DNA from: Polyangiaceae bacterium
GTDB lineage: Bacteria > Myxococcota_A > Polyangia > Polyangiales > Polyangiaceae
NCBI GenBank assembly: GCA_046351325.1
Contig: JAXLYR010000002.1
Location: forward strand, 752,334 to 816,333
DNA length: 64,000 bases
Direction of reading: 5' to 3'
How positions within the stretch are numbered: the first letter of the stretch is position 1; every line of letters starts with the position of its first letter. Positions 1 to 64,000 of this stretch are shown one piece after another. Under the pieces are notes generated by a model. It was not told the origin of the DNA. It made no database searches and saw only the letters and a list, made by a program, of their open reading frames with translations. Made by a program: the position numbers and the translations under genes.

Positions 1-9465: not shown

Positions 9466-10417
9466 AGACCACGCGGGTCTCTCCGTCGCCCTGGGCGAGC
9501 ACGTAGACGCCCTCGTCGTCCCAGGCGAAGTCCACGATGTGCTCGGCCTCGTCGAGACCGAGCGCCTCGCGATCGAGGGTCTCGGCGACGCTCCCATCCG
9601 AGGCAAAACGCACGATGCCCGCGCCGTAGCTGGCAGAGAGCGCGTCGCCGCTGCGGCGGAGCGAGGGCCGCATCGGGCCGTCGCCGAGGTCGAAGATCGC
9701 GGGGCCGAGGTCGCTGGTCCCGTCACCCGTCGTGAGGACGAGCGTGGGCCCACACGCCGCGGTCTCGGGCGCGCCGGGCTCGCAGGCCGTCGGGCCGAGC
9801 GACCAGAACGCTGACGAGTCTGTAAGCGTGCCGTGCTCGCCGTCCCAGGTGTCCGGCGTGCTCAAGCTGGGCGCGGCGCCCTGCTCGTCGAGCGCGAAGA
9901 TCCCTGTGGGGCCGCACGCCGAGACCCAGACGGCGTCCCCTGCGGGGGCGACGCCGAACTCCCAAATGCCGCGGCCCGCGGGCAACACCTTCACGACGCG
10001 ATCGCTCGGGTCGACGCGCGCGAGCATGCTGCCTGGGTATTCGTCTGCGAGCACCGTCGAGACGACGCCGTCGCCGGAGGCCTCGGCGGCGACGGTGAAG
10101 ACGTTGCCCTGGTCGTCGACGTCGAAGAGCCCGTCGGAAGCGATCGGCGCGCCCCACGGGCTGAGCTCGCAGCCCGAGCGCGACGCGCGCTGGAGCACGA
10201 GCCCCTCGGGCGTGCTCATGGCGAGGACGACGCCAGCGCGGCTCGCCGCGAGCGCGACAACACCGCGCTGCGGGAGCTCACAGAGGAGCGGCGCGGCCTC
10301 CGGCTCGACCTGCGGAGCGACCTCCGGGCGGGGCGCGGCCTCGTCGCAGGCGGCGAGGGCGAGGGCGGTGATGACGAGCCCGAGGTGGCTCTTCGAGGAC
10401 AGGCTTCTTCGGTTCAT
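9452..10417 (-). CDS. Secreted lipoprotein, unknown function
   Basis: MNRRSLSSKSHLGLVITALALAACDEA; strong RBS GGAGGAGG immediately upstream of the ATG at 10417 (minus-strand reading). Confidence 0.6.
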   Translation of the reverse strand: MNRRSLSSKSHLGLVITALALAACDEAAPRPEVAPQVEPEAAPLLCELPQRGVVALAASRAGVVLAMSTPEGLVLQRASRSGCELSPWGAPIASDGLFDVDDQGNVFTVAAEASGDGVVSTVLADEYPGSMLARVDPSDRVVKVLPAGRGIWEFGVAPAGDAVWVSACGPTGIFALDEQGAAPSLSTPDTWDGEHGTLTDSSAFWSLGPTACEPGAPETAACGPTLVLTTGDGTSDLGPAIFDLGDGPMRPSLRRSGDALSASYGAGIVRFASDGSVAETLDREALGLDEAEHIVDFAWDDEGVYVLAQGDGETRVVFTSR

Positions 10418-10503
10418 GGGGACCTCCTCCCCGAGAAATAGGCCGCATCGACCCTGCGTGAGAATGCACACTGATGCCCGATGGGTCTGCAATAATCCAC
10501 AGC

Positions 10504-11382
10504 ATGAATTGGGACGATCTCCGCTTCGTGCTCACGCTGGCGCGGCTGGGGTCGCTCGTGCGGGCTGGGAAATCGCTGGGCGTCGACCACACGACGGTGG
10601 GCCGCCGCGTCGACGCCGCCGAGGCCGCGCTCGGCGTTCGGCTCTTCACGAGGACGCCAGCGGGCTACGTGCCCACCGCCGACGCCGAGCACCTGCTCGA
10701 GCCGATGCGCAAGGTCGAGGAGAGCGTGCTCGCGCTCGAGCGCAGGGCTCACCCCGCGCGCGACGCGGTCGAGGGCGCGGTGAGGGTCACGTCGCCGGAG
10801 ACCTTCGGGGCGAGCTATCTTGCGCCGAAGCTCGCGGGGCTGCGGTCGCGGCACCCGGGCCTCTCCATCGAGCTCGATCCTCGCGGCGACGTGCTCGATC
10901 TCGGGCGGCGCGAGGCCGAGGTCGCGGTGCGCTTCTTTCGGTCGAGCGCAGCGGATCTGGTCGTGCGCCGCGCCGGCGAGGTCCGCTACGGGCTCTACGC
11001 TTCGGAGAGCTACCTCGCGGAGCACCCAGTGGTCTCGCAGAAGGACCTCGCGCGGCATGCGCTGCTCGGCGTCCCCGAGGCGGACGCGCCCGAGTCACGC
11101 TGGCTCGCGAGGCTCGCGCCAGGCGCGCGGCTCGCGTTCTCGAGCACGCTGTCGCTGGCCTTGCTCGGGGCCGCGCGCGCAGGCGCTGGGGTCGCTGTCT
11201 TGCCCCGCTACTTGGGCGATCCGGAGCCTGCGCTGCGGCATTTGCCGATGCCGCACGCGCCCGCCGAGCCTATCTGGCTGACGGTGCACCGCGATCTACG
11301 GCGGACGCCGCGCATCCGCGCGGTGCTCGACTATCTGGTCGCGGCGCTCGCGGCCGACGCTGGATTCCTCGAGGGCGGGTGA
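10504..11382 (+). CDS. LysR-family transcriptional regulator
   Basis: MNWDDLRFVLTLARLGSLVRAGKSLGVDHTTVGRRV HTH motif; divergent from the lipoprotein at 9452..10417. Confidence 0.8.
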   Translation: MNWDDLRFVLTLARLGSLVRAGKSLGVDHTTVGRRVDAAEAALGVRLFTRTPAGYVPTADAEHLLEPMRKVEESVLALERRAHPARDAVEGAVRVTSPETFGASYLAPKLAGLRSRHPGLSIELDPRGDVLDLGRREAEVAVRFFRSSAADLVVRRAGEVRYGLYASESYLAEHPVVSQKDLARHALLGVPEADAPESRWLARLAPGARLAFSSTLSLALLGAARAGAGVAVLPRYLGDPEPALRHLPMPHAPAEPIWLTVHRDLRRTPRIRAVLDYLVAALAADAGFLEGG

Positions 11383-11489
11383 GCTCCTCGAGGGGGGTGA
11401 GCCGGAGCGCGTTTAGTTACAGATGTGTTTGTAAGTCGTGGTCTTGCGCTGGAGGGTCCATCTCTGCCCCCCAAATAATAGACCTCGAC

Positions 11490-12539
11490 TCAGGCGCGCT
11501 TCTTCGCGTGCACGAAGTACATCGGGGTGAAGATGCCGAGCTTGCCGGCGCGCACGAGGGCGTCGGCGCCGTCGTTGAGGAACGAGCTCACCAGGCGCGT
11601 CCCCTTCGGCGCGAGGCCCACGCGCTCCATCAGGCCGGTCGCGGCGTTGGTGACCGTGCGGCCGATCGGGGTGCGGGGCAGGGCGCGCAGCGAGAAGCCC
11701 GAGCTGTATGCGGACTCGACGTCGAGGTCGGCGTGCCACGGGATGCCGGGGAGCGAGCCGTCCGCGAGATCGCGCGCGGCGACGACGTCGAAGCCGACCT
11801 CGCGGAGGGCGCTGGTCACGTCGTCGAAGGTCGCGAGATCCGCGATGCCGTTGCCGCGCTCGATGAGGAGCTTGAGGCGGCGGTGCTCGGGGTCGTTCTT
11901 GTCGTACTTCGGGGTCATGCACCACTCGTAGAACGCGAAGCCGCCGCCCGGCTTGAGGACGCGCGCGGCCTCACCGTAGATGCTCTGTTTGGTGGGCGCG
12001 TGGCAGGTCGCTTCGATCGCGTAGGCCGCGTCGAACGTCGCGTTCGGCACGGGGATGTTGAGGAAGTCCGCCTGCAGGATGGTGCACTGTCCCTCGAGGC
12101 CCTGCTTCGCGTTGTACTTGCGGCCCTTCTCGACTTGGTAGCCGCTGATGTTGACGCCCGTCACGCGCGCGCCGGTCGTCTTGGCGATGTGGCGCATCGG
12201 GCCGCCGACGCCGCAGCCGAGATCGACCGCGTGCATGCCGCGGCAAAGGCCGAGGTGATCAGCGAGGTAGCTCTCGTGGCGTGCGAGCGCGAGATCGAAG
12301 CGCTCGCCCGGGCGCCGCGACGCGAAGTGGAAGGCCTTGCCCCAGCCGAACTCGTAGAAGTCGGTTACAAGATCGTAATACTGGGTGGTGATGGTGGCGT
12401 AGCGGTCGGCGACCGATTCCCCCTCCGCGCGGTCGAAGTGCGCGACGTAGGCCTGCGCGGTGGACTCGACCTGGTCGCGAGAGAGCCCGGGGCGGGACTG
12501 ACCGGGAGCGGCTAGTTTGGATTCGGCGTGCGTGACCAT
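11490..12539 (-). CDS. Sterol 24-C-methyltransferase (ERG6/SMT1-like SAM-dependent methyltransferase)
   Basis: Near-collinear match to eukaryotic ERG6 signature blocks: YDLVTDFYEFGWG (SMT region I), VDLGCGVGGP (SAM motif I), YAIEATCHAP, VLKPGGGFAFYEW, DKNDPEHRR, DLADGSLPGIPW, LGLAPKG, IFTPMYFV. Confidence 0.8.
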   Translation of the reverse strand: MVTHAESKLAAPGQSRPGLSRDQVESTAQAYVAHFDRAEGESVADRYATITTQYYDLVTDFYEFGWGKAFHFASRRPGERFDLALARHESYLADHLGLCRGMHAVDLGCGVGGPMRHIAKTTGARVTGVNISGYQVEKGRKYNAKQGLEGQCTILQADFLNIPVPNATFDAAYAIEATCHAPTKQSIYGEAARVLKPGGGFAFYEWCMTPKYDKNDPEHRRLKLLIERGNGIADLATFDDVTSALREVGFDVVAARDLADGSLPGIPWHADLDVESAYSSGFSLRALPRTPIGRTVTNAATGLMERVGLAPKGTRLVSSFLNDGADALVRAGKLGIFTPMYFVHAKKRA

Positions 12540-12579
12540 CGCCGTGCACTAGGCGTGTGCGGCGACGACCGCAAGCGGG

Positions 12580-13167
12580 TTAGGGGCTCGCTGGCTCCCG
12601 GCGTGCCGTTGCGAAGATGCGGGCCGAACGGACGAGTTCGAAGCCGAGCGTGCGTAGCTGCTTGTCAGTGCGCTCGTCTTTGATGGTGCCGTCCTTGCCG
12701 ATGACCTCTTGAGAGCGGTTGATCGGGACGACGAGGGGGACTGTCCAGGCGCGGAGTGAGCGCGCGATGTGGTCCATCGCGGTGATGGCTTGGAGGGCCT
12801 GCGCGCCCGCGGCGACGCCAATTAGACCTACAGGTTTGTCAGCGAGATAGGGCGGGTCTTTGTCGTTGAGGAGCTCGAGCCAGTCGATCGCGTTCTTGAA
12901 GATGCCGCTGATGGTGCCGTGATAGAGCGGGCTCGCCCAGACGATGGCGTCGGCGGCGGCGAAGGCCGTGACGAGCGACGCGACCGCGGGGGGCGGCGGC
13001 ACACCCCACTCGTAGATCGGGATGTCGAGCGTGCCGAGATCGAAGAGCTCGGTGTCGGCGCCGCGCTCCGCGGCGGCCGCGAGGACCACGCGCAGCGCGA
13101 CGAGGCTCGAGGAGCCAGGGCTCTTGGTTCCACCGAGTCCAACGACGCGCACGCGCTCCGAGGTCAC
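12580..13167 (-). CDS. NAD(P)H-dependent FMN reductase (flavodoxin-like fold)
   Basis: [17 protein letters not shown]-terminal flavin-binding loop, ~195 aa, typical SsuE/ArsH-like family size. Confidence 0.65.
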
Positions 13168-13247
13168 GCGGCCTCATGCCACCGCGCGGGCCGTGCGGCG
13201 AGGGTTGGTTTTCGCCGGGCGCGATCGGCAGTACGAGCGCGAGTCGC

Positions 13248-14180
13248 ATGGATCTCGAACAACCTGTTTACGTCGCGGGACACCGCGGCCTCGTGGGGAG
13301 CGCGCTCGTCAGGCGGCTCGAGCGCGAGGGCGCGAAGCGGCTCGTCGTGCGCACCCACCGCGAGCTCGACCTCACGGATCGCGCGGCGGTCCTCGCGTTC
13401 TTCGAGCGTGAGCGACCGCGCTATGTGCTGCTCGCGGCGGCGAAGGTCGGGGGGATCGTCGCGAACGACACGCAGTCGGCGGACTTCATCCGCGAGAACC
13501 TGCTCATCCAGACGCACGTCATCGACGCGGCCCACCAGACGGGCGTCGACAAGCTCCTCTTCCTCGGGAGCTCGTGCATTTACCCGAAGCATGCGCCGCA
13601 GCCGATGCGCGAGGACGCCCTGCTCACGGGGCCGCTCGAGCCGACGAACGACGCCTACGCGGTCGCGAAGATCGCAGGGATCACCATGTGCCGCGCGTAT
13701 CGGAAGCAGTTCGGTATGCGGGCGATCTCCGTGATGCCGACCAATCTTTATGGGCCTAACGACAACTTCGATCTGACCTCGAGCCACGTGCTGCCAGCGC
13801 TCGTGCGCAAGTTCCACGAGGCGAAGGAGCGGGGCGCGTCGTCGGTCACGCTGTGGGGGACGGGCACGCCGCGGCGAGAGTTCCTGCACGTGGACGACCT
13901 CGCGGAGGCGTGCCTCTTCCTGATGCGGAGCTACGACTCCGGCGACATCGTCAACATCGGCACGGGCGAGGACCTCAGCATCGCGGAGCTCGCGGAGCTC
14001 GTGCGCGACACAGTCGGCTACGAGGGGGAGCTCGTTTGGGACACGACGAAGCCCGACGGCACGCCGCGCAAGCTCCTCGACGTGAGCAAGCTGAGCGGGC
14101 TCGGGTGGCGCGCCCGCATCCCGCTCCGCGAGGGGCTCGCGAGCACCTACGCGTGGTATCGCGAATCGCTTACAAGGTAG
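13248..14180 (+). CDS. fcl: GDP-L-fucose synthase (GDP-4-keto-6-deoxy-D-mannose 3,5-epimerase/4-reductase)
   Basis: Rossmann GxxGxxG ([14 protein letters not shown]); catalytic region with YPKHAP…YAVAKIAG (YxxxK); ~310 aa. Confidence 0.85.
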
Positions 14181-14187
14181 TTACTGT

Positions 14188-14736
14188 CTAGCCCATCGCG
14201 GCGATGAAAATGAGCGGGACGGCGGCACCGAGGTCGAGCCGAAACATGAAGACCTTGGCTGGGCGGAGCACGCCCTCGATCGTGTCGAGCTCGTAGCCGC
14301 CCTCGAACGCGAGCACCCCCATGAAGGCCTGAACGGAGCCACCAAAGCGACCGCCGACGAAGGTCCAATCGTCCCGCCACGTGCCCGCGAGGACCTTTGC
14401 CTCGAGCAGGCCCGCGAACATCGGGCAACCGCCACCGATGCCGATACCCCCGATGAAGGCCGTGACGTCCCCGCCCTTGTCGAGGCCGACGGTGGGGGCG
14501 ACGAGGAATTGAGGACTGAGCGGGTGGGTCAGCGCCATCTCACGCCCGAAGTAGAGGTTCACACCAGCGGTGACGTCGAAGTCGAAGCCGTCGGTCGGGC
14601 CGGGCTCGGGACCGATGGAAGAGCGGTCGCCAAAGCCGAGGCGTACCGTCGGCAGGGGCGTCTTACCGCCCTCGGCCGAGGCGCGGATGGAATAGGTGAG
14701 CGCCGCCGCGGTCAACGCGAGCACGAGAGCCTTCAT
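14188..14736 (-). CDS. Secreted Gly-rich protein, possible small beta-barrel; immediately downstream of vgrG1
   Basis: Signal peptide MKALVLALTAAALTYSIRASA; alternating hydrophobic pattern; no recognisable family. Confidence 0.4.
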   Translation of the reverse strand: MKALVLALTAAALTYSIRASAEGGKTPLPTVRLGFGDRSSIGPEPGPTDGFDFDVTAGVNLYFGREMALTHPLSPQFLVAPTVGLDKGGDVTAFIGGIGIGGGCPMFAGLLEAKVLAGTWRDDWTFVGGRFGGSVQAFMGVLAFEGGYELDTIEGVLRPAKVFMFRLDLGAAVPLIFIAAMG

Positions 14737-14879
14737 GGTGTTAGAAGCTATAACGGTGTTAAAGAAAATCAACCCGCAGGCGCCGATCTGTTACGCCTCG
14801 CTCGTCTTTGTGAGCGACGCGCGGCCTTCGTACGGCGTCGAGTGGGCGTGTCACCGCGCGGCGGTGGAGGGCGACGCGG

Positions 14880-17378
14880 CTATCCGCGCTTCGCGGACCC
14901 GAGGCGCGGGAACACGACTGTCCCGCCCTCTTCCAGTGAAAGCTCGATCGAGCCGTCTTGGCGGAGGGCGCCTGCGAGCTCCGTTCGGTCATCCAGCTTG
15001 AGGAGAAATGGCTCCCCTGCGAGCGGGCGGCCGTCTTGATCGGTCAGTTCGATACGGGTCGGATCAGGCGGGGACTTGAGCTCGTCTTTGGCGCGGCTCG
15101 GGGAGTTGAGGAGGATCTGTTTGCCGTCGATCTTCACGTCCTTGCTCATCGCCACCGAGGCCTCGTCGGTCTTCACCGTGAGGCTCTTGGCGACGAGGGC
15201 GACGGCGTCCGAGGCGCAGAGCTTCAAGCCGTCGCTCGAAGTCTCGACCCGGGCCTCCTCACCCGAGAGGCTGACGGCGCTCGCGACCAGGTCGATGCGG
15301 TCCTTGGTGATCCGCACGAAGCTCGACCCCACGCCGAGGACGATCTCTCGATCGGAGCGGAGCTCGAGGCGCTCGGTCGCGAAGCTGGTCCGCGTGCCCT
15401 CCACGTGGAGCGCGCTGGCTGCGCTCTTGTCTGCGGTCCCGATGACCTGCGTGTGGTGTCCAGCCACGGTCTCGTGGAGCGTTTGCTTGAAGGTGTGCGC
15501 GGCGGGCCCAGCGATCGTCAATTGCTCAGCACCAGCGACCTCGAGCGCCCGGGTCGTGCGCACTACCTCCAACGAGGTCCCCGCGACGATCCGCCGGGCG
15601 CCCGTGACCGCGACGTCCTGATCGGAATCGATCTTCAGCGATTGTCCCCCCTCCAAGCGTGCCGATTCCACACCGACGACGTGGCGTACGGACTCGCCGC
15701 GGACCTCGAGCCGGAGAGCGTTCTCGACCCGCGTCTCGTGATCGTGCTCTGCGACGAGCTTGAGGTCGCGACTGGCGTGTAGATAGAGCTGCTCTTTACC
15801 CTGCTGGTCTTCGAAGGAGAGCTCGTTCGCGCCTGTGCCGCGCGTGGAGCGAGAGCGAAGCCCGCTGCGCGCACCGACGCCGACGTCGAACGGCATCGTG
15901 TGCGTGCCATTGAAGACGCAGCCGAGCACGATGGGTTTGTCCGGGTCGCCGTCCTCGAAGGCGACCACAACCTCCATCCCGGCCCGCGGAATGAACTGCA
16001 TTCCCCAATGAGCGCCCGCCCAGGGTTGCATGGTCCGAACCCAGCACGAGCTGCGATCGCCACCCGGGGCACGGTCCCAGTTGAAGTGGATCTTGATGCG
16101 GCCGAGCGCGTCCGCGTGGAGCTCGTCCAGCACGGGGCCGACGACGGTAGCTGTGAGCGTGGCGCTCACGACACGCCGAGGCCCGCGCTCTGGCAGGGTC
16201 AACGTCGAGGCTGGCGCACACTCGAAGCGACACTCCAGCCTGCGATCCTCGAGCGCATCGCTGCCTTTGTATCTTGCAGTTACGACGACGTACTCGCCAT
16301 TGTCGGCGTCGCGCGGGTGGTCGACGAGCTCGAATCGATACCCCGGCGAGAGCGCCCCGCTCGAAGTGGTGGCCGTCGCAGTGCTCGCCCGTCGACGAGC
16401 GCGCGCGAGCAGTCGCGCGGGTTCGTCTTTGACGTCGTCCCACTCGGGGTCGAGAAAGGCTCCGCCATGCTCGTAGAGCTCGAGGTCGAGCTCAGGGGCG
16501 CCGGGGAGTGCGGACTCGTCGCGACTGACAGCTGCGCTCGCGGAAGATGGAAAGAGGGGACGTTCGGGATCGTATTCACGATAGACCGCACGCGCCGCGC
16601 GCACCCGACGGCTCGCGCGAAAGCACTCAACGATGTTTCGGTCGCCACCGACGCCAGTTGAACCTTCGCGATAGTGCAGCGTCGGGACAGAAGCTCCTCC
16701 ACCCGAGGTGCCATTGGAGTCCGCGGCCGATGGATATGCAGCGGCGTTGTCCGCGAAGACTATGACCTCGCGGGCGCGAACCACGGACTCGAGACCAGCA
16801 TCGTTTGGGTCTCTCAGCCACGCGAGGACGGCGGCGGGCTGCTGGAAGAAGTGGAAGACGCCAGCCTCGGCGGCGAGCCGCTCGACGAACTCGAGGTCGC
16901 TCTCCTGATACTGGGTGATCATTGGCTTCGACGGGAAATTCCGCGTGAGCGCCCAGCGAAGGTCGATGTGGGGCGACAACACCTCTTCTATGACGGCAGG
17001 GACGGTCATGTCCTGAAACACGCGAGAACGGCGCGTGTGCTCGAGGAGGGCCATCGCGGGGACGAGTCGGTAGCGCTCATCCATCCGCGCGCCACCCTCA
17101 CGCGAGCCCTCAGCGCGCACCGCCGAGACCACGCCGTGAACGACACGCGGCCTATTGTCGACGGAGATTACCAGCGAGGCTCGGGCTCCGAGGACCAAAG
17201 AAGTGTCGACCGCGGCCTCGACAGACGCGAGGACGTCGAACGAGTAACACTTGGACAGAGCCTCGCGCCCGCGGAGTCGGTGCACGCGAAAGGACGTGGC
17301 GGAGAAACCTGCCACGAACAAGGAGAACGGAGCACTCAGTCCTTCAGTCATCGCGCCATCCACGGGGCTACGGGTCAA
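14880..17378 (-). CDS. vgrG: Type VI secretion system spike protein VgrG (copy 1), with ~130-aa C-terminal extension
   Basis: Canonical VgrG blocks: FSLFVAGFSATSFRVHRLRGREALSKCYSFDV, ITQYQESDLEFVERLAAEAGVFHFF, RIKIHFNWDR…SSCWVRTMQPWAGAHWGMQFIPRAGMEVVVAFEDGDPDKPIVLGCVFNG. Followed by a gp5-like beta-helix and extra C-terminal tail. ATGA overlap with the upstream gene. Confidence 0.9.
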   Translation of the reverse strand: MTRSPVDGAMTEGLSAPFSLFVAGFSATSFRVHRLRGREALSKCYSFDVLASVEAAVDTSLVLGARASLVISVDNRPRVVHGVVSAVRAEGSREGGARMDERYRLVPAMALLEHTRRSRVFQDMTVPAVIEEVLSPHIDLRWALTRNFPSKPMITQYQESDLEFVERLAAEAGVFHFFQQPAAVLAWLRDPNDAGLESVVRAREVIVFADNAAAYPSAADSNGTSGGGASVPTLHYREGSTGVGGDRNIVECFRASRRVRAARAVYREYDPERPLFPSSASAAVSRDESALPGAPELDLELYEHGGAFLDPEWDDVKDEPARLLARARRRASTATATTSSGALSPGYRFELVDHPRDADNGEYVVVTARYKGSDALEDRRLECRFECAPASTLTLPERGPRRVVSATLTATVVGPVLDELHADALGRIKIHFNWDRAPGGDRSSCWVRTMQPWAGAHWGMQFIPRAGMEVVVAFEDGDPDKPIVLGCVFNGTHTMPFDVGVGARSGLRSRSTRGTGANELSFEDQQGKEQLYLHASRDLKLVAEHDHETRVENALRLEVRGESVRHVVGVESARLEGGQSLKIDSDQDVAVTGARRIVAGTSLEVVRTTRALEVAGAEQLTIAGPAAHTFKQTLHETVAGHHTQVIGTADKSAASALHVEGTRTSFATERLELRSDREIVLGVGSSFVRITKDRIDLVASAVSLSGEEARVETSSDGLKLCASDAVALVAKSLTVKTDEASVAMSKDVKIDGKQILLNSPSRAKDELKSPPDPTRIELTDQDGRPLAGEPFLLKLDDRTELAGALRQDGSIELSLEEGGTVVFPRLGSAKRG

Positions 17379-18046
17379 TCGGGCTGACCGCTCGCATCCA
17401 CGAGCGCGTCTCGAGTGGCTTGGTCGAGCTCACCTTCAGGTAGGCCGGCGGCGCGCTGAAAGGCCTTCACCGCACGGGGGACGTCAGCCTCTTCGATCGG
17501 TCCACCCGACGTGAGATATCCCAGGTTCTCGAGCCGTTTCGCGACGCCCGCGACGGTGGTGGATGGGTCCACGTCACCGACGACCAATTGGTACTTGCGC
17601 TCGAAGTTGACGACGTCGAGCAGGATGGTCTTTGTCGTGATTGGACACTCCAGGGTCACGCGGACAATCTTCTGCGAAGGGCTCGCGCTCTCCCCGACTT
17701 CTTCCTTGGTCACCCGCGCGCCGCTAGCAGGGTCGACTGTGCATCCTGGTGTTTCGGGGGCGAGCTCACAGCCGGTGAAGCGCAGCTCGAGTTCGAGCCT
17801 CTGAAGCGGGACGGTCGCCTGATATTGATTGGTCGACTGCTTGCGGAGCGACGCGCCGCTGAGCTTACTTATTGGAAGGTAAATGACGTCGCCCGGAGAC
17901 AGGACGTCAGGCGACGCCCGCAGCGCGCGCAGCTTGTCGTTGGACGCGTGATTCCACACCTCGTCCACTGTCGCGCCGCGCTCGAACGCCAAGGCCTGCA
18001 AGTGGTCCCCGCGCCGAATGATGTACGGTCGATAGTCCTCAGCCAT
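17375..18046 (-). CDS. LysM domain plus C-terminal peptidoglycan-binding (PG_binding_1-like) domain protein
   Basis: N-terminal LysM (YIIRRGDHLQALAFERGATVDEVWNHASNDKL…PGDVIYLP). C-terminal LENLGYLTSGGPIEEADVPRAVKAFQRAAGLPEGELDQATRDAL resembles a PG-binding helical bundle. Translationally coupled to vgrG1. Confidence 0.7.
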   Translation of the reverse strand: MAEDYRPYIIRRGDHLQALAFERGATVDEVWNHASNDKLRALRASPDVLSPGDVIYLPISKLSGASLRKQSTNQYQATVPLQRLELELRFTGCELAPETPGCTVDPASGARVTKEEVGESASPSQKIVRVTLECPITTKTILLDVVNFERKYQLVVGDVDPSTTVAGVAKRLENLGYLTSGGPIEEADVPRAVKAFQRAAGLPEGELDQATRDALVDASGQPD

Positions 18047-18055
18047 GGGTCGTGC

Positions 18056-20077
18056 TCACGGGTCGAGCGGGTCCCGGATATTGATTCGAAGGACACGCGG
18101 GTGAGGGACGAGGACGGCGTGCATGCGCTTATCGAGCTTCTTGTAGAAGTCCTTGTTCGCAAGGTAGCGCTTGCGTAGCCGCGCCCAGGCGTCCTTGTCG
18201 AGCTGGTCCATCTCTTCGTCGTTCGTCCCATAAGGTCCCGACTCGCAGAACGTGCAGAACTCGCTCGAGTCGCCGATGAACCAGTGCGGTCGGTAGCCAA
18301 GCTCCGTCTTGCAGCGGGAGTTGTATTGAGACCACCACGGAGACTGGAAGTAGAAGGCTTGGTCATCCATGAGGGGGATGACGCCGATCATCGCCGCGAG
18401 CGCCCCGCCTGCCATCATGACCGCACCAGCCGTCATGACCTCGTCTGCGTCATCGTTGCCCTTCATAATCGTTTGGGAGGCGATGACCATGGCCGTGCCC
18501 GCCACCCCCATGGCGCCCGCGGCCACGGTGCCGACGATTGCACCCGTATCGATGCTTTTCGCCTCGCCCCCGGTGGTGATCAAGTAGGGCCCATGGAGCC
18601 CGTAGGCCATCAACAGGCGACTTGCGTTCCGCAAGTTCGTCGTGCTGTGGCGAGCGCGCGGCTCGCGAATGACGAACCGTGCGGGGGCGCCCTCGATGTC
18701 CGAGTCGGGAGACAGCGCGTACTTGCGCATGAGCTCTGCTTCGGTCTGGTCGGTCCCGAGCGGATACACCCCGCCGCCGCTCATCACCACGAACGGCGCG
18801 AGCTGGGTCGGCGGTACGCCCGCAATATCCGTGAAGGTCTGCAGGTCCTTGAGGGCTTGGTCGACGCGCCTGGCGCCCTCCTCGGAGACGTATTTCGAGA
18901 CCTCGTCGCTGCTGAGGGCGGTGTAGCCGGGGACGATCACCGCGTCGAAGGGCTGGGGGTACGGGTCGCTGACGATCTGTCGTGGCCCGCCACCAGGGCG
19001 CACGTGGACGGCACGTGGCTCGCCCCCGAGACCATGCATGGCCGCGTAGCTCTTGAGCGCTTGCTCGACCTCACTGTCACGCGGCCAGGGGTCGCCCGCC
19101 ACCGAGCGCACGATGAGGTCGCGCAAGACCTCTCCAGCTTTGGTCAGTCGCTCCTCACCATATTCGTAGGCGGTCTCCTCCGCCGCGGGCGGTGGCTCGG
19201 CGTAGTTATGACAGTAGGTGTCGTCGTCGAGCGCCTCGGTGAGGAGTAGCGCGAACATCATCGTGCCGCTGATGACAGTCGGCTTCTTGGTCGGTATCGG
19301 TAAGCTTACCGTCTTGACACTGGACGCTACGCCCGAGAGGCGCCCGAGTTCCCCTGGCACCTCCCCAGGTGAAACATAGGCCTTCACAGCGTCGAGTCGC
19401 GCATACTCCAGAAGGATGGCGCGCAGGAACGCGGCGCGCAGCGGCATGCAATAGTAGAGAAAACCGTGCCGATACACCCGCCCGTCCGCGAGCGCGCCGC
19501 CGTATTCTCCACCCGCCCCGAGGATCGCCAACCATGCAAGACAGTCCTGGTCGCGGGTGATGGGGCCCTGCCACTCCGGATTGGATAGATACGTCCCGGG
19601 CGTGGCATCTGCCTCGAATACCAAGCTGCGAGAGCTCTCGATTGCATTCTTCGGGTTGGGAGAGGATACGAGCCGCGCGAACTTCCACGACGTGGCGGAC
19701 GAGAGCGTCCCGGAGAGGTCCGCGGGGCGGAAGCCGTAGAGCCTTCCCAGGTGAGCCAGCCGGTCGGTTGAGACGGCGTCGGCGGTCTCGGCGTTTGCCC
19801 GACCGAGCCAATCGGCGATCTCGAGCCCGGTATCGTGGTTCGGGGCTACGCGAAAGAGCCACGCGTCCACTCGCTCACGGATATGGGCGATTGCGGCGTC
19901 GCGCGTCGAGTCGTCAGCGGCCCGCGCGTATGCGTCGACTGCGCTAGCGAGGGGAGGCAGGTCCCTATTGGTGACTTCCGTCATGGGGGTGGGCGGTGTC
20001 GTGTGCGCGTACGAGCTGAGACCCGGGAATGGCCGATCGCCAGCCCCATTGCGGGAAGAGACCACAGTTCGACCCAC
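18056..20077 (-). CDS. Membrane protein with DUF218 (YdcF/ElyC/SanA-like) domain and Cys-containing C-terminal domain
   Basis: DUF218-like block DAVIVPGYTALSSDEV…FVVMSGGGVYP…TEAELMRKYAL…STTNLRNAS. Gly/Ala/Met-rich TM segments (AIVGTVAAGAMGVAGTAMVIAS…). C-terminal WFIGDSSEFCTFCESGPYG. Start uncertain (GTG 20077 or ATG 19984). Confidence 0.55.
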   Translation of the reverse strand: MGRTVVSSRNGAGDRPFPGLSSYAHTTPPTPMTEVTNRDLPPLASAVDAYARAADDSTRDAAIAHIRERVDAWLFRVAPNHDTGLEIADWLGRANAETADAVSTDRLAHLGRLYGFRPADLSGTLSSATSWKFARLVSSPNPKNAIESSRSLVFEADATPGTYLSNPEWQGPITRDQDCLAWLAILGAGGEYGGALADGRVYRHGFLYYCMPLRAAFLRAILLEYARLDAVKAYVSPGEVPGELGRLSGVASSVKTVSLPIPTKKPTVISGTMMFALLLTEALDDDTYCHNYAEPPPAAEETAYEYGEERLTKAGEVLRDLIVRSVAGDPWPRDSEVEQALKSYAAMHGLGGEPRAVHVRPGGGPRQIVSDPYPQPFDAVIVPGYTALSSDEVSKYVSEEGARRVDQALKDLQTFTDIAGVPPTQLAPFVVMSGGGVYPLGTDQTEAELMRKYALSPDSDIEGAPARFVIREPRARHSTTNLRNASRLLMAYGLHGPYLITTGGEAKSIDTGAIVGTVAAGAMGVAGTAMVIASQTIMKGNDDADEVMTAGAVMMAGGALAAMIGVIPLMDDQAFYFQSPWWSQYNSRCKTELGYRPHWFIGDSSEFCTFCESGPYGTNDEEMDQLDKDAWARLRKRYLANKDFYKKLDKRMHAVLVPHPRVLRINIRDPLDP

Positions 20078-20197
20078 TCGTCGACAGGCAGCTCACGCGA
20101 ATGCCCCGCACGTCCGTCGAGCCCGGCCCCATCGGGCTCGGTCGCGGACGTTGTGACATGACTATCGATGAAGCTACGGTGCTGTAATCGACGGGCC

Positions 20198-22561
20198 TCA
20201 GGGCGCGGCGGGGACATTCGTGTAAGGCACGAAGGCGCGGCACTGCTGCCCGCGGAGCGACGGACAAGGCGGTAGCGACGTCGGCGAAGTGACATTTGTC
20301 AGCACGGGCAGGACGATGCTCGACGGGTGCTCGACGGACGCGCCGATGTCGTAGGCGACGGCGCTCGGGAATTGTTTGAGGTCAAACCGCCACTCGGCGC
20401 GGCTGTCTCCTGGCGTGTCGACGGAGATGCGGATGCGCGAGCCCGCGCGGAAGACGTGGCTGAAGCCGGCGATGCCGACGCGCACGAGCGTCCACTCGCC
20501 GGGGACGAGCAGAGCCTCGTCGGACTGGCGATAGGTGTGCTCCGGCCAGAGCTCCGTTGCCTCCGGGGCGAGGGCGCGCAGGCTCGCGCGGAGCCAGCCG
20601 CTCTGGACGTACATCTCCTGGCCGTCGGGGCGTACCTCGGTGAGGTTGACCTCGAGGTCGGCGTCGTCGACGGGCGCGCGCACCCAGAGATCCACGCTGC
20701 CCGAGCCGAGCATGACGGCGTCGGAGGGGAGGGGCTCCGAGAGCAGCACGACGGCGCTGCCGTCGGGGATGGCGCCCCACGCATAGTCGGGGAGCGGATC
20801 CCAGACGTTGCCGCCGCTCGCGAGGATGCCGCGCTGGCCAGCGTCGGGGTCGAGGTCGAAGCTGAACGCCGTGTTCGAGGTCGCGGGGGCGCTCGGCCCG
20901 AGCGAGCCGTCAGGTTGGAAGAAGAAGCGCGTCGCGGTCGCGGGCGGGGGCCAGCTCGAGAACTGCTCCTCGAAGCCGCCGACGGGCGCGCCCAAGTCGC
21001 CTTGTCCGCCGTCCTCGAAGATGGCGCGGAGCGGTGGCTCGGCCTCGTAGACCGCGCGCGCGGCCGCGGCGCTCGGCTGGTCCGCGAGCCGATCGGGGGG
21101 CATCGAGAGGTCGAGCTGGAAGATCTGCTGGAAGACGGCGGGCGCGATCGTGCGGACGCTGTCGCTCACGCCGGGGATGGCGTCGGCGACGTAGAGGTCG
21201 AGGAACGTCTTCCACTCGACGAGGACCTGGGGCGAGAAGCCGTCGACGTGAACACCGTTGTAAGTAGTGAGGCGCTTGACAGGCGCGTTTACGAGCTTGT
21301 CGAGGAGGGTGAAGAAGAAGGGACCCGTCTGTTCGTCTTGCCAGGCGCCGGCGAGGAACACGGGGACGTGGATGTCACCGGCGAAGCGGGACGGGTCGAC
21401 GCGACCGACGAGCTCGTCGGTGTAATAGGCGCTGTCGTGCGCTTGGGAGACGACATCGACCTTCTGTCCGTGGAGGAGCTGGTTCTCCTCGCAGATGGTG
21501 TCGCCCGCGTCGACGAGGCCCTGCTCCCAGCCCTGACCGTAGGGGCCGGCGCGGTCGAGGACGTTGCTGATCCACGCGAGGGCGAAGCCGTCGTTGAAGA
21601 TGCCGCCCGGACGACCCGTCGAGTAGGTGCCGCCGATGACTGACAGCGGTGTAATCGCTGCGAGGCTCGGGGGCTGGGTCTTCGCCACGAAGAGCTGCGT
21701 GATGCCGGGGTAAGAGAGGCCGACCATCCCGACCTTGTGGCCGCGGACCCAGTCCTGGGCGGCGACGGTCTCGACGATGTCGTAGCCGTCGAGGAGCTGC
21801 AGGTCTTCGAAGTAGTCGTAAGCGCCGCCGGAGCAGCCCGTCCCGCGCATGTTTACGCTTACGGTCGCGTAACCCATGAGCGACCCGAGGAACGCGCTCG
21901 GGTCGGTCGGAGCGTCGCAGAGCACGGGATACGTGGGGCAGAGCGCCTCGTAACCGTCAATCGGGGCGCCCGGCTTCGCCGGGTCGTAGCCCGAGTAATT
22001 GATGACAGTCGGGTAAGGGCCGTCCTCGGGAGGGCCAGGCAATGTAATGTAGGCCGCGAGTTTGGTGCCGTCTCTCGTGGTGATATAGCCATATCCAGGC
22101 ACGAGGGTCTGACCCTGATAGAAGCTCGCGGCCGGCTGACTGTCGGGGATGCTGAGCACCGTGACGGGCGACACAGTCGCCTGCGAGTCGACCTCTACAA
22201 CGGAGTAACCCTCGGCGGGGGGGACCTTGCGGAAGACGAAGCTCCCGAGGTCGTCGGTCGTGGCGCTGGCGACGACGTCGCCGCTCGATGCGCGGAGCTC
22301 GAGCGCGGCGCTGGGCGTCGCGCGCCATACCTGAACCTGCTCGACGCTGCCGCGAACCTGAAAGGCGGGCTCGACTGCACCGCCCGAGCCACCCGCGCCG
22401 CCGGTGCCGTTCTGGGTTCCGCCGCCGACGCCGCCCTCACCGCCGCCGCCTGTCGCTGGGTCCGAGCCGCAGCCCAACAGGAACAAGCCAGTAACCGAGA
22501 GGCAGCGCACGTAACGGCAATTCATCGCGCGCAGCCTGCTCCTGATTCTCCCTGGGAGCAA
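20198..22561 (-). CDS. CocE/NonD-family hydrolase (X-Pro dipeptidyl-peptidase S15-like) lipoprotein
   Basis: ITTRDGTKLAAYITLPG…YPTVINYSGYDP…VGMVGLSYPGITQ (nucleophile elbow). Lipobox LFLLGCGSD plus Gly-rich linker; probable start at internal ATG 22525. Confidence 0.75.
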   Translation of the reverse strand: MLPGRIRSRLRAMNCRYVRCLSVTGLFLLGCGSDPATGGGGEGGVGGGTQNGTGGAGGSGGAVEPAFQVRGSVEQVQVWRATPSAALELRASSGDVVASATTDDLGSFVFRKVPPAEGYSVVEVDSQATVSPVTVLSIPDSQPAASFYQGQTLVPGYGYITTRDGTKLAAYITLPGPPEDGPYPTVINYSGYDPAKPGAPIDGYEALCPTYPVLCDAPTDPSAFLGSLMGYATVSVNMRGTGCSGGAYDYFEDLQLLDGYDIVETVAAQDWVRGHKVGMVGLSYPGITQLFVAKTQPPSLAAITPLSVIGGTYSTGRPGGIFNDGFALAWISNVLDRAGPYGQGWEQGLVDAGDTICEENQLLHGQKVDVVSQAHDSAYYTDELVGRVDPSRFAGDIHVPVFLAGAWQDEQTGPFFFTLLDKLVNAPVKRLTTYNGVHVDGFSPQVLVEWKTFLDLYVADAIPGVSDSVRTIAPAVFQQIFQLDLSMPPDRLADQPSAAAARAVYEAEPPLRAIFEDGGQGDLGAPVGGFEEQFSSWPPPATATRFFFQPDGSLGPSAPATSNTAFSFDLDPDAGQRGILASGGNVWDPLPDYAWGAIPDGSAVVLLSEPLPSDAVMLGSGSVDLWVRAPVDDADLEVNLTEVRPDGQEMYVQSGWLRASLRALAPEATELWPEHTYRQSDEALLVPGEWTLVRVGIAGFSHVFRAGSRIRISVDTPGDSRAEWRFDLKQFPSAVAYDIGASVEHPSSIVLPVLTNVTSPTSLPPCPSLRGQQCRAFVPYTNVPAAP

Positions 22562-22583
22562 CGCTGTTAGCCTGGGTGCCAGG

Positions 22584-23075
22584 ATGGTGCTCGACGACGC
22601 CGCGGCCGAAATCTGGCGAGGACCGACTGGCCAAGTCGCCGTTTGGATGCTCGCGCCTCAGGTCATCGTGACGCGAGTCGACGGGAACATTCAGATGGAG
22701 GGCCTGCGGTTTTATACGAGCCGCGCCGATCGCCTCATCCTGCGTGAGGGGCGCCTCCACGTCTTCCATCATTGGGGTGGGGTTACGACGTGGGAGAGCG
22801 ACGTGCGTGACGAGCTCCGCCATTGGGCGAAGGGTCACGAGGGACGCCTCGTCGGCACGCACTTCCTCGTGCGGTCGCGGGTGCTCTCGATGGCGATCGA
22901 GGTCGCGGCGCTCGCGCTCGGTCGCAAGCTGCACGCGCATCGCTCGGAGGCGACGTTCTTCGCCGAGCTCGAGAACGTGCTCGGCAAGCGCGCGAGCGTG
23001 CCCCCGCCGGCGCCGCACGCGCCGGCCGGGATCCCCCGAATCACCTCGCGGAGCGGGCTGAAGCCGCGCTCCTGA
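22584..23075 (+). CDS. Hypothetical protein
   Basis: 163-aa ORF with genome-typical GC3 bias, divergent from the CocE gene; no family recognised. Confidence 0.35.
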   Translation: MVLDDAAAEIWRGPTGQVAVWMLAPQVIVTRVDGNIQMEGLRFYTSRADRLILREGRLHVFHHWGGVTTWESDVRDELRHWAKGHEGRLVGTHFLVRSRVLSMAIEVAALALGRKLHAHRSEATFFAELENVLGKRASVPPPAPHAPAGIPRITSRSGLKPRS

Positions 23076-23101
23076 CAGGGTGCTAAGAAATTAGCACCCT
23101 G
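23076..23101. terminator. Perfect 10-bp inverted repeat hairpin (CAGGGTGCTA-agaaat-TAGCACCCTG) between convergent genes
   Basis: Directly read: stem 23076-23085 / 23092-23101, 6-nt loop; sits 1 nt after the stop of 22584..23075 and 8 nt before the stop of the minus-strand lipoprotein. Confidence 0.5.
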
Positions 23102-23108
23102 CTGGCCT

Positions 23109-24083
23109 TCACCACGAGAAGGTGGAGGAGGCCTTCTCCGTGAAGATGCCGGCGACGGAGCCCTTGTCGCCCTCGAAGGCCAAGTCGACCGTGCCCTGCA
23201 TGTCCATCTTGACGGGGACGCCGCCGTCGAGCCGGAGATCGATCGTGCCGGTGACCTCACCCTTCGCGTGGCCCATCGGCGCGTCGCCCTCTTTGCTGAT
23301 GTGCACCTCGAGGGTCGCGACCTTCTTGCCGTCGACCTCGCCGATCGACTTCACCTTGATGGTGACCGTCTGCTTGACGTTCTTCTCGTCCTCTTTGACG
23401 TTGGTCTCGGCGAGGACCTTGCCGAGGTCGTCGAGTGAGTCGCCGACCTTCACCTTGTCGGGGAGCGAGCTGATGACCTTCTTGTCTTTGCCGGCGACGT
23501 CGTAGTCGTTCTTCAGCAGCTCGATCTCGTCTTTGCTGGCGGGGCTGCCGTCCTCGAGCGTGATGTCCGGGGTGCCGTCCTTCGGGACGATCATGAAGGT
23601 CTTGCCCTGGGTCGGCAGCGTCTTCGTCTCTTCTTTGCCGTCCTGAACGAGGCGCTGCTCGTGCTGCTCGACGGTTACCTTGAACTTCGTACAAGCGTTG
23701 TCATCGACGCCCACGCACTCCTCGACGACCTTGAGCGTCTTGGTCTCCGCCACCTTGTGCTCGACGTCTTTGCCATCCTTCTTCTCGAGGATGGTCATGT
23801 TGTTCATCTTCTCGTTCGTGCGCGTCTCCTTGTCGCCGACGGCCGCGAAGTGCTTGGTCAGCGCGACGCCTTCGTCCTTCGGCGCCTCGACGGGGGGCGC
23901 ACTGGCCGTGGGCTTCACCGCGGCAGGCGAGCTGGCGGCCGGCGCGGGCGCGCTCGCCTTGGTGGTGCTGGAGGCGCTCGCGTCCTTCTTGGCCGACGCC
24001 GAGCTCGCACCATTGTTGGCGTTGCCGCAGGCGAAGAGCCCGAGCAGGGAGAGCGCGACGGCGACGTTCTTGAACACACTCAT
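23109..24083 (-). CDS. Lys/Glu-rich lipoprotein, unknown function
   Basis: MSVFKNVAVALSLLGLFACGNANN lipobox; Ala/Ser/Pro-rich linker. Confidence 0.6.
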   Translation of the reverse strand: MSVFKNVAVALSLLGLFACGNANNGASSASAKKDASASSTTKASAPAPAASSPAAVKPTASAPPVEAPKDEGVALTKHFAAVGDKETRTNEKMNNMTILEKKDGKDVEHKVAETKTLKVVEECVGVDDNACTKFKVTVEQHEQRLVQDGKEETKTLPTQGKTFMIVPKDGTPDITLEDGSPASKDEIELLKNDYDVAGKDKKVISSLPDKVKVGDSLDDLGKVLAETNVKEDEKNVKQTVTIKVKSIGEVDGKKVATLEVHISKEGDAPMGHAKGEVTGTIDLRLDGGVPVKMDMQGTVDLAFEGDKGSVAGIFTEKASSTFSW

Positions 24084-24189
24084 GGGTTGGCTTCCTTGGT
24101 ATTGGAAGGCCGCCTGCTAGCAGAGGCTCACGCAGCACGAAAGGGCCGATGCACCCAACGTCGTCGGTGCGGAATCGCAGCCATTCACG

Positions 24190-25056
24190 CTAGGGATTCG
24201 TACCGAGCGCCGCTTGCTTCAGGCGTTTGGCGGTGACCGCTGCGCGGTCGGAGTCGTCTTCGTCGCCGACCATCATGCTGGCGGTCGCGCGCATCTCCCA
24301 ACCCCAAGCGTCGTTCGGGTCGGCGGCGGTCAGGCGACGCGTGACGACGGCGCACTCGTCGAAGCGGTAGCCCGACATGAGCGCGTACGCGAGCTGTCGG
24401 TCGTCACCGGATTGCGTCATCGCGGTCACCGTCGCGTCCTGCTCGTCCCAGAAGGACTGCGGGTACTCCTCGAGCGAGTCGGGCAAGAGCGGCCAGTACT
24501 GGAAGCGGACCATGACCCAGCGACCGTCGCGGAGGGCGAGGTCGATGACCTCGTGGAGCGCGGTCGTCCTGTTGCCGTTCGATGCGGTGAACACCACGTC
24601 GTGCTCGAGGTGCGCCTCGTTGTTGTGAGCGACCGTCGTCACCGGGTTCATGAAGCTCACGGATTCGCTGCGCGCGGTCTGCCTGGTCGCGGCGCGGTAG
24701 ATCACGGCGACTCGGTCTCGCCCGAACTGACTGTCGAACGGGGAGGGGATCGAGCTGCGCGAGGCGACAGCGACGAGATCGGTCGCGAGCATCGCGATGA
24801 ACGGTCGCGGCTCACGTCGCTCGAGGGCGGAGCGCTCCGCGCTCGTGACGAACTGACGGATGCGGGCTGGGTCCGTGGGAGCTTGGGCTCGCGCGGCGGT
24901 CGGGTGGAGCGCGACGGCGGACGCTGGCGGTGTGGCGCTCGTCGCGCCGCCACCGGCCTGGCCGCGTGCGGGCTCGGCCGCTGGTGGACCGGAGTGGCAG
25001 CCGACGAAGAAGCCCAGCGTGAGCGGCGCGAGGACCCGAGCGACGTACGCGTTCAT
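24190..25056 (-). CDS. Lipoprotein, unknown function
   Basis: Internal start MNAYVARVLAPLTLGFFVGCHSG (lipobox); remainder has no recognised domain. Confidence 0.5.
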   Translation of the reverse strand: MNAYVARVLAPLTLGFFVGCHSGPPAAEPARGQAGGGATSATPPASAVALHPTAARAQAPTDPARIRQFVTSAERSALERREPRPFIAMLATDLVAVASRSSIPSPFDSQFGRDRVAVIYRAATRQTARSESVSFMNPVTTVAHNNEAHLEHDVVFTASNGNRTTALHEVIDLALRDGRWVMVRFQYWPLLPDSLEEYPQSFWDEQDATVTAMTQSGDDRQLAYALMSGYRFDECAVVTRRLTAADPNDAWGWEMRATASMMVGDEDDSDRAAVTAKRLKQAALGTNP

Positions 25057-25135
25057 GAGACGCCGCGCAGCATGCTGAACACCCAGCGAGAGCGCAACGT
25101 GCGCGGTCTGGCGACGCCGTCGATATGCTGCACAC

Positions 25136-26521
25136 GTGATGGCGCTCCCTCCCAGCCCCAAGCTCTCGCGTGCCGAGACGACCCTGCGTTGGTTCCGTGA
25201 GCCGTACGCGTTCCTCGACGAGTGCCGCGCTCGGCACGGAGAGGTCTTCTCGTTTCGGCTGCTCGGGGCGCCGCCTTTTGTCGTGTTCTCCCACCCGGAT
25301 CACGTGCGGCAGATCTTCTCGGACGACGGCTCGACGATGGCGGCGGGCGCGTTCAACCGCACGCTCGCGCCGCTGCTCGGAGACCGGAGCGTGCTCATGG
25401 CGGACGGTCGCGAGCACGTGCGGAAGCGCAAGCTGCTCCTGCCGCCGTTTCATGGCGAGCGCATGCACTCGTACGGGAGCGCCATGCTGGAGATCGCGGA
25501 CCGCGCGATCGAACGCCTACCGCGCGAGCGACCGTTCGCGATCCACCCGGTCATGCAGGACGTCACGCTCGAGGTCATCGTGCGGACCGTCTTCGGCATC
25601 CAAGCGGGGCCTCGCGCCGACGAGATGATGCGACGAACGAAGCGGATCCTCGAGCTCGGCGCGTGGGCGCCGCTGCTCCTGCCGTTCCTGCAGTTCGAGC
25701 TCTTCGGGCTCGCGCCGTACGGGCGCTTCAAGGCCGCCGTCGCGGCGGGCGATGCGGTGCTCTACGAGGAAATTCGCAGGCGCCGCGAGACCGGTGAGCG
25801 CGGCGAGGACATCCTGTCGCTGCTGCTCGACGCGAGGGACGATGCGGGCGCGATGCTCGAGCCGCCCGAGCTGCGCGACGAGCTCGTGACGCTGCTCGTC
25901 GCAGGGCACGAGACGACGGCGACCGCGCTCACGTGGGCGCTCCGGTGGCTGCTCGACCAGCCCGGTACTTACGCGGATGTACGCAACGCGGTGGACGCGC
26001 TCGGCGCCGACCCTTCGCCCGAAGACATCGCCAAATGCGAGCTCCTCGACGCAGCCGCGCGCGAGGCTCTGCGGCTCGTTCCGGTGATCCCGCTCGTCGG
26101 CCGCGTGCTCCTCGCGCCCGCGAGCGTCGGCGGTTACGACCTCGAGGCAGGCACGGTCGTCGTGTGCTCGATCTACCTCGCGCATCGGCGGCCCGAGGCC
26201 TTCCCGAACCCGACGCTCTTCGATCCGAGCCGATTCGTCGGGCGGAAGTTCTCGGCGTACGAGTTCTTCCCGTTCGGTGGGGGCATGCGCCGCTGCATCG
26301 GCATGGCGTTCGCGCTCTACGAGATGAAGCTCGTGCTCGCGAAGCTCCTCGCGCGGACCGAGCTGCGGCTCGCGGGGCCGAAGCGAGAGATCCGCATGGT
26401 GCGCCGCTCGATCACCATCACGCCCGAGGACGGCCTGCTCGTCACGATGCGCGAGCGTGCGCTCCGCTCGGCTGTGCGCGGGGCGGGGGAGACGGGCACG
26501 AGCCGCGAGGCTCGCGCTTGA
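25136..26521 (+). CDS. Cytochrome P450 monooxygenase
   Basis: Heme-binding loop FGGGMRRCIGMAFA (FxxGxRxCxG), ETLR/EALR K-helix motif, AGHETT I-helix; ~460 aa. Confidence 0.85.
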   Translation: MMALPPSPKLSRAETTLRWFREPYAFLDECRARHGEVFSFRLLGAPPFVVFSHPDHVRQIFSDDGSTMAAGAFNRTLAPLLGDRSVLMADGREHVRKRKLLLPPFHGERMHSYGSAMLEIADRAIERLPRERPFAIHPVMQDVTLEVIVRTVFGIQAGPRADEMMRRTKRILELGAWAPLLLPFLQFELFGLAPYGRFKAAVAAGDAVLYEEIRRRRETGERGEDILSLLLDARDDAGAMLEPPELRDELVTLLVAGHETTATALTWALRWLLDQPGTYADVRNAVDALGADPSPEDIAKCELLDAAAREALRLVPVIPLVGRVLLAPASVGGYDLEAGTVVVCSIYLAHRRPEAFPNPTLFDPSRFVGRKFSAYEFFPFGGGMRRCIGMAFALYEMKLVLAKLLARTELRLAGPKREIRMVRRSITITPEDGLLVTMRERALRSAVRGAGETGTSREARA

Positions 26522-27606
26522 ACCGACGAGCCTCGCCTGGGATCGGGCTCGTGGTTCTCGTGATCGCGGCGGGCTGCAAGGGCGAGCCGAAGAAGGGTGC
26601 GAACGCATCGAACACGCCGGACCGCCAGCTCGACAGCTATCTCGGCGAGCTCTCCGCGTGCCCGCTCGCGAGCGGCGGACTGCGGGTCGACTCCGCATGC
26701 CCGGAGGCCGTGCACCTCGTCGATTTCGGCAACGCAAACCGCGCCTGGATCGACGGCAACCCGCTCAAGATCGCCAAGATCGGCGAGAAGCACCTCGACT
26801 CTCCGTCGGTCTCGGTGCGCGTCGAGGCCGTGAGTTGGATCGGGCGCACGGTCGCCGCGAACGAGCGCTCTCGCACGGTCCTCGTCGAGCTCGCGAAGAC
26901 CGAGAAAGACGCGGCGGTGCTCACAGCCATCGCGCGCGCAGCGGGCCGCGCTCGCGTCGCCATGGCGCCCCTGCTCGAGACGCTCGCGCGTGGCTCCGAA
27001 CCGAAGGTGCGACGCGAGGCGATCTCGTCGTGGGTCGACCCGAGCGCCTCACCCGAGGCGGAGCTGCGCGGCCCGATCGCCGCCTTCGTCGCGGACAGCA
27101 CAGCGCCGCTCGATGCTCGCCGGCGCGCTTGCGAGCGAATCCGCGTGGGTGAAGACGCGGCGCTGCTCGAAGCCGTGAGCGGGCTGCTCGACGCCGACGC
27201 GACCCCGCGAGAGCTCTTCGCGAGCTGCTTTTACGGGCTCACGCTCTCGTTCGCAGGCGGCGTCAAACCACCGAGCGAGGGTTCGTATAACAAGGTTATA
27301 GGATGTCTCGAGAGCTGCCCGCGCTCGGGGCGCTACGACACCTCGCTCGGGCTGGTCGTCCTCGACGCGATTTTCACCGGCAAGCCCGACGCGGCGCCGC
27401 CGTCCTTCGTGGACCGAGCGCGCGTCGAGCGCGCGGCCGTCGCGATCGCGAAGGACGCGGCGGCGACGGCGGACCTCCGCGCCGCGGCGCTCGGTGTGCT
27501 CGGCGATCCCATGACCGCCACGGCGAAGACGGGCCTCTCGCTCTCCGAGATCCAAGCGATCACCGCGAGCGCCGCTGCGTCACCCCAGCCTTCGAACCCG
27601 GAGTGA
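26519..27606 (+). CDS. Alpha-helical (HEAT/ARM-like) lipoprotein, unknown function
   Basis: Frame switch relative to the long ORF-track entry; probable TTG start overlapping the P450 stop; signal plus lipobox LVVLVIAAGCKGEPKK; helical repeat character. Confidence 0.45.
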
Positions 27607-27644
27607 GGGGCAAGCCTCGCGCGCGAGCGGTATCATGCTCGGTC

Positions 27645-28778
27645 ATGAAGAAGCTTGCTTGCGGGTTCGGCGCCCTCCTCCTCGGCTCGGCACTGGGCGT
27701 CGGTTGTGGTGATGACGCGGGCCCGGGAGGGAGCGGTGGAAGCGGAGCCACCGGCGCCTCGGGTGGAGCGGGCGGCGCGGGTGGTGAGGCTCAAGGCGGC
27801 GGCGGTGGCGACCTAGGCGGCGGCGGCGCAGGTGGTGGAGGCGTCCAGCCGATCGAGGCCACGCCGGACACCTGGGTTTGGGTCCCGATCGAAGGCACGA
27901 CTTGCGGCAACGGCTCGACCGCGGGCGTCGGGGTGAACCTGCACGAGGGGAGCAACATCCTCATCGTCGCGATGTCCGGCGGCGGCGCGTGTTGGGACGA
28001 CACCATGTGCAACGGGACGACGCCGACGAGCGTGCACCTGCACGAGACGCTGACCGAGGCCATCGTCGCGCCCGAGTTTCCCCTCGTCGATCGCACCGAC
28101 CCCTCGAATCCCTTCTCGGCGGCGTCGTGGGTCTACGTCCCGTATTGCACGGGCGATCTTCACTGGGGGACCAAGATCACGAGCTACACGAACGGTGAAA
28201 TCCACCACACCGGGGCGACCAACATGCAGACGATCCTCGCGCGCGTCGCTGCGACGCGGCCTGGGACGACGACGACCTACCTCCTCGGTGGGAGCGCAGG
28301 CGGCTACGGCGTCAGCCTGCATTGGGGCACGACGAAGCAGGCCTTCCCCGGGAGCGCGGTGCACATCCTGGCCGACGCGTCGCCGCTCGTCATGCCGCAC
28401 GGGTCTCGCTGGGCGACGATGCTCACGGCCTGGGCCCCCGCCTTCCCCGAGGCGTGCACGAACTGCGAGGCCGAGCCCGGCGCCCTCCTCGACACCCTGG
28501 CGACGGCCTACCCCACGTCGCGGTACGCGCTGCTTTCCTATGACGAGGATGAAGTCATCTCCCAGTACTTCGGCTTCACCGGCGATCTCGGCAGCACGCT
28601 CGACGCGATGACGGCCGCGCACTTCGATCCCCACCCGAACACCAAGTACTTCATCGCGCCCGGCACCGAGCACGGCGTCCTCGGTGACCCGGTCATCGCG
28701 CCCGACGGCACCTCGGTGACCGACTTCTTCTTCGCGTGGCTCATCGGCGCCCCGACGTGGAAGAGCGAGCGCTTCTGA
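27645..28778 (+). CDS. Pectin-acetylesterase/NOTUM-family-like hydrolase lipoprotein
   Basis: MKKLACGFGALLLGSALGVGCGDD lipobox plus Gly-rich linker; family-like blocks IVAMSGGGACWDDTMC, YVPYCTGDLHWG, YLLGGSAGGYGV. Confidence 0.5.
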   Translation: MKKLACGFGALLLGSALGVGCGDDAGPGGSGGSGATGASGGAGGAGGEAQGGGGGDLGGGGAGGGGVQPIEATPDTWVWVPIEGTTCGNGSTAGVGVNLHEGSNILIVAMSGGGACWDDTMCNGTTPTSVHLHETLTEAIVAPEFPLVDRTDPSNPFSAASWVYVPYCTGDLHWGTKITSYTNGEIHHTGATNMQTILARVAATRPGTTTTYLLGGSAGGYGVSLHWGTTKQAFPGSAVHILADASPLVMPHGSRWATMLTAWAPAFPEACTNCEAEPGALLDTLATAYPTSRYALLSYDEDEVISQYFGFTGDLGSTLDAMTAAHFDPHPNTKYFIAPGTEHGVLGDPVIAPDGTSVTDFFFAWLIGAPTWKSERF

Positions 28779-28788
28779 ACGCCTCGCT

Positions 28789-28848
28789 GATACAGCCCCC
28801 GCTGATACAGGGGTGATACAGGGCGCGCTGATACAGGGCTGATACAGG
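28789..28848. promoter_or_regulatory. Array of five direct repeats TGATACAG(G) with alternating 15/11-bp spacing, ~80 bp upstream of vgrG2
   Basis: Directly read: copies begin at 28789, 28804, 28815, 28830, 28841. Confidence 0.6.
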
Positions 28849-28927
28849 CGAACCGACGCCGTGCGCGCAGAACAGCGCTCGTGGAGCATCGCGCTCGACG
28901 GCACGCGCGCTGCACTGGTGGGTCGCC

Positions 28928-30415
28928 ATGTCGCAACCCACGAGACCCATGCTGCCCCTCGAGCGGAAGGGCACACCCGCTCGGGTGGACCTCTCCTCTC
29001 CGGACTTCGACTTCCAACACTTCTTCGTGCGCAAGCTCGTCGCGCGCGAGGGCGTCTCGGAGCTCTACCGCTGCACGCTGCACCTCGCCTTGCCGACCTC
29101 CGCGAACGCCGACGTCACCGTCGCGAGCGCGATCGGCGCGGCGGTCCGCATCGAGCTCGTCGACCAAGGCGGAACGCCGGTGGGCGTGCTTCACGGCATC
29201 GTCGACGGCGCGAGCATCACCGGCGGCGAGGAGAGCCACGGCCTCGAGGCCTGGGAGATCACGGTCGCTCCGCGCGCTGCGCGCCTCGCGCTCGTGACGA
29301 CGCAGGAGATCTTCATGCAGAAGTCGGTGCCGGCGATCATCGCGGCGAAGCTGGAGGAGGCGGGGCTCGGCTCGAGCTTCGCGATGCGCCTCAGCGGGAC
29401 GTACCCGGAGCGCGAGTTCGTCGTCCAATATCGGGAGACCGATCTCGACTTCATCTGCCGGCTCGCGGAGCACGTCGGCATCTCGTTCTCCTTCGAGCAA
29501 GGCGAGGACGAGGAGATCATGGTCTTCACCGACGACACGAAGGCTCTCGCGCCGGAGCTCAGCGAGCGCGTCGTGTATTCGCCGCGGCGCGATGTCCTCG
29601 GGGTCTTCGAGCTCACGCGACAAGCTCGCATCATCCCGACGGTCTACGCGGTCCAGGACTACAACTATCGAAACCCGAACCTCGACGTCGGGGCGATCGT
29701 CGAGAGCGCGCTCGGCTCGGGTGGCGGCGTCGTCGAATACGGCGCGCACCAGAAGGACCCGGACGAGGGCAGGTGGCTCGCGAAGGTGCGCGCCGAAGAG
29801 GCCGAAGGGCGCGCGTGTTCTTACGCTGGTGTAAGCGTCGTCGGGGGCCTGAGCGCGGGCGTCCACTTCGCGCTCGAGTCAGCGCCGCCCTGGGCGGACG
29901 CCTCGCTCTTCGTCGTCCGCGTCGAGCACGAGCTGTCGACCCCGCTCGGTGGTGATGCCTCGGAGGCCGCGCGGTACGTGAACCGCTTCACGGCGATCTC
30001 GTCGAACACCCGCTTCCGACCGGCGCGCTCGACACCTCGCCCTCGCATCCACGGGGTGGTGAGCGCGGTCGTGCAGGGCTCGGGCGGCTCGAGCTACGAG
30101 GCCAACCTCGATCCGCAAGGCCGCTACCTCGTGCAGTTCCACTTCGACACCGCGGAGCCCGGGCTGCCGCAGCCGTCGAGGCCGGTTCGTATGTCGCAGC
30201 CCTTCGCAGGGCCGAACCAAGGCATGCACTTTCCGCTGCGGCCCGGGACGGAGGTGCTCGTCGTCTTCATCGACGGCGATCCCGATCGACCCATCATCGT
30301 CGGCGCGGTGCCGAACACGGTGACCCCGAGCGTCGTCACCGCCGTGGAGTCGCAGCGCCACCGCATCCAGTCTCACCACGGCCTGCTCGTGCAGTTTGGC
30401 AAATCGCTTGCTTAG
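28928..30415 (+). CDS. vgrG: Type VI secretion spike protein VgrG (copy 2), short form lacking most of the C-terminal beta-helix
   Basis: VgrG N-terminal/gp27-gp44 blocks: FQHFFVRKLVAREGVSELYRCTLHLALP, VVQYRETDLDFICRLAEHVGISFSF, VQFHFDT…QPFAGPNQGMHFPLRPGTEVLVVFIDGDPDRPIIVGAVPN; ends 495 aa. Confidence 0.85.
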   Translation: MSQPTRPMLPLERKGTPARVDLSSPDFDFQHFFVRKLVAREGVSELYRCTLHLALPTSANADVTVASAIGAAVRIELVDQGGTPVGVLHGIVDGASITGGEESHGLEAWEITVAPRAARLALVTTQEIFMQKSVPAIIAAKLEEAGLGSSFAMRLSGTYPEREFVVQYRETDLDFICRLAEHVGISFSFEQGEDEEIMVFTDDTKALAPELSERVVYSPRRDVLGVFELTRQARIIPTVYAVQDYNYRNPNLDVGAIVESALGSGGGVVEYGAHQKDPDEGRWLAKVRAEEAEGRACSYAGVSVVGGLSAGVHFALESAPPWADASLFVVRVEHELSTPLGGDASEAARYVNRFTAISSNTRFRPARSTPRPRIHGVVSAVVQGSGGSSYEANLDPQGRYLVQFHFDTAEPGLPQPSRPVRMSQPFAGPNQGMHFPLRPGTEVLVVFIDGDPDRPIIVGAVPNTVTPSVVTAVESQRHRIQSHHGLLVQFGKSLA

Positions 30416-30429
30416 TCAGGAGAAGACCA

Positions 30430-32012
30430 TGAGTGACACCCAAGGAACGACGAGCAGCAGCAACGGCAGCAACGGATCGACGGCGTCTCAGCCCGTATCG
30501 GAGACGGTCCCCGAGCATTTCCGCATCCTCGTGCCGAACCCCGAGACCGAGCTCCAGCTCGGGCAGGGCGACGCGGTCTCGGGTGGCGCGGCCTTCGTCG
30601 GCATCGCCGGCCGCGTGAAGAAGGGCGGTGTTCTCTTCGCCGCCGGAGGTTTCCCGGGTGGGCTCCAGGCCGAGGACGGGAGCTTCGAGCAGTTTCGCAA
30701 GGCGCACACGACGATCTCCGTTGCGGTCAGCGGCATCGCCGCGGCCTCGCTGCTCTTCAGGTCCGCTTATCAACGCAAGGAAATCTGCCTCTTCGATCTC
30801 GTCGTGAACGGCCTCCTCGGCTTCGCCGCGCCGGCAGGCATCGGCGTCGCTTTCGGGGCGATGGATAACGGGATGTCGAGCGCGGACGGCAGCATCGCGC
30901 TCTACGGCGACAAGAACGTCGCGATCGCGACCCCGATGACCTTCGGCGCTACCGCCGGCCTCGCCGCCTCGATCAACGGTGGGATCGTCGCGTCGCTCAA
31001 CGCGACCGGCGCGGCCTCGGTCAACGCGGTCGTGGCGAGCGTCAACGGCGTGTGGAAGGCGAACGTCGGCGCGATCGAGACGAACATCATCGCCGACAGC
31101 AAGCTCACGCTGGCCTCTCGTCGCGGCGGCGCACTCGTCGCTGGCGAGACGATCCAGATCGGCCAAGCCACGGCGAAGATGCCGCTGCTCGATCGATTCC
31201 TGAGCGGCGGGCAGTACGGGACCAAGCGGGTCGACCTGCGCGCCGACGAGGTCATCCACATGGAGCCGGGCGACGAGAAGACCAAGATCGCGGGCGCGCC
31301 GACCAAGCTCCACCTCGACAAGAAGACGGTCCGCGCCGAGACGACGGGCAGCGCGCTGACGCTCGACGCGAGCGGCACGTGGCACGCCGGCAACTCGATC
31401 ATGAAGCTGAGCTCCGACAAGCTGTCGCTCTGCTTCGGTGCGGTCGCACCGAAGGAGGCCTCCGACGCGATCATCAAACCGGCAGAGGTCGCGTGGAAGG
31501 AGGCGCAGGACGCCGCCGAAGAGATCGAGGAGACCGTCGACAAGGTCGGGTTCGCGAAGGCCGGTCTGCTGCTCGGGACGGTCGCTGGCGGCATTTCGAC
31601 CGCGATCGTTGGAGCTCAAAGCATGAGCGACGATCAGAAGTCGATGATCGATCTCGCGGCTCTCGGCGCCGGCATGGCGCTCGGGCCCCTCGCCGGGTTC
31701 GGTGTCGCGAAGGCCGTCGAAAAGGTCCTCACGAGCAAGGCGCAGGCAGCGGCCCGCAAGGCCGCGGACAAAGCCCTCACGGCGGCGGTGAAGGGAGGCC
31801 TCAAGGCGGAGCAGGCCGCTGTCAAAGCGCAGGGCAAGCTCCCGACGAACCCGGCGATCGAGCTCGCCTCGAGCGGCGTCACGCTGCGAGTCGGCAAGTC
31901 GAAGATCACGATCTCCGCGACGGAGATCTCGATCGAGACCGCGCCGGGACTCGAGGTGAAAATCAACGGCAGCACGTTCTCCGCCACTGGCGTCAGCCTT
32001 GCAGGGACCTGA
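30430..32012 (+). CDS. Uncharacterised 527-aa Gly/Ala-rich protein with hydrophobic segments and beta-helix-like repeats; candidate VgrG-associated cargo or split spike C-terminus
   Basis: RBS aggagaag before the ATG at 30430; hydrophobic stretches (TISVAVSGIAAASLLF, LVVNGLLGFAAPAGIGVAFGAM); periodic segments reminiscent of a VgrG beta-helix; Lys/Ala-rich helical C-terminus. Confidence 0.5.
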
Positions 32013-34563
32013 GGAACAACCCATGGCGCCCGTGATCTCCAACTCGACCAACCTCAAGCTCGGCTTCTTTTGGTGTCAGCTCGACCCCCCGACCCACGGC
32101 GTGACCTTCGTCGTGAAGGGCACGTACGATCTCGTGCACGGCGCCGCGGCGCGTGCGGTCGACGCTGAAAACGCGCTCTCGCTCGCGGGAGACGAGAGCT
32201 ACGAGGACGGCGGCAAGGCCTGTCGCTACCCGTCCGACTTCGCGCCGAAGAAGGCCCGCGCCGACGTGATGGTCGTCGGCGCCGCGACCTCGCCCGAGCC
32301 GGTGAAACGCATGGAGATCGCGCTCAAGCTCGGGGCGCTCGACAAGCGCCTGCTCGTCGTCGGCGATCGCGTGGCGGAGCATCACTCGGGCAAATGGATC
32401 GCGAGCGAGCCTAAGCCCTTCACGCGAATGCCGCTCCGCTACGAGCGCGCGCTCGGCGGACCGAGTTTCCTCAAGAACCCGATCGGCTGTGGCGTGCGTC
32501 CCACCGAGGGGGAGAGCACCTGTCCGATGCCCAACCTCGAGCTCCCGGGCAGGGTGAGCTCGACGGAGCCGGCAGGCCTCGGGCCGCTCGATCGCCGATG
32601 GGCCGACCGCATGTCGAAGGTCGGGACCTACGACGCGACCTGGAGAAAAGAGCGGTGGCCGTGGTTCCCGAAGGACTTCGACTTCGCGTATTTCAACGCG
32701 GCTCCGCTCGACCAGCAGATCGAGCTCGTGCGCGGTGACGAGGCGATTCGGCTCGAGGGCTTGCGCGGCGCCGCGTTCGAGTCGCGGCTCCCGGGCGTTC
32801 GACCGCGGCTCTTCGTGAGGCGGCCCACGGGTGACGCCGAGGTCGCGCTCGCGATCGACACCGTCTGGATCGACGCGGACGCGGCTCGCCTCGTCCTCGT
32901 GTGGCGCGGTCACATCAACGTCGAATCGAAGCGCTTCGAAGAGATCTCGAGCGTCGTCCTCGCGAGCGAGGAGCTCGCGTCGCCGCTCCGGCCTGCGAGC
33001 GAACACCTCGCGGCTGCCGTGCGTCGCGAGCCGACCGAAGAGGAGCTCGCCGATCGCGAGGAGGCGGAGGCGCGCGCCGACTCGGAGAGCGACGAGGCGC
33101 CCGCGAACCCCGAGAACGACGAGGAGGCCGCTGTTCGCGAGGCGAAGGAGCTCCTCGTGAAGGGCGGCGCACCCGCAGAGCTCCTCGCGAAGCTCGAGAA
33201 CGTCCGCACGACGGACGCGATGCTCGAGGTGCTCCAGCGCGAGGGCCCGAGCGCCGAAGGCGCGAGTGAGGCCGATATCGCAGCGGCGCACGCCCACGCG
33301 CGACAGGTGATGCTCGCGAACGGCGTGGACCCTTCGGCGCTCGAAGATCTCACCGAAGAGGCGCCCGCGACCGAGCCCGAGCCGAGCGCGACGCTGCGTC
33401 TCGATCGAGAGGACGTCCTCGCGCGACGCGCTGCGGGCGAGGATTTGGACGGCTTCGATCTCAGCGGCGCCGATCTCTCGGGGTTGGACCTCGCGCGCGT
33501 CAGCATGCGAAAGACCCGCCTCGTCGGCGCGCGCCTCGACGGCGCGCTGCTCGCTGGCGCGATCCTCACGGGCGCCGACCTCGAGGGCGCCCACGCGACA
33601 GCGGGCCCCGTGATCTTCGCGGGCGCCGATCTCACGGAGGCGAAGCTCGCTCGCGTCGTGTTTCCGGGCGCGGTGTTCGAGAGCGCCGACCTCACGCGCG
33701 CCTCGATGAAGGGCGCGCGGTTGGCACGCGCGTCGCTTTCTCTGGCCGTCATGGAAGACGCTGACTTGTCGGAAGCCGACCTCTCACACGCCGATCTCTC
33801 GGGCGCGAACCTCGCTCGGCCTCGCTCGACGCGAGCCGCTGCTCGCGTCGAACCTCACCGAGGCCGACCTCACGGACGCGAAGCTCGGTCGGCGTCACCG
33901 CGGGCGCGGAGCTCACGCAGACCTCGCTCGTCGGCGCGACGCGCTCCGCGGCGCGCAGCTCGACAAGGCGCGGGCCGCGGGCGCGAAGTTCGCGAGCGCC
34001 GATCCCCTCGGGTGCGTCGCTCGACGACGTCGTCCTCGACGGGGCCGACCTCACGAGCGCGAAGCTCGGGGCGCGCGCGGCGCCCGCGCCCGCTCCGCGA
34101 GGCCGTCCTCGAGAAGGCTGCCGGCGCCGAGCTCGATCTCGCGGGCGCCGATCTCAGCGGCTGCGCGCTGCCGGCGCGATGCTCGCGGGCGCTCGCTCTG
34201 AACGCGTCGCGCGCCCGAGAGCGCCTGGTCGGGCGCCGATCTCGCGGGCGCTCGCTTCGACGGCGCGGAGCTCGAGCGCGCCGACTTCACCGAGAGCGCG
34301 CTCGAGCGCGCCTCCTTCGACCACGCACCACGAAGCACGCGGTCCTCGTGCGCGCTCGCCTCGCCGGTGCGCGCCTGACGAAGGTCAACCTGCTCCGCCT
34401 CTACCTCGAGGCGCGCGGACCCGCGAACGCCGATTGTAGGAGCTCAAACTTCTTCGAGAGCGAGTTCCTCGACGCTGTTCTTCACGGGCGCGCTCTTCGA
34501 TCGCTCGAACTCCTCGGCCGCATTCAAGCTCGACAAGCGGAGCGCCTCGTGAAAACGCCGTGA
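31999..34563 (+). CDS. DUF2169-domain protein fused to pentapeptide repeats; 3-prime third disrupted by multiple frameshifts
   Basis: N-terminal DUF2169-like region (NSTNLKLGFFWCQLDPPTHGVTFVVKGTYDL). Clean pentapeptide repeats from ~33420 to ~33820 (ADLSGLDLARVSMRKTRLVGARLDGALLAGAILTGADLEGA…); beyond that repeats continue only across shifted frames. Confidence 0.7.
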   Translation: MQGPEEQPMAPVISNSTNLKLGFFWCQLDPPTHGVTFVVKGTYDLVHGAAARAVDAENALSLAGDESYEDGGKACRYPSDFAPKKARADVMVVGAATSPEPVKRMEIALKLGALDKRLLVVGDRVAEHHSGKWIASEPKPFTRMPLRYERALGGPSFLKNPIGCGVRPTEGESTCPMPNLELPGRVSSTEPAGLGPLDRRWADRMSKVGTYDATWRKERWPWFPKDFDFAYFNAAPLDQQIELVRGDEAIRLEGLRGAAFESRLPGVRPRLFVRRPTGDAEVALAIDTVWIDADAARLVLVWRGHINVESKRFEEISSVVLASEELASPLRPASEHLAAAVRREPTEEELADREEAEARADSESDEAPANPENDEEAAVREAKELLVKGGAPAELLAKLENVRTTDAMLEVLQREGPSAEGASEADIAAAHAHARQVMLANGVDPSALEDLTEEAPATEPEPSATLRLDREDVLARRAAGEDLDGFDLSGADLSGLDLARVSMRKTRLVGARLDGALLAGAILTGADLEGAHATAGPVIFAGADLTEAKLARVVFPGAVFESADLTRASMKGARLARASLSLAVMEDADLSEADLSHADLSGANLARPRSTRAAARVEPHRGRPHGREARSASPRARSSRRPRSSARRAPRRAARQGAGRGREVRERRSPRVRRSTTSSSTGPTSRARSSGRARRPRPLREAVLEKAAGAELDLAGADLSGCALPARCSRALALNASRARERLVGRRSRGRSLRRRGARARRLHRERARARLLRPRTTKHAVLVRARLAGARLTKVNLLRLYLEARGPANADCRSSNFFESEFLDAVLHGRALRSLELLGRIQARQAERLVKTP

Positions 34564-34726
34564 CCGACGCCCTCTCGCGCCTGCGCCTCGACCGAAGCCC
34601 GAGGTCGTCTCCGACCTCGACCTCGCGGCGCGGATTTCCGCAACCTCGATCTCGAGGGGATCGCCTTCTTTCGAGTGAACCTCAAGGGCGCGAACCTTCC
34701 GGGCGCGCCTCGCGGACGCCACGCTC

Positions 34727-36622
34727 GTGAGCTGCGAACTCACCGGCGCGAAGCTCGCGGGCGCGGATCTCCATGGCGTGCGCGTCGCGGCGCGCGAGGT
34801 GGTCGGGGCCTCTCCGGCCGACGCGAGCGCCGACGCTGGCGAAGACGAGCTCTCGAAGCTGCTCGCGTCCCAAGGCGTGGGCGGCCTCAAGCCCACCATC
34901 GCGGCGATGCGGAGCGTCGACCTCCGCGGCGCGAACCTCACGGGCGCGATCATCGCTGGCGCCTGCATCGACGGCGCTTGGTTCGACGACGCGAACCTCA
35001 CCGGCGCGCTCCTCACCGAGTGCTCGCTCGAGCGAGCGTCCCTGCGCGGCGCCGATCTCTCGAGCGCGACCATCGAAGAGAGCTCGCTCGCGAACGCGGA
35101 TCTCTCGGGCGCGAAGCTCCCGCGCGCGGTGCTCGTGAGCGTGAACCTCACCGGCGCCTCGCTCGCCGGGGCGCACCTGTCGAACGCGTTGCTCACGGGC
35201 CTCGCGCTCGAGGGCGCCGTCTTCGAGGGCGCGACCGTCGAGCACTGCACGCTCACGAACGTCACGCCGGCCGACGTCGCGCTCACCGGCGCGACCCTCG
35301 TCAACGTCTCGATGCCCGGCATGAACCTGCGAGGCGCGCGGCTCATGCCCGATCAGCGCGGCGCCGATCTCTCGGGCTGCGATCTTCGCGGGCTCGATCT
35401 GTCAGGGTTTTTGCTCGCGGACGCGAACCTCGCCGGCGCCGACCTCTCCGGCGCGCGCCTCGTCAGGGCCGACCTCTCGAGCGCCGATCTCTCGGGCGCG
35501 AACCTCAAACACGTCGACCTCTCGCGCGCCGCCGCGTCGAGCGCGTCGTTCAAGGCCGCGAACCTCGAGCGCGCCCGCCTCGCCGGGGCCACGCTCGACG
35601 ACGCCGATCTCGAAGGCGCGAACCTCTCGCGCGCCGCGCTCGACGGCGCGACGCTGCAAGGCGCGAAGTTCGGCGGCGCCGATCTCAGCCTCGCGAGCCT
35701 CTCCGAGTGCACGCTCGAGGACGTCGATCTCTCGGGTGCGTCGCTCGTCGGCGCGAACCTGCGCGGCGCGAAGCTCCTCGGCGCGACCGTGCAGAGCGCC
35801 ACGTTCGCCCGCGCGATCCTCACGGGCGCGACGCTCGAGTCGATCGATCTCTCCGAGAGCTCGCTCGAGGAGGCGCATCTCGAGCGGACGACCTGGTCCT
35901 CGTGTGATCTCAGCCGCGCGAACCTCACCGCGGTGAACCTGCGCGGCGCTCGAGCGAAGGGCACGCGCTTCGCGGGCGCGACGCTCCACCGCGCCGACCT
36001 CGTCGGCGCTGACCTCGTCGGCGCGGTGCTCGACGGCGCCGACCTGTCCGGCGCGCACCTCTCCGGCGTGTCGATCACCAGGTCTTCGCTCCGCGGCGTC
36101 GATCTCCGCGGCCTCTCTCTCGACGGCGCGTGCCTCACCGACGACGACCTCGCGAGCGCCGATCTCAGCGGCGCGAGCCTCTCGGGGGCGCGCCTCGATC
36201 GCTCGGATTTCACGGGCGCGCGCCTCGCGAAGGCGCGGCTCACGCAGGCCATCTTGGTCGCCGCGACCTTCACCGAGGCCGAGCTCGACGGCGCCGACCT
36301 CTCCGAGGTCGACGCGACGGACGCCTGCTTCGAGGCCGCCTCGCTCGTTGGCTCGAAGCTCACGCGAGCCCGCCTCGACAACGCGCGGCTCGAGCGCGCC
36401 CGCGCCCCGCACGTGAACCTCTCCGGAGTGCACGCGCGCTACGCAGACTTCTCCCACGCCGACCTCGACAGCGCCGAGCTCCGCGGCGCGGACCTGACCG
36501 GCGCGAACCTGCACGCGACGCAGCTCGGCGGCGCGCACCTTGCAAACGCAAAGGTCGACGGTCTTCGCGAGACCGACCCCGAGCTCCTCGCTGCGGAGCG
36601 CTGGGTCGCGCCGCGCGATTGA
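34727..36622 (+). CDS. Pentapeptide-repeat protein (A(D/N)LxG repeats throughout)
   Basis: Hundreds of residues of ADLSGANL/ANLTGA-type repeats; likely begins further upstream (~34560) across frameshifts. Confidence 0.8.
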   Translation: MSCELTGAKLAGADLHGVRVAAREVVGASPADASADAGEDELSKLLASQGVGGLKPTIAAMRSVDLRGANLTGAIIAGACIDGAWFDDANLTGALLTECSLERASLRGADLSSATIEESSLANADLSGAKLPRAVLVSVNLTGASLAGAHLSNALLTGLALEGAVFEGATVEHCTLTNVTPADVALTGATLVNVSMPGMNLRGARLMPDQRGADLSGCDLRGLDLSGFLLADANLAGADLSGARLVRADLSSADLSGANLKHVDLSRAAASSASFKAANLERARLAGATLDDADLEGANLSRAALDGATLQGAKFGGADLSLASLSECTLEDVDLSGASLVGANLRGAKLLGATVQSATFARAILTGATLESIDLSESSLEEAHLERTTWSSCDLSRANLTAVNLRGARAKGTRFAGATLHRADLVGADLVGAVLDGADLSGAHLSGVSITRSSLRGVDLRGLSLDGACLTDDDLASADLSGASLSGARLDRSDFTGARLAKARLTQAILVAATFTEAELDGADLSEVDATDACFEAASLVGSKLTRARLDNARLERARAPHVNLSGVHARYADFSHADLDSAELRGADLTGANLHATQLGGAHLANAKVDGLRETDPELLAAERWVAPRD

Positions 36623-36656
36623 GCCCCACCCCAACCCCACGGAGAGAACGAACCCG

Positions 36657-37466
36657 ATGATCCAGGCCTCGAGCATTTCGTCGCACGCACCCATGACCTC
36701 GAGCGGAGCCGCGGTGGCGCCGCAGCCGACGGGCGCGTGGGTGAGGCAAGGGCGCGTCGTCGCCTCGGCCGCGCCCGGCACCGTCTGCGTCGCGATCAGG
36801 CGCGAGAGCGGCGAGCCCGATGCTGTCCTCGCGCAGCTCTCGAGCGCAGCGATGGACGCGCAGGCCGGTGACGAGGTCGTGGTGCTCGGCGAGGGCGAGT
36901 CCGCGTTCGTGATGAGCGTCCTCGGCGCCGCGCGTGGGCCGAGCGCGCGCGCCGTCGTCGCGCGGTCGGGCGCGAGCGCTTCACTCGACGAGCACGCGGG
37001 CCGCGAGCGGCTCGTCGTGCGCGATCGCGACGACAAGGTCCTCTTCGAGGTCGACGCCGAGACGGGTCGCACGGTCATCAGCGCCGCGCGCGGCAACCTC
37101 GCGCTGCGCGCGCCCGACGGCGATCTCGAGCTCGAGGCGAAGGGCGCGGTGCGCGTCCGCTCGCAGGCCTTCGACGTGAGCGCCGAGAAGGCCGAGCTCG
37201 CCCTCGACGACGTCGCGTTCGCGGGCGAGCGCCTCCGCGCGAAGATCGGTGACGTCCGCAACGTCTTCGGGCGCCTCGAGACCGTCACCCAGCGCCTCTT
37301 CGAGACGGCGAAGAGCGCCTTCCGCAATGTCGAGGACCTCAGCCAGCTGCGCGCCGGCCGCGTCCGCACCCTCGTCAAGAAGGGCTACTACGTGCGAGGT
37401 GGCCACGCCGCGGTCGAGGCCGAAGAGGACGTGAAGCTCGACGCCAAGCAGATAAGGCTCGGCTGA
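36657..37466 (+). CDS. DUF3540-like protein (conserved in vgrG-DUF2169-pentapeptide islands)
   Basis: Position and size (269 aa) match the DUF3540 slot between pentapeptide and DUF4150 genes; motif pattern …ALRAPDGDLELEAKGAVRVRSQ…; RBS ggagag before the ATG. Confidence 0.55.
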   Translation: MIQASSISSHAPMTSSGAAVAPQPTGAWVRQGRVVASAAPGTVCVAIRRESGEPDAVLAQLSSAAMDAQAGDEVVVLGEGESAFVMSVLGAARGPSARAVVARSGASASLDEHAGRERLVVRDRDDKVLFEVDAETGRTVISAARGNLALRAPDGDLELEAKGAVRVRSQAFDVSAEKAELALDDVAFAGERLRAKIGDVRNVFGRLETVTQRLFETAKSAFRNVEDLSQLRAGRVRTLVKKGYYVRGGHAAVEAEEDVKLDAKQIRLG

Positions 37467-37522
37467 GCCGAGCGTCGACTAGTCAGTATATAACCCCCAA
37501 TCCAACAGAGAGGTGTATTGAT

Positions 37523-37936
37523 ATGTTTCCGGTCGCGACGGCAGGTGGTGGCAGCTGCAGTGCATTCCCCGATACGTGCAAGACCCCTGCGCCCCCGGCG
37601 CCGCCCGTCCCCACGCCTTATCCCAATATGGGCAACTTGACCCAGGCGAACCGCGGCACCGCGTCGAAGAAGGTCAAGATCATGAACCAACCCGCCATCC
37701 TGGTGAACACCCAGATCTCGATGACGAGCGGGGATGAGGCGGGCTCGGCCGGCGGCGTCGTCTCGAGCACCATCAAGGGCCCCGCCAAAGCCCAGAAGGG
37801 CTCGGTCAAGGTCAAGGCCGAGGGCCAGCCCGTCGTCTTTCAGACTTGTCCATTCGGGCAGAACGGCGTCAGCGCCAACGCACCAGCCGGTATCCAAGAC
37901 TCGCCCTCTCAGTCCAAAGTCACTGTTACGATGTAG
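37523..37936 (+). CDS. DUF4150 PAAR-like domain protein (T6SS spike-tip)
   Basis: N-terminus MFPVATAGGGSCSAFPDTCKTPAPPAPPVPTPYPNMG matches the DUF4150 signature (MF.V…G.C.AFPDVCKTP…P.PYPN); 137 aa with no toxin extension. Confidence 0.8.
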   Translation: MFPVATAGGGSCSAFPDTCKTPAPPAPPVPTPYPNMGNLTQANRGTASKKVKIMNQPAILVNTQISMTSGDEAGSAGGVVSSTIKGPAKAQKGSVKVKAEGQPVVFQTCPFGQNGVSANAPAGIQDSPSQSKVTVTM

Positions 37937-37978
37937 TCGCTACCAGACAGTCGGCGAGGGCCACCATCACGCGAGTTC

Positions 37979-38539
37979 GTGGCGGCGGGCTCACCGTGCG
38001 TCTATGGACACTCCGTGCTTGCTTGTGTCGACGTCGGTTATGGTGAAGAGAGCGCGCTCGCGGCCTGCCTCGGGTTCCAGGCGTGGTCCGACGCCGAAGA
38101 GGCGTGCTGCGCGCGCGTACGCATCACCCACGTCGAGCCGTACGAGCCTGGCGCGTTCTACAAGCGAGAGCTGCCGTGCGTCCTCGCGGCGCTCCGCGCG
38201 TTGGATAGACCCGTAGAGGTCGTCGTCATCGACGGGTACGTGTGGCTCTCCGAGGGCGACAGCCCTGGTCTCGGGGCGCACCTGTTCGACGCGCTCGATC
38301 GGCGCGTCGTCGTCGTCGGCTGCGCCAAGACGGCCTTCAGGGGCTCGAGCTTTGCGCTTCCCGTGCTGCGTGGTCACAGCCAGAAGCCCCTCTTCGTCAC
38401 GGCCGCGGGGGTCGCCCCAGAGACCGCCGCCGACTGGGTGCGCGCGATGCACGGGGCGCATCGCATCCCGACGCTCCTCAAGCGGGTCGACCAATGGTCT
38501 CGAGAGTCGTCCCGAGGGGAGCTCGGCCCTCCCGGTTGA
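37979..38539 (+). CDS. nfi: Endonuclease V (deoxyinosine 3-prime endonuclease)
   Basis: [10 protein letters not shown]…[40 protein letters not shown] parallels E. coli Nfi (AGADVGFEQ…[34 protein letters not shown]); true start may be upstream. Confidence 0.65.
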
Positions 38540-38573
38540 CGAGCTGAGGGCTAGCGTCTATCGTCCTCTTACG

Positions 38574-38930
38574 ATGAGCGCGGCCAGCCCCAATAGCCCC
38601 GCTAGCGAGCCCTGCTGTCCGCCGCCCAACGAGCAGGCGGACCTCCGCCCGATCGAGGGCGACGACGCCGACGAGGAGCTCGCCGCCCTCTCGAAGGCCC
38701 TGGGCCACCCAGCGCGCGTGAAGATCTTGCGCATCCTATTGCGCAAGAACGCCTGCATTTGTGGCGATATCGTCGAAGAGCTGCCCCTCGCGCAGTCGAC
38801 CGTCTCCCAGCATTTGAAGGTGCTGAAGGAGGCAGGCCTCGTCCGCGGTGAGGTCGACGGCCCGCGTGTTTGTTATTGCATCGAGCCGCGCACACTGCGC
38901 CGGCTGCGCGCGCTGGTCGGGGGGCTTTAG
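38574..38930 (+). CDS. arsR: ArsR/SmtB-family metalloregulator
   Basis: HTH block [18 protein letters not shown]…[30 protein letters not shown] with metal-binding Cys pair; heads the ars operon. Confidence 0.85.
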
Positions 38931-38986
38931 GTCCTATTCCGTTTGGTTAGCTAATCGTGCATCGCCGATAATCGAAAGGGTCTCCC

Positions 38987-39352
38987 ATGTCCTCGACCAC
39001 CATCCGTGTCTTCGACCCCGCAATGTGCTGCTCGACGGGTATCTGCGGTACTTCCGTGGACCAAGATCTCGTTCGCTTTGCGGCGGATCTCGACTGGCTG
39101 AAGAGCCAGGGCCTCTCGGTCGAGCGGTTCAATCTGTCGCAGCAGCCCGCGGCGTTCGTGGAGGACGCGGCGGTGAAGGCCACGCTCGAGGCTCGCGGTG
39201 AGGCCGGTTTGCCCGTCGTCGAGGTGAACGGCGAGATCAAGAGCAGCGGCGTGTACCCGACCCGCGACGAGCTCGCGGCGTGGGCAGGCGTCGCGCCGAC
39301 CCCAGCCCCGGTGAAGCGCGCGGGCAGCTGTTGTGGTGGCGGCTGCAGCTGA
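38987..39352 (+). CDS. arsD: Arsenical resistance operon metallochaperone/repressor ArsD
   Basis: VFDPAMCCSTGICGTSVDQDLV…ERFNLSQQPAAFV…CCGGGCS, near-collinear with R773 ArsD. Confidence 0.9.
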   Translation: MSSTTIRVFDPAMCCSTGICGTSVDQDLVRFAADLDWLKSQGLSVERFNLSQQPAAFVEDAAVKATLEARGEAGLPVVEVNGEIKSSGVYPTRDELAAWAGVAPTPAPVKRAGSCCGGGCS

Positions 39353-39376
39353 CCTCCAGGGAGAGCCCGCGCCGTC

Positions 39377-41134
39377 ATGTTGATCGAGCACCCCACGCGC
39401 ATCCTCTTTTTCACCGGCAAGGGGGGCGCCGGCAAGACCTCCGCGGCCTGCGCGACCGCGATCGAGCTCGCGGACGCGGGCAAGCGCGTGCTGCTCGTCA
39501 GCACCGATCCTGCCTCGAATTTGGACGAGGTCCTCGGCGTGCGACTCTCGTCCGCGCCGACGAGCGTGCCCGGAATCCCAGGGCTCGCCGCGCTCAACAT
39601 CGACCCGGAGGAGGCCGCGCGCGCGCACCGTGAGCGCGTCGTCGGCCCCTATCGCGGCGTGCTCCCGGCCGCCGTCGTCGCAAGTATGGAGGAGCAGCTC
39701 TCCGGAGCGTGCACCGTGGAGATCGCCGCCTTCGACGAGTTCTCCAAGCTGCTCGCCTATCCGAGCGCGACCGGTGCGTTCGATCACGTCGTCTTCGACA
39801 CCGCGCCGACGGGGCACACGCTGCGCCTCTTGGAGCTGCCCGCGGCCTGGTCGAACTTCATCGACGCGAGCGTCGGCGGCACGTCCTGCTTGGGTCCGCT
39901 GTCCGGGCTCGCCGCGCAGAAGAGCCTCTACGCCGCGTCGAACGAGGCCCTCCGCGACGCGACGCGCACGAAGCTCGTCCTCGTCGCGCGACCCGAGCCC
40001 TCGTCCCTCGCCGAGGCCGAGCGCACGCGGGCGGAGCTCTCCGACCTCGGCGTGCGAAACGTCGCGCTCGTCCTCAACGGCCTCTTCCGCGCGGCCGATC
40101 CCAGCGATCGCACGGCGGTCGCGATGGAGGCGCGGGGTCGCGCGGCGCTCGAGCGCATGCCGAGCGGGCTCGGGGCGCTGCCCACCGTCGAGGTGCCGCT
40201 CTTCTCGTTCGGCCTCGTCGGCGTCGAGGCCCTGCGCAGCATGACGAAGCGCGGCGGCGCCGAGATGAAGGTTACACAGCGTACAAGTCAAAATGAGCCC
40301 GCCGTCCTCGCGCGCGGCGGCCGGCTCGACGCCCTCGTCGCGGAGCTCGCGGAGCGTCGCAACGGCGTCGTCCTGACCATGGGCAAGGGCGGCGTCGGCA
40401 AGACGACGATCGCGGCGCTCGTCGCGAGTGGGCTCGCGCGCCTCGGTCGAGAGGTCACGCTCACGACGACCGATCCGGCGGCCCACGTCGAGGCCGCGAT
40501 TCGTGAGCTCGGCGTCGCCGCGGACACGCTGCGCGTCAGCCGGATCGATCCGGCGCTCGAGACGAAGCGATACACCGAGGCCGTGCTCGCGACGGCAGGC
40601 AGCGGCCTCGACGCACAGGGCAGGGCGCTGCTCGAAGAGGATCTGCGCAGCCCCTGCACCGAGGAGATCGCCGTGTTTCGCGCGTTCGCCGAGACCGTCG
40701 CGGCGGGCGAGGATCGCTTCGTCGTCATCGACACGGCGCCGACGGGTCACACCATCCTGCTCCTCGACGCGGCCGAGGCTTACCACCGCGAGGTCCTGAA
40801 GAAGCCGAGCGGCAGCCCCGAGGCCGTGCAGCGCCTCCTGCCGCGCCTGCGAGACCCAGCGTTCACGCACGTGCTGCTCGTGACCTTGCCCGAAGCGACG
40901 CCCATCCACGAGGCGCTCGGGCTCGAGCGAGATCTCGTTCGCGCGGGCATCCAGCCCTTCGCGTGGGTCGTGAACCAGAGCCTCACGCCGCTCGCGCTCA
41001 CCGATCCGATCCTCACGACCCGCAGGGCGCTCGAGGCCACGCACCTCGCCGAGCTCGCGACGCACACGAGCCACGTCACGCTCGAGCCCTGGACCGCGGG
41101 CCTCTCGGTCACGGCGAAGACGACGAACTCATGA
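39377..41134 (+). CDS. arsA: Arsenite-transporting ATPase ArsA (two-domain)
   Basis: Two P-loops ([12 protein letters not shown] and [11 protein letters not shown]), [12 protein letters not shown] and [12 protein letters not shown] signature blocks. Confidence 0.9.
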
Positions 41135-42195
41135 CCGAAAAGACCGGCCTCCTCCGCAAGCTCTCGTTCCTCGATCGCTACCTCACGGTGTGGATCTTCG
41201 CGGCGATGGCGCTCGGCATCACGCTGGGCTTCGTCGCGCCGGGGTTCACCGCCGCGCTCAACCGAATGAGCGTCGGCACCACGTCGATCCCGATCGCGAT
41301 CGGCCTCGTGCTCATGATGTACCCGCCCCTCGCGAAGGTCCGCTACGAGGAGCTCGGCAAGGTCTTTCGCAACAAACGCGTGCTCGCGCTCTCGCTGGTA
41401 CAGAACTGGGTGATCGGGCCCGTGCTCATGTTCGGGCTCGCCGTGATCTTCCTGCGAGACAAGCCCGAGTACATGCTCGGCCTCATCCTGATCGGCCTCG
41501 CGCGGTGCATCGCGATGGTCATCGTCTGGAACGATCTGGCGAAGGGCGATCGCGAATACTGCGCGGGCCTCGTCGCCTTCAACTCGATCTTCCAGGTGCT
41601 CTTTTTCTCGGTGTACGCCTACTTCTTCGCGACGCTGGTGCCGCGGTGGCTCGGGCTCTCCGGGGCCGTCGTGAACATCACCATCGCCGAGATCGCGAAG
41701 AGCGTCGCCATCTACCTCGGCGTCCCGTTCGCTGCGGGGTTCCTCACGCGGCGCGTGCTCGTCAGCGCCAAAGGCCGCGACTGGTACGAAGCGCACTTCG
41801 TCCCGCGCGTCGGTCCGATCACGCTCGTGTCGCTGCTCTTCACGATCGTCGTGATGTTCTCGTTGAAGGGGGAGGCGATCGTGGAGCTTCCCCTCGACGT
41901 GCTCCGCATCGCGGCCCCGCTCCTCATCTACTTCGTCGTGATGTTCGCGGCGTCGTTCTTCATGAGCAAGCGGGTCGGCGCGGACTATCCGCAGTCGGCG
42001 ACGCTCTCGTTCACGGCCGCGTCGAACAACTTCGAGCTCGCCATCGCCGTCGCGATCGCGAGCTTCGGCATCCACAGCGGCGCCGCGTTCGCCGCGGTGA
42101 TCGGCCCGCTCGTCGAGGTGCCCGTCCTCATCGGCCTCGTGAACGTCGCGCTCGCCGCCGAGCGACGTTTCTTCAGAAAGCTCGAGCCCTCATGA
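41131..42195 (+). CDS. acr3: ACR3-family arsenite efflux permease
   Basis: [33 protein letters not shown]…; ~10 TM helices; ATGA overlap with arsA and arsC. Confidence 0.85.
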
Positions 42196-42617
42196 CCGAC
42201 CAATCGAAAGCCGTGCTCTTCCTCTGCGTCGCGAACTCGGCGCGCAGCCAAATGGCCGAGGGCCTCGCCCGCATGCTGTTCGGCGATCGCGTCCCCGTGA
42301 TGAGCGCCGGCAGCGAGCCCACGACCGTCAATCCGTACGCCATCGAGGTCATGCGCGAGCTCGGCGTCGACCTCGGCGCGCACGTCTCGAAGTCCGTCTC
42401 GACCATCGATCCAGCCACGATCCGCACGGTCGTCACGCTCTGCGCCGAGGAGGTCTGCCCTGCGTTTTTGGGCAGCGCGCGGCGGCTCCACTGGCCGATC
42501 CCCGATCCCGCGAGCAAAGACCCGACGCTCTCGCGAGCCGAGATGCTCACGCGCTTTCGCACGGCGCGCGACACCCTCCGCGGCCTCCTGGAGACGCAGT
42601 CGGCTTTGTTTATTTGA
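42192..42617 (+). CDS. arsC: Arsenate reductase (LMW-PTP family, thioredoxin-coupled)
   Basis: [14 protein letters not shown]-loop (CX5R) and downstream Cys (TLCAEEVCP). Confidence 0.85.
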
Positions 42618-42712
42618 TCCACTCTTCAGCGCTCGGCTCGGCCCTCGCTCGTGGGTGCCGCCCTCGTCGCTCTTGTGCGAGCCGCGTCGCCGTTGCACGA
42701 AGCGGCATCGCC

Positions 42713-43831
42713 ATGCGCACCCTGTCGAAGAGCCTCTCCGCCGCCGCGCTCTTGTTCTTCTCGGCCTGCTCCGACGACGCGACGACGGGCGGCGCGGGCG
42801 GCGCGGGGGCGGCCGCGGGCGCGCCCTCGCAGGGCGGCTCGAGCGCGGGCGGCTCGAGCGCGGGCGGCACCGCGAACGCGGGCGGCGCTGGCGCGAGCAG
42901 CGTGGGCGGCGACGCGCAGGGCGGCGCCCTCCAAGGCGGCGCGAGCTCCGGTGGCGCGGCCCCCATGGGTGGTAGCGGCGGCGGCGGTCCCACCGTCGAG
43001 GACCCCGGCCTCATGACCTCGGACGCCCGCATCTACACGACCGACGGCACCGAGTACGTCATCGACGAGGTCGGCGACGCCTTCTCGCACGCGGCCGCGA
43101 CCGCGAGCGACAACCTCGTCTTCTACGTCCACGGGCGCGGCTGCGGCGGGAACGGCGAGCCCGACAAGTCGCTCGGCGACAGCATGCCGGCGATGGAAGC
43201 CGACTATTCGGCGCGCGTGATCATGTTCAATTGGCAGGGCTCGGACGTCGGCTGTCCGCTCGGCTTCCCCGAGGACGAGGCGCGCGCCGCCGGGCCAGCG
43301 TTCGCCCACACCCTCGAGAAGCTGGCTTACTATCGTGTAACCCATCCCGGCGCGCTGACAGGGCTGAAGGTCACCCTCATCACGCACAGCATGGGCAGCC
43401 TCGTCCTCGAGTCGGCGACTGGCTCCGGCCCATTGCCTACAGGATTGTTCGATACGGTGGTGCTCAACGCGGCGGCCTCGGCCCGCGCGGGCCACGCCGC
43501 GTGGGTCGCGCTCGTCCCGCTCTCGGCGGCGCTCTACGTCACCGAGAACGACGACGACAACATCCTCACGGCGGCGTCGGTGCTCGGCGGGGTCCGTCTC
43601 GGCAAGAACGTCGACGGCGAGCCGCTCGCGAGCAACGCGGCCTACGTCGACTTCACCGCGTCGTCAGTGAACCACGCGTATTACGTGCACGGCGGGCAGG
43701 ACGGCGCGCACATGACCGCTTTCTACGACGCTGTCATGAACGGCCTGCCGTTCGACTTCGCGCAGGCCGCGGGCATCGCGTCGGTCGAGAGCCGCGACGG
43801 CACGGCGATCTATTCGTTCGACGGCAACTGA
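42713..43831 (+). CDS. Alpha/beta-hydrolase-fold lipoprotein (esterase/lipase-like) with Gly-rich linker
   Basis: Lipobox LLFFSACSDD; nucleophile elbow ITHSMGSLV; YVHGRGCGGNG oxyanion region. Confidence 0.55.
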   Translation: MRTLSKSLSAAALLFFSACSDDATTGGAGGAGAAAGAPSQGGSSAGGSSAGGTANAGGAGASSVGGDAQGGALQGGASSGGAAPMGGSGGGGPTVEDPGLMTSDARIYTTDGTEYVIDEVGDAFSHAAATASDNLVFYVHGRGCGGNGEPDKSLGDSMPAMEADYSARVIMFNWQGSDVGCPLGFPEDEARAAGPAFAHTLEKLAYYRVTHPGALTGLKVTLITHSMGSLVLESATGSGPLPTGLFDTVVLNAAASARAGHAAWVALVPLSAALYVTENDDDNILTAASVLGGVRLGKNVDGEPLASNAAYVDFTASSVNHAYYVHGGQDGAHMTAFYDAVMNGLPFDFAQAAGIASVESRDGTAIYSFDGN

Positions 43832-43862
43832 GCGGTAAGAGCGGACAGCGCTGTAAGCGAAC

Positions 43863-44435
43863 TCAGTGCGTCTCGGTGCCCGGCGGGTCGTCGGTCACGA
43901 CGGGCTTCGTCAGGTCGATGTGCACGATGCCGATGGGGTCGCCCTGGAATTGCTTGGCCACGTCGATCCGATCGGCGACCGGCCCCGCGTATTCGCTCGC
44001 GGCGGTGCTCTCGATGACGGCGTAGTCGGAGTCGAGGGGCAAGAGCCCCTCCATCGTCTCGAGGCACGACACTGCTCCTGCCTCGAGCGTGCAGTCCGCG
44101 GTCCCCGGCGGACCCGAGAGCGTGGCCGTCGCGCCGTCGACTGGGCCCGAGAAGCGCACCCGGACCTTCTTTCCGACGAGGCCGAGCGGCAGATCGTACT
44201 CGAGCGTCGCGACGCCGTTCGCGACCGTCCAATTGATCTCCGCGACGGTGTAGGTCGCCGCGGCCTCGAGCTCGGGTGGAACCGGGACCTCGTAGGTGCC
44301 GGCGTAGGTCGCGGGCTGCGCAGCGCCGCCGCCGGCGCCGCCCGTGTCCGTCGTGTCCGTCTCGCCTGTGGTGCAGCCGAGCCCGAAGGCCACGCTCACC
44401 ACCGCCACCGACATTCCAACCAAGAGACGCTTCAT
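43863..44435 (-). CDS. Lipoprotein, unknown function
   Basis: MKRLLVGMSVAVVSVAFGLGCTTGETD lipobox. Confidence 0.5.
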   Translation of the reverse strand: MKRLLVGMSVAVVSVAFGLGCTTGETDTTDTGGAGGGAAQPATYAGTYEVPVPPELEAAATYTVAEINWTVANGVATLEYDLPLGLVGKKVRVRFSGPVDGATATLSGPPGTADCTLEAGAVSCLETMEGLLPLDSDYAVIESTAASEYAGPVADRIDVAKQFQGDPIGIVHIDLTKPVVTDDPPGTETH

Positions 44436-44470
44436 CGCTCCCTCGCAAACTTGGGCTTAGCACACCGCTC

Positions 44471-44890
44471 TCAGGCACCCTTGCCGTGATCGTCAGCGCC
44501 GCCCGCACCAGCACCGTTGTCGTCCGCGCCGCCGATCCCATCGTCGCTCCCGCCTTGGCCGTTGTCGTCCGCGCCGCCGACGCCATCATCGCCACCCACG
44601 CCATCGTCTGCGCCGTGCGGCTTGCAGAACGTGCCCTCGTGCTCCGTCTCGAGCTCGTAGCCCGCGGGGCACTCGCCGTTCGCCGCGGCCTCTTCGTCGT
44701 GGGACACGCAGAACGAGGTGTCGACGCCGTGCTCGGTCTCCTCTTCGCACTCGAACCCGCTCGGGCAGTCCGTGTCTTGCGCGCAGCGCACGTCGAGCAC
44801 GACGGCGTCGGCGGTCGAGCTGACGTCGCTCGACTGGCAAGCAACGAGGACGAGGGAGAGGGTTCCAAAGAGCAGGCCAATCTTCTTCAT
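44471..44890 (-). CDS. Small Cys-rich lipoprotein with C-terminal Asp/Gly-rich repeats (DDGVGG/ADDNG)
   Basis: MKKIGLLFGTLSLVLVACQSSD lipobox; 8 Cys in paired CxxG contexts; C-terminal DDGVGGDDGVGGADDNGQGGSDDGIGGADDNGAGAGGADDHG. Confidence 0.5.
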   Translation of the reverse strand: MKKIGLLFGTLSLVLVACQSSDVSSTADAVVLDVRCAQDTDCPSGFECEEETEHGVDTSFCVSHDEEAAANGECPAGYELETEHEGTFCKPHGADDGVGGDDGVGGADDNGQGGSDDGIGGADDNGAGAGGADDHGKGA

Positions 44891-45057
44891 GGGATGTGTT
44901 CTCCGTTCTTCGGCGCCGCGGTTTCGAGCGGCGTCGTCTGTGAGAACGAAGATGGATCCGGCCCCCGCGACATACGAGTTTCGCGCCGTGACCGCGTGAC
45001 GGGATCGTGACGGGATTCTCTCTTCTAGCCTGCAAAATAAGCTAGAATCGCGTTGTC

Positions 45058-46147
45058 TTGAGCGCCAAGAAAGAGCCCGCGTCGACGCCGCTCGTTGGCG
45101 AGACGCGCGCCGCGCGCGACTTCTACGCGGGCTCCTACGCCAAGGTCGTCGCCGAGACGGTGGACGCGCCGACCATGGCGGTCGACGACGCCGACATCGC
45201 CTTCGCGGTCGGCGCGCTCACGTTCCTCGGGCGCGTCGACGAAGCGCAGACTCTGTTCGATGGCTTTCGAGAGGCTTCGGTCGAGCCGAGCGATCGCACC
45301 GTCGCGGCGTCGCGCTTCTTCCTCGGCGTCGCGTACGCACGCGCGGGCGACTTCGCGGCGGCGGCGCGCTACCTCGCCGAGGGCGCGCTCGGGCGCGCGC
45401 GCGTCGCCGACGCGTGGTCGCGATCGTTCGTGTTTCAAGGGCTCGCCGCGCATCGCTACTTCACGGGGCACCACCGCAAGGCCGCGCACCACGCGCTGCG
45501 AGCGCAGCGCGCGGCGCAGGTCGCGCGCTTCTCGTACGTGCAGATGCTCGCGACCGATCTGCGCGGACACGCGCTCGTGCAGCTCGGTCGCTTCCAAGCG
45601 GGGACGGCGCTGCTCGAGCAGGCGCGTGGCTTCGCCGAGCGCCTCGGCTTCGGGATGAACGCCCACGCGATCGCCTGCTCGATCGCGATCTACAAGGCGA
45701 AATTCAAGGTCTCCGCGGACGCGCTCGCCGGCCTCGAGGCGCTCCTCGCGCGGCGCTCGCACGACTCCTACTCGAAGCGCATGCTCCTCGCGCAGTCCGC
45801 GATCCAATACGCCCTGCGCGGTCGCGCTCGCGAGGCTCGACAGGCCCTCGCGCAGGCCGACGAGGACGCGCTCCGCGTCGACGGGCGCCGCGCGAAGGTC
45901 GCGAGCCTGCTCGCGCGCCTCTACGATCGCGCGCTTCTCGGAGGGGCGCGCGCCGCGACCGCGGACGCGCTCGCGCACGCGCGCGATCTCACCGAGCACG
46001 GGGACGTGTCTTTCGAGCGCGATCTGCGACCGTTCCCGGCTCTTCGTCGCGGGCGCGCCCGATGCACGGCCTCGCGCGCGCCGGCGTTCGCAGAGGACGA
46101 GATCGCGCCCGTGCTCGAGGCCGCGCTCCGGCGCGACGAGCATCGTC
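45058..46147 (+). CDS. Helical (TPR-like) regulatory N-terminal region; probably the 5-prime part of a single gene continued in another frame at 46148
   Basis: Ala/Arg/Leu-rich helical repeats; in-frame translation becomes Arg/Pro junk after ~46140 while the +1 frame becomes protein-like. Confidence 0.35.
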
Positions 46148-46792
46148 GTGCGCTTGCTCGCGGCCGGTCTGCTCGGCCCGATCCCCGAGGTGCTCGGGCT
46201 CGCGCCGGGCCAGCGCATCACGATCCTGAGCCGCGACGACACGCTCCTCATCGAGGACTCGGGCGATCTCTGGGCGCGCCCCAACCCTCCGAGGTGGGCC
46301 GCGACGCTGCTCGCCGCGCTCGCGCGTGGCGCGACCAAGGAGGCCATCGTCGCGGCGCTCTGGGGGCTGCGCCGCTACCACCCCGACAAACACGACCCGC
46401 TCGTGCGCACGACCATCCACCGCCTGCGCGCGCTCCTCGAGCCGCGCGCGTCGTGGATCACCGTGACCCCGTCAGGCTACGGCCTCGCGGTCGAGCTCGT
46501 CGTGACGGGTGCGCCCACGGGCGCGGAGCCTCGTGAGCTTCGTTGGCTCGAGGACGACAGCCTCGAGGTCGAGGCCGCGGCAGTGCCCCCGCCCGCGCGC
46601 TCACACGCGGCCTCGATCGACGAGCGCGTGCTCTTCGTCGTCGTGCGAGACGGGCCCGTCTCGGTGCCCGAGATCGCGCGCGCGCTCGAGACCTCGGAGA
46701 GCACGGCGCTCCGGGCGCTGCGGCGGCTCGTGCGATCGAAGAAGGTCGCGCGGGTCGGGGAGGCGCGCGCGACCTATCGACCGCGGCGATAG
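46148..46792 (+). CDS. Winged-helix DNA-binding region (two wHTH-like segments), likely C-terminal part of the 45058 gene
   Basis: LWGLRRYHPDKHDPLVRTTIHRLRALLE (OmpR/SARP-type trans_reg_C-like) and VVRDGPVSVPEIARALETSESTALRALRRLVRSKKVARVG (MarR/wHTH-like). Confidence 0.4.
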   Translation: MRLLAAGLLGPIPEVLGLAPGQRITILSRDDTLLIEDSGDLWARPNPPRWAATLLAALARGATKEAIVAALWGLRRYHPDKHDPLVRTTIHRLRALLEPRASWITVTPSGYGLAVELVVTGAPTGAEPRELRWLEDDSLEVEAAAVPPPARSHAASIDERVLFVVVRDGPVSVPEIARALETSESTALRALRRLVRSKKVARVGEARATYRPRR

Positions 46793-46804
46793 GCTTGCCA
46801 ATTG

Positions 46805-47405
46805 TCAGCTAGTGGGCGCCTGATCGAAGCGATACTCGGTGTCGTGCGCCGAGGCGCGCGCGCCGAACGGGCCGGCGCCATCAGTGAGCCGAGCGGGGAA
46901 TGGGCACGCCTCGAAGGCGGAGCTGGACGACGAGGCGGTAGAGGCGCGACATCGAGCCGAGCATGCCGGCGGCGCCGAGGCGGCGCCGGCATCGTCGAGC
47001 ATCGACCAATGGCGAGCTCGGCGACCACCGGTGCACGAGGAGCGTTCGGCGGCATGGACCAGCGCCGCACCGCGACGAGCGACGACCTCGGCGCCGCTGC
47101 CGGACGACTCCTCTCGGCGTTCGCCGACCGGCGCGATTCGCGTGTCGCCGGCCACGACGCCGCGACGCCGCAGCGGCGGCACGGCAGGCCCTGTTCGCCG
47201 CCGAAGGCCGCGCCAGGTCGACGAGGATGGGGATCTTGAGCGCGGGGTTCTCGCCGTACGCGGCCGTGTCGAGCGAGGCGAGGTCGAAGACGGGGCGAAA
47301 GACGGTCGCGACGCCGAGCTCGTGCGCGAAGACGCGCGTGAGCCGCGTGAAATGGGAGCTGCTCCGGCCGATCAGGGTGGGGACAGGCGAGTTCACGCGG
47401 GCCAT
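46805..47405 (-). pseudogene. Glutathione S-transferase-like gene disrupted by frameshifts
   Basis: First ~70 codons from ATG 47405 read as a GST N-domain (PTLIGRSSSHFTRLTRVFAHELGV…ENPALKIPILVD), then Arg-rich junk; protein-like segments continue in other frames. Confidence 0.3.
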
Positions 47406-47569
47406 CGTAGGGGGGCCTCGTCGAGCGCGACGCGTACAGTTCTGTCACTGCAGCAGCAGCACAGTCGGGGCGACGGCGGCCTCGTGCTGCGATCGGCAGC
47501 GTCCGACCGCGCAGCTCGGACTTTATTTGATGCCTACGAACCTGCGATTCGTAGAACTAGGATTCCGCC

Positions 47570-57257: not shown

Positions 57258-59360
57258 ATGACGTCCAGGCCGGAGCCGAGGAATCAGGGAGGATACCGCC
57301 CGAGGAAACCCTCGCCCGCCGTCCCCACGTTCGCGCTCGCGCTCGGGATGGTCGCGCTCGCGCTCGCCTTCGTGCTTCTTCCAAGGCGCTCGCATGAGGC
57401 CGAGGATGCGCGGGTCGCGGCCGTCGGCTCCGCGAGCACGGCCCCGAATACGACCCCGAGCGCGGGCTCTGCGCGTGGCGCGATCGTCGGTTCTCGCGTG
57501 GTTCACGGGAGCGTGCGCCGTTATGACGGCCAGCCGATCCCGGGTGCGCAGGTGGTCGTACGCCGACAGGACGCGTCCGACGAGGAAGACGAGCCCGAGG
57601 ATCGCGACGATGCGCCTGTCGCAACCGTCGAGACGTCGAGCGACGGAACCTTCGAGGTCGAGGCTCCACGTACGGCGCTCGTGGTCGGCGCCAAGGCAGA
57701 GGGCTTCGTCCCTGCGGAGACCCAGCTCGACGCAGGCGCCGCGCAACCCGTTCAGCTCGTGATGAAGCGCGCCGCCGTATTGCGTGGGCGCGTCGTGATG
57801 GAGGGCACGGGGGCGCCCGTCGCAGGCGCCGAGGTCGTCGCGGATGACGATCGCTTCTTCGAGCATGTTTGGACCGAGGCGGACGGTACGTTCCAGTTCG
57901 ACGAGGTCGAATCCGGGATTTACAAGCCTGTAGCTCATGCGCGCGGGCTCTTCGGCTTGGCGGCGCACGCGATCGTCGTGCGCGCAGGCGTGGAAGGGGA
58001 GAGCGCGACGATCACCATGCAGCCCGCGACCGCGCTCTCGGGACAGATTGTGGTGAAGGAGACGCGTGAGCCCTGCCCGGGCGGCACCGTCATCTTGCTG
58101 GGCTTCCTGAGCACGGGGATCACCAGGACGGCCGGCGCCGGCGGCGAGGTCTATTTCGATGCCTTACTTCCCGGTAACTACGACGTCGACGTCGAGTGCC
58201 CCGGTCACCCCTCGAGCCACACACGCGACGCGCCCTTGTTTCTGTCCGGCGCCGAGCTCGACATGGAGTTCGAGGTGTCGGACGCGTTCAGCAAGGCCTA
58301 CGAGCCAGTCCTCCACGCGGTGCTGGTCGACGAGGCGGGCGCGCCGATCGACGGCGCGCAAGGCAACCTGCGCGTGTCCGCGGCGGCGGCGCGCGAGCCG
58401 CTGAGCTTCGACAGCTCCTCGGACGTCGGCGAGGACGGCGCTGTGGAGCTCACACTGCACGAGTTCGGCGACTACGAGATCGTCGTCGACGGACCCTTCG
58501 GCCGATACGGCGAGACCTTCAAGGCGACCGTGGCGCCGGGTGGCACGCTGGACCCAGCTCGCTGGGTGCTGCGCGGCGCAGCGCTCGTGGAGGGGCGCGT
58601 CCTCGACGGCGAGAGCCGACCGGTCAGCGGAGCGAGTGTCTCGCTCCCCGGCGCGATCGAGAACTCCGTGGGCACCGATGAGGAAGGGCGCTTCGTCGCG
58701 ATCGCGTTCTCGCGTGGGCCCGTCGATGTCGAGGTGTCCTTGAGCCTCGGTCAGCCACTGCAGATCACCTCGGGGGGCGTTCTCTCCCCGCCGTTCGATC
58801 AAGTTCATGACATCGTTGTAAGTGCTCCCGTCGGTCGGATAAGCGGCTATGTCGAGGACGCGGACCTCGAGCTCGAGTTGCCCCACGTGTTCTATCGGTG
58901 CAGATCGCCCTCGAAGGAATCTCGGACGAGGGACCTCGTCTACGTCAAGCTCGATGGTCACTTCACCATCACCCGATTGCCGAGCGACGCGGTCTGTTCT
59001 CTCGACGTGAGCGGCGCCCTCGGCGCTTCGGCGCATCGGGACGGCGTGCGTCCGGGCGCGGACGTCACCTTCACGCTCACCGCGGGCGCGACGCTCCGAG
59101 GGCACCTCGACGACGCTCCTCCCACATTCGAGGTGTGGTGGGAGGCCGAAGAAGGCGGCGGCAGCAGCGGCGAGCCCTTCGTCGGAACACACGGCGATTG
59201 GGTGCGAACCGGCGTCCACCCTGGCACCGGTTACCTCGACATCCGAACGCCGGATGGCAGGACGAGGACTGCCAAAGTTACGGTGATGTCAGGCGAGAGC
59301 CGTGAAGTGAAGGTCCAGCTCGAACGCGCCGAGGACCGCGCTGACGCCGACAGCGAATAG
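57258..59360 (+). CDS. Membrane-anchored CarbopepD_reg-domain protein; paralog 2 (recent tandem duplicate)
   Basis: Collinear with 55059..57203 at >80% aa identity, including the conserved ~25-nt upstream sequence. Confidence 0.65.
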   Translation: MTSRPEPRNQGGYRPRKPSPAVPTFALALGMVALALAFVLLPRRSHEAEDARVAAVGSASTAPNTTPSAGSARGAIVGSRVVHGSVRRYDGQPIPGAQVVVRRQDASDEEDEPEDRDDAPVATVETSSDGTFEVEAPRTALVVGAKAEGFVPAETQLDAGAAQPVQLVMKRAAVLRGRVVMEGTGAPVAGAEVVADDDRFFEHVWTEADGTFQFDEVESGIYKPVAHARGLFGLAAHAIVVRAGVEGESATITMQPATALSGQIVVKETREPCPGGTVILLGFLSTGITRTAGAGGEVYFDALLPGNYDVDVECPGHPSSHTRDAPLFLSGAELDMEFEVSDAFSKAYEPVLHAVLVDEAGAPIDGAQGNLRVSAAAAREPLSFDSSSDVGEDGAVELTLHEFGDYEIVVDGPFGRYGETFKATVAPGGTLDPARWVLRGAALVEGRVLDGESRPVSGASVSLPGAIENSVGTDEEGRFVAIAFSRGPVDVEVSLSLGQPLQITSGGVLSPPFDQVHDIVVSAPVGRISGYVEDADLELELPHVFYRCRSPSKESRTRDLVYVKLDGHFTITRLPSDAVCSLDVSGALGASAHRDGVRPGADVTFTLTAGATLRGHLDDAPPTFEVWWEAEEGGGSSGEPFVGTHGDWVRTGVHPGTGYLDIRTPDGRTRTAKVTVMSGESREVKVQLERAEDRADADSE

Positions 59361-59390
59361 GCGTGAGCGAGCGATCGCTATCCGAGCGGC

Positions 59391-60044
59391 TCACGCTCGC
59401 GGCTTGTGGGGCGCGGCGTAAGCCCGCAAGAAGCCCGCGACGTGGAGCTCGCTGAACGCGGCGAGGTCGAGCGGCCTGCAGCGATCGCCGCCGAGCGAGC
59501 GCTGGTGAAGGAGCGCGACGAGCAGCGGTGACAAGAACCCGAGCGCTGCGACGCGCAGCCCGAGCGCGTCGCTCGGCGCGAGGCGGACCTCGTGGCGCTC
59601 GGCGTGGATCCGCAAGCGATGTTCGACCGCGCGCACCGTCGGTTCGAGCACGCCGTCGAGGTAGCCAGGGCCTGTGACGGGGTCGTCGAACCCGGCGCCG
59701 AGGCCCACCGAGAAGAGTCGGCCGACGCCGAAGGTCGTCCACGCGTGCGCGAGGTCTCGCGCGACCTTCGTGAGAGACGCCGCGAGGTCGAGCGCACCCG
59801 GATCGGTGAGCGAGGCTGTGTAGGGCGCGGCGTCCTCGCGCACCTGACGCAAGGCCTCGGCGACGGCGCCCGAGCGATCCCCGAAATAGTGCTTCAGCGT
59901 GGGGATCGACACGCCGGCCGAGCGCGCGAGCTCCGCGAGGCTCGAGTCTGCGCCCTGCCGGACGAGCCCGGCCCGCACCGCGCGCGCGAGCTTGCGGCGA
60001 GCTTCGTCGTGTCCCGGGTTGGGGGTGCCACGTGGGCGGGCCAT
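59391..60044 (-). CDS. TetR/AcrR-family transcriptional regulator
   Basis: HTH LAELARSAGVSIPTLKHYFGDRSGA; ATG at 60044; divergent from the Rieske oxygenase gene. Confidence 0.7.
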   Translation of the reverse strand: MARPRGTPNPGHDEARRKLARAVRAGLVRQGADSSLAELARSAGVSIPTLKHYFGDRSGAVAEALRQVREDAAPYTASLTDPGALDLAASLTKVARDLAHAWTTFGVGRLFSVGLGAGFDDPVTGPGYLDGVLEPTVRAVEHRLRIHAERHEVRLAPSDALGLRVAALGFLSPLLVALLHQRSLGGDRCRPLDLAAFSELHVAGFLRAYAAPHKPRA

Positions 60045-60090
60045 TGGACTCGAGCCGTAACTGGCGTCGACCTCCGCCGTATTATGTATC

Positions 60091-61101
60091 ATGCTCCAGA
60101 TAATGAATCCAGCGCACCCGAGCCGCGGGCCGTTCACGGGCTTCGCGAACGTCTGGACCCCCGTCGCGTTCTCCTCCGAGGTCACGACGCGGCCGCTCAG
60201 CGTGCGCGTGGCGGGGACGCCCGTCGTGCTCTTCCGAGGCGCGAACGGCGAGCCGGCGGCGCTCTTCGACCGCTGTCCCCACCGCGGCGTCGCGCTCTCG
60301 CTCGGCAAGGTTCGGGAGGGTTGTCTCGAGTGCCCGTTCCACGGCTGGCGCTTCGACGGCACGGGCGCGGCGGTCGAGGTCCCGTGGAACCCCGACGCCA
60401 AGCTCGAGCGCTTGCACGCGACGGCGCTCCCTTGTCGGGAGATCGGCGGCCAAATTTGGATTTACACGGCTGTCAGCGACGCACAGGTGCCTCAGGAGGG
60501 GCCCGCCGTCGCCGACGTCTTCACCCGGCCCGACGTTCGCGTCTCGGGGATCCGCGTCGAGTGGAACACGCACTGGACGCGCGCGATGGAGAACATGCTG
60601 GATTGGCCGCATCTACCGTTCGTCCACGCGGCGACGATCGGCAAGTCGATGCGGTCGCGCACGCGGTCGCGCATGGAGGTCGAGTGGACCGCGACGCCGT
60701 GGGGCGCAGAGTCCCACATCACGATCGACGGGGCGCGCGAGCCCGCGAGCCTCGATCTCCGCTGGCCGAACCAGATGAACCTGTTCCTCCCCGTGCCGAA
60801 GCGCACGCTCGTAATGGCCGTCGCGTGCGTGCCCGTCGACGAGACGCGAACGACGCTGCTCCTCGGGATGGCGCGCGATTTCCTGAAGAGCGCGCTCTTC
60901 GACGGCTTCTTCCACCGGACGAACCTCAAGATCGCTACCGAAGATCGCGCCGTCGTCGAGTCGTCGATCCCGGCGAAGGTCCCGCCCCCGAGCGAGGAGA
61001 AGTCGGTGCGCACCGACGCGCTCCCCCTGCATTTTCGCAAGCGGTTTTACGCCGAGCTCGAGCCCGCGCTCACGGCCTCCGCGTCTGTTCGCGTCGCATG
61101 A
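60091..61101 (+). CDS. Rieske [2Fe-2S] non-heme iron oxygenase (PAO/KshA-like family)
   Basis: Rieske motif CPHRGVALSLG…CPFHGWRF (CxH…CxxH); catalytic domain with His ligands (WPHLPFVH). Confidence 0.75.
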   Translation: MLQIMNPAHPSRGPFTGFANVWTPVAFSSEVTTRPLSVRVAGTPVVLFRGANGEPAALFDRCPHRGVALSLGKVREGCLECPFHGWRFDGTGAAVEVPWNPDAKLERLHATALPCREIGGQIWIYTAVSDAQVPQEGPAVADVFTRPDVRVSGIRVEWNTHWTRAMENMLDWPHLPFVHAATIGKSMRSRTRSRMEVEWTATPWGAESHITIDGAREPASLDLRWPNQMNLFLPVPKRTLVMAVACVPVDETRTTLLLGMARDFLKSALFDGFFHRTNLKIATEDRAVVESSIPAKVPPPSEEKSVRTDALPLHFRKRFYAELEPALTASASVRVA

Positions 61102-61766
61102 GGCGGCTCGCGACCTCGCGCGCTCGCTGCCGATCGAGCGGCTCGTAGACGTCGAGGACGTCGACGCGGTTGTCCTGGCTCATCACGGCGATGCCGCGCT
61201 CGAGATAGAAGTGAAAGAGCCGGCCCAGGTGATCGGTGCGCTTCTGACTGGGTAGGCCGAGCGCGGCCTCCATCGTCGTGATGTTCATCCCCACGAAGCA
61301 CGAGGGGGCGAAGCCGAACGTCGTGACGCCGGGCGGGTCGTTGCAAACCGACCCCTTGGCGAGGACGGTGCGCCCGCGCTTCACGTAGACGTACCAAGCG
61401 GTCACCCAGTCGCCGCGCTGTTTGCAGTCGAACGTGAGCATGTCGTCGAAGCCGAGGATGAACGGCAGCTCCTCGTCGGGTTCGTAGCCGGCGTTCGTCC
61501 AGAGCTTGCGCGTGCTCTCGAAGTCCATCGTGTCCGAGGGCTCGCCGAGGAGCTTCGTGAGCTCCGCGCGAGACATCCCGGGGCGGACGCCAGCGAGCGA
61601 GCGCGTCGTGAACGGTGCTGAGGGCGACGCCGACAGCGCCGTCCACGCCGAGGAGGTCGCGGCCGCCGATGGCGCGAGCTCCACGAACACGACGTCGGGG
61701 CCCGCGGAGCTGCACGCACCGAGCGCGAGTGCGAACGCGAGCGAGACGCCCCTCACGAGGCGAGCG
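61070..61766 (-). CDS. Lipoprotein, unknown function
   Basis: Probable GTG start giving MRGVSLAFALALGACSSAG lipobox. Confidence 0.45.
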
Positions 61767-61786
61767 CGATACCCTGCTCGTGCTCG

Positions 61787-63229
61787 ATGTTCATCGTCCC
61801 TATCGCTCACGAGCACTCCACCGCGCGGCGCCTCCCGTTCGTGACACTTGCCGTGATCGTGGTCAACCTGCTCGCTTTCGTCGCGCTGGGGCAAGTCGCC
61901 AAGCCTGCCGAGGCCCGCGCTCTTCAGGCGCTCGAGCTCGCCTCGACGTTCTACGAGCAGCACTCCTATCTCTCGCTCAAGTGCGTAAGCCTACGCGCGG
62001 ACGACTACGGACCCAAGGTCGCGCCGCCGGTCGACGAAGAGGAGCGCGTCGCGGAGGAGCAGCGCTCGCTCGACGAGCTCTGCGCGAAGGCCGACGACGC
62101 CGTGTTCGCGTTGCCGACCCATCGCTTCGGGTACGTGCCGGCGCGCGGCGTCGGGCTCTCGCTCGTGACCCACCAGTTCCTGCACGGGGGCTGGCTCCAC
62201 CTGCTCTTCAACATGTGGTTCCTCTGGCTCGCGGGGGTGAACCTCGAGGACCGCTGGGGGCGCGCAGTTTTTCCTGTGTTTTACCTTCTCTGCGGAGCGA
62301 TCGGTGCGCTCGGGCATCACGCGGCCAACGCCTCGTCGTGGACGCCGATGATCGGAGCGTCGGGCGCCGTCGCCGGTGCGATGGGGGCGTTCTTCGTCGT
62401 CTTCGGGTCGGCCGAGATCCGCTTCTTCTACATCTTCTTCATCACGTTTCGCCCGAAGGTCGGGACGTTCGGCGCGCGGGCCTACGTGATGCTGCCGCTC
62501 TGGTTGGGGCTCGAGGTGCTCTACGGCTTGGTCACGCCGCGCGACGGCGTCGCGCATTGGGCGCACGTCGCCGGGTTTCTCACGGGCGCGGCTGTCGCGT
62601 TCGCGCTCAAGCTGAGCAAACTCGACAAGAAGCTTGACGATTCAGTCGAGCGCCGCGCGACCCTGCGGGTCGAGGGCCGCGTCGTGGAGGCTCGCACGCT
62701 CGCCGACGAGGGCCGGCCCGCCGACGCGGTCCCGCTGCTGCTCAGGATCTGCGGCGAAGATCCGAACGACATCGACGCGCGCCTCGAGCTCATCCGCGTC
62801 GCGACGATGCTCGGTGACAGCGGGCTGCGCGCGCGCGCCACCGTCGACGCCGCGCTCGCGTATCTCAACACGGGAGCGATCGCGACCTCCGTCGACCTCG
62901 TCCTCGAGCTCATGCGCTCGGGGCTCGCGACGCACGCGAGCGCGGATCGCATGATGCGCCTCGGCGAGCGGCTCGTCGTGAAGCAGGAAATGGATCTCGC
63001 GGGCCAGGTGTTCGCCGCGATCCACCAGCGCACGGCGCGCGACGACGCCGGCGTGCGCGCGGCGCTCGCGCACGCGAGCTTGCTCTCGAAGAAGGGCGAC
63101 CACGCGGGCGCGAACCAGCTCTTGGAGGTCGCCCGCAAGGGGCCGGACATGTCCGCGGACACGCGCGAGCGGCTCGAGGTCGTGAGCGCGCAGGTCGCGC
63201 GCGCGGCGCAGTCGCGGACAGGAATGTAA
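61787..63229 (+). CDS. Rhomboid-family intramembrane serine protease with C-terminal TPR-like domain
   Basis: Rhomboid active-site blocks GASGAVAGAMGAFFV (Ser) and HWAHVAGFLTGA (His); 6-7 TM helices; helical repeat tail. Confidence 0.8.
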   Translation: MFIVPIAHEHSTARRLPFVTLAVIVVNLLAFVALGQVAKPAEARALQALELASTFYEQHSYLSLKCVSLRADDYGPKVAPPVDEEERVAEEQRSLDELCAKADDAVFALPTHRFGYVPARGVGLSLVTHQFLHGGWLHLLFNMWFLWLAGVNLEDRWGRAVFPVFYLLCGAIGALGHHAANASSWTPMIGASGAVAGAMGAFFVVFGSAEIRFFYIFFITFRPKVGTFGARAYVMLPLWLGLEVLYGLVTPRDGVAHWAHVAGFLTGAAVAFALKLSKLDKKLDDSVERRATLRVEGRVVEARTLADEGRPADAVPLLLRICGEDPNDIDARLELIRVATMLGDSGLRARATVDAALAYLNTGAIATSVDLVLELMRSGLATHASADRMMRLGERLVVKQEMDLAGQVFAAIHQRTARDDAGVRAALAHASLLSKKGDHAGANQLLEVARKGPDMSADTRERLEVVSAQVARAAQSRTGM

Positions 63230-63243
63230 GCGCATCCGTCGTG

Positions 63244-63996
63244 TCAGCAGCCGGGCTCGGTGTCGGCGACGTGGGTCGTCCGCGTGCGCGGCTCGATCCA
63301 GTAGCCGTCGTCCCGCGTGAGCACCACGTCGCGCAGGCCGAGCTTGCGCAGCGTCGCGATGGCGACGCGCACGCGGGTCGCCGCGGCCTCGGGGAGGATG
63401 CGCTCGCCAGGCCAGCCCGCGCGCGTGAGATCGTGCACGTCGAGCGTCACCGACGGGGCCTCGCGCTGCGATCGCGCGAGCGCCGCGAGGATCCTCCGGA
63501 GCGAGCCACGCCGCGACAGATCCACGCGCGCGGCGCGATCGACCGAGAACCAAAGCGCGTCCGGGCCGAGCTCGAGCTCGCGTGCGCCGAGCGTTCCGTC
63601 GAGCGGAGCCGGCGTGGGTGGAGCGAAGCGAGGCTGGGGTTCGGAGCGAGCATTTCCCTCGGGCGCGGCGTGTGGCTCGAACGAGGGATCGGCGAGCGAG
63701 AGCGCTCGCTCCAACATGCGCAGCGCGAAGCGCGCGTCGAGGTTCGTGCGCGTCGCGATCGCGTCGACGTCGTCGCCGGTCACGAGGGCGTCGCGGGTTC
63801 GGCGCCACGAAGCGACCGCGTCGCTCGAGCGGTTCGGCAGCGAGAGCTCGAGCGCGCCGAGCAGCAGATCGACCGTCCAGCGCATGGTCCGGAACATCCC
63901 GCGGCGAGCCTCGGTGCGGGCGCGCGCCGAGCGCTGCGAGGCCTCGGCGGTGGAGGACTGCGCGAGCGCGACGAGCGCGAGGCCGGCCTCGGCCAT
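63244..63996 (-). CDS. Winged-helix (OmpR/PhoB-type C-terminal) DNA-binding protein; N-terminus may extend beyond window
   Basis: C-terminal RVRVAIATLRKLGLRDVVLTRDDGYWIEP resembles trans_reg_C. Confidence 0.4.
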   Translation of the reverse strand: MAEAGLALVALAQSSTAEASQRSARARTEARRGMFRTMRWTVDLLLGALELSLPNRSSDAVASWRRTRDALVTGDDVDAIATRTNLDARFALRMLERALSLADPSFEPHAAPEGNARSEPQPRFAPPTPAPLDGTLGARELELGPDALWFSVDRAARVDLSRRGSLRRILAALARSQREAPSVTLDVHDLTRAGWPGERILPEAAATRVRVAIATLRKLGLRDVVLTRDDGYWIEPRTRTTHVADTEPGC

Positions 63997-64000
63997 CGCC

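Follow-up and report, generated by a model that had tools for sequence, protein, structure and literature searches.

A gene in a 64-kb window from a Polyangiaceae MAG (the window being the whole stretch of DNA that we analysed) encodes a member of the sterol side-chain methyltransferase (SMT) family. We put at about 0.75 the probability that its product is an active SAM-dependent sterol C-24 methyltransferase of the bacterial SMT/ERG6 branch, belonging to a lineage restricted to the Polyangiaceae. The ORF is real and intact, with exactly the coordinates originally given (Table 1), and its sequence assigns it to this family in an uncultured, soil-type myxobacterium. In a database protein comparison the translation is 100% identical to MFO0548743.1 (‘MAG: methyltransferase domain-containing protein [Polyangiaceae bacterium]’), which is encoded on a 1,141,454-bp contig.

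Table 1. Coordinates of the SMT gene, its motifs and the other window features considered here.
Feature	Position	Strand	Details
SMT CDS	11490..12539	-	ATG start, uninterrupted, 349 aa; ORF listing, Pfam, ERG6 match
Region I, aromatic sterol-binding motif YDLVTDFYEFGWGKAFHF	12324..12377	-	aa 55-72; ERG6 alignment; motif as defined in the 2025 preprint
Region II, SAM-binding motif DLGCGVGGP	12198..12224	-	aa 106-114; inside the Methyltransf_11 match
Region III, YAIEATCHAP	11994..12023	-	aa 173-182; identical to yeast ERG6 192-201
Region IV, KPGGGFAFYEW	11922..11954	-	aa 196-206; ERG6 alignment
Asn230 codon (yeast position 249)	11850..11852	-	ERG6 alignment
Sterol_MT_C (Pfam PF08498), SMT-specific C-terminal domain	11499..11675	-	aa 289-347
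NADPH-dependent FMN reductase gene	12580..13167	-	40 nt upstream of the SMT gene; Pfam FMN_red, 107 bits
P450	25136..26521		Tested as CYP51
Rieske protein	60091..61101		Tested as SdmA

Membership in the SMT family is as firm as sequence analysis permits. In BLASTP the window protein matches yeast ERG6 with 268 bits (42% identity over 341 aa, 3 gaps, E = 8e-92), a collinear similarity far beyond chance; the ERG6 query was verified as an exact match to NP_013706.1 and agrees with 22 numbered positions in the literature. The top-scoring non-SMT methyltransferase of solved structure, RebM, reaches 82 bits, and no NCBIfam equivalog of another methyltransferase family came near its cut-off. Pfam identifies the Sterol_MT_C domain at 76.1 bits (gathering cut-off 21.7; model positions 6-64 of 66) and a class I methyltransferase domain, Methyltransf_11, at 73.5 bits (aa 105-203). 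The original prediction of a bacterial ERG6/SMT-type sterol 24-C-methyltransferase homolog is thus borne out by domain content, ERG6 score, conserved residues and phylogeny. Eight of the nine peptide blocks that it quoted as shared with ERG6 occur verbatim and in the order given (YDLVTDFYEFGWG from aa 55, VDLGCGVGGP from 105, YAIEATCHAP from 173, VLKPGGGFAFYEW from 194, DPEHRR from 216, DLAD from 257, IPW from 266 and FTPM from 337); in place of the ninth, LGLAP, which is spelled as in yeast, the window protein has VGLAP.

The motifs that characterize SMTs are present and collinear with those of yeast ERG6, as is the C-terminal domain. The core of Region I, YEFGWGKAFHF, fits the pattern Y81-E-Y/F-G-W-G-x-x-F-H-F, with Tyr62 and Phe64 at yeast positions 81 and 83, and Region II follows DxGxGxxGP (D106, G108, G110, G113, P114). 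Glu176 in Region III corresponds to yeast E195, and Gly198 and Tyr204 in Region IV to G217 and Y223. The protein was also scored against the 25 residues that Brown and Welander (2025 preprint) list as conserved in every experimentally functional SMT; these are spread over Regions I-IV and the C-terminal domain, with four lying elsewhere. The window protein retains 25 of 25, all of them common to it and ERG6; members of its subclade retain 24-25, while the non-SMT control, RebM, has 15. Differences from the yeast enzyme include a shorter N-terminus, no C-terminal tail, and the substitutions Phe for Tyr at position 83, Asn for Asp at 249 and Gly for Thr at 219; in addition, the host is a bacterium, and no linked pathway is known for the window SMT.

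A confident AlphaFold model of the protein (pLDDT 84, pTM 0.84) was compared with the PDB using Foldseek. The closest folds of known structure are those of class I methyltransferases, including TleD, the GPP C-methyltransferase and BezA (16-23% identity, E = 1e-14 to 4e-18, TM-score 0.53-0.63 normalised to the query); no solved SMT structure was found there, and PDB entry 6f5z, although labelled ‘24-sterol C-methyltransferase’, matches the generic methyltransferase core only (32 bits). TleD, the GPP C-methyltransferase and BezA add a methyl group to prenyl C=C bonds, which is the same chemistry as that of SMTs. These enzymes (TleD, GPP 2-C-methyltransferase, BezA and the RebM/MitM-type) share the class I Rossmann core and helical cap with the window SMT but lack Sterol_MT_C and the Region I and III motifs, all of which it has.

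For phylogenetic placement, we constructed a neighbour-joining tree of 61 sequences (323 columns, 100 bootstraps) with RebM as outgroup. The window protein falls in a subclade of 12 sequences, exclusively from Polyangiaceae and sharing 76-83% identity (bootstrap 96), and a second Polyangiaceae subclade is its sister (joined at bootstrap 86). The SMTs of yeast and plants lie within the bacterial sequences without support, and deep nodes within the family are unsupported. A long branch separates RebM from all SMTs; branch lengths in the Polyangiaceae clade are ordinary. The tree, the domain and residue tests, and the difference between the ERG6 and RebM scores all place the protein with SMTs and away from tocopherol or other small-molecule methyltransferases. 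ERG6 shows 41-42% identity to the window protein and 44% to plant SMT1 (the cycloartenol C-24 methyltransferase of Actinidia), and SMT1 is as distant from the window protein (42%) as it is from ERG6.

SMT relatives are widespread among bacteria. In species-representative genomes of bacteria and archaea we identified at least 553 confirmed stretches encoding relatives, so that at least several hundred bacterial species genomes encode such relatives. The best 80 of these stretches all come from MAGs, with hosts in the Myxococcota, Chloroflexota, Latescibacterota, Gemmatimonadota, Planctomycetota, Poriferihabitaceae, Binatia, Alpha- and Gammaproteobacteria and other groups. The description of the protein as ‘eukaryote-type’ has therefore been overtaken, given its position in a large bacterial SMT radiation, as has the statement that side-chain methylation in bacteria is ‘rarer still’ than sterol synthesis, given these numbers and the in vitro activity reported in 2023. 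The window SMT has the same domain architecture and 25 residues as the bacterial SMTs of Brown et al. 2023 (Nat Commun 14:1859) and belongs to the same family, but it sits in a separate, Polyangiaceae-restricted lineage that has no entry in the supplements of that paper. Like the SMTs of the Sandaracinus MAG, it comes from a myxobacterium known only as a MAG; identity to the SMT of the Sandaracinus species-representative MAG (locus L008) is ~53%.

One member of the second subclade, MFO0553806.1, is likewise annotated as coming from a ‘Polyangiaceae bacterium’ MAG and is 56% identical to the window protein. Its accession number is 5,063 higher than that of the window protein, and this spacing suggests that a single MAG, that of the window, may carry both proteins as SMT paralogs. 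A broader reading, in which the Polyangiaceae keep a vertically maintained SMT lineage with two paralogous subclades, perhaps both in the window MAG and always unlinked from sterol clusters, appears rather unlikely at present. If true, it would mean that free-living predatory myxobacteria of soil and freshwater either make 24-methyl or 24-ethyl sterols de novo via a dispersed pathway or systematically re-alkylate the sterols of their prey; in either case, ergostane- and stigmastane-type precursors would for the first time have a bacterial source that is family-wide and non-symbiotic.

The proposed reaction follows the established mechanism of the yeast and plant enzymes (outlined in the Brown and Welander 2025 preprint). 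SAM would be bound by Region II, while Regions I, III and IV would together form the aromatic pocket that takes up the delta-24 sterol side chain. Transfer of the SAM methyl group to the isolated delta-24 double bond at C-24 would generate a carbocation at C-25, and a hydride shift followed by proton loss would then convert this cation into a C28 sterol carrying a 24-methyl or 24-methylene group.

The residues at yeast positions 81, 83 and 249 bear on the number of methylations. Asn occupies position 249 in all Polyangiaceae-group members examined and in plant SMT1, and in the clade of the window protein position 81 is Tyr and position 83 is in most cases Phe. According to mutagenesis in the 2025 preprint, Gly at 249 is necessary but not sufficient, in all mutants tested, for the third methylation that yields 24-isopropyl (C30) sterols; G249N mutants lost C30 production and kept that of C28 and C29. 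With Tyr at 81, Phe at 83 and Asn in place of Gly at 249, the protein is predicted to carry out one methylation and possibly a second, with no propylation. Predicted products are thus C28 24-methyl sterols, perhaps with C29 24-ethyl sterols. The propylating SMTs of Chlamydiae and of an Aplysina symbiont belong to the same family, and the Phe at position 83 of Region I is present in the window SMT, but Gly249 is not, so synthesis of 24-isopropyl sterols is not predicted. Plant SMT1 shares Tyr 81 and Asn 249 with the window SMT but differs in having Tyr at 83 and in working in a defined cycloartenol pathway; at position 249, the L008 and L012 proteins differ from the window SMT in carrying Asp instead of Asn.

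Enzyme data on relatives bear on the activity proposed for the window SMT. Brown et al. 2023 assayed 24 SMTs of metagenomic bacterial origin and found 20 to be active in vitro, among them two enzymes of a marine Sandaracinus MAG. Among 11 homologs that were inactive in vitro, 4 had kept all of the conserved residues (2025 preprint), and sequence is therefore no guarantee of SMT activity. As of Brown et al. 2023 and the 2025 preprint, no bacterial isolate had been reported to produce 24-alkyl sterols; marine myxobacteria were named as the best candidates for de novo synthesis (Brown et al. 2023).

The genomic surroundings of the window SMT hold no sterol pathway. Pfam searches of 49 ORFs and tblastn with 68 ORFs from four genuine sterol clusters detected no oxidosqualene cyclase (OSC), squalene epoxidase, sterol reductase, desaturase or demethylase in the 64-kb window, confirming the original observation that OSC and squalene epoxidase are missing from it. 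The same prediction had named a P450 (25.1 kb) and a Rieske oxygenase (60.1 kb) as possible sterol-tailoring enzymes, and both candidates fail. The P450 shows no specific affinity for CYP51: it scores 139 bits against CYP170A1, 135 against the CYP51 of M. capsulatus, 129 against CYP4B1 and 94 against the CYP51 of M. tuberculosis. Its best NCBIfam models are those of terpenoid or RiPP P450s, none of which passes its cut-off, and its identification as a CYP51 sterol 14-alpha-demethylase was rejected because the CYP51 score is no better than those of CYP170A1 and CYP4B1. The Rieske protein was rejected as an SdmA 4-beta-methylsterol monooxygenase, since it reaches only 64.6 bits against model NF052579 (cut-off 600) over half of the model (positions 16-178), compared with 412 and 422 bits over positions 3-348 for the SdmA-like proteins encoded in the L008 and L012 clusters. 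In tblastn it is 27-29% identical to the Rieske proteins of those two clusters over ~155 aa.

The same isolation from sterol genes is seen in related genomes. None of seven Polyangiaceae-group contexts examined has a sterol gene within 10 kb of the SMT gene. Five independent contexts (the window, L001, L002, L086-L090 and L091/L092) all differ from one another, and no synteny is conserved across the window, L001, L002, L086-L090 and L091. A CAP/PR-1 domain gene abuts the SMT gene in one relative, and a TonB-dependent receptor system lies nearby in another. CAP proteins bind sterols in yeast. Among 82 loci encoding relatives of ~50% identity, 25 have an OSC gene with the DCTAE motif within 10 kb of the SMT gene; among them are the loci of a Sandaracinus MAG and a Polyangium MAG, both of which also have an SdmA-like Rieske gene. 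In these two MAGs the SMT thus has OSC and SdmA-like genes as neighbours, whereas the window SMT is outside any sterol cluster.

Where the enzyme would obtain its substrate is a separate question. Tentatively, and at somewhat less than even odds, we favour an unlinked endogenous pathway elsewhere in the large genome, which we place slightly ahead of uptake of prey sterols. Two cultured myxobacteria, Minicystis rosea (Polyangiaceae) and Sandaracinus amylolyticus (Sandaracinaceae), make cholesterol (2024 preprint). It is also conceivable, though clearly short of probable, that the protein is a true SMT in a sterol-free host, where it would remodel the sterols of eukaryotic prey or neighbours such as fungi and protists. 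This would be consistent with the solitary position that the SMT gene has both in the window and across all Polyangiaceae-group contexts examined, and with the lack of an OSC assignable to the window MAG among the matches listed for two OSC queries, one from a Polyangium MAG, the other from a Minicystis MAG (best 120 each, down to ~56% identity). It is also consistent with the sparse, patchy occurrence of OSC in the Polyangiaceae and Sandaracinaceae (2024 preprint), and it has a precedent in a functional SMT from a Chlamydiae MAG that carries no other sterol genes; Brown et al. 2023 considered it possible that this enzyme modifies sterols acquired from the host. The CAP/PR-1 gene and the TonB-dependent receptor system near the SMT gene in two relatives point the same way, but neither is conserved across contexts, and no sterol uptake system was identified in the 64-kb window. 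Furthermore, the genome reading for OSC covers 64 kb of a multi-megabase MAG, and myxobacterial sterol genes are often dispersed.

A substrate other than a sterol is improbable. On this account, an SMT-family enzyme would methylate another isoprenoid with a terminal isopropylidene group, e.g., squalene or another triterpenoid. SMT-like enzymes for squalene and botryococcene do exist: those of Botryococcus braunii, triterpene methyltransferases reportedly described by Niehaus and co-workers in 2012, are said to act on both compounds. The nearest solved folds include enzymes of other prenyl substrates, no linked sterol pathway is found in the window, and a shift in substrate could lie behind the distinct Polyangiaceae lineage, which may comprise two paralogs. 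Opposed to this is the retention of all 25 residues of functional SMTs, including the whole of Region I and Regions III and IV; such complete conservation of sterol-binding residues argues against a non-sterol substrate. In addition, branch lengths of the clade are unexceptional within the SMT tree, and no non-sterol substrate is reported for any bacterial SMT homolog in the bacterial SMT literature surveyed.

That the gene is an inactive relic, or an artefact of assembly or binning such as eukaryotic contamination, is effectively refuted: nothing specific favours it beyond the in vitro inactivity of some motif-intact homologs (2025 preprint), while the ORF is intact, dN/dS is 0.20-0.26 against four orthologs of its own subclade (which indicates purifying selection and hence that the gene is being maintained), orthologs are present in at least 5 independent Polyangiaceae MAGs, and eukaryotic contamination is excluded by a GC content (0.69) and GC3 (0.93) in line with the window GC of 0.685, by bacterial neighbours (a LysR regulator, an NADPH-FMN reductase, a GDP-L-fucose synthase, VgrG and an ars operon) and by the 1.14 Mb contig.

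As an active sterol C-24 methyltransferase, the window SMT would be a further example rather than a discovery and adds modestly to what is known, because bacterial SMTs have been known and shown to be active since 2023 and occur in hundreds of genomes. What is new is the distinct, Polyangiaceae-restricted and possibly duplicated lineage, unlinked from sterol clusters in all contexts examined. Steranes alkylated at C-24 (ergostane, stigmastane, 24-isopropylcholestane) are interpreted as molecular fossils specific to eukaryotes or sponges, and each further bacterial lineage capable of side-chain alkylation weakens that interpretation; the argument was already made with enzyme data in 2023 (Brown et al. 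2023), and the window SMT alone leaves the picture unchanged. Its value lies in being a candidate (or one of a pair) for expression, as a target for testing whether solitary SMTs act on endogenous or scavenged sterols. Its significance would grow if the genome were found to encode a complete sterol pathway, or if solitary SMTs were shown to modify sterols taken from prey.

A promoter and terminator scan around the SMT gene gave nothing above shuffled expectation, and reading of the sequence revealed no clear Shine-Dalgarno motif before the ATG. The FMN reductase gene lies directly upstream on the same strand (Table 1), making co-transcription possible. Its assignment as ArsH was rejected (51 bits vs. 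a cut-off of 292), as was a role as a conserved partner of the SMT, given that other neighbours are found in L001, L002 and L086-L092. The pairing of the two genes is probably incidental; neither the FMN reductase gene nor the LysR gene is found next to the SMT gene in any relative examined. The SMT gene is convergent with the LysR gene.

Single large ORFs of ~1,150–1,270 amino acids adjoin the sterol 24-C-methyltransferase (SMT) gene at L033, L061 and about 12 further loci carrying relatives of the window protein. Their hosts are Dehalococcoidia, Chloroflexota, Gammaproteobacteria, Binatia and Rhodothermales MAGs. Pfam scans of the L033 and L061 ORFs showed each to be a fusion of a squalene epoxidase (FAD_binding_3 and SE domains) and an oxidosqualene cyclase (SQHop_cyclase_N and C domains); at the remaining loci (about 12), ORF length and the presence of the DCTAE motif suggest the same fusion. 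Paired SMT homologs, separated by <10 kb, occur at three loci (L043, L067 and L075). Identity of the second copies to the window protein is 36–43%, and the tree places two of these copies together as a divergent pair.

Among the Polyangiaceae-group relatives, the ortholog P0007 (79% identity) is present on 24 metagenome contigs; on five JGI contigs that carry it (L086–L090), the opposite strand encodes a TonB-dependent receptor together with an ExbB/ExbD/TonB set, at a distance of ~1.5 kb. In a MAG of the sister Polyangiaceae subclade (L091/L092), a CAP/PR-1 domain gene is convergent with the SMT gene, with 5 bp between their ends. CAP proteins of yeast bind sterols, and the adjacency at L091/L092 may reflect either a functional link or chance.

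A second SMT, P0020 (MFO0553806.1), is encoded outside the window on a 272,242-bp contig of a ‘Polyangiaceae bacterium’ MAG. It shares 56% identity with the window protein (MFO0548743.1), whose accession number its own follows by 5,063, and is placed in the sister Polyangiaceae subclade. P0020 may be a paralog of the window protein within one genome.

Features at SMT loci and in the window
Feature	Locus	Positions	Strand	Basis
Fusion ORF	L033	11030–14569	-	Pfam scan
Fusion ORF	L061	11119–14628	-	Pfam scan
Large ORFs adjoining SMT, further loci named	L046, L054, L058, L062, L063, L067, L069, L071, L073, L076
CAP/PR-1 domain gene	L091	11007–11885	-	PF00188
CAP/PR-1 domain gene	L092	8163–9041	-	PF00188
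First VgrG-type type VI secretion spike gene	window	14880–18046	-
Second VgrG-type spike gene and downstream ORFs	window	28928–37466	+
Complete arsenic-resistance operon	window	38352–42195	+
321-aa ORF, solely DNA gyrase A C-terminal beta-propeller repeats	window	49829–50794	-
Tandem paralog 1	window	55059–57203	+
Tandem paralog 2	window	57258–59360	+

The second VgrG gene of the window is followed by an unknown ORF and by genes for a DUF2169-pentapeptide protein, a 631-aa pentapeptide-repeat protein and a DUF3540 protein. Together they probably make up a module with an effector or adaptor role. The arsenic-resistance operon encodes an ArsR-type regulator, ArsD, the ArsA ATPase and an SBF/Acr3-type permease. 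Because the ~2.8 kb upstream of the gyrase-like ORF (50800–53600) contain only low-GC3 ORFs with no Pfam matches, this ORF either encodes a free-standing GyrA-CTD protein or is part of a gyrA-like gene that has been disrupted. The tandem paralogs encode proteins of ~700 amino acids, each with three CarboxypepD_reg domains.

Follow-up and report, generated by a model that had tools for sequence, protein, structure and literature searches.

A DUF218-family protein encoded upstream of vgrG as a candidate cargo effector of an orphan type VI secretion island in a Polyangiaceae bacterium

Introduction

In a Polyangiaceae bacterium, one vgrG gene stands last in a row of three, behind a gene for a DUF218 protein and a gene for a 223-aa protein with LysM-like and PG_binding_1 domains. 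What do proteins of these two kinds do beside the gene for a type VI secretion system (T6SS) spike? We examined the locus within its window, the whole 64,000-nucleotide stretch of DNA analysed. The reading that we favour, and hold to be probable, is that the locus is an orphan T6SS vgrG island encoding a spike, a spike-bound adaptor and a DUF218 cargo effector, in reversed order. We take the DUF218 protein for a cargo effector rather than for a new component of the T6SS. The cassette is of the known T6SS kind (spike, adaptor and cargo) and is unusual only in that the adaptor and the likely toxin are encoded upstream of the spike gene.

Effector loading by LysM and PG_binding_1 proteins and a YdcF-family T6SS toxin candidate have both been published. 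LysM and PG_binding_1 are among the "effector discrimination" domain families of vgrG loci, where they occur as stand-alone proteins, on the VgrG C terminus or on the toxin N terminus, with PG_binding_1 reported in some gamma-proteobacteria only (Commun Biol 2023; PMC10673891). In Ketobacter alkanivorans GI5 (gene order VgrG-LysM-Kalk_10455-Kalk_10450), a LysM protein encoded on its own was shown by co-immunoprecipitation to link VgrG to the downstream effector (PMC10673891). The preliminary description of our locus held that a DUF218 partner is no described T6SS component; a YdcF-family candidate is already in print, however: PA2066, a putative toxin of the Pseudomonas aeruginosa H2-T6SS and an Hcp2-binding protein with toxicity in E. 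coli (mBio 2021; PMC8262886).

Organization of the locus

ORF calling identified four co-directional minus-strand ORFs spanning positions 14188-20077. The DUF218/YdcF-like gene (18056..19984, minus strand) is followed after 9 nt by the gene for the 223-aa protein (17375..18046, minus strand), which combines a LysM-like fold, an Ig-like beta-sandwich and PG_binding_1. After a further 23 nt comes vgrG (tssI; 14880..17351, minus strand; 823 aa) and, 143 nt beyond it, an orphan gene for a 182-aa protein (14188..14736, minus strand), whose membership in the unit is uncertain. The order is thus cargo-adaptor-vgrG, with vgrG the last of the trio. On the 5′ side of the DUF218 gene lies a 213-nt intergenic region (19985..20197, minus strand) that probably contains the promoter. 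We found no sigma-70-like site upstream of the DUF218 gene, in a scan that is uninformative for this organism, and promoter and terminator scans of the locus gave nothing informative.

Two gene boundaries differ from those first proposed. The DUF218 protein had been given as 673 aa, which is correct for the maximal ORF from GTG 20077; the protein itself is more likely to be the 642-aa product of ATG 19984, which matches the NCBI model (P0004). The vgrG start had been said to overlap the end of the 223-aa ORF (ATGA), with 4-bp translational coupling. However, the 223-aa ORF stops at TGA 17377-17375, and the annotated vgrG ATG at 17351, which is followed by an A and is the NCBI start, sits 23 nt further downstream. 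The only start that gives a 4-nt overlap with the 223-aa ORF (TTGA) is an unannotated TTG at 17378; from there the maximal vgrG ORF encodes 832 aa, compared to 823 aa in the NCBI record (MFO0548747.1).

The DUF218, 223-aa and vgrG genes have GC3 values of 0.75-0.81, as against 0.84-0.93 in the flanks, while the gene for the 182-aa protein is host-like (0.86). The 64-kb window, which is the sole part of the genome covered, contains no T6SS core genes. Elsewhere in it there is a further vgrG island, whose other genes include DUF2169, DUF3540 and PAAR-like ones.

The spike protein and the gene downstream of it

The identification of the spike protein stands. In Pfam, the 832-aa maximal ORF matched Phage_GPD (193.9 bits), Phage_base_V (61.3 bits) and Gp5_trimer_C (76.9 bits), and against TIGR03361 VgrG scored 382.5 bits, compared to a cut-off of 186.35. 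The window VgrG is a genuine T6SS TssI.

The downstream 182-aa protein was also correctly described as Gly-rich with a secretion-type N terminus: glycine makes up 16.5% of its residues, and its start resembles a signal peptide. Searches of Pfam and NCBIfam and a homologue search revealed no homologue or family for this protein, and it has no similarity to genes near other DUF218 loci. It is a weak candidate for an immunity protein and, on these two grounds, finds no support as one.

The 223-aa protein and its family

PG_binding_1 was detected in the 223-aa protein by Pfam (PF01471, residues 169-215) with 29.6 bits, above the cut-off of 23. The LysM domain that the preliminary description had named together with PG_binding_1 is putative, being below Pfam detection and visible as a fold only. 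NCBIfam gave no match for this protein, nor for the DUF218 or 182-aa proteins, and the 223-aa protein has no transmembrane segment or signal peptide.

A LysM fold beside a gp27/gp5-type spike also occurs in P2 gpX, in the pyocin R2 "glue" protein PA0627 and in the LysM baseplate proteins of extracellular contractile injection systems (eCIS); the preliminary description had pointed to gpX and eCIS. By this account, the 223-aa protein would be a gpX-like LysM part of a phage-tail-like particle (P2 gpX or Afp/PVC-type eCIS) and VgrG would be the spike of that particle. Those LysM proteins, however, are structural components encoded in tail gene clusters, whereas no sheath, tail, tube or baseplate genes were found among the scanned ORFs of the 64-kb window, and the 223-aa protein carries two additional domains. 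Moreover, its LysM fold fits generic LysM domains no worse than contractile injection system baseplate proteins. We rejected a gpX or eCIS role because the scanned ORFs contain no tail-type cluster, and consider the analogy weak and the reading extremely improbable.

We refer to homologues of the 223-aa protein, with the same LysM-like, Ig-like and PG_binding_1 parts, as PGB proteins. While a word-indexed homologue search returned only two relatives, an exhaustive profile search revealed a family of 590 clusters at E ≤ 1e-30. An exact-sequence look-up with the 223-aa protein of the window matched no recorded contig. The module, of about 210 aa, occurs in Myxococcota, Planctomycetota, Acidobacteriota, Verrucomicrobiota and Pseudomonadota. 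In three proteins (P0038, P0048 and P0075), the whole 210-aa module is joined to the C terminus of VgrG, as it is in P0131 and P0133, which are partial proteins. Their sequences run collinearly with the window VgrG and then the PGB protein. We saw no fusion of PGB to a toxin N terminus.

VgrG adjoins the PGB gene in eight loci. The family is not strictly linked to vgrG, since five other loci have no VgrG within 5-10 kb. VgrGs that are paired with PGB proteins have a conserved, long C-terminal extension, and the window VgrG is 31-41% identical to PGB-linked or PGB-fused VgrGs, with the alignment reaching approximately residue 815-826.

In ~16 of ~20 loci, the gene directly after PGB encodes a large protein, and the families of these partners are unrelated. 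They include DUF218, an M23 peptidase, an MBL-fold protein, a metallopeptidase-like protein and several proteins with no Pfam match. Two partner pairs are recurrent (L001/L102 and L015/L016), the second with a conserved third gene. At the level of BLASTP, the PGB-linked cargos have no common N-terminal "loading" domain.

From these sequence relationships, the 223-aa protein is a candidate for a spike-bound adaptor or a detached VgrG C-terminal extension. Several features described for such factors (PMC10673891) are present: PG_binding_1 itself, a stand-alone gene beside vgrG and, in other organisms, fusion to the VgrG C terminus. Like the loading factors of the Ketobacter type, the protein is small, bears LysM and/or PG_binding_1 and has as gene neighbors vgrG and the gene of a large, here putative, toxin. 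In this comparison, which is by domains rather than by sequence, the window differs in joining both domains and an Ig-like sandwich in a single protein of about 210 aa, in its Myxococcota host and in its order of cargo-adaptor-vgrG. The classical adaptors DUF4123/Tap-1, DUF1795/Eag and DUF2169 (the last with an example in the second vgrG island of the window) are likewise conserved small or medium-sized partners of polymorphic effectors encoded with vgrG, but they have unrelated folds and are not secreted. Some organisms make VgrG and the PGB module as one polypeptide, so the module is probably expelled with the spike, unlike the classical adaptors.

Linkage of the three genes

The wider DUF218 subfamily is common and has no T6SS linkage. 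On one rival account, the DUF218 gene has a housekeeping function in the envelope and stands beside a vgrG/adaptor pair by coincidence. To weigh this, we consider its relatives. Among 5.8 billion clusters, there are three full-length DUF218 homologues in all (the P0004 type of the window, P0005 and P0006), each from uncultured Myxococcota-type metagenome-assembled genomes (MAGs) or metagenomes. A metagenome scan with these three long proteins gave no match. A second scan, with a nine-sequence alignment, retrieved only the general DUF218 subfamily with the ARHSTTNLR motif (at least 568 matches), and none of the 80 loci of this subfamily that we examined contained VgrG, PGB or PAAR. In a crude hydropathy test, about 47 of 59 complete subfamily ORFs had signal-peptide-like N termini. 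Toxin-delivery domains are absent from the large proteins of the subfamily, one of which has a BNR/sialidase-like propeller joined to it.

All three full-length homologues, P0005 and P0006 among them, adjoin a PGB gene, in three different arrangements. VgrG is also adjacent in two of the three loci, and the contig of the third is not long enough for a judgement. In a Polyangiaceae MAG (L003), the order is VgrG, PGB, DUF218, with 1-nt spacing or overlap. Compared to the window, its VgrG is 36% identical, its PGB 37% and its DUF218 protein 38%, an equal divergence of the kind expected if the set was inherited together. Together with the atypical GC3 that the three genes have in common and the gaps of only 9 and 23 nt, the recurrent linkage and equal divergence largely refute chance adjacency, which we regard as having very little probability. 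The synteny survey that had been proposed therefore bears out the three-gene unit. It does not bear out the view that the arrangement is exceptional: the related MAG keeps the trio in the usual order, and another locus (L005) also has adaptor and cargo upstream of vgrG.

The DUF218 protein shows two traits expected of a cargo effector: in different genomes its gene stays close to vgrG or to an adaptor gene, and it lacks a Sec/Tat signal though its domain is usually extracytoplasmic. A cognate immunity gene next to the DUF218 cargo was not found in the window or in L003, where such genes could be non-homologous or distant, and these two loci have no conserved neighbor in common that could encode immunity.

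Features of the DUF218 protein

The assignment to DUF218 was upheld, if narrowly. PF02698 matched with 30.5 bits, compared to a gathering cut-off of 27.6, and a YdcF-like alpha/beta fold accompanies this match, as in the DUF218/YdcF family. The AlphaFold model is poor (pLDDT 60), and a PDB sequence-profile search from the DUF218 alignment did not retrieve YdcF.

The N-terminal ~340 aa form an all-alpha extension (18965..19984, minus strand), delimited by alignments and AlphaFold secondary structure. It is common only to the three VgrG-linked proteins; matches of the general subfamily start at about residue 345. We infer that it may be a loading or recognition region. The DUF218 domain itself (residues ~347-642; 18059..18946, minus strand) contains the invariant motifs IVPGYT, APF..SGG.V.P.GT..EA, ARHSTTNLRNA, SQ.FYF and RDPLDP, and is split by a Gly/Ala-rich hydrophobic helical hairpin (residues ~480-539; 18368..18547, minus strand). 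Across nine aligned sequences, including the three VgrG-linked ones, E415, R445, H446, T448, T449, N450, R452 and N453 are invariant, as are D638, P639 and D641 in the terminal RDPLDP motif. A Cys-rich C-terminal domain, as first described, is not supported: the last 100 residues contain three cysteines, only one of them conserved among homologues, and belong to the DUF218 domain, whose C-terminal half lies there.

The hairpin consists of two hydrophobic helices (residues ~483-501 and 521-539 in the 642-aa numbering), with Kyte-Doolittle 19-mer peaks of 1.87 at residue 483 and 2.04 at residue 521. In the AlphaFold model, which has low pLDDT here, the helices span 480-506 and 513-539. Only the VgrG-linked proteins carry this insertion, which is missing from the short DUF218 relatives in the alignment. 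Hydropathy revealed no signal peptide, Sec/Tat signal or N-terminal hydrophobic segment. Thus, the transmembrane segments of the preliminary description have a counterpart in the two hydrophobic helices, but these form an internal hairpin with no N-terminal signal or anchor, and the label "membrane protein" is doubtful.

Could the hairpin be the toxic part? It might insert in the prey inner membrane, in the style of glycine-zipper or pore-forming effectors, with the DUF218 fold as a scaffold only and delivery by VgrG and adaptor unchanged. The GxxxG-like spacing of the two helices and their restriction to VgrG-linked DUF218 proteins point this way. So do the strongly hydrophobic segments of two unrelated PGB-linked cargos (L001_804 and L005_633) and the apparent loss of a catalytic position described below. 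However, several other PGB-linked cargos have no such segment, and the hairpin sequence is poorly conserved, with just one segment above the hydrophobicity threshold in L003. The motifs that are invariant even in the VgrG-linked proteins argue for a retained active or ligand-binding site. We regard killing by membrane disruption as unlikely.

The putative catalytic triad of SanA is Thr/His/Glu (T125, H149 and E182). Alignment to SanA with hhalign covered only 57 columns (residues 63-119), with a probability of 20%. In a manual alignment, the triad Thr falls on the invariant T448/T449, the His position corresponds to Y545 in SQ.FYF, and the Glu could not be placed. Since the triad His seems to be replaced by Tyr in this manual alignment, enzymatic activity of the DUF218 protein is only putative. 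Compared to E. coli SanA/ElyC and YdcF (3CA8), the window protein has the DUF218 fold and a Thr-containing motif in common but belongs to a distinct subfamily, marked by ARHSTTNLRNA and RDPLDP. SanA and ElyC are periplasmic, serve housekeeping functions and are fixed to the inner membrane by an N-terminal anchor, whereas the window protein has an internal hairpin; membrane association with extracytoplasmic action is plausible for it, too. The likeness to PA2066 is one of family. That protein, of 23.9 kDa, is bound inside Hcp2, has no vgrG or adaptor neighbor and acts in the cytoplasm, while the window protein, at 642 aa, exceeds the Hcp lumen, is linked to VgrG and an adaptor and carries an N-terminal extension and a hydrophobic hairpin.

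SanA and ElyC work in envelope biogenesis, and both upstream proteins of the window have cell-wall-related domains. These facts and the lack of an evident immunity gene would suit proteins that serve the producer's own T6SS as accessory envelope factors (TagL/TagN-type or TagX/MltE), binding or remodelling its peptidoglycan to allow assembly or firing, rather than as cargo. Neither protein, however, has a signal peptide or N-terminal anchor that would place it in the producer's periplasm. TagL/TagN/TagP-type anchors have a membrane anchor or signal peptide, an OmpA/Pal-type domain and a core-cluster location; the 223-aa protein has none of these, carrying PG_binding_1 instead of OmpA and lying in an orphan island with no core cluster. 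Fusions join the PGB module to VgrG, which is the part that is expelled, and not to proteins of the membrane complex. The many large, mutually unrelated proteins with which it pairs are the mark of polymorphic cargo, and the DUF218 type, with three instances, is extremely rare. An accessory role in the producer is decidedly unlikely.

Proposed mechanism and significance

For the cargo-effector reading that we prefer, the gene fusions and published co-immunoprecipitations suggest how the parts may act. The 223-aa protein would bind the VgrG C-terminal extension, as a detached VgrG C-terminal domain, and would hold the DUF218 protein on the spike. Since other organisms carry this module as a covalent part of VgrG, it probably exits the producer together with the spike, and may then dock the cargo on the prey cell wall through its two peptidoglycan-binding folds. 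The DUF218 protein would most likely be active in the prey periplasm or envelope, because it is without a Sec signal, yet relatives of its catalytic domain are mostly exported. There the inserted hairpin may be its membrane tether, in the manner of the SanA and ElyC anchors, and the protein may disturb the metabolism of cell-wall or lipid-carrier-linked precursors. The periplasmic DUF218 domain of SanA influences peptidoglycan synthesis (PMC12176290).

The most specific form of this proposal is a DUF218 enzyme turned large VgrG-delivered weapon, docked on the prey wall by the spike extension, tethered to the inner membrane of the prey by its hairpin and poisoning the step of lipid-carrier-linked precursor flux for the cell wall that SanA and ElyC tune in E. 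coli. We give this version only a small chance. If true, it would make the biochemical activity of the DUF218 family accessible through a strong phenotype that can be assayed, and a DUF218 toxin could help to identify the substrate of SanA, ElyC and YdcF. To our knowledge, no DUF218 protein has an established biochemical activity.

Large VgrG-dependent DUF218 proteins, with three instances, would add a candidate effector family to the T6SS repertoire of predatory myxobacteria. An orphan vgrG operon with a LysM-bearing effector and a presumed cell-wall target has also been described in Myxococcus xanthus (vgrG2-tsxE-tsxI; PMC5801462). In that system LysM is fused to the toxin (TsxE, LysM and amidohydrolase), the toxin domain is a different one, the genes lie 3′ of vgrG and the operon includes one for immunity (PMC5801462).

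The LysM-like/Ig-like/PG_binding_1 module is widespread and occurs now as a gene of its own, now fused to the VgrG C terminus, a distribution that extends the 2023 description, in which PG_binding_1 was confined to some gamma-proteobacteria (PMC10673891). In genome searches, it could point the way to new polymorphic T6SS cargos, which mostly lack a Pfam domain. The reversal of gene order is itself of little consequence.

Gene content and spacing of the cassette

The window matched a Polyangiaceae MAG at 100% identity; its region 14188-20077 carries four co-directional genes on the minus strand. The first lies at 18056-20077. As a maximal GTG ORF it encodes 673 aa, the length in the preliminary description, but the NCBI model (P0004) begins at ATG 19984 and has 642 aa. 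Its match to Pfam DUF218 passed narrowly (30.5 bits, threshold 27.6; profile positions 1-87 of 133), which upholds the fold proposed earlier. The second gene (17375-18046) encodes a 223-aa protein, called PGB here together with its homologues, in which the expected PG_binding_1 domain was found at residues 169-215 (29.6 bits). The product of the third, vgrG1, matched Phage_GPD, Phage_base_V, and Gp5_trimer_C and scored 382.5 bits against TIGR03361 (cut-off 186); by these profiles we assign it as a true T6SS VgrG. The fourth gene (14188-14736) encodes a 182-aa protein that does appear secreted and Gly-rich, with a signal-peptide-like N terminus and 16.5% Gly; family and homologue searches returned nothing for it. 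Housekeeping genes flank the cassette, with Pfam matches to S15 peptidase upstream and to NAD-epimerase and FMN reductase downstream.

The 4-bp ATGA stop/start overlap said to couple translation of PGB and vgrG1 does not exist. The TGA stop of the PGB gene occupies 17377-17375, and "ATGA" is the ATG at 17351 plus the following A, 23 nt past that stop. The NCBI vgrG1 record (823 aa) begins at this ATG, and an exact-sequence look-up contained the ATG version and neither the TTG nor the GTG version. A 4-nt TTGA overlap is possible only from an unannotated TTG at 17378. The gaps between consecutive genes are 9 nt (DUF218 to PGB), 23 nt (PGB to vgrG1), and 143 nt (vgrG1 to the 182-aa gene). Because the first gaps are so short, the first three genes are tightly packed and, judged by spacing, very likely co-transcribed. 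These three genes (14880-19984) have GC contents of 0.63-0.66 and GC3 of 0.75-0.81, compared to 0.84-0.93 for GC3 in the flanks, suggesting that they were acquired as a block. GC3 of the 182-aa gene is host-like (0.86).

PGB proteins resemble T6SS adaptors with polymorphic cargo

An AlphaFold model of the 223-aa protein, built on 42 family members, was confident (pLDDT 89.4) and contained three units: beta-alpha-alpha(-alpha)-beta (residues 5-58), an Ig-like beta-sandwich (81-155), and a three-helix bundle (165-219). The LysM domain claimed earlier gave no Pfam match, but the model includes a LysM-like unit. Searching 1.84 billion representatives with a profile yielded 590 clusters at E<=1e-30, with matches nearly all 205-225 aa long and aligned end to end. 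Among the top 150 matches, Pfam revealed five C-terminal fusions to VgrG. Since the window VgrG1 and the 223-aa protein align collinearly with such fusions (in P0048, residues 21-872 with VgrG1 and 884-1094 with the 223-aa protein), this Rosetta-stone evidence argues that the 223-aa protein acts as a C-terminal spike extension in detached form.

We retrieved approximately 20 loci containing PGB-family members. In about 16, a large protein is encoded directly 3′ of the PGB gene, and these partners belong to unrelated families: DUF218, M23 peptidase (L010, L017), metallo-β-lactamase fold (L011), metallopeptidase-like (L015 and its homologue in L016), and several proteins lacking Pfam domains. 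VgrG is adjacent in eight loci (window, L001, L003, L005, L007, L014, L016, and L101); none was present in five others, which have 5-10 kb of sequence to either side. Such gene content is typical of a T6SS adaptor that serves polymorphic cargo and matches a published description of LysM and PG_binding_1 families at vgrG loci, where they stand alone or are fused to the VgrG C terminus or to toxin N termini (PMC10673891).

Some PGB-cargo pairs recur across phyla. L015 (a Pseudomonadota MAG, 10001-13357) and L016 (a Verrucomicrobiota MAG, 3867-7387) share the adaptor, a 582/632-aa metallopeptidase-like cargo (32% identical), and a further conserved gene for a 301/275-aa protein (34%); this cassette looks, from its conserved content, like an adaptor-effector-immunity unit moving between phyla. 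The 804-aa cargo of L001 has a relative in L102 (39% identity). In L011, the metallo-β-lactamase-fold gene (9060-10934) has a GC3 of 0.27 in a locus of about 0.5-0.6 and looks recently acquired. Other loci contain two PGB-family copies, in tandem or flanking a vgrG (L002, 262-1538; L005, 9998-10630 and 17632-18294; L007, 2638-3603 and 5507-6385), suggesting that one spike is served by an array of alternative adaptor-cargo pairs.

The DUF218 protein is a candidate cargo

The DUF218-PGB-vgrG linkage recurs. Only two full-length homologues of the DUF218 protein were found, P0005 (38% identity) and P0006 (36%), and both adjoin a PGB homologue. L003, from another Polyangiaceae MAG, has the usual layout of VgrG (6665-9355), PGB (9357-10001), and DUF218 (10001-11884); on a JGI contig the PGB and DUF218 genes are convergent. 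The three window proteins are 36, 37, and 38% identical, respectively, to their L003 counterparts. From these equal identities and the common lower GC3, the trio behaves as a single inherited unit in which gene order has been shuffled. The placement of adaptor and cargo upstream of vgrG, emphasized in the preliminary description, holds in the window but is not unique, as L005 has the order PGB, cargo, VgrG.

Two features distinguish the three VgrG-linked DUF218 proteins from their relatives: an all-α N-terminal extension of ~340 aa and a hydrophobic hairpin (residues ~480-539). The reported transmembrane segments are these hydrophobic helices; their hairpin interrupts DUF218 after the LITTGG strand and before the SQAFYF motif. 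The supposed Cys-rich C-terminal domain is the second half of DUF218; its last 100 residues contain three Cys, one conserved.

The wider subfamily (ARHSTTNLRNA and RDPLDP motifs) has at least 568 metagenome matches, and no VgrG, PGB, or PAAR genes were found near its members in 80 loci examined. In a crude hydropathy test, ~47 of 59 complete ORFs had signal-peptide-like or lipoprotein-like N termini; the domain therefore normally works outside the cytoplasm. An exported 1039-aa protein (L027, 5382-8501) joins a BNR/sialidase-like β-propeller to a domain of this subfamily, hinting at action on glycan-containing substrates. Since the domain is normally extracytoplasmic and the window protein lacks an export signal, T6SS delivery into another cell's periplasm would be the simplest route to its usual compartment.

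The 223-aa protein may bind the conserved C-terminal extension of VgrG1, holding the DUF218 protein on the spike, and would probably be expelled along with it; docking at the prey sacculus may then occur through its two PG-binding folds, and the DUF218 domain could act in the prey envelope. The periplasmic DUF218 domain of SanA restrains PG synthesis and requires T125, H149, and E182 (PMC12176290). In the subfamily of the window protein the Thr motif is invariant; a short alignment with SanA tentatively places Tyr at the His position. The inserted hairpin offers a rival to such domain activity, namely membrane damage. What weakens the effector reading most, by either activity, is the lack of a conserved immunity gene alongside the three DUF218 genes (neighbors compared between the window and L003; the 182-aa protein has no homologue).

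By analogy, each cassette component has a precedent. The 223-aa protein resembles VgrG-linked LysM/PG_binding_1 loading factors, one of which, a stand-alone LysM protein, bridges VgrG and its effector in co-immunoprecipitation; PG_binding_1 at vgrG loci was reported in γ-proteobacteria (PMC10673891). For the DUF218 protein, first thought to lack T6SS precedent, the counterpart is PA2066, a YdcF-family T6SS toxin candidate reported to bind Hcp2 and to be toxic in E. coli (PMC8262886). TsxE, encoded downstream of vgrG2, likewise represents a myxobacterial vgrG locus with LysM, although the effector itself carries the domain (PMC5801462). The analogy with a gpX- or eCIS-type tail component found no support, as the ORFs scanned in the window included no tail genes. 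The preliminary description was thus confirmed in part as observation and supported in part as interpretation. What is new is modest: a large candidate DUF218 cargo, VgrG-dependent and bearing a hairpin insertion; a widespread module of ~210 aa that combines LysM-like, Ig-like, and PG_binding_1 units and occurs far beyond the γ-proteobacteria; and the reversed gene order.

Other features of the window

A second orphan vgrG island occupies 28928-37936 (plus strand). Its VgrG2 (495 aa) has gp27 and OB domains only, aligns with VgrG1 only at residues 25-490, and may be truncated or split; a 538-aa ORF without Pfam match (30396-32012, plus strand) overlaps it. The island also encodes a DUF2169-pentapeptide-repeat fusion, a 631-aa pentapeptide-repeat protein, DUF3540, and a Tox-PAAR-like protein. 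Directly 3′ of the PAAR-like gene, a 186-aa ORF (37979-38539, plus strand) with a partial Endonuclease V match (PF04493, E 6.6e-11) could be a nuclease effector of this second island. An ArsR-like ORF (38352-38930), with which it overlaps, heads an arsenic-resistance operon (ArsD, ArsA, ACR3/SBF-type transporter).

Sterol-modifying genes are uncommon in bacteria and known in some myxobacteria; the window contains a sterol C-methyltransferase-like gene (11490-12539, minus strand; Sterol_MT_C and methyltransferase domains) and a cytochrome P450 gene (25136-26521, plus strand). Two tandem paralogues of ~700 aa, each with several CarboxypepD_reg (transthyretin-like) domains, lie at 55059-59360 (plus strand).

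What the first reader, a model, noticed from the sequence alone, without database searches (positions are those of the whole stretch)
28787..37936. Orphan vgrG2 island: VgrG, unknown 527-aa protein, DUF2169-pentapeptide, pentapeptide, DUF3540-like, DUF4150 (PAAR-like), with no T6SS core genes nearby
This is a complete spike-loading module (VgrG, DUF2169 adaptor, PAAR-like tip), yet none of sheath/Hcp/TssM/ClpV occurs within 64 kb. The PAAR-like protein is only 137 aa and carries no toxin extension, so the cargo is unidentified. The only unexplained gene is the 527-aa protein wedged between vgrG2 and DUF2169. The functions of the DUF2169, pentapeptide and DUF3540 proteins themselves remain unknown.
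Basis: partly seen in the sequence, partly recalled or inferred. Interest (0 to 1): 0.65.

Follow-up and report, generated by a model that had tools for sequence, protein, structure and literature searches.

The report
Two-piece T6SS spike with Tvp chaperones
This is an auxiliary type VI secretion "spike-loading" operon of a recently described kind (Tvp class III) from a Polyangiaceae genome, unusual because its VgrG spike has no needle and the unknown 527-aa protein next to it looks like that needle, made separately and carrying membrane-insertion-like helices.

Summary
The six genes are real and all the domain calls hold: VgrG, a 527-aa protein with no Pfam match, DUF2169-pentapeptide, pentapeptide, DUF3540 and DUF4150. 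No T6SS core gene was found among about 53 flanking ORFs, but a second, canonical vgrG lies at 14,880-17,351. The gene set matches the Tvp class III system (DUF2169 synteny type C) described in 2025-2026, so these proteins are no longer of unknown function. They chaperone a DUF4150 "PIPY" cap onto a VgrG spike.

The new feature is the VgrG. It has 495 aa and ends one strand after the OB fold, with no beta-prism. This short form is the norm in Sorangium and Polyangiaceae. The 527-aa protein belongs to a rare family (55 clusters among 1.84 billion). In five loci it lies between the short vgrG and tvpAB. Two of its segments resemble VgrG needle and tip (Francisella VgrG, E. coli VgrG1 C-terminus, canonical prism), and they flank conserved charge-free, glycine-zipper helices.

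My best reading is a two-piece spike (hub plus trans-encoded needle), possibly membrane-active. This is inferred, not shown.

The roughly 12 frame disruptions in tvpAB and tvpB are probably assembly artefacts, because gyrA in the same window carries about 21.

The parts
28928..30415 (+). Short VgrG hub (gp27-like domain plus gp5 OB fold, no beta-prism). The NCBI start is 28,949 (488 aa).
   Evidence: Phage_GPD covers aa 40-337 and Phage_base_V covers aa 393-460. There is no Gp5_trimer_C or DUF2345. TIGR03361 scores 282 bits, matching profile positions 10-449 of 513. The C-terminus '...HRIQSHHGLLVQFGKSLA*' is conserved in homologues. Of the best 120 homologues, 118 are 443-517 aa long.
30429..32012 (+). 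527-aa needle-like protein, annotated by NCBI as a hypothetical protein (U0271_10240). Layout: N-terminal beta strands (aa ~30-63); hydrophobic hairpin 1 (aa ~86-145); a Gly/Ala/Ser/Asn-rich, charge-free stretch (aa ~150-250); prism-like segment 1 (aa ~259-340); a helical insert with glycine-zipper hairpin 2 (aa ~341-470); prism-like tip (aa ~475-518, motif VKING).
   Evidence: No Pfam family. The family is rare, with 55 representative clusters. Profile against PDB: Francisella VgrG 6u9e_B at E 2e-5 and E. coli VgrG C-terminal fragment 3wit_A at E 8e-5. hhalign against the canonical VgrG prism: 83% (P 9e-6) and 71% (P 4e-5). AF2 model with pLDDT 82-95 over aa 260-370 and 66-93 over aa 430-520. 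Hydropathy analysis.
32023..34552 (+). tvpAB-like gene: DUF2169 domain, acidic linker and C-terminal pentapeptide-repeat domain. The reading frame is broken repeatedly after ~33,800. The apparent ORF runs to 34,563 in the wrong frame.
   Evidence: DUF2169 at E 1e-81 (aa 28-296) and Pentapeptide at E 1e-29. A frameshift-aware alignment to the intact 810-aa orthologue in L002 places the true stop at about 34,549-34,552.
34565..36622 (+). tvpB-like pentapeptide-repeat protein. The N-terminal ~50 codons are split over three frames. One clean frame runs from 34,727 to the stop (631 aa).
   Evidence: Pentapeptide at E 1e-116 with 17 stretches. N-terminal pieces match L002 TvpB in frames 0, 2, 1 and 2. 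Orthologues are 693 and 712 aa.
36657..37466 (+). tvpC-like DUF3540 protein (OB-fold-like N-terminal half plus a VgrG-like prism ending in 'VKLDAKQIRLG').
   Evidence: DUF3540 at E 1e-30, aa 136-269. BLASTP against the prism of the window's long VgrG gives E 7e-5. TvpC is described as a VgrG mimic in PMC13373197.
37523..37936 (+). DUF4150/PIPY cap protein, 137 aa, with no toxin extension.
   Evidence: Tox-PAAR-like at E 2e-30, aa 11-117. The motif P-V-P-T-P-Y-P-N at aa 28-35 is a variant of P(I/V)P(Y/F). It is 69-72% identical to the orthologues in L001 and L002.
33799..34700 (.). Patch of about 12 reading-frame disruptions, probably an assembly artefact.
   Evidence: Codon-position GC and a Viterbi frame trace, plus the frameshift-aware alignment. 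The patch has no homopolymers of 5 or more bases and no close repeat in the window. A comparable patch with ~21 frame changes lies in gyrA.

Best explanation
The locus is an auxiliary (orphan) vgrG operon of the Tvp class III type in a Polyangiaceae genome. It is presumed to feed a T6SS encoded elsewhere.

- TvpAB (DUF2169 plus pentapeptide), TvpB (pentapeptide) and TvpC (DUF3540, a VgrG mimic) chaperone the 137-aa DUF4150/PIPY cap and hand it to the spike.
- The spike here comes in two pieces. The 495-aa VgrG supplies only the gp27-like hub and the OB fold.
- The 527-aa protein supplies, as a separate trimeric polypeptide, the beta-helical needle and the blunt tip on which the PIPY cap sits.
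- The needle carries two conserved charge-free hydrophobic helical hairpins, the second with tandem GxxxG motifs. These probably make the fired spike itself membrane-active, so this protein would be the missing cargo.

Shown here: the gene content, the domains, the absence of a prism in the VgrG, the conserved synteny, and the prism- and tip-like sequence segments.

Inferred: trimerisation, docking of the needle on the hub, capping by PIPY, membrane activity, and the existence of a distal T6SS.
For: Domains of all five known genes. The gene set and order match Tvp class III and DUF2169 synteny type C (PMC13373197; PMC11883445).

The VgrG stops ~30 aa after the OB fold and has no Gp5_trimer_C. 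The other VgrG in the window has one. The same C-terminus is found in five loci. Short length is the rule in the clade.

The 527-aa gene sits between the short vgrG and tvpAB in the window, in a JGI contig, and in L002 and L004. In L001 it directly follows the 3' end of a short vgrG.

The family profile finds VgrG needles as its only significant PDB matches: 6u9e_B at E 2e-5 and 3wit_A at E 8e-5, followed by the 4s36/4s37 phage baseplate protein. The shallower profile gives the same top two. hhalign against the canonical VgrG prism gives 83% for aa 255-345 and 71% for aa 465-527.

The C-terminal motif VK(I/V)NG resembles the tips of TvpC and the long VgrG, KIDGKQI. Charge-free hydrophobic hairpins are conserved across 33 family members.

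Precedents for a split spike are Francisella PdpA plus VgrG (PMC10653695, PMC9600919) and split vgrG loci in Acinetobacter (PMC6838775). The Serratia class III spike itself causes membrane depolarisation with no identifiable toxin domain.
Against: - No structure or interaction was computed for a complex. Only a monomer model was possible, with mean pLDDT 65.6.
- The N-terminal 25-85 aa, the presumed docking part, shows no detectable similarity to the start of a VgrG prism.
- The prism similarities are modest: E 1e-5 to 1e-4 and 43-83% hhalign probability.
- No Rosetta-stone fusion of hub and needle was found.
- No conserved immunity gene follows the operon.
- Hydropathy of hairpin 1 is only moderate.
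- Whether this genome has T6SS core genes could not be tested.
- In two Sorangium loci the short vgrG is linked to other proteins, not to this family.
- A canonical VgrG with a similar tip motif lies 11.5 kb away and could be the PIPY acceptor instead.
Confidence: 0.6

Rival explanations
1. The 527-aa protein is an ordinary cargo effector, a membrane-targeting toxin. It binds the short VgrG non-covalently through VgrG-like beta strands. The PIPY cap sits elsewhere, for example on the canonical long VgrG at 14,880-17,351 or directly on the stub of the short VgrG.
For: Conserved hydrophobic and glycine-zipper hairpins. Its position directly after vgrG is typical of cargo. The long VgrG has a tip motif (KIDGKQILL) nearly identical to the TvpC C-terminus. 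In L004 a long VgrG also flanks the operon.
Against: Two separate segments resemble the distal VgrG prism and tip, including the C-terminal end itself. The short VgrG offers no blunt prism tip for a PAAR-type cone. No immunity gene is conserved next to it. The long VgrG continues ~75 aa beyond its tip motif.
Confidence: 0.2
2. The island is a decaying, non-functional remnant. tvpAB and tvpB are pseudogenes and no T6SS is left to serve.
For: About 12 frame disruptions lie between 33,799 and 34,700. No T6SS core gene lies within 64 kb.
Against: gyrA in the same window carries ~21 frame changes at the same density while keeping 44% identity to E. coli GyrA. That pattern points to unpolished assembly patches. 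The out-of-frame pieces of tvpAB are as well conserved as the rest. The other ~8 kb of the operon is intact. Orthologous operons in L002 and L004 are intact. Polyangiaceae bins are reported to encode a T6SS (PMC11821767).
Confidence: 0.07
3. The module serves a contractile injection system other than a T6SS (an eCIS or tailocin), whose spikes are also short.
For: A VgrG-like protein of ~490 aa without a prism resembles eCIS spike proteins in size (my own knowledge). No T6SS genes are nearby.
Against: The VgrG passes the T6SS-specific TIGR03361 and TIGR01646 cutoffs. DUF2169 and DUF4150 are reported to co-occur strictly with T6SS spikes (PMC11883445). No sheath, tube or baseplate genes of any kind lie in the window or in the related loci.
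Confidence: 0.05
4. The 527-aa protein is a membrane protein of the producer cell (an immunity or anchoring factor), not part of the projectile.
For: Predicted hydrophobic helices. In Serratia the gene after vgrG1 encodes a membrane immunity protein.
Against: Needle- and tip-like beta segments with PDB matches to VgrG. It has no N-terminal signal or anchor: the N-terminus is polar, followed by beta strands. At 527 aa it is far larger than typical immunity proteins (my own knowledge).
Confidence: 0.05

Closest known systems
Tvp class III accessory system of Serratia marcescens Db10: VgrG1, TvpAB, TvpB, TvpC and Paar1 (Monlezun, Earl & Coulthurst, EMBO J 2026, PMC13373197). It equals DUF2169 synteny type C of Sachar et al., JBC 2025 (PMC11883445).
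   Same: The accessory set and order are the same: a DUF2169-pentapeptide fusion, a stand-alone pentapeptide protein, DUF3540, and a small DUF4150/PIPY protein, all downstream of a vgrG. There is no recognisable toxin domain. The spike itself is suspected to be membrane-active.
   Different: Serratia VgrG1 is one 786-aa chain with an exceptionally long prism (186 Å). Here the VgrG has 495 aa and no prism, and a separate 527-aa protein carries the prism-like parts together with helical hydrophobic inserts. There is no Vai1-like (DUF3192) immunity gene. The locus lies outside any T6SS cluster. The host is Myxococcota.
Francisella T6SS central spike, (PdpA-VgrG)3, PDB 6U9E/6U9F/6U9G (Yang et al. 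2019, as cited in PMC9600919 and PMC10653695)
   Same: The hub and the needle are separate polypeptides. The needle-family profile matches Francisella VgrG (E 2e-5; NF041249 at E 5e-4).
   Different: The Francisella hub (PdpA) is only partly gp27-like, and its VgrG is a 164-189-aa needle. Here the hub is a bona fide TssI N-terminal part that includes the OB fold. The needle is 527 aa with two hydrophobic hairpins. The chaperone set (Tvp) is absent from Francisella.
Split vgrG loci in Acinetobacter (PMC6838775) and phage T4 gp27 plus gp5
   Same: [quoted passage not shown]
   Different: The Acinetobacter case was only noted bioinformatically. The split point and partner proteins differ, and no hydrophobic insert or Tvp chaperones were reported there.
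Glycine-zipper, pore-forming T6SS effectors such as Tse4, Ssp6, VasX and the Tse5 C-terminal domain (recalled from my own knowledge, not tested here)
   Same: Charge-free Gly/Ala-rich helices with GxxxG repeats, and an expected depolarising action.
   Different: No sequence similarity was detected. Those are cargo or PAAR/Rhs-fused toxins with immunity genes. Here the helices are embedded between spike-like beta-helix segments, and no immunity gene is evident.

Membership tests
Tvp class III / DUF2169 synteny type C | DUF2169 (TvpA) domain protein | tested here: met
   PF09937 at E 1e-81, 275 bits against a cutoff of 25.
Tvp class III / DUF2169 synteny type C | Pentapeptide-repeat domain fused to DUF2169 (TvpAB), plus a separate pentapeptide protein (TvpB) | tested here: met
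   PF00805 at E 1e-29 in the fusion and E 1e-117 in the next gene. The frame is disrupted over 33,799-34,700 as assembled.
Tvp class III / DUF2169 synteny type C | DUF3540 protein (long TvpC, a VgrG mimic) | tested here: met
   PF12059 at E 1e-30. Its C-terminal part aligns to the prism of the window's long VgrG at E 7e-5.
Tvp class III / DUF2169 synteny type C | Adjacent DUF4150/PIPY protein with a P(I/V)P(Y/F) motif | tested here: met
   PF13665 at E 2e-30. The motif is PVPTPYPN, that is P-T-P-Y with Thr in place of Ile or Val.
Tvp class III / DUF2169 synteny type C | Associated VgrG with a long beta-prism (typical of the class, 700-800 aa) | tested here: not met
   The VgrG is 495 aa and has no Gp5_trimer_C or DUF2345. 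This is conserved in homologues.
Tvp class III / DUF2169 synteny type C | TvpC pre-complex, then exchange for the spike; required for T6SS firing | not testable with these tools
   Needs pull-downs, genetics or multimer modelling.
VgrG/TssI | gp27-like hub plus gp5 OB fold | tested here: met
   PF05954 at E 1e-60 and PF04717 at E 4e-9. TIGR03361 at 282 bits against a cutoff of 186.
VgrG/TssI | C-terminal trimeric beta-helical prism in the same chain | tested here: not met
   The chain ends ~30 aa after the OB fold. TIGR03361 profile positions 450-513 are unmatched.
Split spike (Francisella PdpA/VgrG type) | Needle encoded as a separate protein that is homologous to the VgrG prism | tested here: inconclusive
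Split spike (Francisella PdpA/VgrG type) | Physical hub-needle complex | not testable with these tools
   No multimer prediction was available.
Membrane-targeting (pore-forming) T6SS effector | Hydrophobic or glycine-zipper helices able to span a membrane | tested here: met
   Family-averaged hydropathy peaks lie at aa 91-109, 121-139, 375-399 and 411-429, with 2-10% charged residues. GxxxG runs lie at aa 378-390 and 413-425.
Membrane-targeting (pore-forming) T6SS effector | Cognate immunity gene adjacent | tested here: not met
   No conserved small gene lies after the 527-aa gene or after the operon in the window, L001, L004 or the JGI contig.
Complete T6SS locus | tssB/C, hcp, tssM, clpV and baseplate genes nearby | tested here: not met
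   None found among ~53 ORFs across the 64 kb, nor within ±10 kb (or as far as the contig reaches) in six related loci.

The most novel reading that the evidence does not exclude
Polyangiaceae T6SS spikes are modular two-piece devices. A generic short hub (hundreds of paralogues of ~480-500 aa) accepts interchangeable, separately encoded needle proteins. The 527-aa family is one such needle and doubles as the effector. After firing, its glycine-zipper hairpins unfold from the spike and form a depolarising pore. This would give a concrete mechanism for the unexplained 'toxic spike' of Tvp class III systems.
Probability: 0.3. Interest if true: 0.75.

Novelty: new variant of a known kind. Interest (0 to 1): 0.55.

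Why it matters
Tvp class III systems were described only in 2026. Two questions were left open: why they accompany unusually long spikes, and how the Serratia VgrG1 spike depolarises target membranes without a toxin domain.

In this Polyangiaceae variant the prism is detached into its own gene, with conserved membrane-type helices inserted in it. That arrangement separates hub, needle and cap genetically. Each could be deleted, swapped or expressed alone. The roles of TvpAB, TvpB and TvpC (shielding the cap, the needle or the hydrophobic hairpins) would then become directly testable.

The finding also assigns a likely role to a family of hypothetical proteins. It flags that short, prism-less VgrGs are the norm in Sorangium and Polyangiaceae, which have very large genomes with many vgrG paralogues.

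Tried and rejected
- Exact look-up of the window's own proteins (527 aa, VgrG) and of P0066 found no contig on record. The rest of this genome, and so the presence of T6SS core genes, could not be examined.
- The search for related loci with the 33-sequence alignment failed for lack of a conserved stretch. The 6-sequence alignment found only one species-representative genome.
- The first AF2 model, from 6 sequences, was unusable at pLDDT 37.6.
- Foldseek against PDB on the better model gave no hit with E < 0.1.
- Single-sequence PDB searches of the 527-aa protein and of the Sorangium neighbours (L003 671 aa, L005 565 aa) were uninformative.
- hhalign of the needle family against six TvpC sequences was not significant (P ~0.05).
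- The needle N-terminus (aa 25-85) and the Gly/Ala-rich stretch (aa 150-260) showed no similarity to VgrG.
- I looked for hub-needle fusion proteins. The 671- and 684-aa VgrG homologues turned out to have N-terminal extensions, probably mis-called starts, and the same short C-terminus.
- I considered that the short VgrG is a frameshift artefact of a long one. I rejected this because the stop and the separate downstream start are conserved in independent assemblies, including complete Sorangium genomes.
- I considered real pseudogenisation of tvpAB and tvpB. I judged it unlikely after finding the gyrA patch. Homopolymer errors and local repeats do not explain the patch.
- The sigma-70 and terminator scan inside the operon was uninformative.


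Full report
**Origin.** The 527-aa protein is 100% identical to a hypothetical protein (locus tag U0271_10240) of a MAG annotated as "Polyangiaceae bacterium", on a 1.14-Mb contig. The VgrG is identical to that MAG's "TssI/VgrG" of 488 aa. The window has 65-73% G+C.

**Check of the observation.** Six co-directional genes occupy 28,928-37,936, with gaps of 7-56 nt where the gene ends are known. Pfam and NCBIfam confirm each call:
- VgrG: Phage_GPD at E 1e-60, Phage_base_V at E 4e-9, TIGR03361 at 282 bits against a cutoff of 186.
- DUF2169 at E 1e-81, fused to pentapeptide repeats.
- A pentapeptide protein at E 1e-116.
- DUF3540 at E 1e-30.
- Tox-PAAR-like/DUF4150 at E 2e-30 in a 137-aa protein with no other domain.
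- The 527-aa protein has no Pfam family.

An in-frame stop lies at 28,829-28,831.

I scanned about 53 other ORFs across the window against Pfam and found no sheath, Hcp, TssM, ClpV or baseplate family. What I did find is a second, canonical VgrG at 14,880-17,351 on the minus strand, with Phage_GPD, Phage_base_V and Gp5_trimer_C. The island ends at an ars operon (arsR, arsD, arsA, LMW phosphatase).

**What the known genes are.** Two recent papers cover exactly this gene set.
- Sachar et al. (PMC11883445) showed that DUF2169 genes strictly co-occur with vgrG and DUF4150. They renamed the DUF4150 domain "PIPY". DUF2169 is a chaperone needed for the PIPY-VgrG spike. "Synteny type C" has a DUF2169-pentapeptide fusion, a pentapeptide gene and DUF3540.
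- Monlezun et al. (PMC13373197) named these proteins TvpAB, TvpB and TvpC. TvpC is a VgrG mimic (OB fold plus prism). It forms a pre-complex with TvpAB, TvpB and Paar1, and VgrG1 then replaces it. They defined this arrangement as Tvp class III and noted that TvpA occurs in Myxococcota.

The PIPY motif is present here as PVPTPYPN (aa 28-35).

**What is unusual: the VgrG.** Class III VgrGs are reported to be 700-800 aa with the longest prisms. This one has 495 aa. The OB fold ends at about residue 460-467. The chain stops after "...SQRHRIQSHHGLLVQFGKSLA", and no prism family matches. The last 64 positions of TIGR03361 are unmatched.

This is not an artefact. The same C-terminus is found in four other loci, including two complete Sorangium genomes. 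Of the 120 best homologues, 118 are 443-517 aa long. The two longer ones merely have N-terminal extensions. A PAAR- or PIPY-type cone needs the blunt end of a beta-prism, and this VgrG has none.

**The 527-aa protein.** It is rare. A word-indexed search of 5.8 billion proteins found 6 relatives. An exhaustive profile search of 1.84 billion cluster representatives found 55, of which 26 scored below E 1e-30. Nearly all are 500-630 aa, and none is fused to a VgrG.

Its position is fixed. It lies between the short vgrG and tvpAB in the window, in a 19-kb JGI contig, and in L002 (another Polyangiaceae MAG) and L004. In L001 it directly follows the 3' end of a short vgrG at the contig edge.

A profile of 33 members searched against all PDB sequences returns only four hits, all of them spike proteins:
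- Francisella VgrG, 6u9e_B, at E 2e-5, covering aa ~246-377 of the profile.
- The C-terminal fragment of an E. coli Vgr protein, 3wit_A, at E 8e-5, covering aa ~452-507.
- Two weak hits to a phage baseplate protein, 4s36 and 4s37.

The 6-sequence profile gives the same top two hits more weakly, as expected for true remote homology.

Profile-profile comparison with the prism of the window's canonical VgrG and two relatives gives P 2.5e-4 for the whole protein. For excised segments it gives 83% probability (P 9e-6) for aa 255-345 and 71% (P 4e-5) for aa 465-527. Weak hints agree. NF041249, the Francisella TssI model, scores E 5e-4. A beta-helical trimerisation domain matches four members and DUF2345 matches one. 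The C-terminal motif VK(I/V)NG resembles the KIDGKQI tip of TvpC and of the long VgrG.

The AF2 model built from 33 sequences has mean pLDDT 65.6. It reaches 82-95 over aa 260-370 and 66-93 over aa 430-520. It shows, in order:
- short N-terminal strands;
- a helical hairpin (aa 86-144);
- a poorly predicted Gly/Ala/Ser/Asn-rich stretch;
- a run of short strands (aa 276-336);
- four helices (aa 341-470);
- a second run of strands (aa 476-518).

Family-averaged hydropathy shows four nearly charge-free hydrophobic segments at aa 91-109, 121-139, 375-399 and 411-429. The last pair carries tandem GxxxG motifs.

**Interpretation.** The simplest model accounts for three things together: a prism-less VgrG, a Tvp/PIPY set that needs a prism tip, and a conserved protein with prism- and tip-like segments between them. 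That model is a two-piece spike. The short VgrG is the hub. The 527-aa protein is the needle and the PIPY acceptor. TvpC acts as its surrogate in the pre-complex.

Two precedents exist. One is the Francisella (PdpA-VgrG)3 spike. The other is a bioinformatic note of split vgrG loci in Acinetobacter.

The hydrophobic hairpins suggest that the needle is itself the membrane-active cargo. This echoes the Serratia finding that the class III spike depolarises targets without a toxin domain.

These steps are inferences. I could not model a complex, and the N-terminal docking region shows no similarity to a prism start. Fold searches on the monomer were neutral, and no immunity gene is conserved. In two Sorangium loci the short vgrG is linked to different proteins. 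One pair has Ig-like domains, faint DUF2345 and weak similarity to the family profile. The other is an unrelated 565-aa protein. This is compatible with exchangeable needles but does not prove it.

**Orphan status.** None of the six related loci has T6SS core genes within ±10 kb or as far as the contig reaches. Orphan vgrG modules are commonplace (my own knowledge). Polyangiales and Polyangiaceae are reported to encode T6SS genes (PMC10196010 and PMC11821767). I could not check this particular genome.

**Frame disruptions.** From about 33,800 the tvpAB frame changes repeatedly, and the first ~50 codons of tvpB are spread over three frames. In all there are about 12 changes in 900 bp. The long "854-aa ORF" stays open only by chance, and its last ~250 residues are out-of-frame text. 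The patch has no homopolymers of 5 or more bases and no close repeats.

gyrA in the same window (about 49,990-52,440, minus strand) needs about 21 frame changes within 1.6 kb. It still keeps 386 of 875 residues identical to E. coli GyrA, including hallmark motifs. An essential gene damaged at the same density points to unpolished patches in the assembly. The operon is therefore probably intact in the organism.

**Verdict.** The accessory genes belong to a known, recently characterised system. The split spike with a needle protein that carries membrane-type helices is an undescribed variant, as far as the searched literature shows. It is supported by convergent but modest sequence evidence.

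Noticed in passing
window 49,990-52,440 (minus strand): The gyrA homologue needs about 21 frame changes between 50,687 and 52,311 to align with E. coli GyrA, yet 44% of residues are identical. This is an indel-rich, apparently unpolished patch of the assembly in an essential gene.
   Followed up: yes
window 14,880-17,351 (minus strand), with 17,430-18,055 and 18,056-20,092: A second, canonical VgrG (~823 aa) has Gp5_trimer_C and a ~75-aa extension after a KIDGKQILL tip motif. ORFs with a peptidoglycan-binding domain (sub-threshold match) and DUF218 lie next to it, and an unannotated 200-aa ORF lies downstream (14,188-14,790). In L004 a long VgrG fused to PG_binding_1 flanks the orthologous operon.
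   Followed up: partly
L003 (Sorangium cellulosum CP012670) and L005 (Sorangium sp. So ce861 CP150353): Short prism-less VgrGs (~480-517 aa) are the norm in Sorangium. There they are linked to DUF2169, DUF3540 and PIPY genes but to other partners. In L003 these are 652- and 671-aa proteins with Ig-like domains and faint DUF2345. In L005 they are an unrelated 565-aa protein and a PIPY fused to Peptidase_S41.
   Followed up: partly
window 38,217-42,617: An arsenic-resistance operon (arsR-like, arsD, arsA, LMW phosphatase/arsC-like) starts directly downstream of the island. A sigma-70-like promoter match lies at 38,536-38,564. The ORFs at 41.1-43.9 kb gave no transporter hit and change frame, so this may be another poor patch.
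   Followed up: no
window 37,979-38,539: An ORF immediately after the PIPY gene matches only part of endonuclease V (profile positions 19-128 of 198). It may be truncated or affected by sequence errors. It is not conserved next to the operon in other loci.
   Followed up: no
window 11,490-12,548 (minus strand): A SAM methyltransferase with a Sterol_MT_C domain (E 2e-21), that is a sterol-methyltransferase-like gene in a myxobacterial genome.
   Followed up: no
JGI contig of P0005 and L004 9,218-6,014: Ser/Thr protein kinase genes flank the orthologous operons. L004 also has a divergent weak-DUF2169 gene upstream. A 2026 paper (PMC13392464) reports Myxococcota COMMD-like genes clustering with VgrG, DUF2169, PAAR and kinase genes. 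I did not look for a COMMD-like gene here.
   Followed up: no
window 54,954-59,360: Two tandem large proteins (749 and 718 aa) are rich in CarboxypepD_reg-like domains.
   Followed up: no

Follow-up and report, generated by a model that had tools for sequence, protein, structure and literature searches.

A candidate enhancer array of 9-bp sites, paired with a sigma-54-like promoter element, upstream of a VgrG operon in a Polyangiaceae bacterium

The stretch of DNA analyzed here (the window, 64 kb in length) comes from a Polyangiaceae MAG and has a local GC content of ~64 to 75%. The feature of interest lies in the intergenic region between a pectinacetylesterase-like gene and vgrG2, the first gene of a proposed operon (Table 1). 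An earlier note on this DNA had put this gap at ~150 bp, and it measured 149 bp. The NCBI model of the window VgrG (P0001, 488 aa) begins at an in-frame ATG at 28949 and not at 28928. The vgrG2 gene overlaps the gene for the 538-aa protein by 20 nt (30396 to 30415), and the latter overlaps the DUF2169 gene by 14 nt (31999 to 32012), an arrangement that suggests translational coupling. Farther downstream, the DUF3540 open reading frame as listed overlaps the preceding gene by 83 nt, and its true start may be later. The 538-aa protein lacks a Pfam match, as do its homologues in all related loci.

The intergenic region (28779 to 28927) begins ACGCCTCG-CTGATACAG-CCCCCG-CTGATACAG-GG-GTGATACAG-GGCGCG-CTGATACAG-GG-CTGATACAG-GCGAACC. 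Five direct repeats had been claimed to lie upstream of vgrG2, and we found five exact copies of the core TGATACAG on the plus strand, at 28788-28795, 28803-28810, 28814-28821, 28829-28836, and 28840-28847; the start coordinates previously given for them (28789, 28804, 28815, 28830, and 28841) were each one base too high. A repeat finder gave the 11-mer GCTGATACAGG as the full repeat unit, present in five copies with start-to-start spacings of 15, 11, 15, and 11 bp, and Tandem Repeats Finder described the array as 2.5 copies of a 26-bp unit with an 84% match. The apparent recognition word is the quasi-palindromic 9-mer CTGATACAG, a near-palindrome of the form CTG-ATA-CAG that is used in both orientations across lineages. 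The spacers of the window array differ (CCCC versus GCGC), whereas the cores are invariant; none of the four positions at which the two 26-bp units differ lies within an 8-bp core (p = 0.014). On its upstream side, the array begins 8 nt past the stop codon of the pectinacetylesterase-like gene, and on its downstream side, 80 nt separate it from the ATG of VgrG.

Table 1. Positions in the window of the repeat array, the promoter-like element, and the genes on either side
Feature	Position	Strand	Remarks
Pectinacetylesterase-like gene	27303-28778		PF03283; upstream neighbor of the array
Five GCTGATACAGG units, proposed upstream activating (enhancer) sites	28786-28848	+	Repeat and motif shared with L153/L154 and L157
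9-mer sites	28787-28795, 28802-28810, 28813-28821 (GTGATACAG), 28828-28836, 28839-28847	+	
First same-orientation 11-bp-spaced pair (sites 2 and 3)	28802-28821	+	Candidate dimer site
Second same-orientation 11-bp-spaced pair (sites 4 and 5)	28828-28847	+	
-24/-12-like element cGGCACGcgcgCTGCA	28899-28914	+	GG at 28900-28901, GC at 28912-28913; predicted start at ~28925
vgrG2	28928-30415	+	Phage_GPD and Phage_base_V (PF05954 and PF04717); first gene of the proposed operon
Gene for a 538-aa protein without a Pfam match	30396-32012	+	Second operon gene; conserved in all related loci
DUF2169 and pentapeptide-repeat protein gene	31999-34563	+	Conserved third operon gene
Pentapeptide-repeat protein gene	34727-36622	+	Probably a downstream operon member
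DUF3540 protein gene	36540-37466	+	Probably a downstream operon member

The density of the motif was examined over the 64-kb window and ~85 kb of related loci. The window contained no further copy of TGATACAG on either strand (0.25 expected), and none of 100 shuffles reached five. Copies with one or two mismatches occurred elsewhere in the window at the chance rate (18 found versus 21.6 expected). CRISPR arrays consist of ~23- to 50-nt repeats separated by unique spacers of similar length and usually lie near cas genes. The array is not of this kind, as had already been recognized, having a unit of 11 nt, spacers of 0 to 4 nt, and no cas genes in its annotated neighborhood.

The window holds a longer VgrG gene, vgrG1 (14880-17378, minus strand), 11.4 kb upstream of vgrG2; its product has 832 aa and a Gp5 C-terminal trimerization domain. 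It is directly preceded by an open reading frame on the same strand (17375-18046), the translation of which looks by eye like a LysM or peptidoglycan-binding protein. Tried as a second target, vgrG1 had no CTGATACAG sites, and it sits inside an operon without a comparable intergenic region. Since vgrG1 lacks such sites, the two spikes are probably regulated differently.

How readily a cluster of this kind arises was judged by searching 185,579 genomes for TGATACAG cores in groups of three, spaced 11 to 15 bp apart. The scan returned at least 120 loci with at least 129 arrays, against an estimate of ~0.1 hit from random sequence. A random-sequence null is thus misleading for tandem arrays and badly underestimates the number of matches. 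Among the matches listed, all were uniform-period tandem repeats with unrelated flanks, in which the spacers were repeated along with the core, and none had a VgrG nearby; their periods were mostly 12 or 15, and they often coded for D-T-rich repeats. Since tandem arrays of any 8-mer are common, clustering alone is weak evidence of function, and it is from conservation across lineages, not from clustering alone, that we argue for a likely function here. A metagenome scan for the 11-bp dimer CTGATACAGGNNTGATACAGG found only two-copy duplications or generic repeats, four high-GC matches among its results not being T6SS related, and a scan of viral contigs for a looser form of the dimer found only generic duplications.

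The TGATACAG tandem repeats came from many phyla and one archaeon, the matches listed including a Methanosarcina array (L046) with 13 copies at a 14-bp period. Many of the listed arrays had a period of 12 or 6 and were of the GATAC(A/T)G type; they would encode Asp-Thr-rich repeats.

The closest relatives of the window VgrG in the protein database were ~48% identical to it, and we retrieved the surrounding DNA for eight. All related loci kept the start of the operon, with VgrG followed by a protein of ~500 to 530 aa without a Pfam match, and the DUF2169/pentapeptide gene came third wherever the contig was long enough and Pfam hits were on record. The upstream neighbors were mutually unrelated, being the esterase gene in the window and an 82-aa and a 255-aa open reading frame in the loci L153 and L157, respectively. 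L153, seen in two samples (L153/L154), encodes a VgrG 47% identical to that of the window and has five sites in its 294-bp upstream region: CTGTATCAG at 3097 and GTGTATCAG at 3108, both reverse complements of the motif, and CTGATACAG at 3117, 3135, and 3159. Its 8.7 kb contained six matches with at most one mismatch (0.77 expected; 0/200 shuffles), five of them in the upstream region. L157 encodes a VgrG with 45% identity; here, a weight matrix derived solely from the window and L153 found four degenerate sites of at least 13 bits within 48 bp upstream of VgrG (CGGATACAG, CTGAGACAG, and CTGATACAC twice); the background of this matrix at that score was one match in ~240 kb.

Outside the motif copies and the promoter element described below, the upstream regions of the window and L153 barely align. 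Because the clusters are kept in other lineages while the surrounding DNA is not, the 9-mer appears to be under selection as a word. The strict 15/11 phasing and 26-bp super-period described in the earlier note were present in the window but did not hold as a conserved property, the spacings being 11, 9, 18, and 24 in L153 and 13, 23, and 11 in L157. Since site order, orientation, and spacing all differ between lineages, the 15/11 alternation is lineage specific and most likely reflects a recent 26-bp duplication. The sole spacing common to the three lineages is the same-orientation 11-bp pair (3097/3108 in L153 and 3888/3899 in L157). The module as a whole is patchy, occurring in three of nine lineages, the window included; a prediction that it would track the window's VgrG clade failed for P0018.

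Two further arrangements were seen in the related loci. In L153, sites 2 and 3 abut to form a perfect 16-bp palindrome, TGTATCAGCTGATACA (3109-3124), and the window has no such palindrome. L157 has one more site close to the consensus, CTGATACCG, at 3697-3705 of its minus strand (13.6 bits); it is ~155 bp upstream of the main cluster and ~50 nt inside the 5' end of the divergent 255-aa gene, and it may be a distal site or one that serves that gene.

Between the array and vgrG2 lies a -24/-12-like element, cGGCACGcgcgCTGCA, which has two mismatches to TGGCACG-N4-TTGCA with the GG and the GC in place, a match by consensus only. The window as a whole contained seven matches to the sigma-54 consensus with at most two mismatches, versus 3.7 expected, a number not significant alone. 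The core GGCACG-N5-TGCW had a single occurrence in the 64 kb, placed 14 nt ahead of the ATG, with 0.43 expected over the 128 kb of both strands. Equivalent GG-N10-GC elements were found in L153 (CGGCGCGCCCCTTGCT) and L157 (CGGCCTGGCTCTTGCG, with four mismatches to the consensus), ending 15 and 13 nt before the ATG, respectively, as against 13 nt in the window. The empirical background in such DNA was 0.001 per 30 nt at up to two mismatches and 0.033 at up to four. The six motif-less lineages (L121, L122, L152, L155/156, L158-160, and L161-163) had no sigma-54-like element, their best matches having at least five mismatches; the upstream regions taken included L122 2306-2493, L152 3876-4000, L155 1-204, L158 2135-2233, and L161 4660-5000. 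The element was thus present in 3/3 motif-bearing and 0/6 motif-less lineages (Fisher p = 0.012), a co-occurrence that would be hard to explain if the sites and the element were unconnected.

The geometry of the module was similar in the three lineages. With the predicted start set ~12 nt past the GC, the site centers in the window lay at -134, -119, -108, -93, and -82, and those in the two relatives lay at -83 to -145 and -95 to -142. Distances from site center to GG matched between lineages within 1 to 2 bp (57/58, 68/70, 83/82/81, and 109/109). Within the stretch from the element to the ATG (28915-28927 in the window, 3236-3250 in L153, and 3988-4000 in L157), the predicted start would leave a leader of only 3 to 5 nt with no Shine-Dalgarno sequence. 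This would make the mRNAs nearly leaderless, unless translation begins at a later codon, as in the NCBI model of the window VgrG. A search of 28300-29300 for a sigma-70-like promoter was negative.

Several of the motif-less operons had a TTGAC(A/C) -35-like hexamer ~30 to 75 nt before the start and no sigma-54-like element. Between lineages, this operon thus seems to have been switched from one class of promoter to another. Just before the ATG, L153 and L157 have GTCCTCC in common, and the window has GGTCGCC at that place.

That the five sites are protein-binding cis-regulatory sites for the vgrG2 operon is, in our judgment, very probable. The earlier note had suggested an array of sites for a dedicated factor, possibly an enhancer-binding protein (EBP), and this gained ground from the clusters of this 9-mer in front of the counterpart operon in two independent lineages and from the co-occurring -24/-12-like element, with the sites 82 to 145 nt upstream of the predicted start. 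The interpretation that we prefer, and consider somewhat more probable than its competitors combined, is that the CTGATACAG sites form an enhancer array for a sigma-54 activator of the EBP class that drives the vgrG2 operon. EBP subunits would assemble on the five sites, probably with one dimer on each of the two 11-bp-spaced pairs, and the fifth site would help to build a higher oligomer. With ~50 bp of DNA looped out, this assembly would reach sigma-54 RNA polymerase at the -24/-12-like element and open the promoter by using ATP. The effect on a promoter of this predicted sigma-54 dependence would be activation and not repression, switching on the spike operon with its products VgrG, the 538-aa protein, the DUF2169/pentapeptide protein, the pentapeptide-repeat protein, and the DUF3540 protein.

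A six-frame search of the 64 kb found no EBP gene, with no GAFTGA, EBP-type Walker A, or ESELFGH signature, and the only regulator gene seen in the window was a LysR gene ~18 kb away. There was no regulator beside the arrays in L153 or L157 either, the neighbors there having no Pfam domain. The activator would thus be encoded outside the 64-kb window, and the orphan spike island would be tied to a regulator elsewhere, as with VasH and Sfa2. Some observations weigh against the EBP model. A leader of 3 to 5 nt without a Shine-Dalgarno sequence would be unusual. The number of sigma-54 matches over the whole window is within chance, and the L157 element departs from the consensus at four positions. 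Many EBPs recognize inverted repeats, and the purely direct array of the window weakens the case, as do the patchiness of the module and the lack of sites at vgrG1.

Other explanations were weighed against the same observations. It is rather unlikely, in our view, that the sites are operators of a factor outside the sigma-54 system (of the OmpR/PhoB or NarL type, a ribbon-helix-helix or small dimeric repressor, or a MerR/CarH-like protein) that activates or represses the vgrG2 operon, the -24/-12-like element then being something else. Same-orientation 11-bp pairs are typical of tandem-binding winged-helix regulators, a 9-bp near-palindrome used in both orientations would suit small symmetric dimers, and both the absence of a nearby EBP gene and a whole-window number of sigma-54 matches within chance fit such a factor. 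However, no sigma-70-like promoter accompanies the array, which, at 80 nt before the ATG, is too far away to overlap a -35 element or to occlude a promoter near the start, and the GG-N10-GC element keeps its position in each of the three lineages that bear the motif and is missing from the six that do not. Much less credible still, and in fact the least probable of all, is a functionless minisatellite produced by slipped-strand duplication of an 11- or 26-bp unit. The 2.5 copies of 26 bp at an 84% match, the abundance of generic TGATACAG repeats in bacteria (at least 120 loci), and the two-copy 11-bp duplications of the same word in unrelated metagenome contigs speak in its favor, but one duplication does not account for 9-mer clusters that precede the same operon in two lineages in another order, orientation, and spacing. 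The invariant cores and differing spacers also set the array apart from the generic arrays, which, among the matches listed, had repeated spacers, a uniform period, and no VgrG nearby. A 26-bp duplication probably did shape the arrangement in the window, acting on functional sites.

The patchy distribution of the module, which does not follow the VgrG tree, the different upstream neighbor in each lineage, and the start of the array 8 nt after the stop of the upstream gene could point to a mobile or recombining cassette, with the repeats serving as transposase or recombinase sites or marking an island boundary. We think this very unlikely, given that neither the 64 kb nor the related loci contained a second, inverted set of sites, that there was no transposase or integrase gene in the annotated neighborhood and no match in plasmid or phage collections, and that the tight positional coupling to the -24/-12-like element indicates a promoter function. 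The array was likewise compared with plasmid iterons and partition sites, and no rep, par, or transposase gene was found nearby, nor a second set of sites. Equally slim are the chances of action at the RNA level, through reiterated CUGAUACAG sites for an RNA-binding protein, by analogy with RsmA, or through a structured leader or 3' untranslated region. In P. aeruginosa, RsmA acts as a repressor of most genes of the T6SS and the vgrG islands (PMC8855297), and the window array, directly after the esterase stop codon, could be cotranscribed with the esterase gene; yet two of the five L153 sites are inverted, which changes the RNA word, and the gene upstream of the array is divergently transcribed in both L153 and L157, so that the array there is not in a 3' untranslated region. 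The intergenic RNA of the window, moreover, folded no better than shuffled sequences (z = -0.18), and no Rfam match at gathering thresholds was found anywhere in the window.

The enhancer array proposed here was then set beside described systems. EBP tandem-repeat sites typically lie 80 to 150 bp upstream of the -24/-12 region (PMC7910581), and the array sites, when measured from the predicted start (82 to 145 nt), fall within or close to this range. Nla28, an EBP of Myxococcus xanthus, binds tandem repeats of an 8-bp quasi-palindromic half-site, CT(C/G)CG(C/G)AG (PMC7910581, PMC9765219). Like the Nla28 sites, those of the window are quasi-palindromes of 8 to 9 bp that start with CT and end with AG, and they stand in tandem upstream of a TGGCACG-N4-TTGC(T/A)-like element in a high-GC myxobacterium. 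They differ in having an AT-rich center, GATAC, instead of a GC-rich one, in numbering five instead of two, and in preceding a T6SS spike operon instead of developmental or natural-product genes.

RpoN binds in front of orphan vgrG islands of P. aeruginosa, and expression of these islands requires Sfa2, an EBP whose gene belongs to the core cluster; VasH plays an Sfa2-like role in V. cholerae (PMC8855297). In the H2-T6SS of P. aeruginosa, the promoters precede homologues of hcp2, and ChIP gave a single clear Sfa2 peak, 2.1 kb away (PMC8855297). Our locus resembles these systems in having, as judged from sequence alone, a -24/-12-type element directly upstream of a vgrG island, with the predicted activator gene elsewhere, and for the Sfa2/VasH systems, too, repeats near the RpoN site have been proposed as targets of the factor (PMC8855297). 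It differs in belonging to the Myxococcota (Polyangiaceae) and not to the Gammaproteobacteria and, from Sfa2, in its compact array of five sites 57 to 109 bp from the GG; CTGATACAG is not reported in PMC8855297.

Enhancers of the NtrC type, such as that of E. coli glnAp2, have several sites ~80 to 150 bp upstream of a sigma-54 promoter that promote AAA+ oligomerization. Each NtrC dimer binds a 17-bp inverted repeat, whereas the unit here is a 9-mer, mostly in the same direction. OmpR/PhoB boxes and CarH operators are tandem 11-bp direct repeats that overlap or abut the -35 element of sigma-70 promoters. Like them, the array has repeats in the same orientation that recur after 11 bp, or one turn of the helix; unlike them, it lies 80 nt from the ATG with no sigma-70-like promoter found, and its orientation varies, two of the L153 sites being inverted.

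Some other regulators have the consensus patterns CTGT...ACAG (LexA), nAnnTnnACAn (CarH), and TGT-N10-ACA (NifA). The LexA half-site was rejected, all window sites having the same orientation without a CTGT-N8-ACAG palindrome; the CarH 11-bp repeat did not fit in register; and the NifA pattern fitted, loosely, only the L153 palindrome and not the window. A literature search for the motif word returned only incidental hits in unrelated, mostly eukaryotic or viral papers, where it apparently formed part of primer or construct sequences; no report of the word serving as a binding site came up.

The kind of regulation that we propose is already known, both from sigma-54/EBP control of T6SS spike islands and from myxobacterial tandem-repeat enhancers, and it represents no new type of mechanism. 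What is new is the word CTGATACAG, its link, in Polyangiaceae-like bacteria, to VgrG/DUF2169 operons, and the patchy way in which it is distributed, much like a cassette. To our knowledge, T6SS regulation in myxobacteria is essentially uncharted. Orphan vgrG islands carry the effector repertoire, and the 9-bp word together with a sigma-54-like promoter offers a searchable handle with which scans of complete Polyangiaceae or Sorangium genomes should reveal a regulon and show which core T6SS, spike, and effector genes it contains. As bait, the sites could serve to identify the activator, the sensory domain of which would lead to the signal that arms the weapon. Lineages that bear the module and lineages that have another promoter before the same operon provide a clean natural example of promoter-class turnover.

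More tentatively, CTGATACAG might be the word of an undescribed Polyangiaceae-like activator and, with its sigma-54 promoter, might constitute a compact, portable cassette of ~140 bp that was swapped in before some VgrG/DUF2169 operons, others of the family having TTGAC(A/C) -35-like hexamers in its place, and that yields nearly leaderless transcripts, a possibility that we place well short of probable. Were it true, spike and effector modules would be wired to different regulators by promoter exchange, and the number of sites would be tuned by 26-bp duplications.

The wider neighborhood has some features of its own. Adjoining the LysR regulator gene (10474-11382, plus strand) is a gene for a SAM-dependent methyltransferase (11490-12539, minus strand), the product of which matches the sterol methyltransferase C-terminal domain (PF08498, E = 2e-21). 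Methyltransferases of the sterol type are uncommon among bacteria, although some myxobacteria are known to have them. In both the window (25136-26521, plus strand) and the motif-less locus L121 (2259-4964, plus strand), the VgrG operon is preceded, at a distance of a few kilobases, by a cytochrome P450 gene; this hints at partial synteny of the wider neighborhood despite the differing promoter regions.
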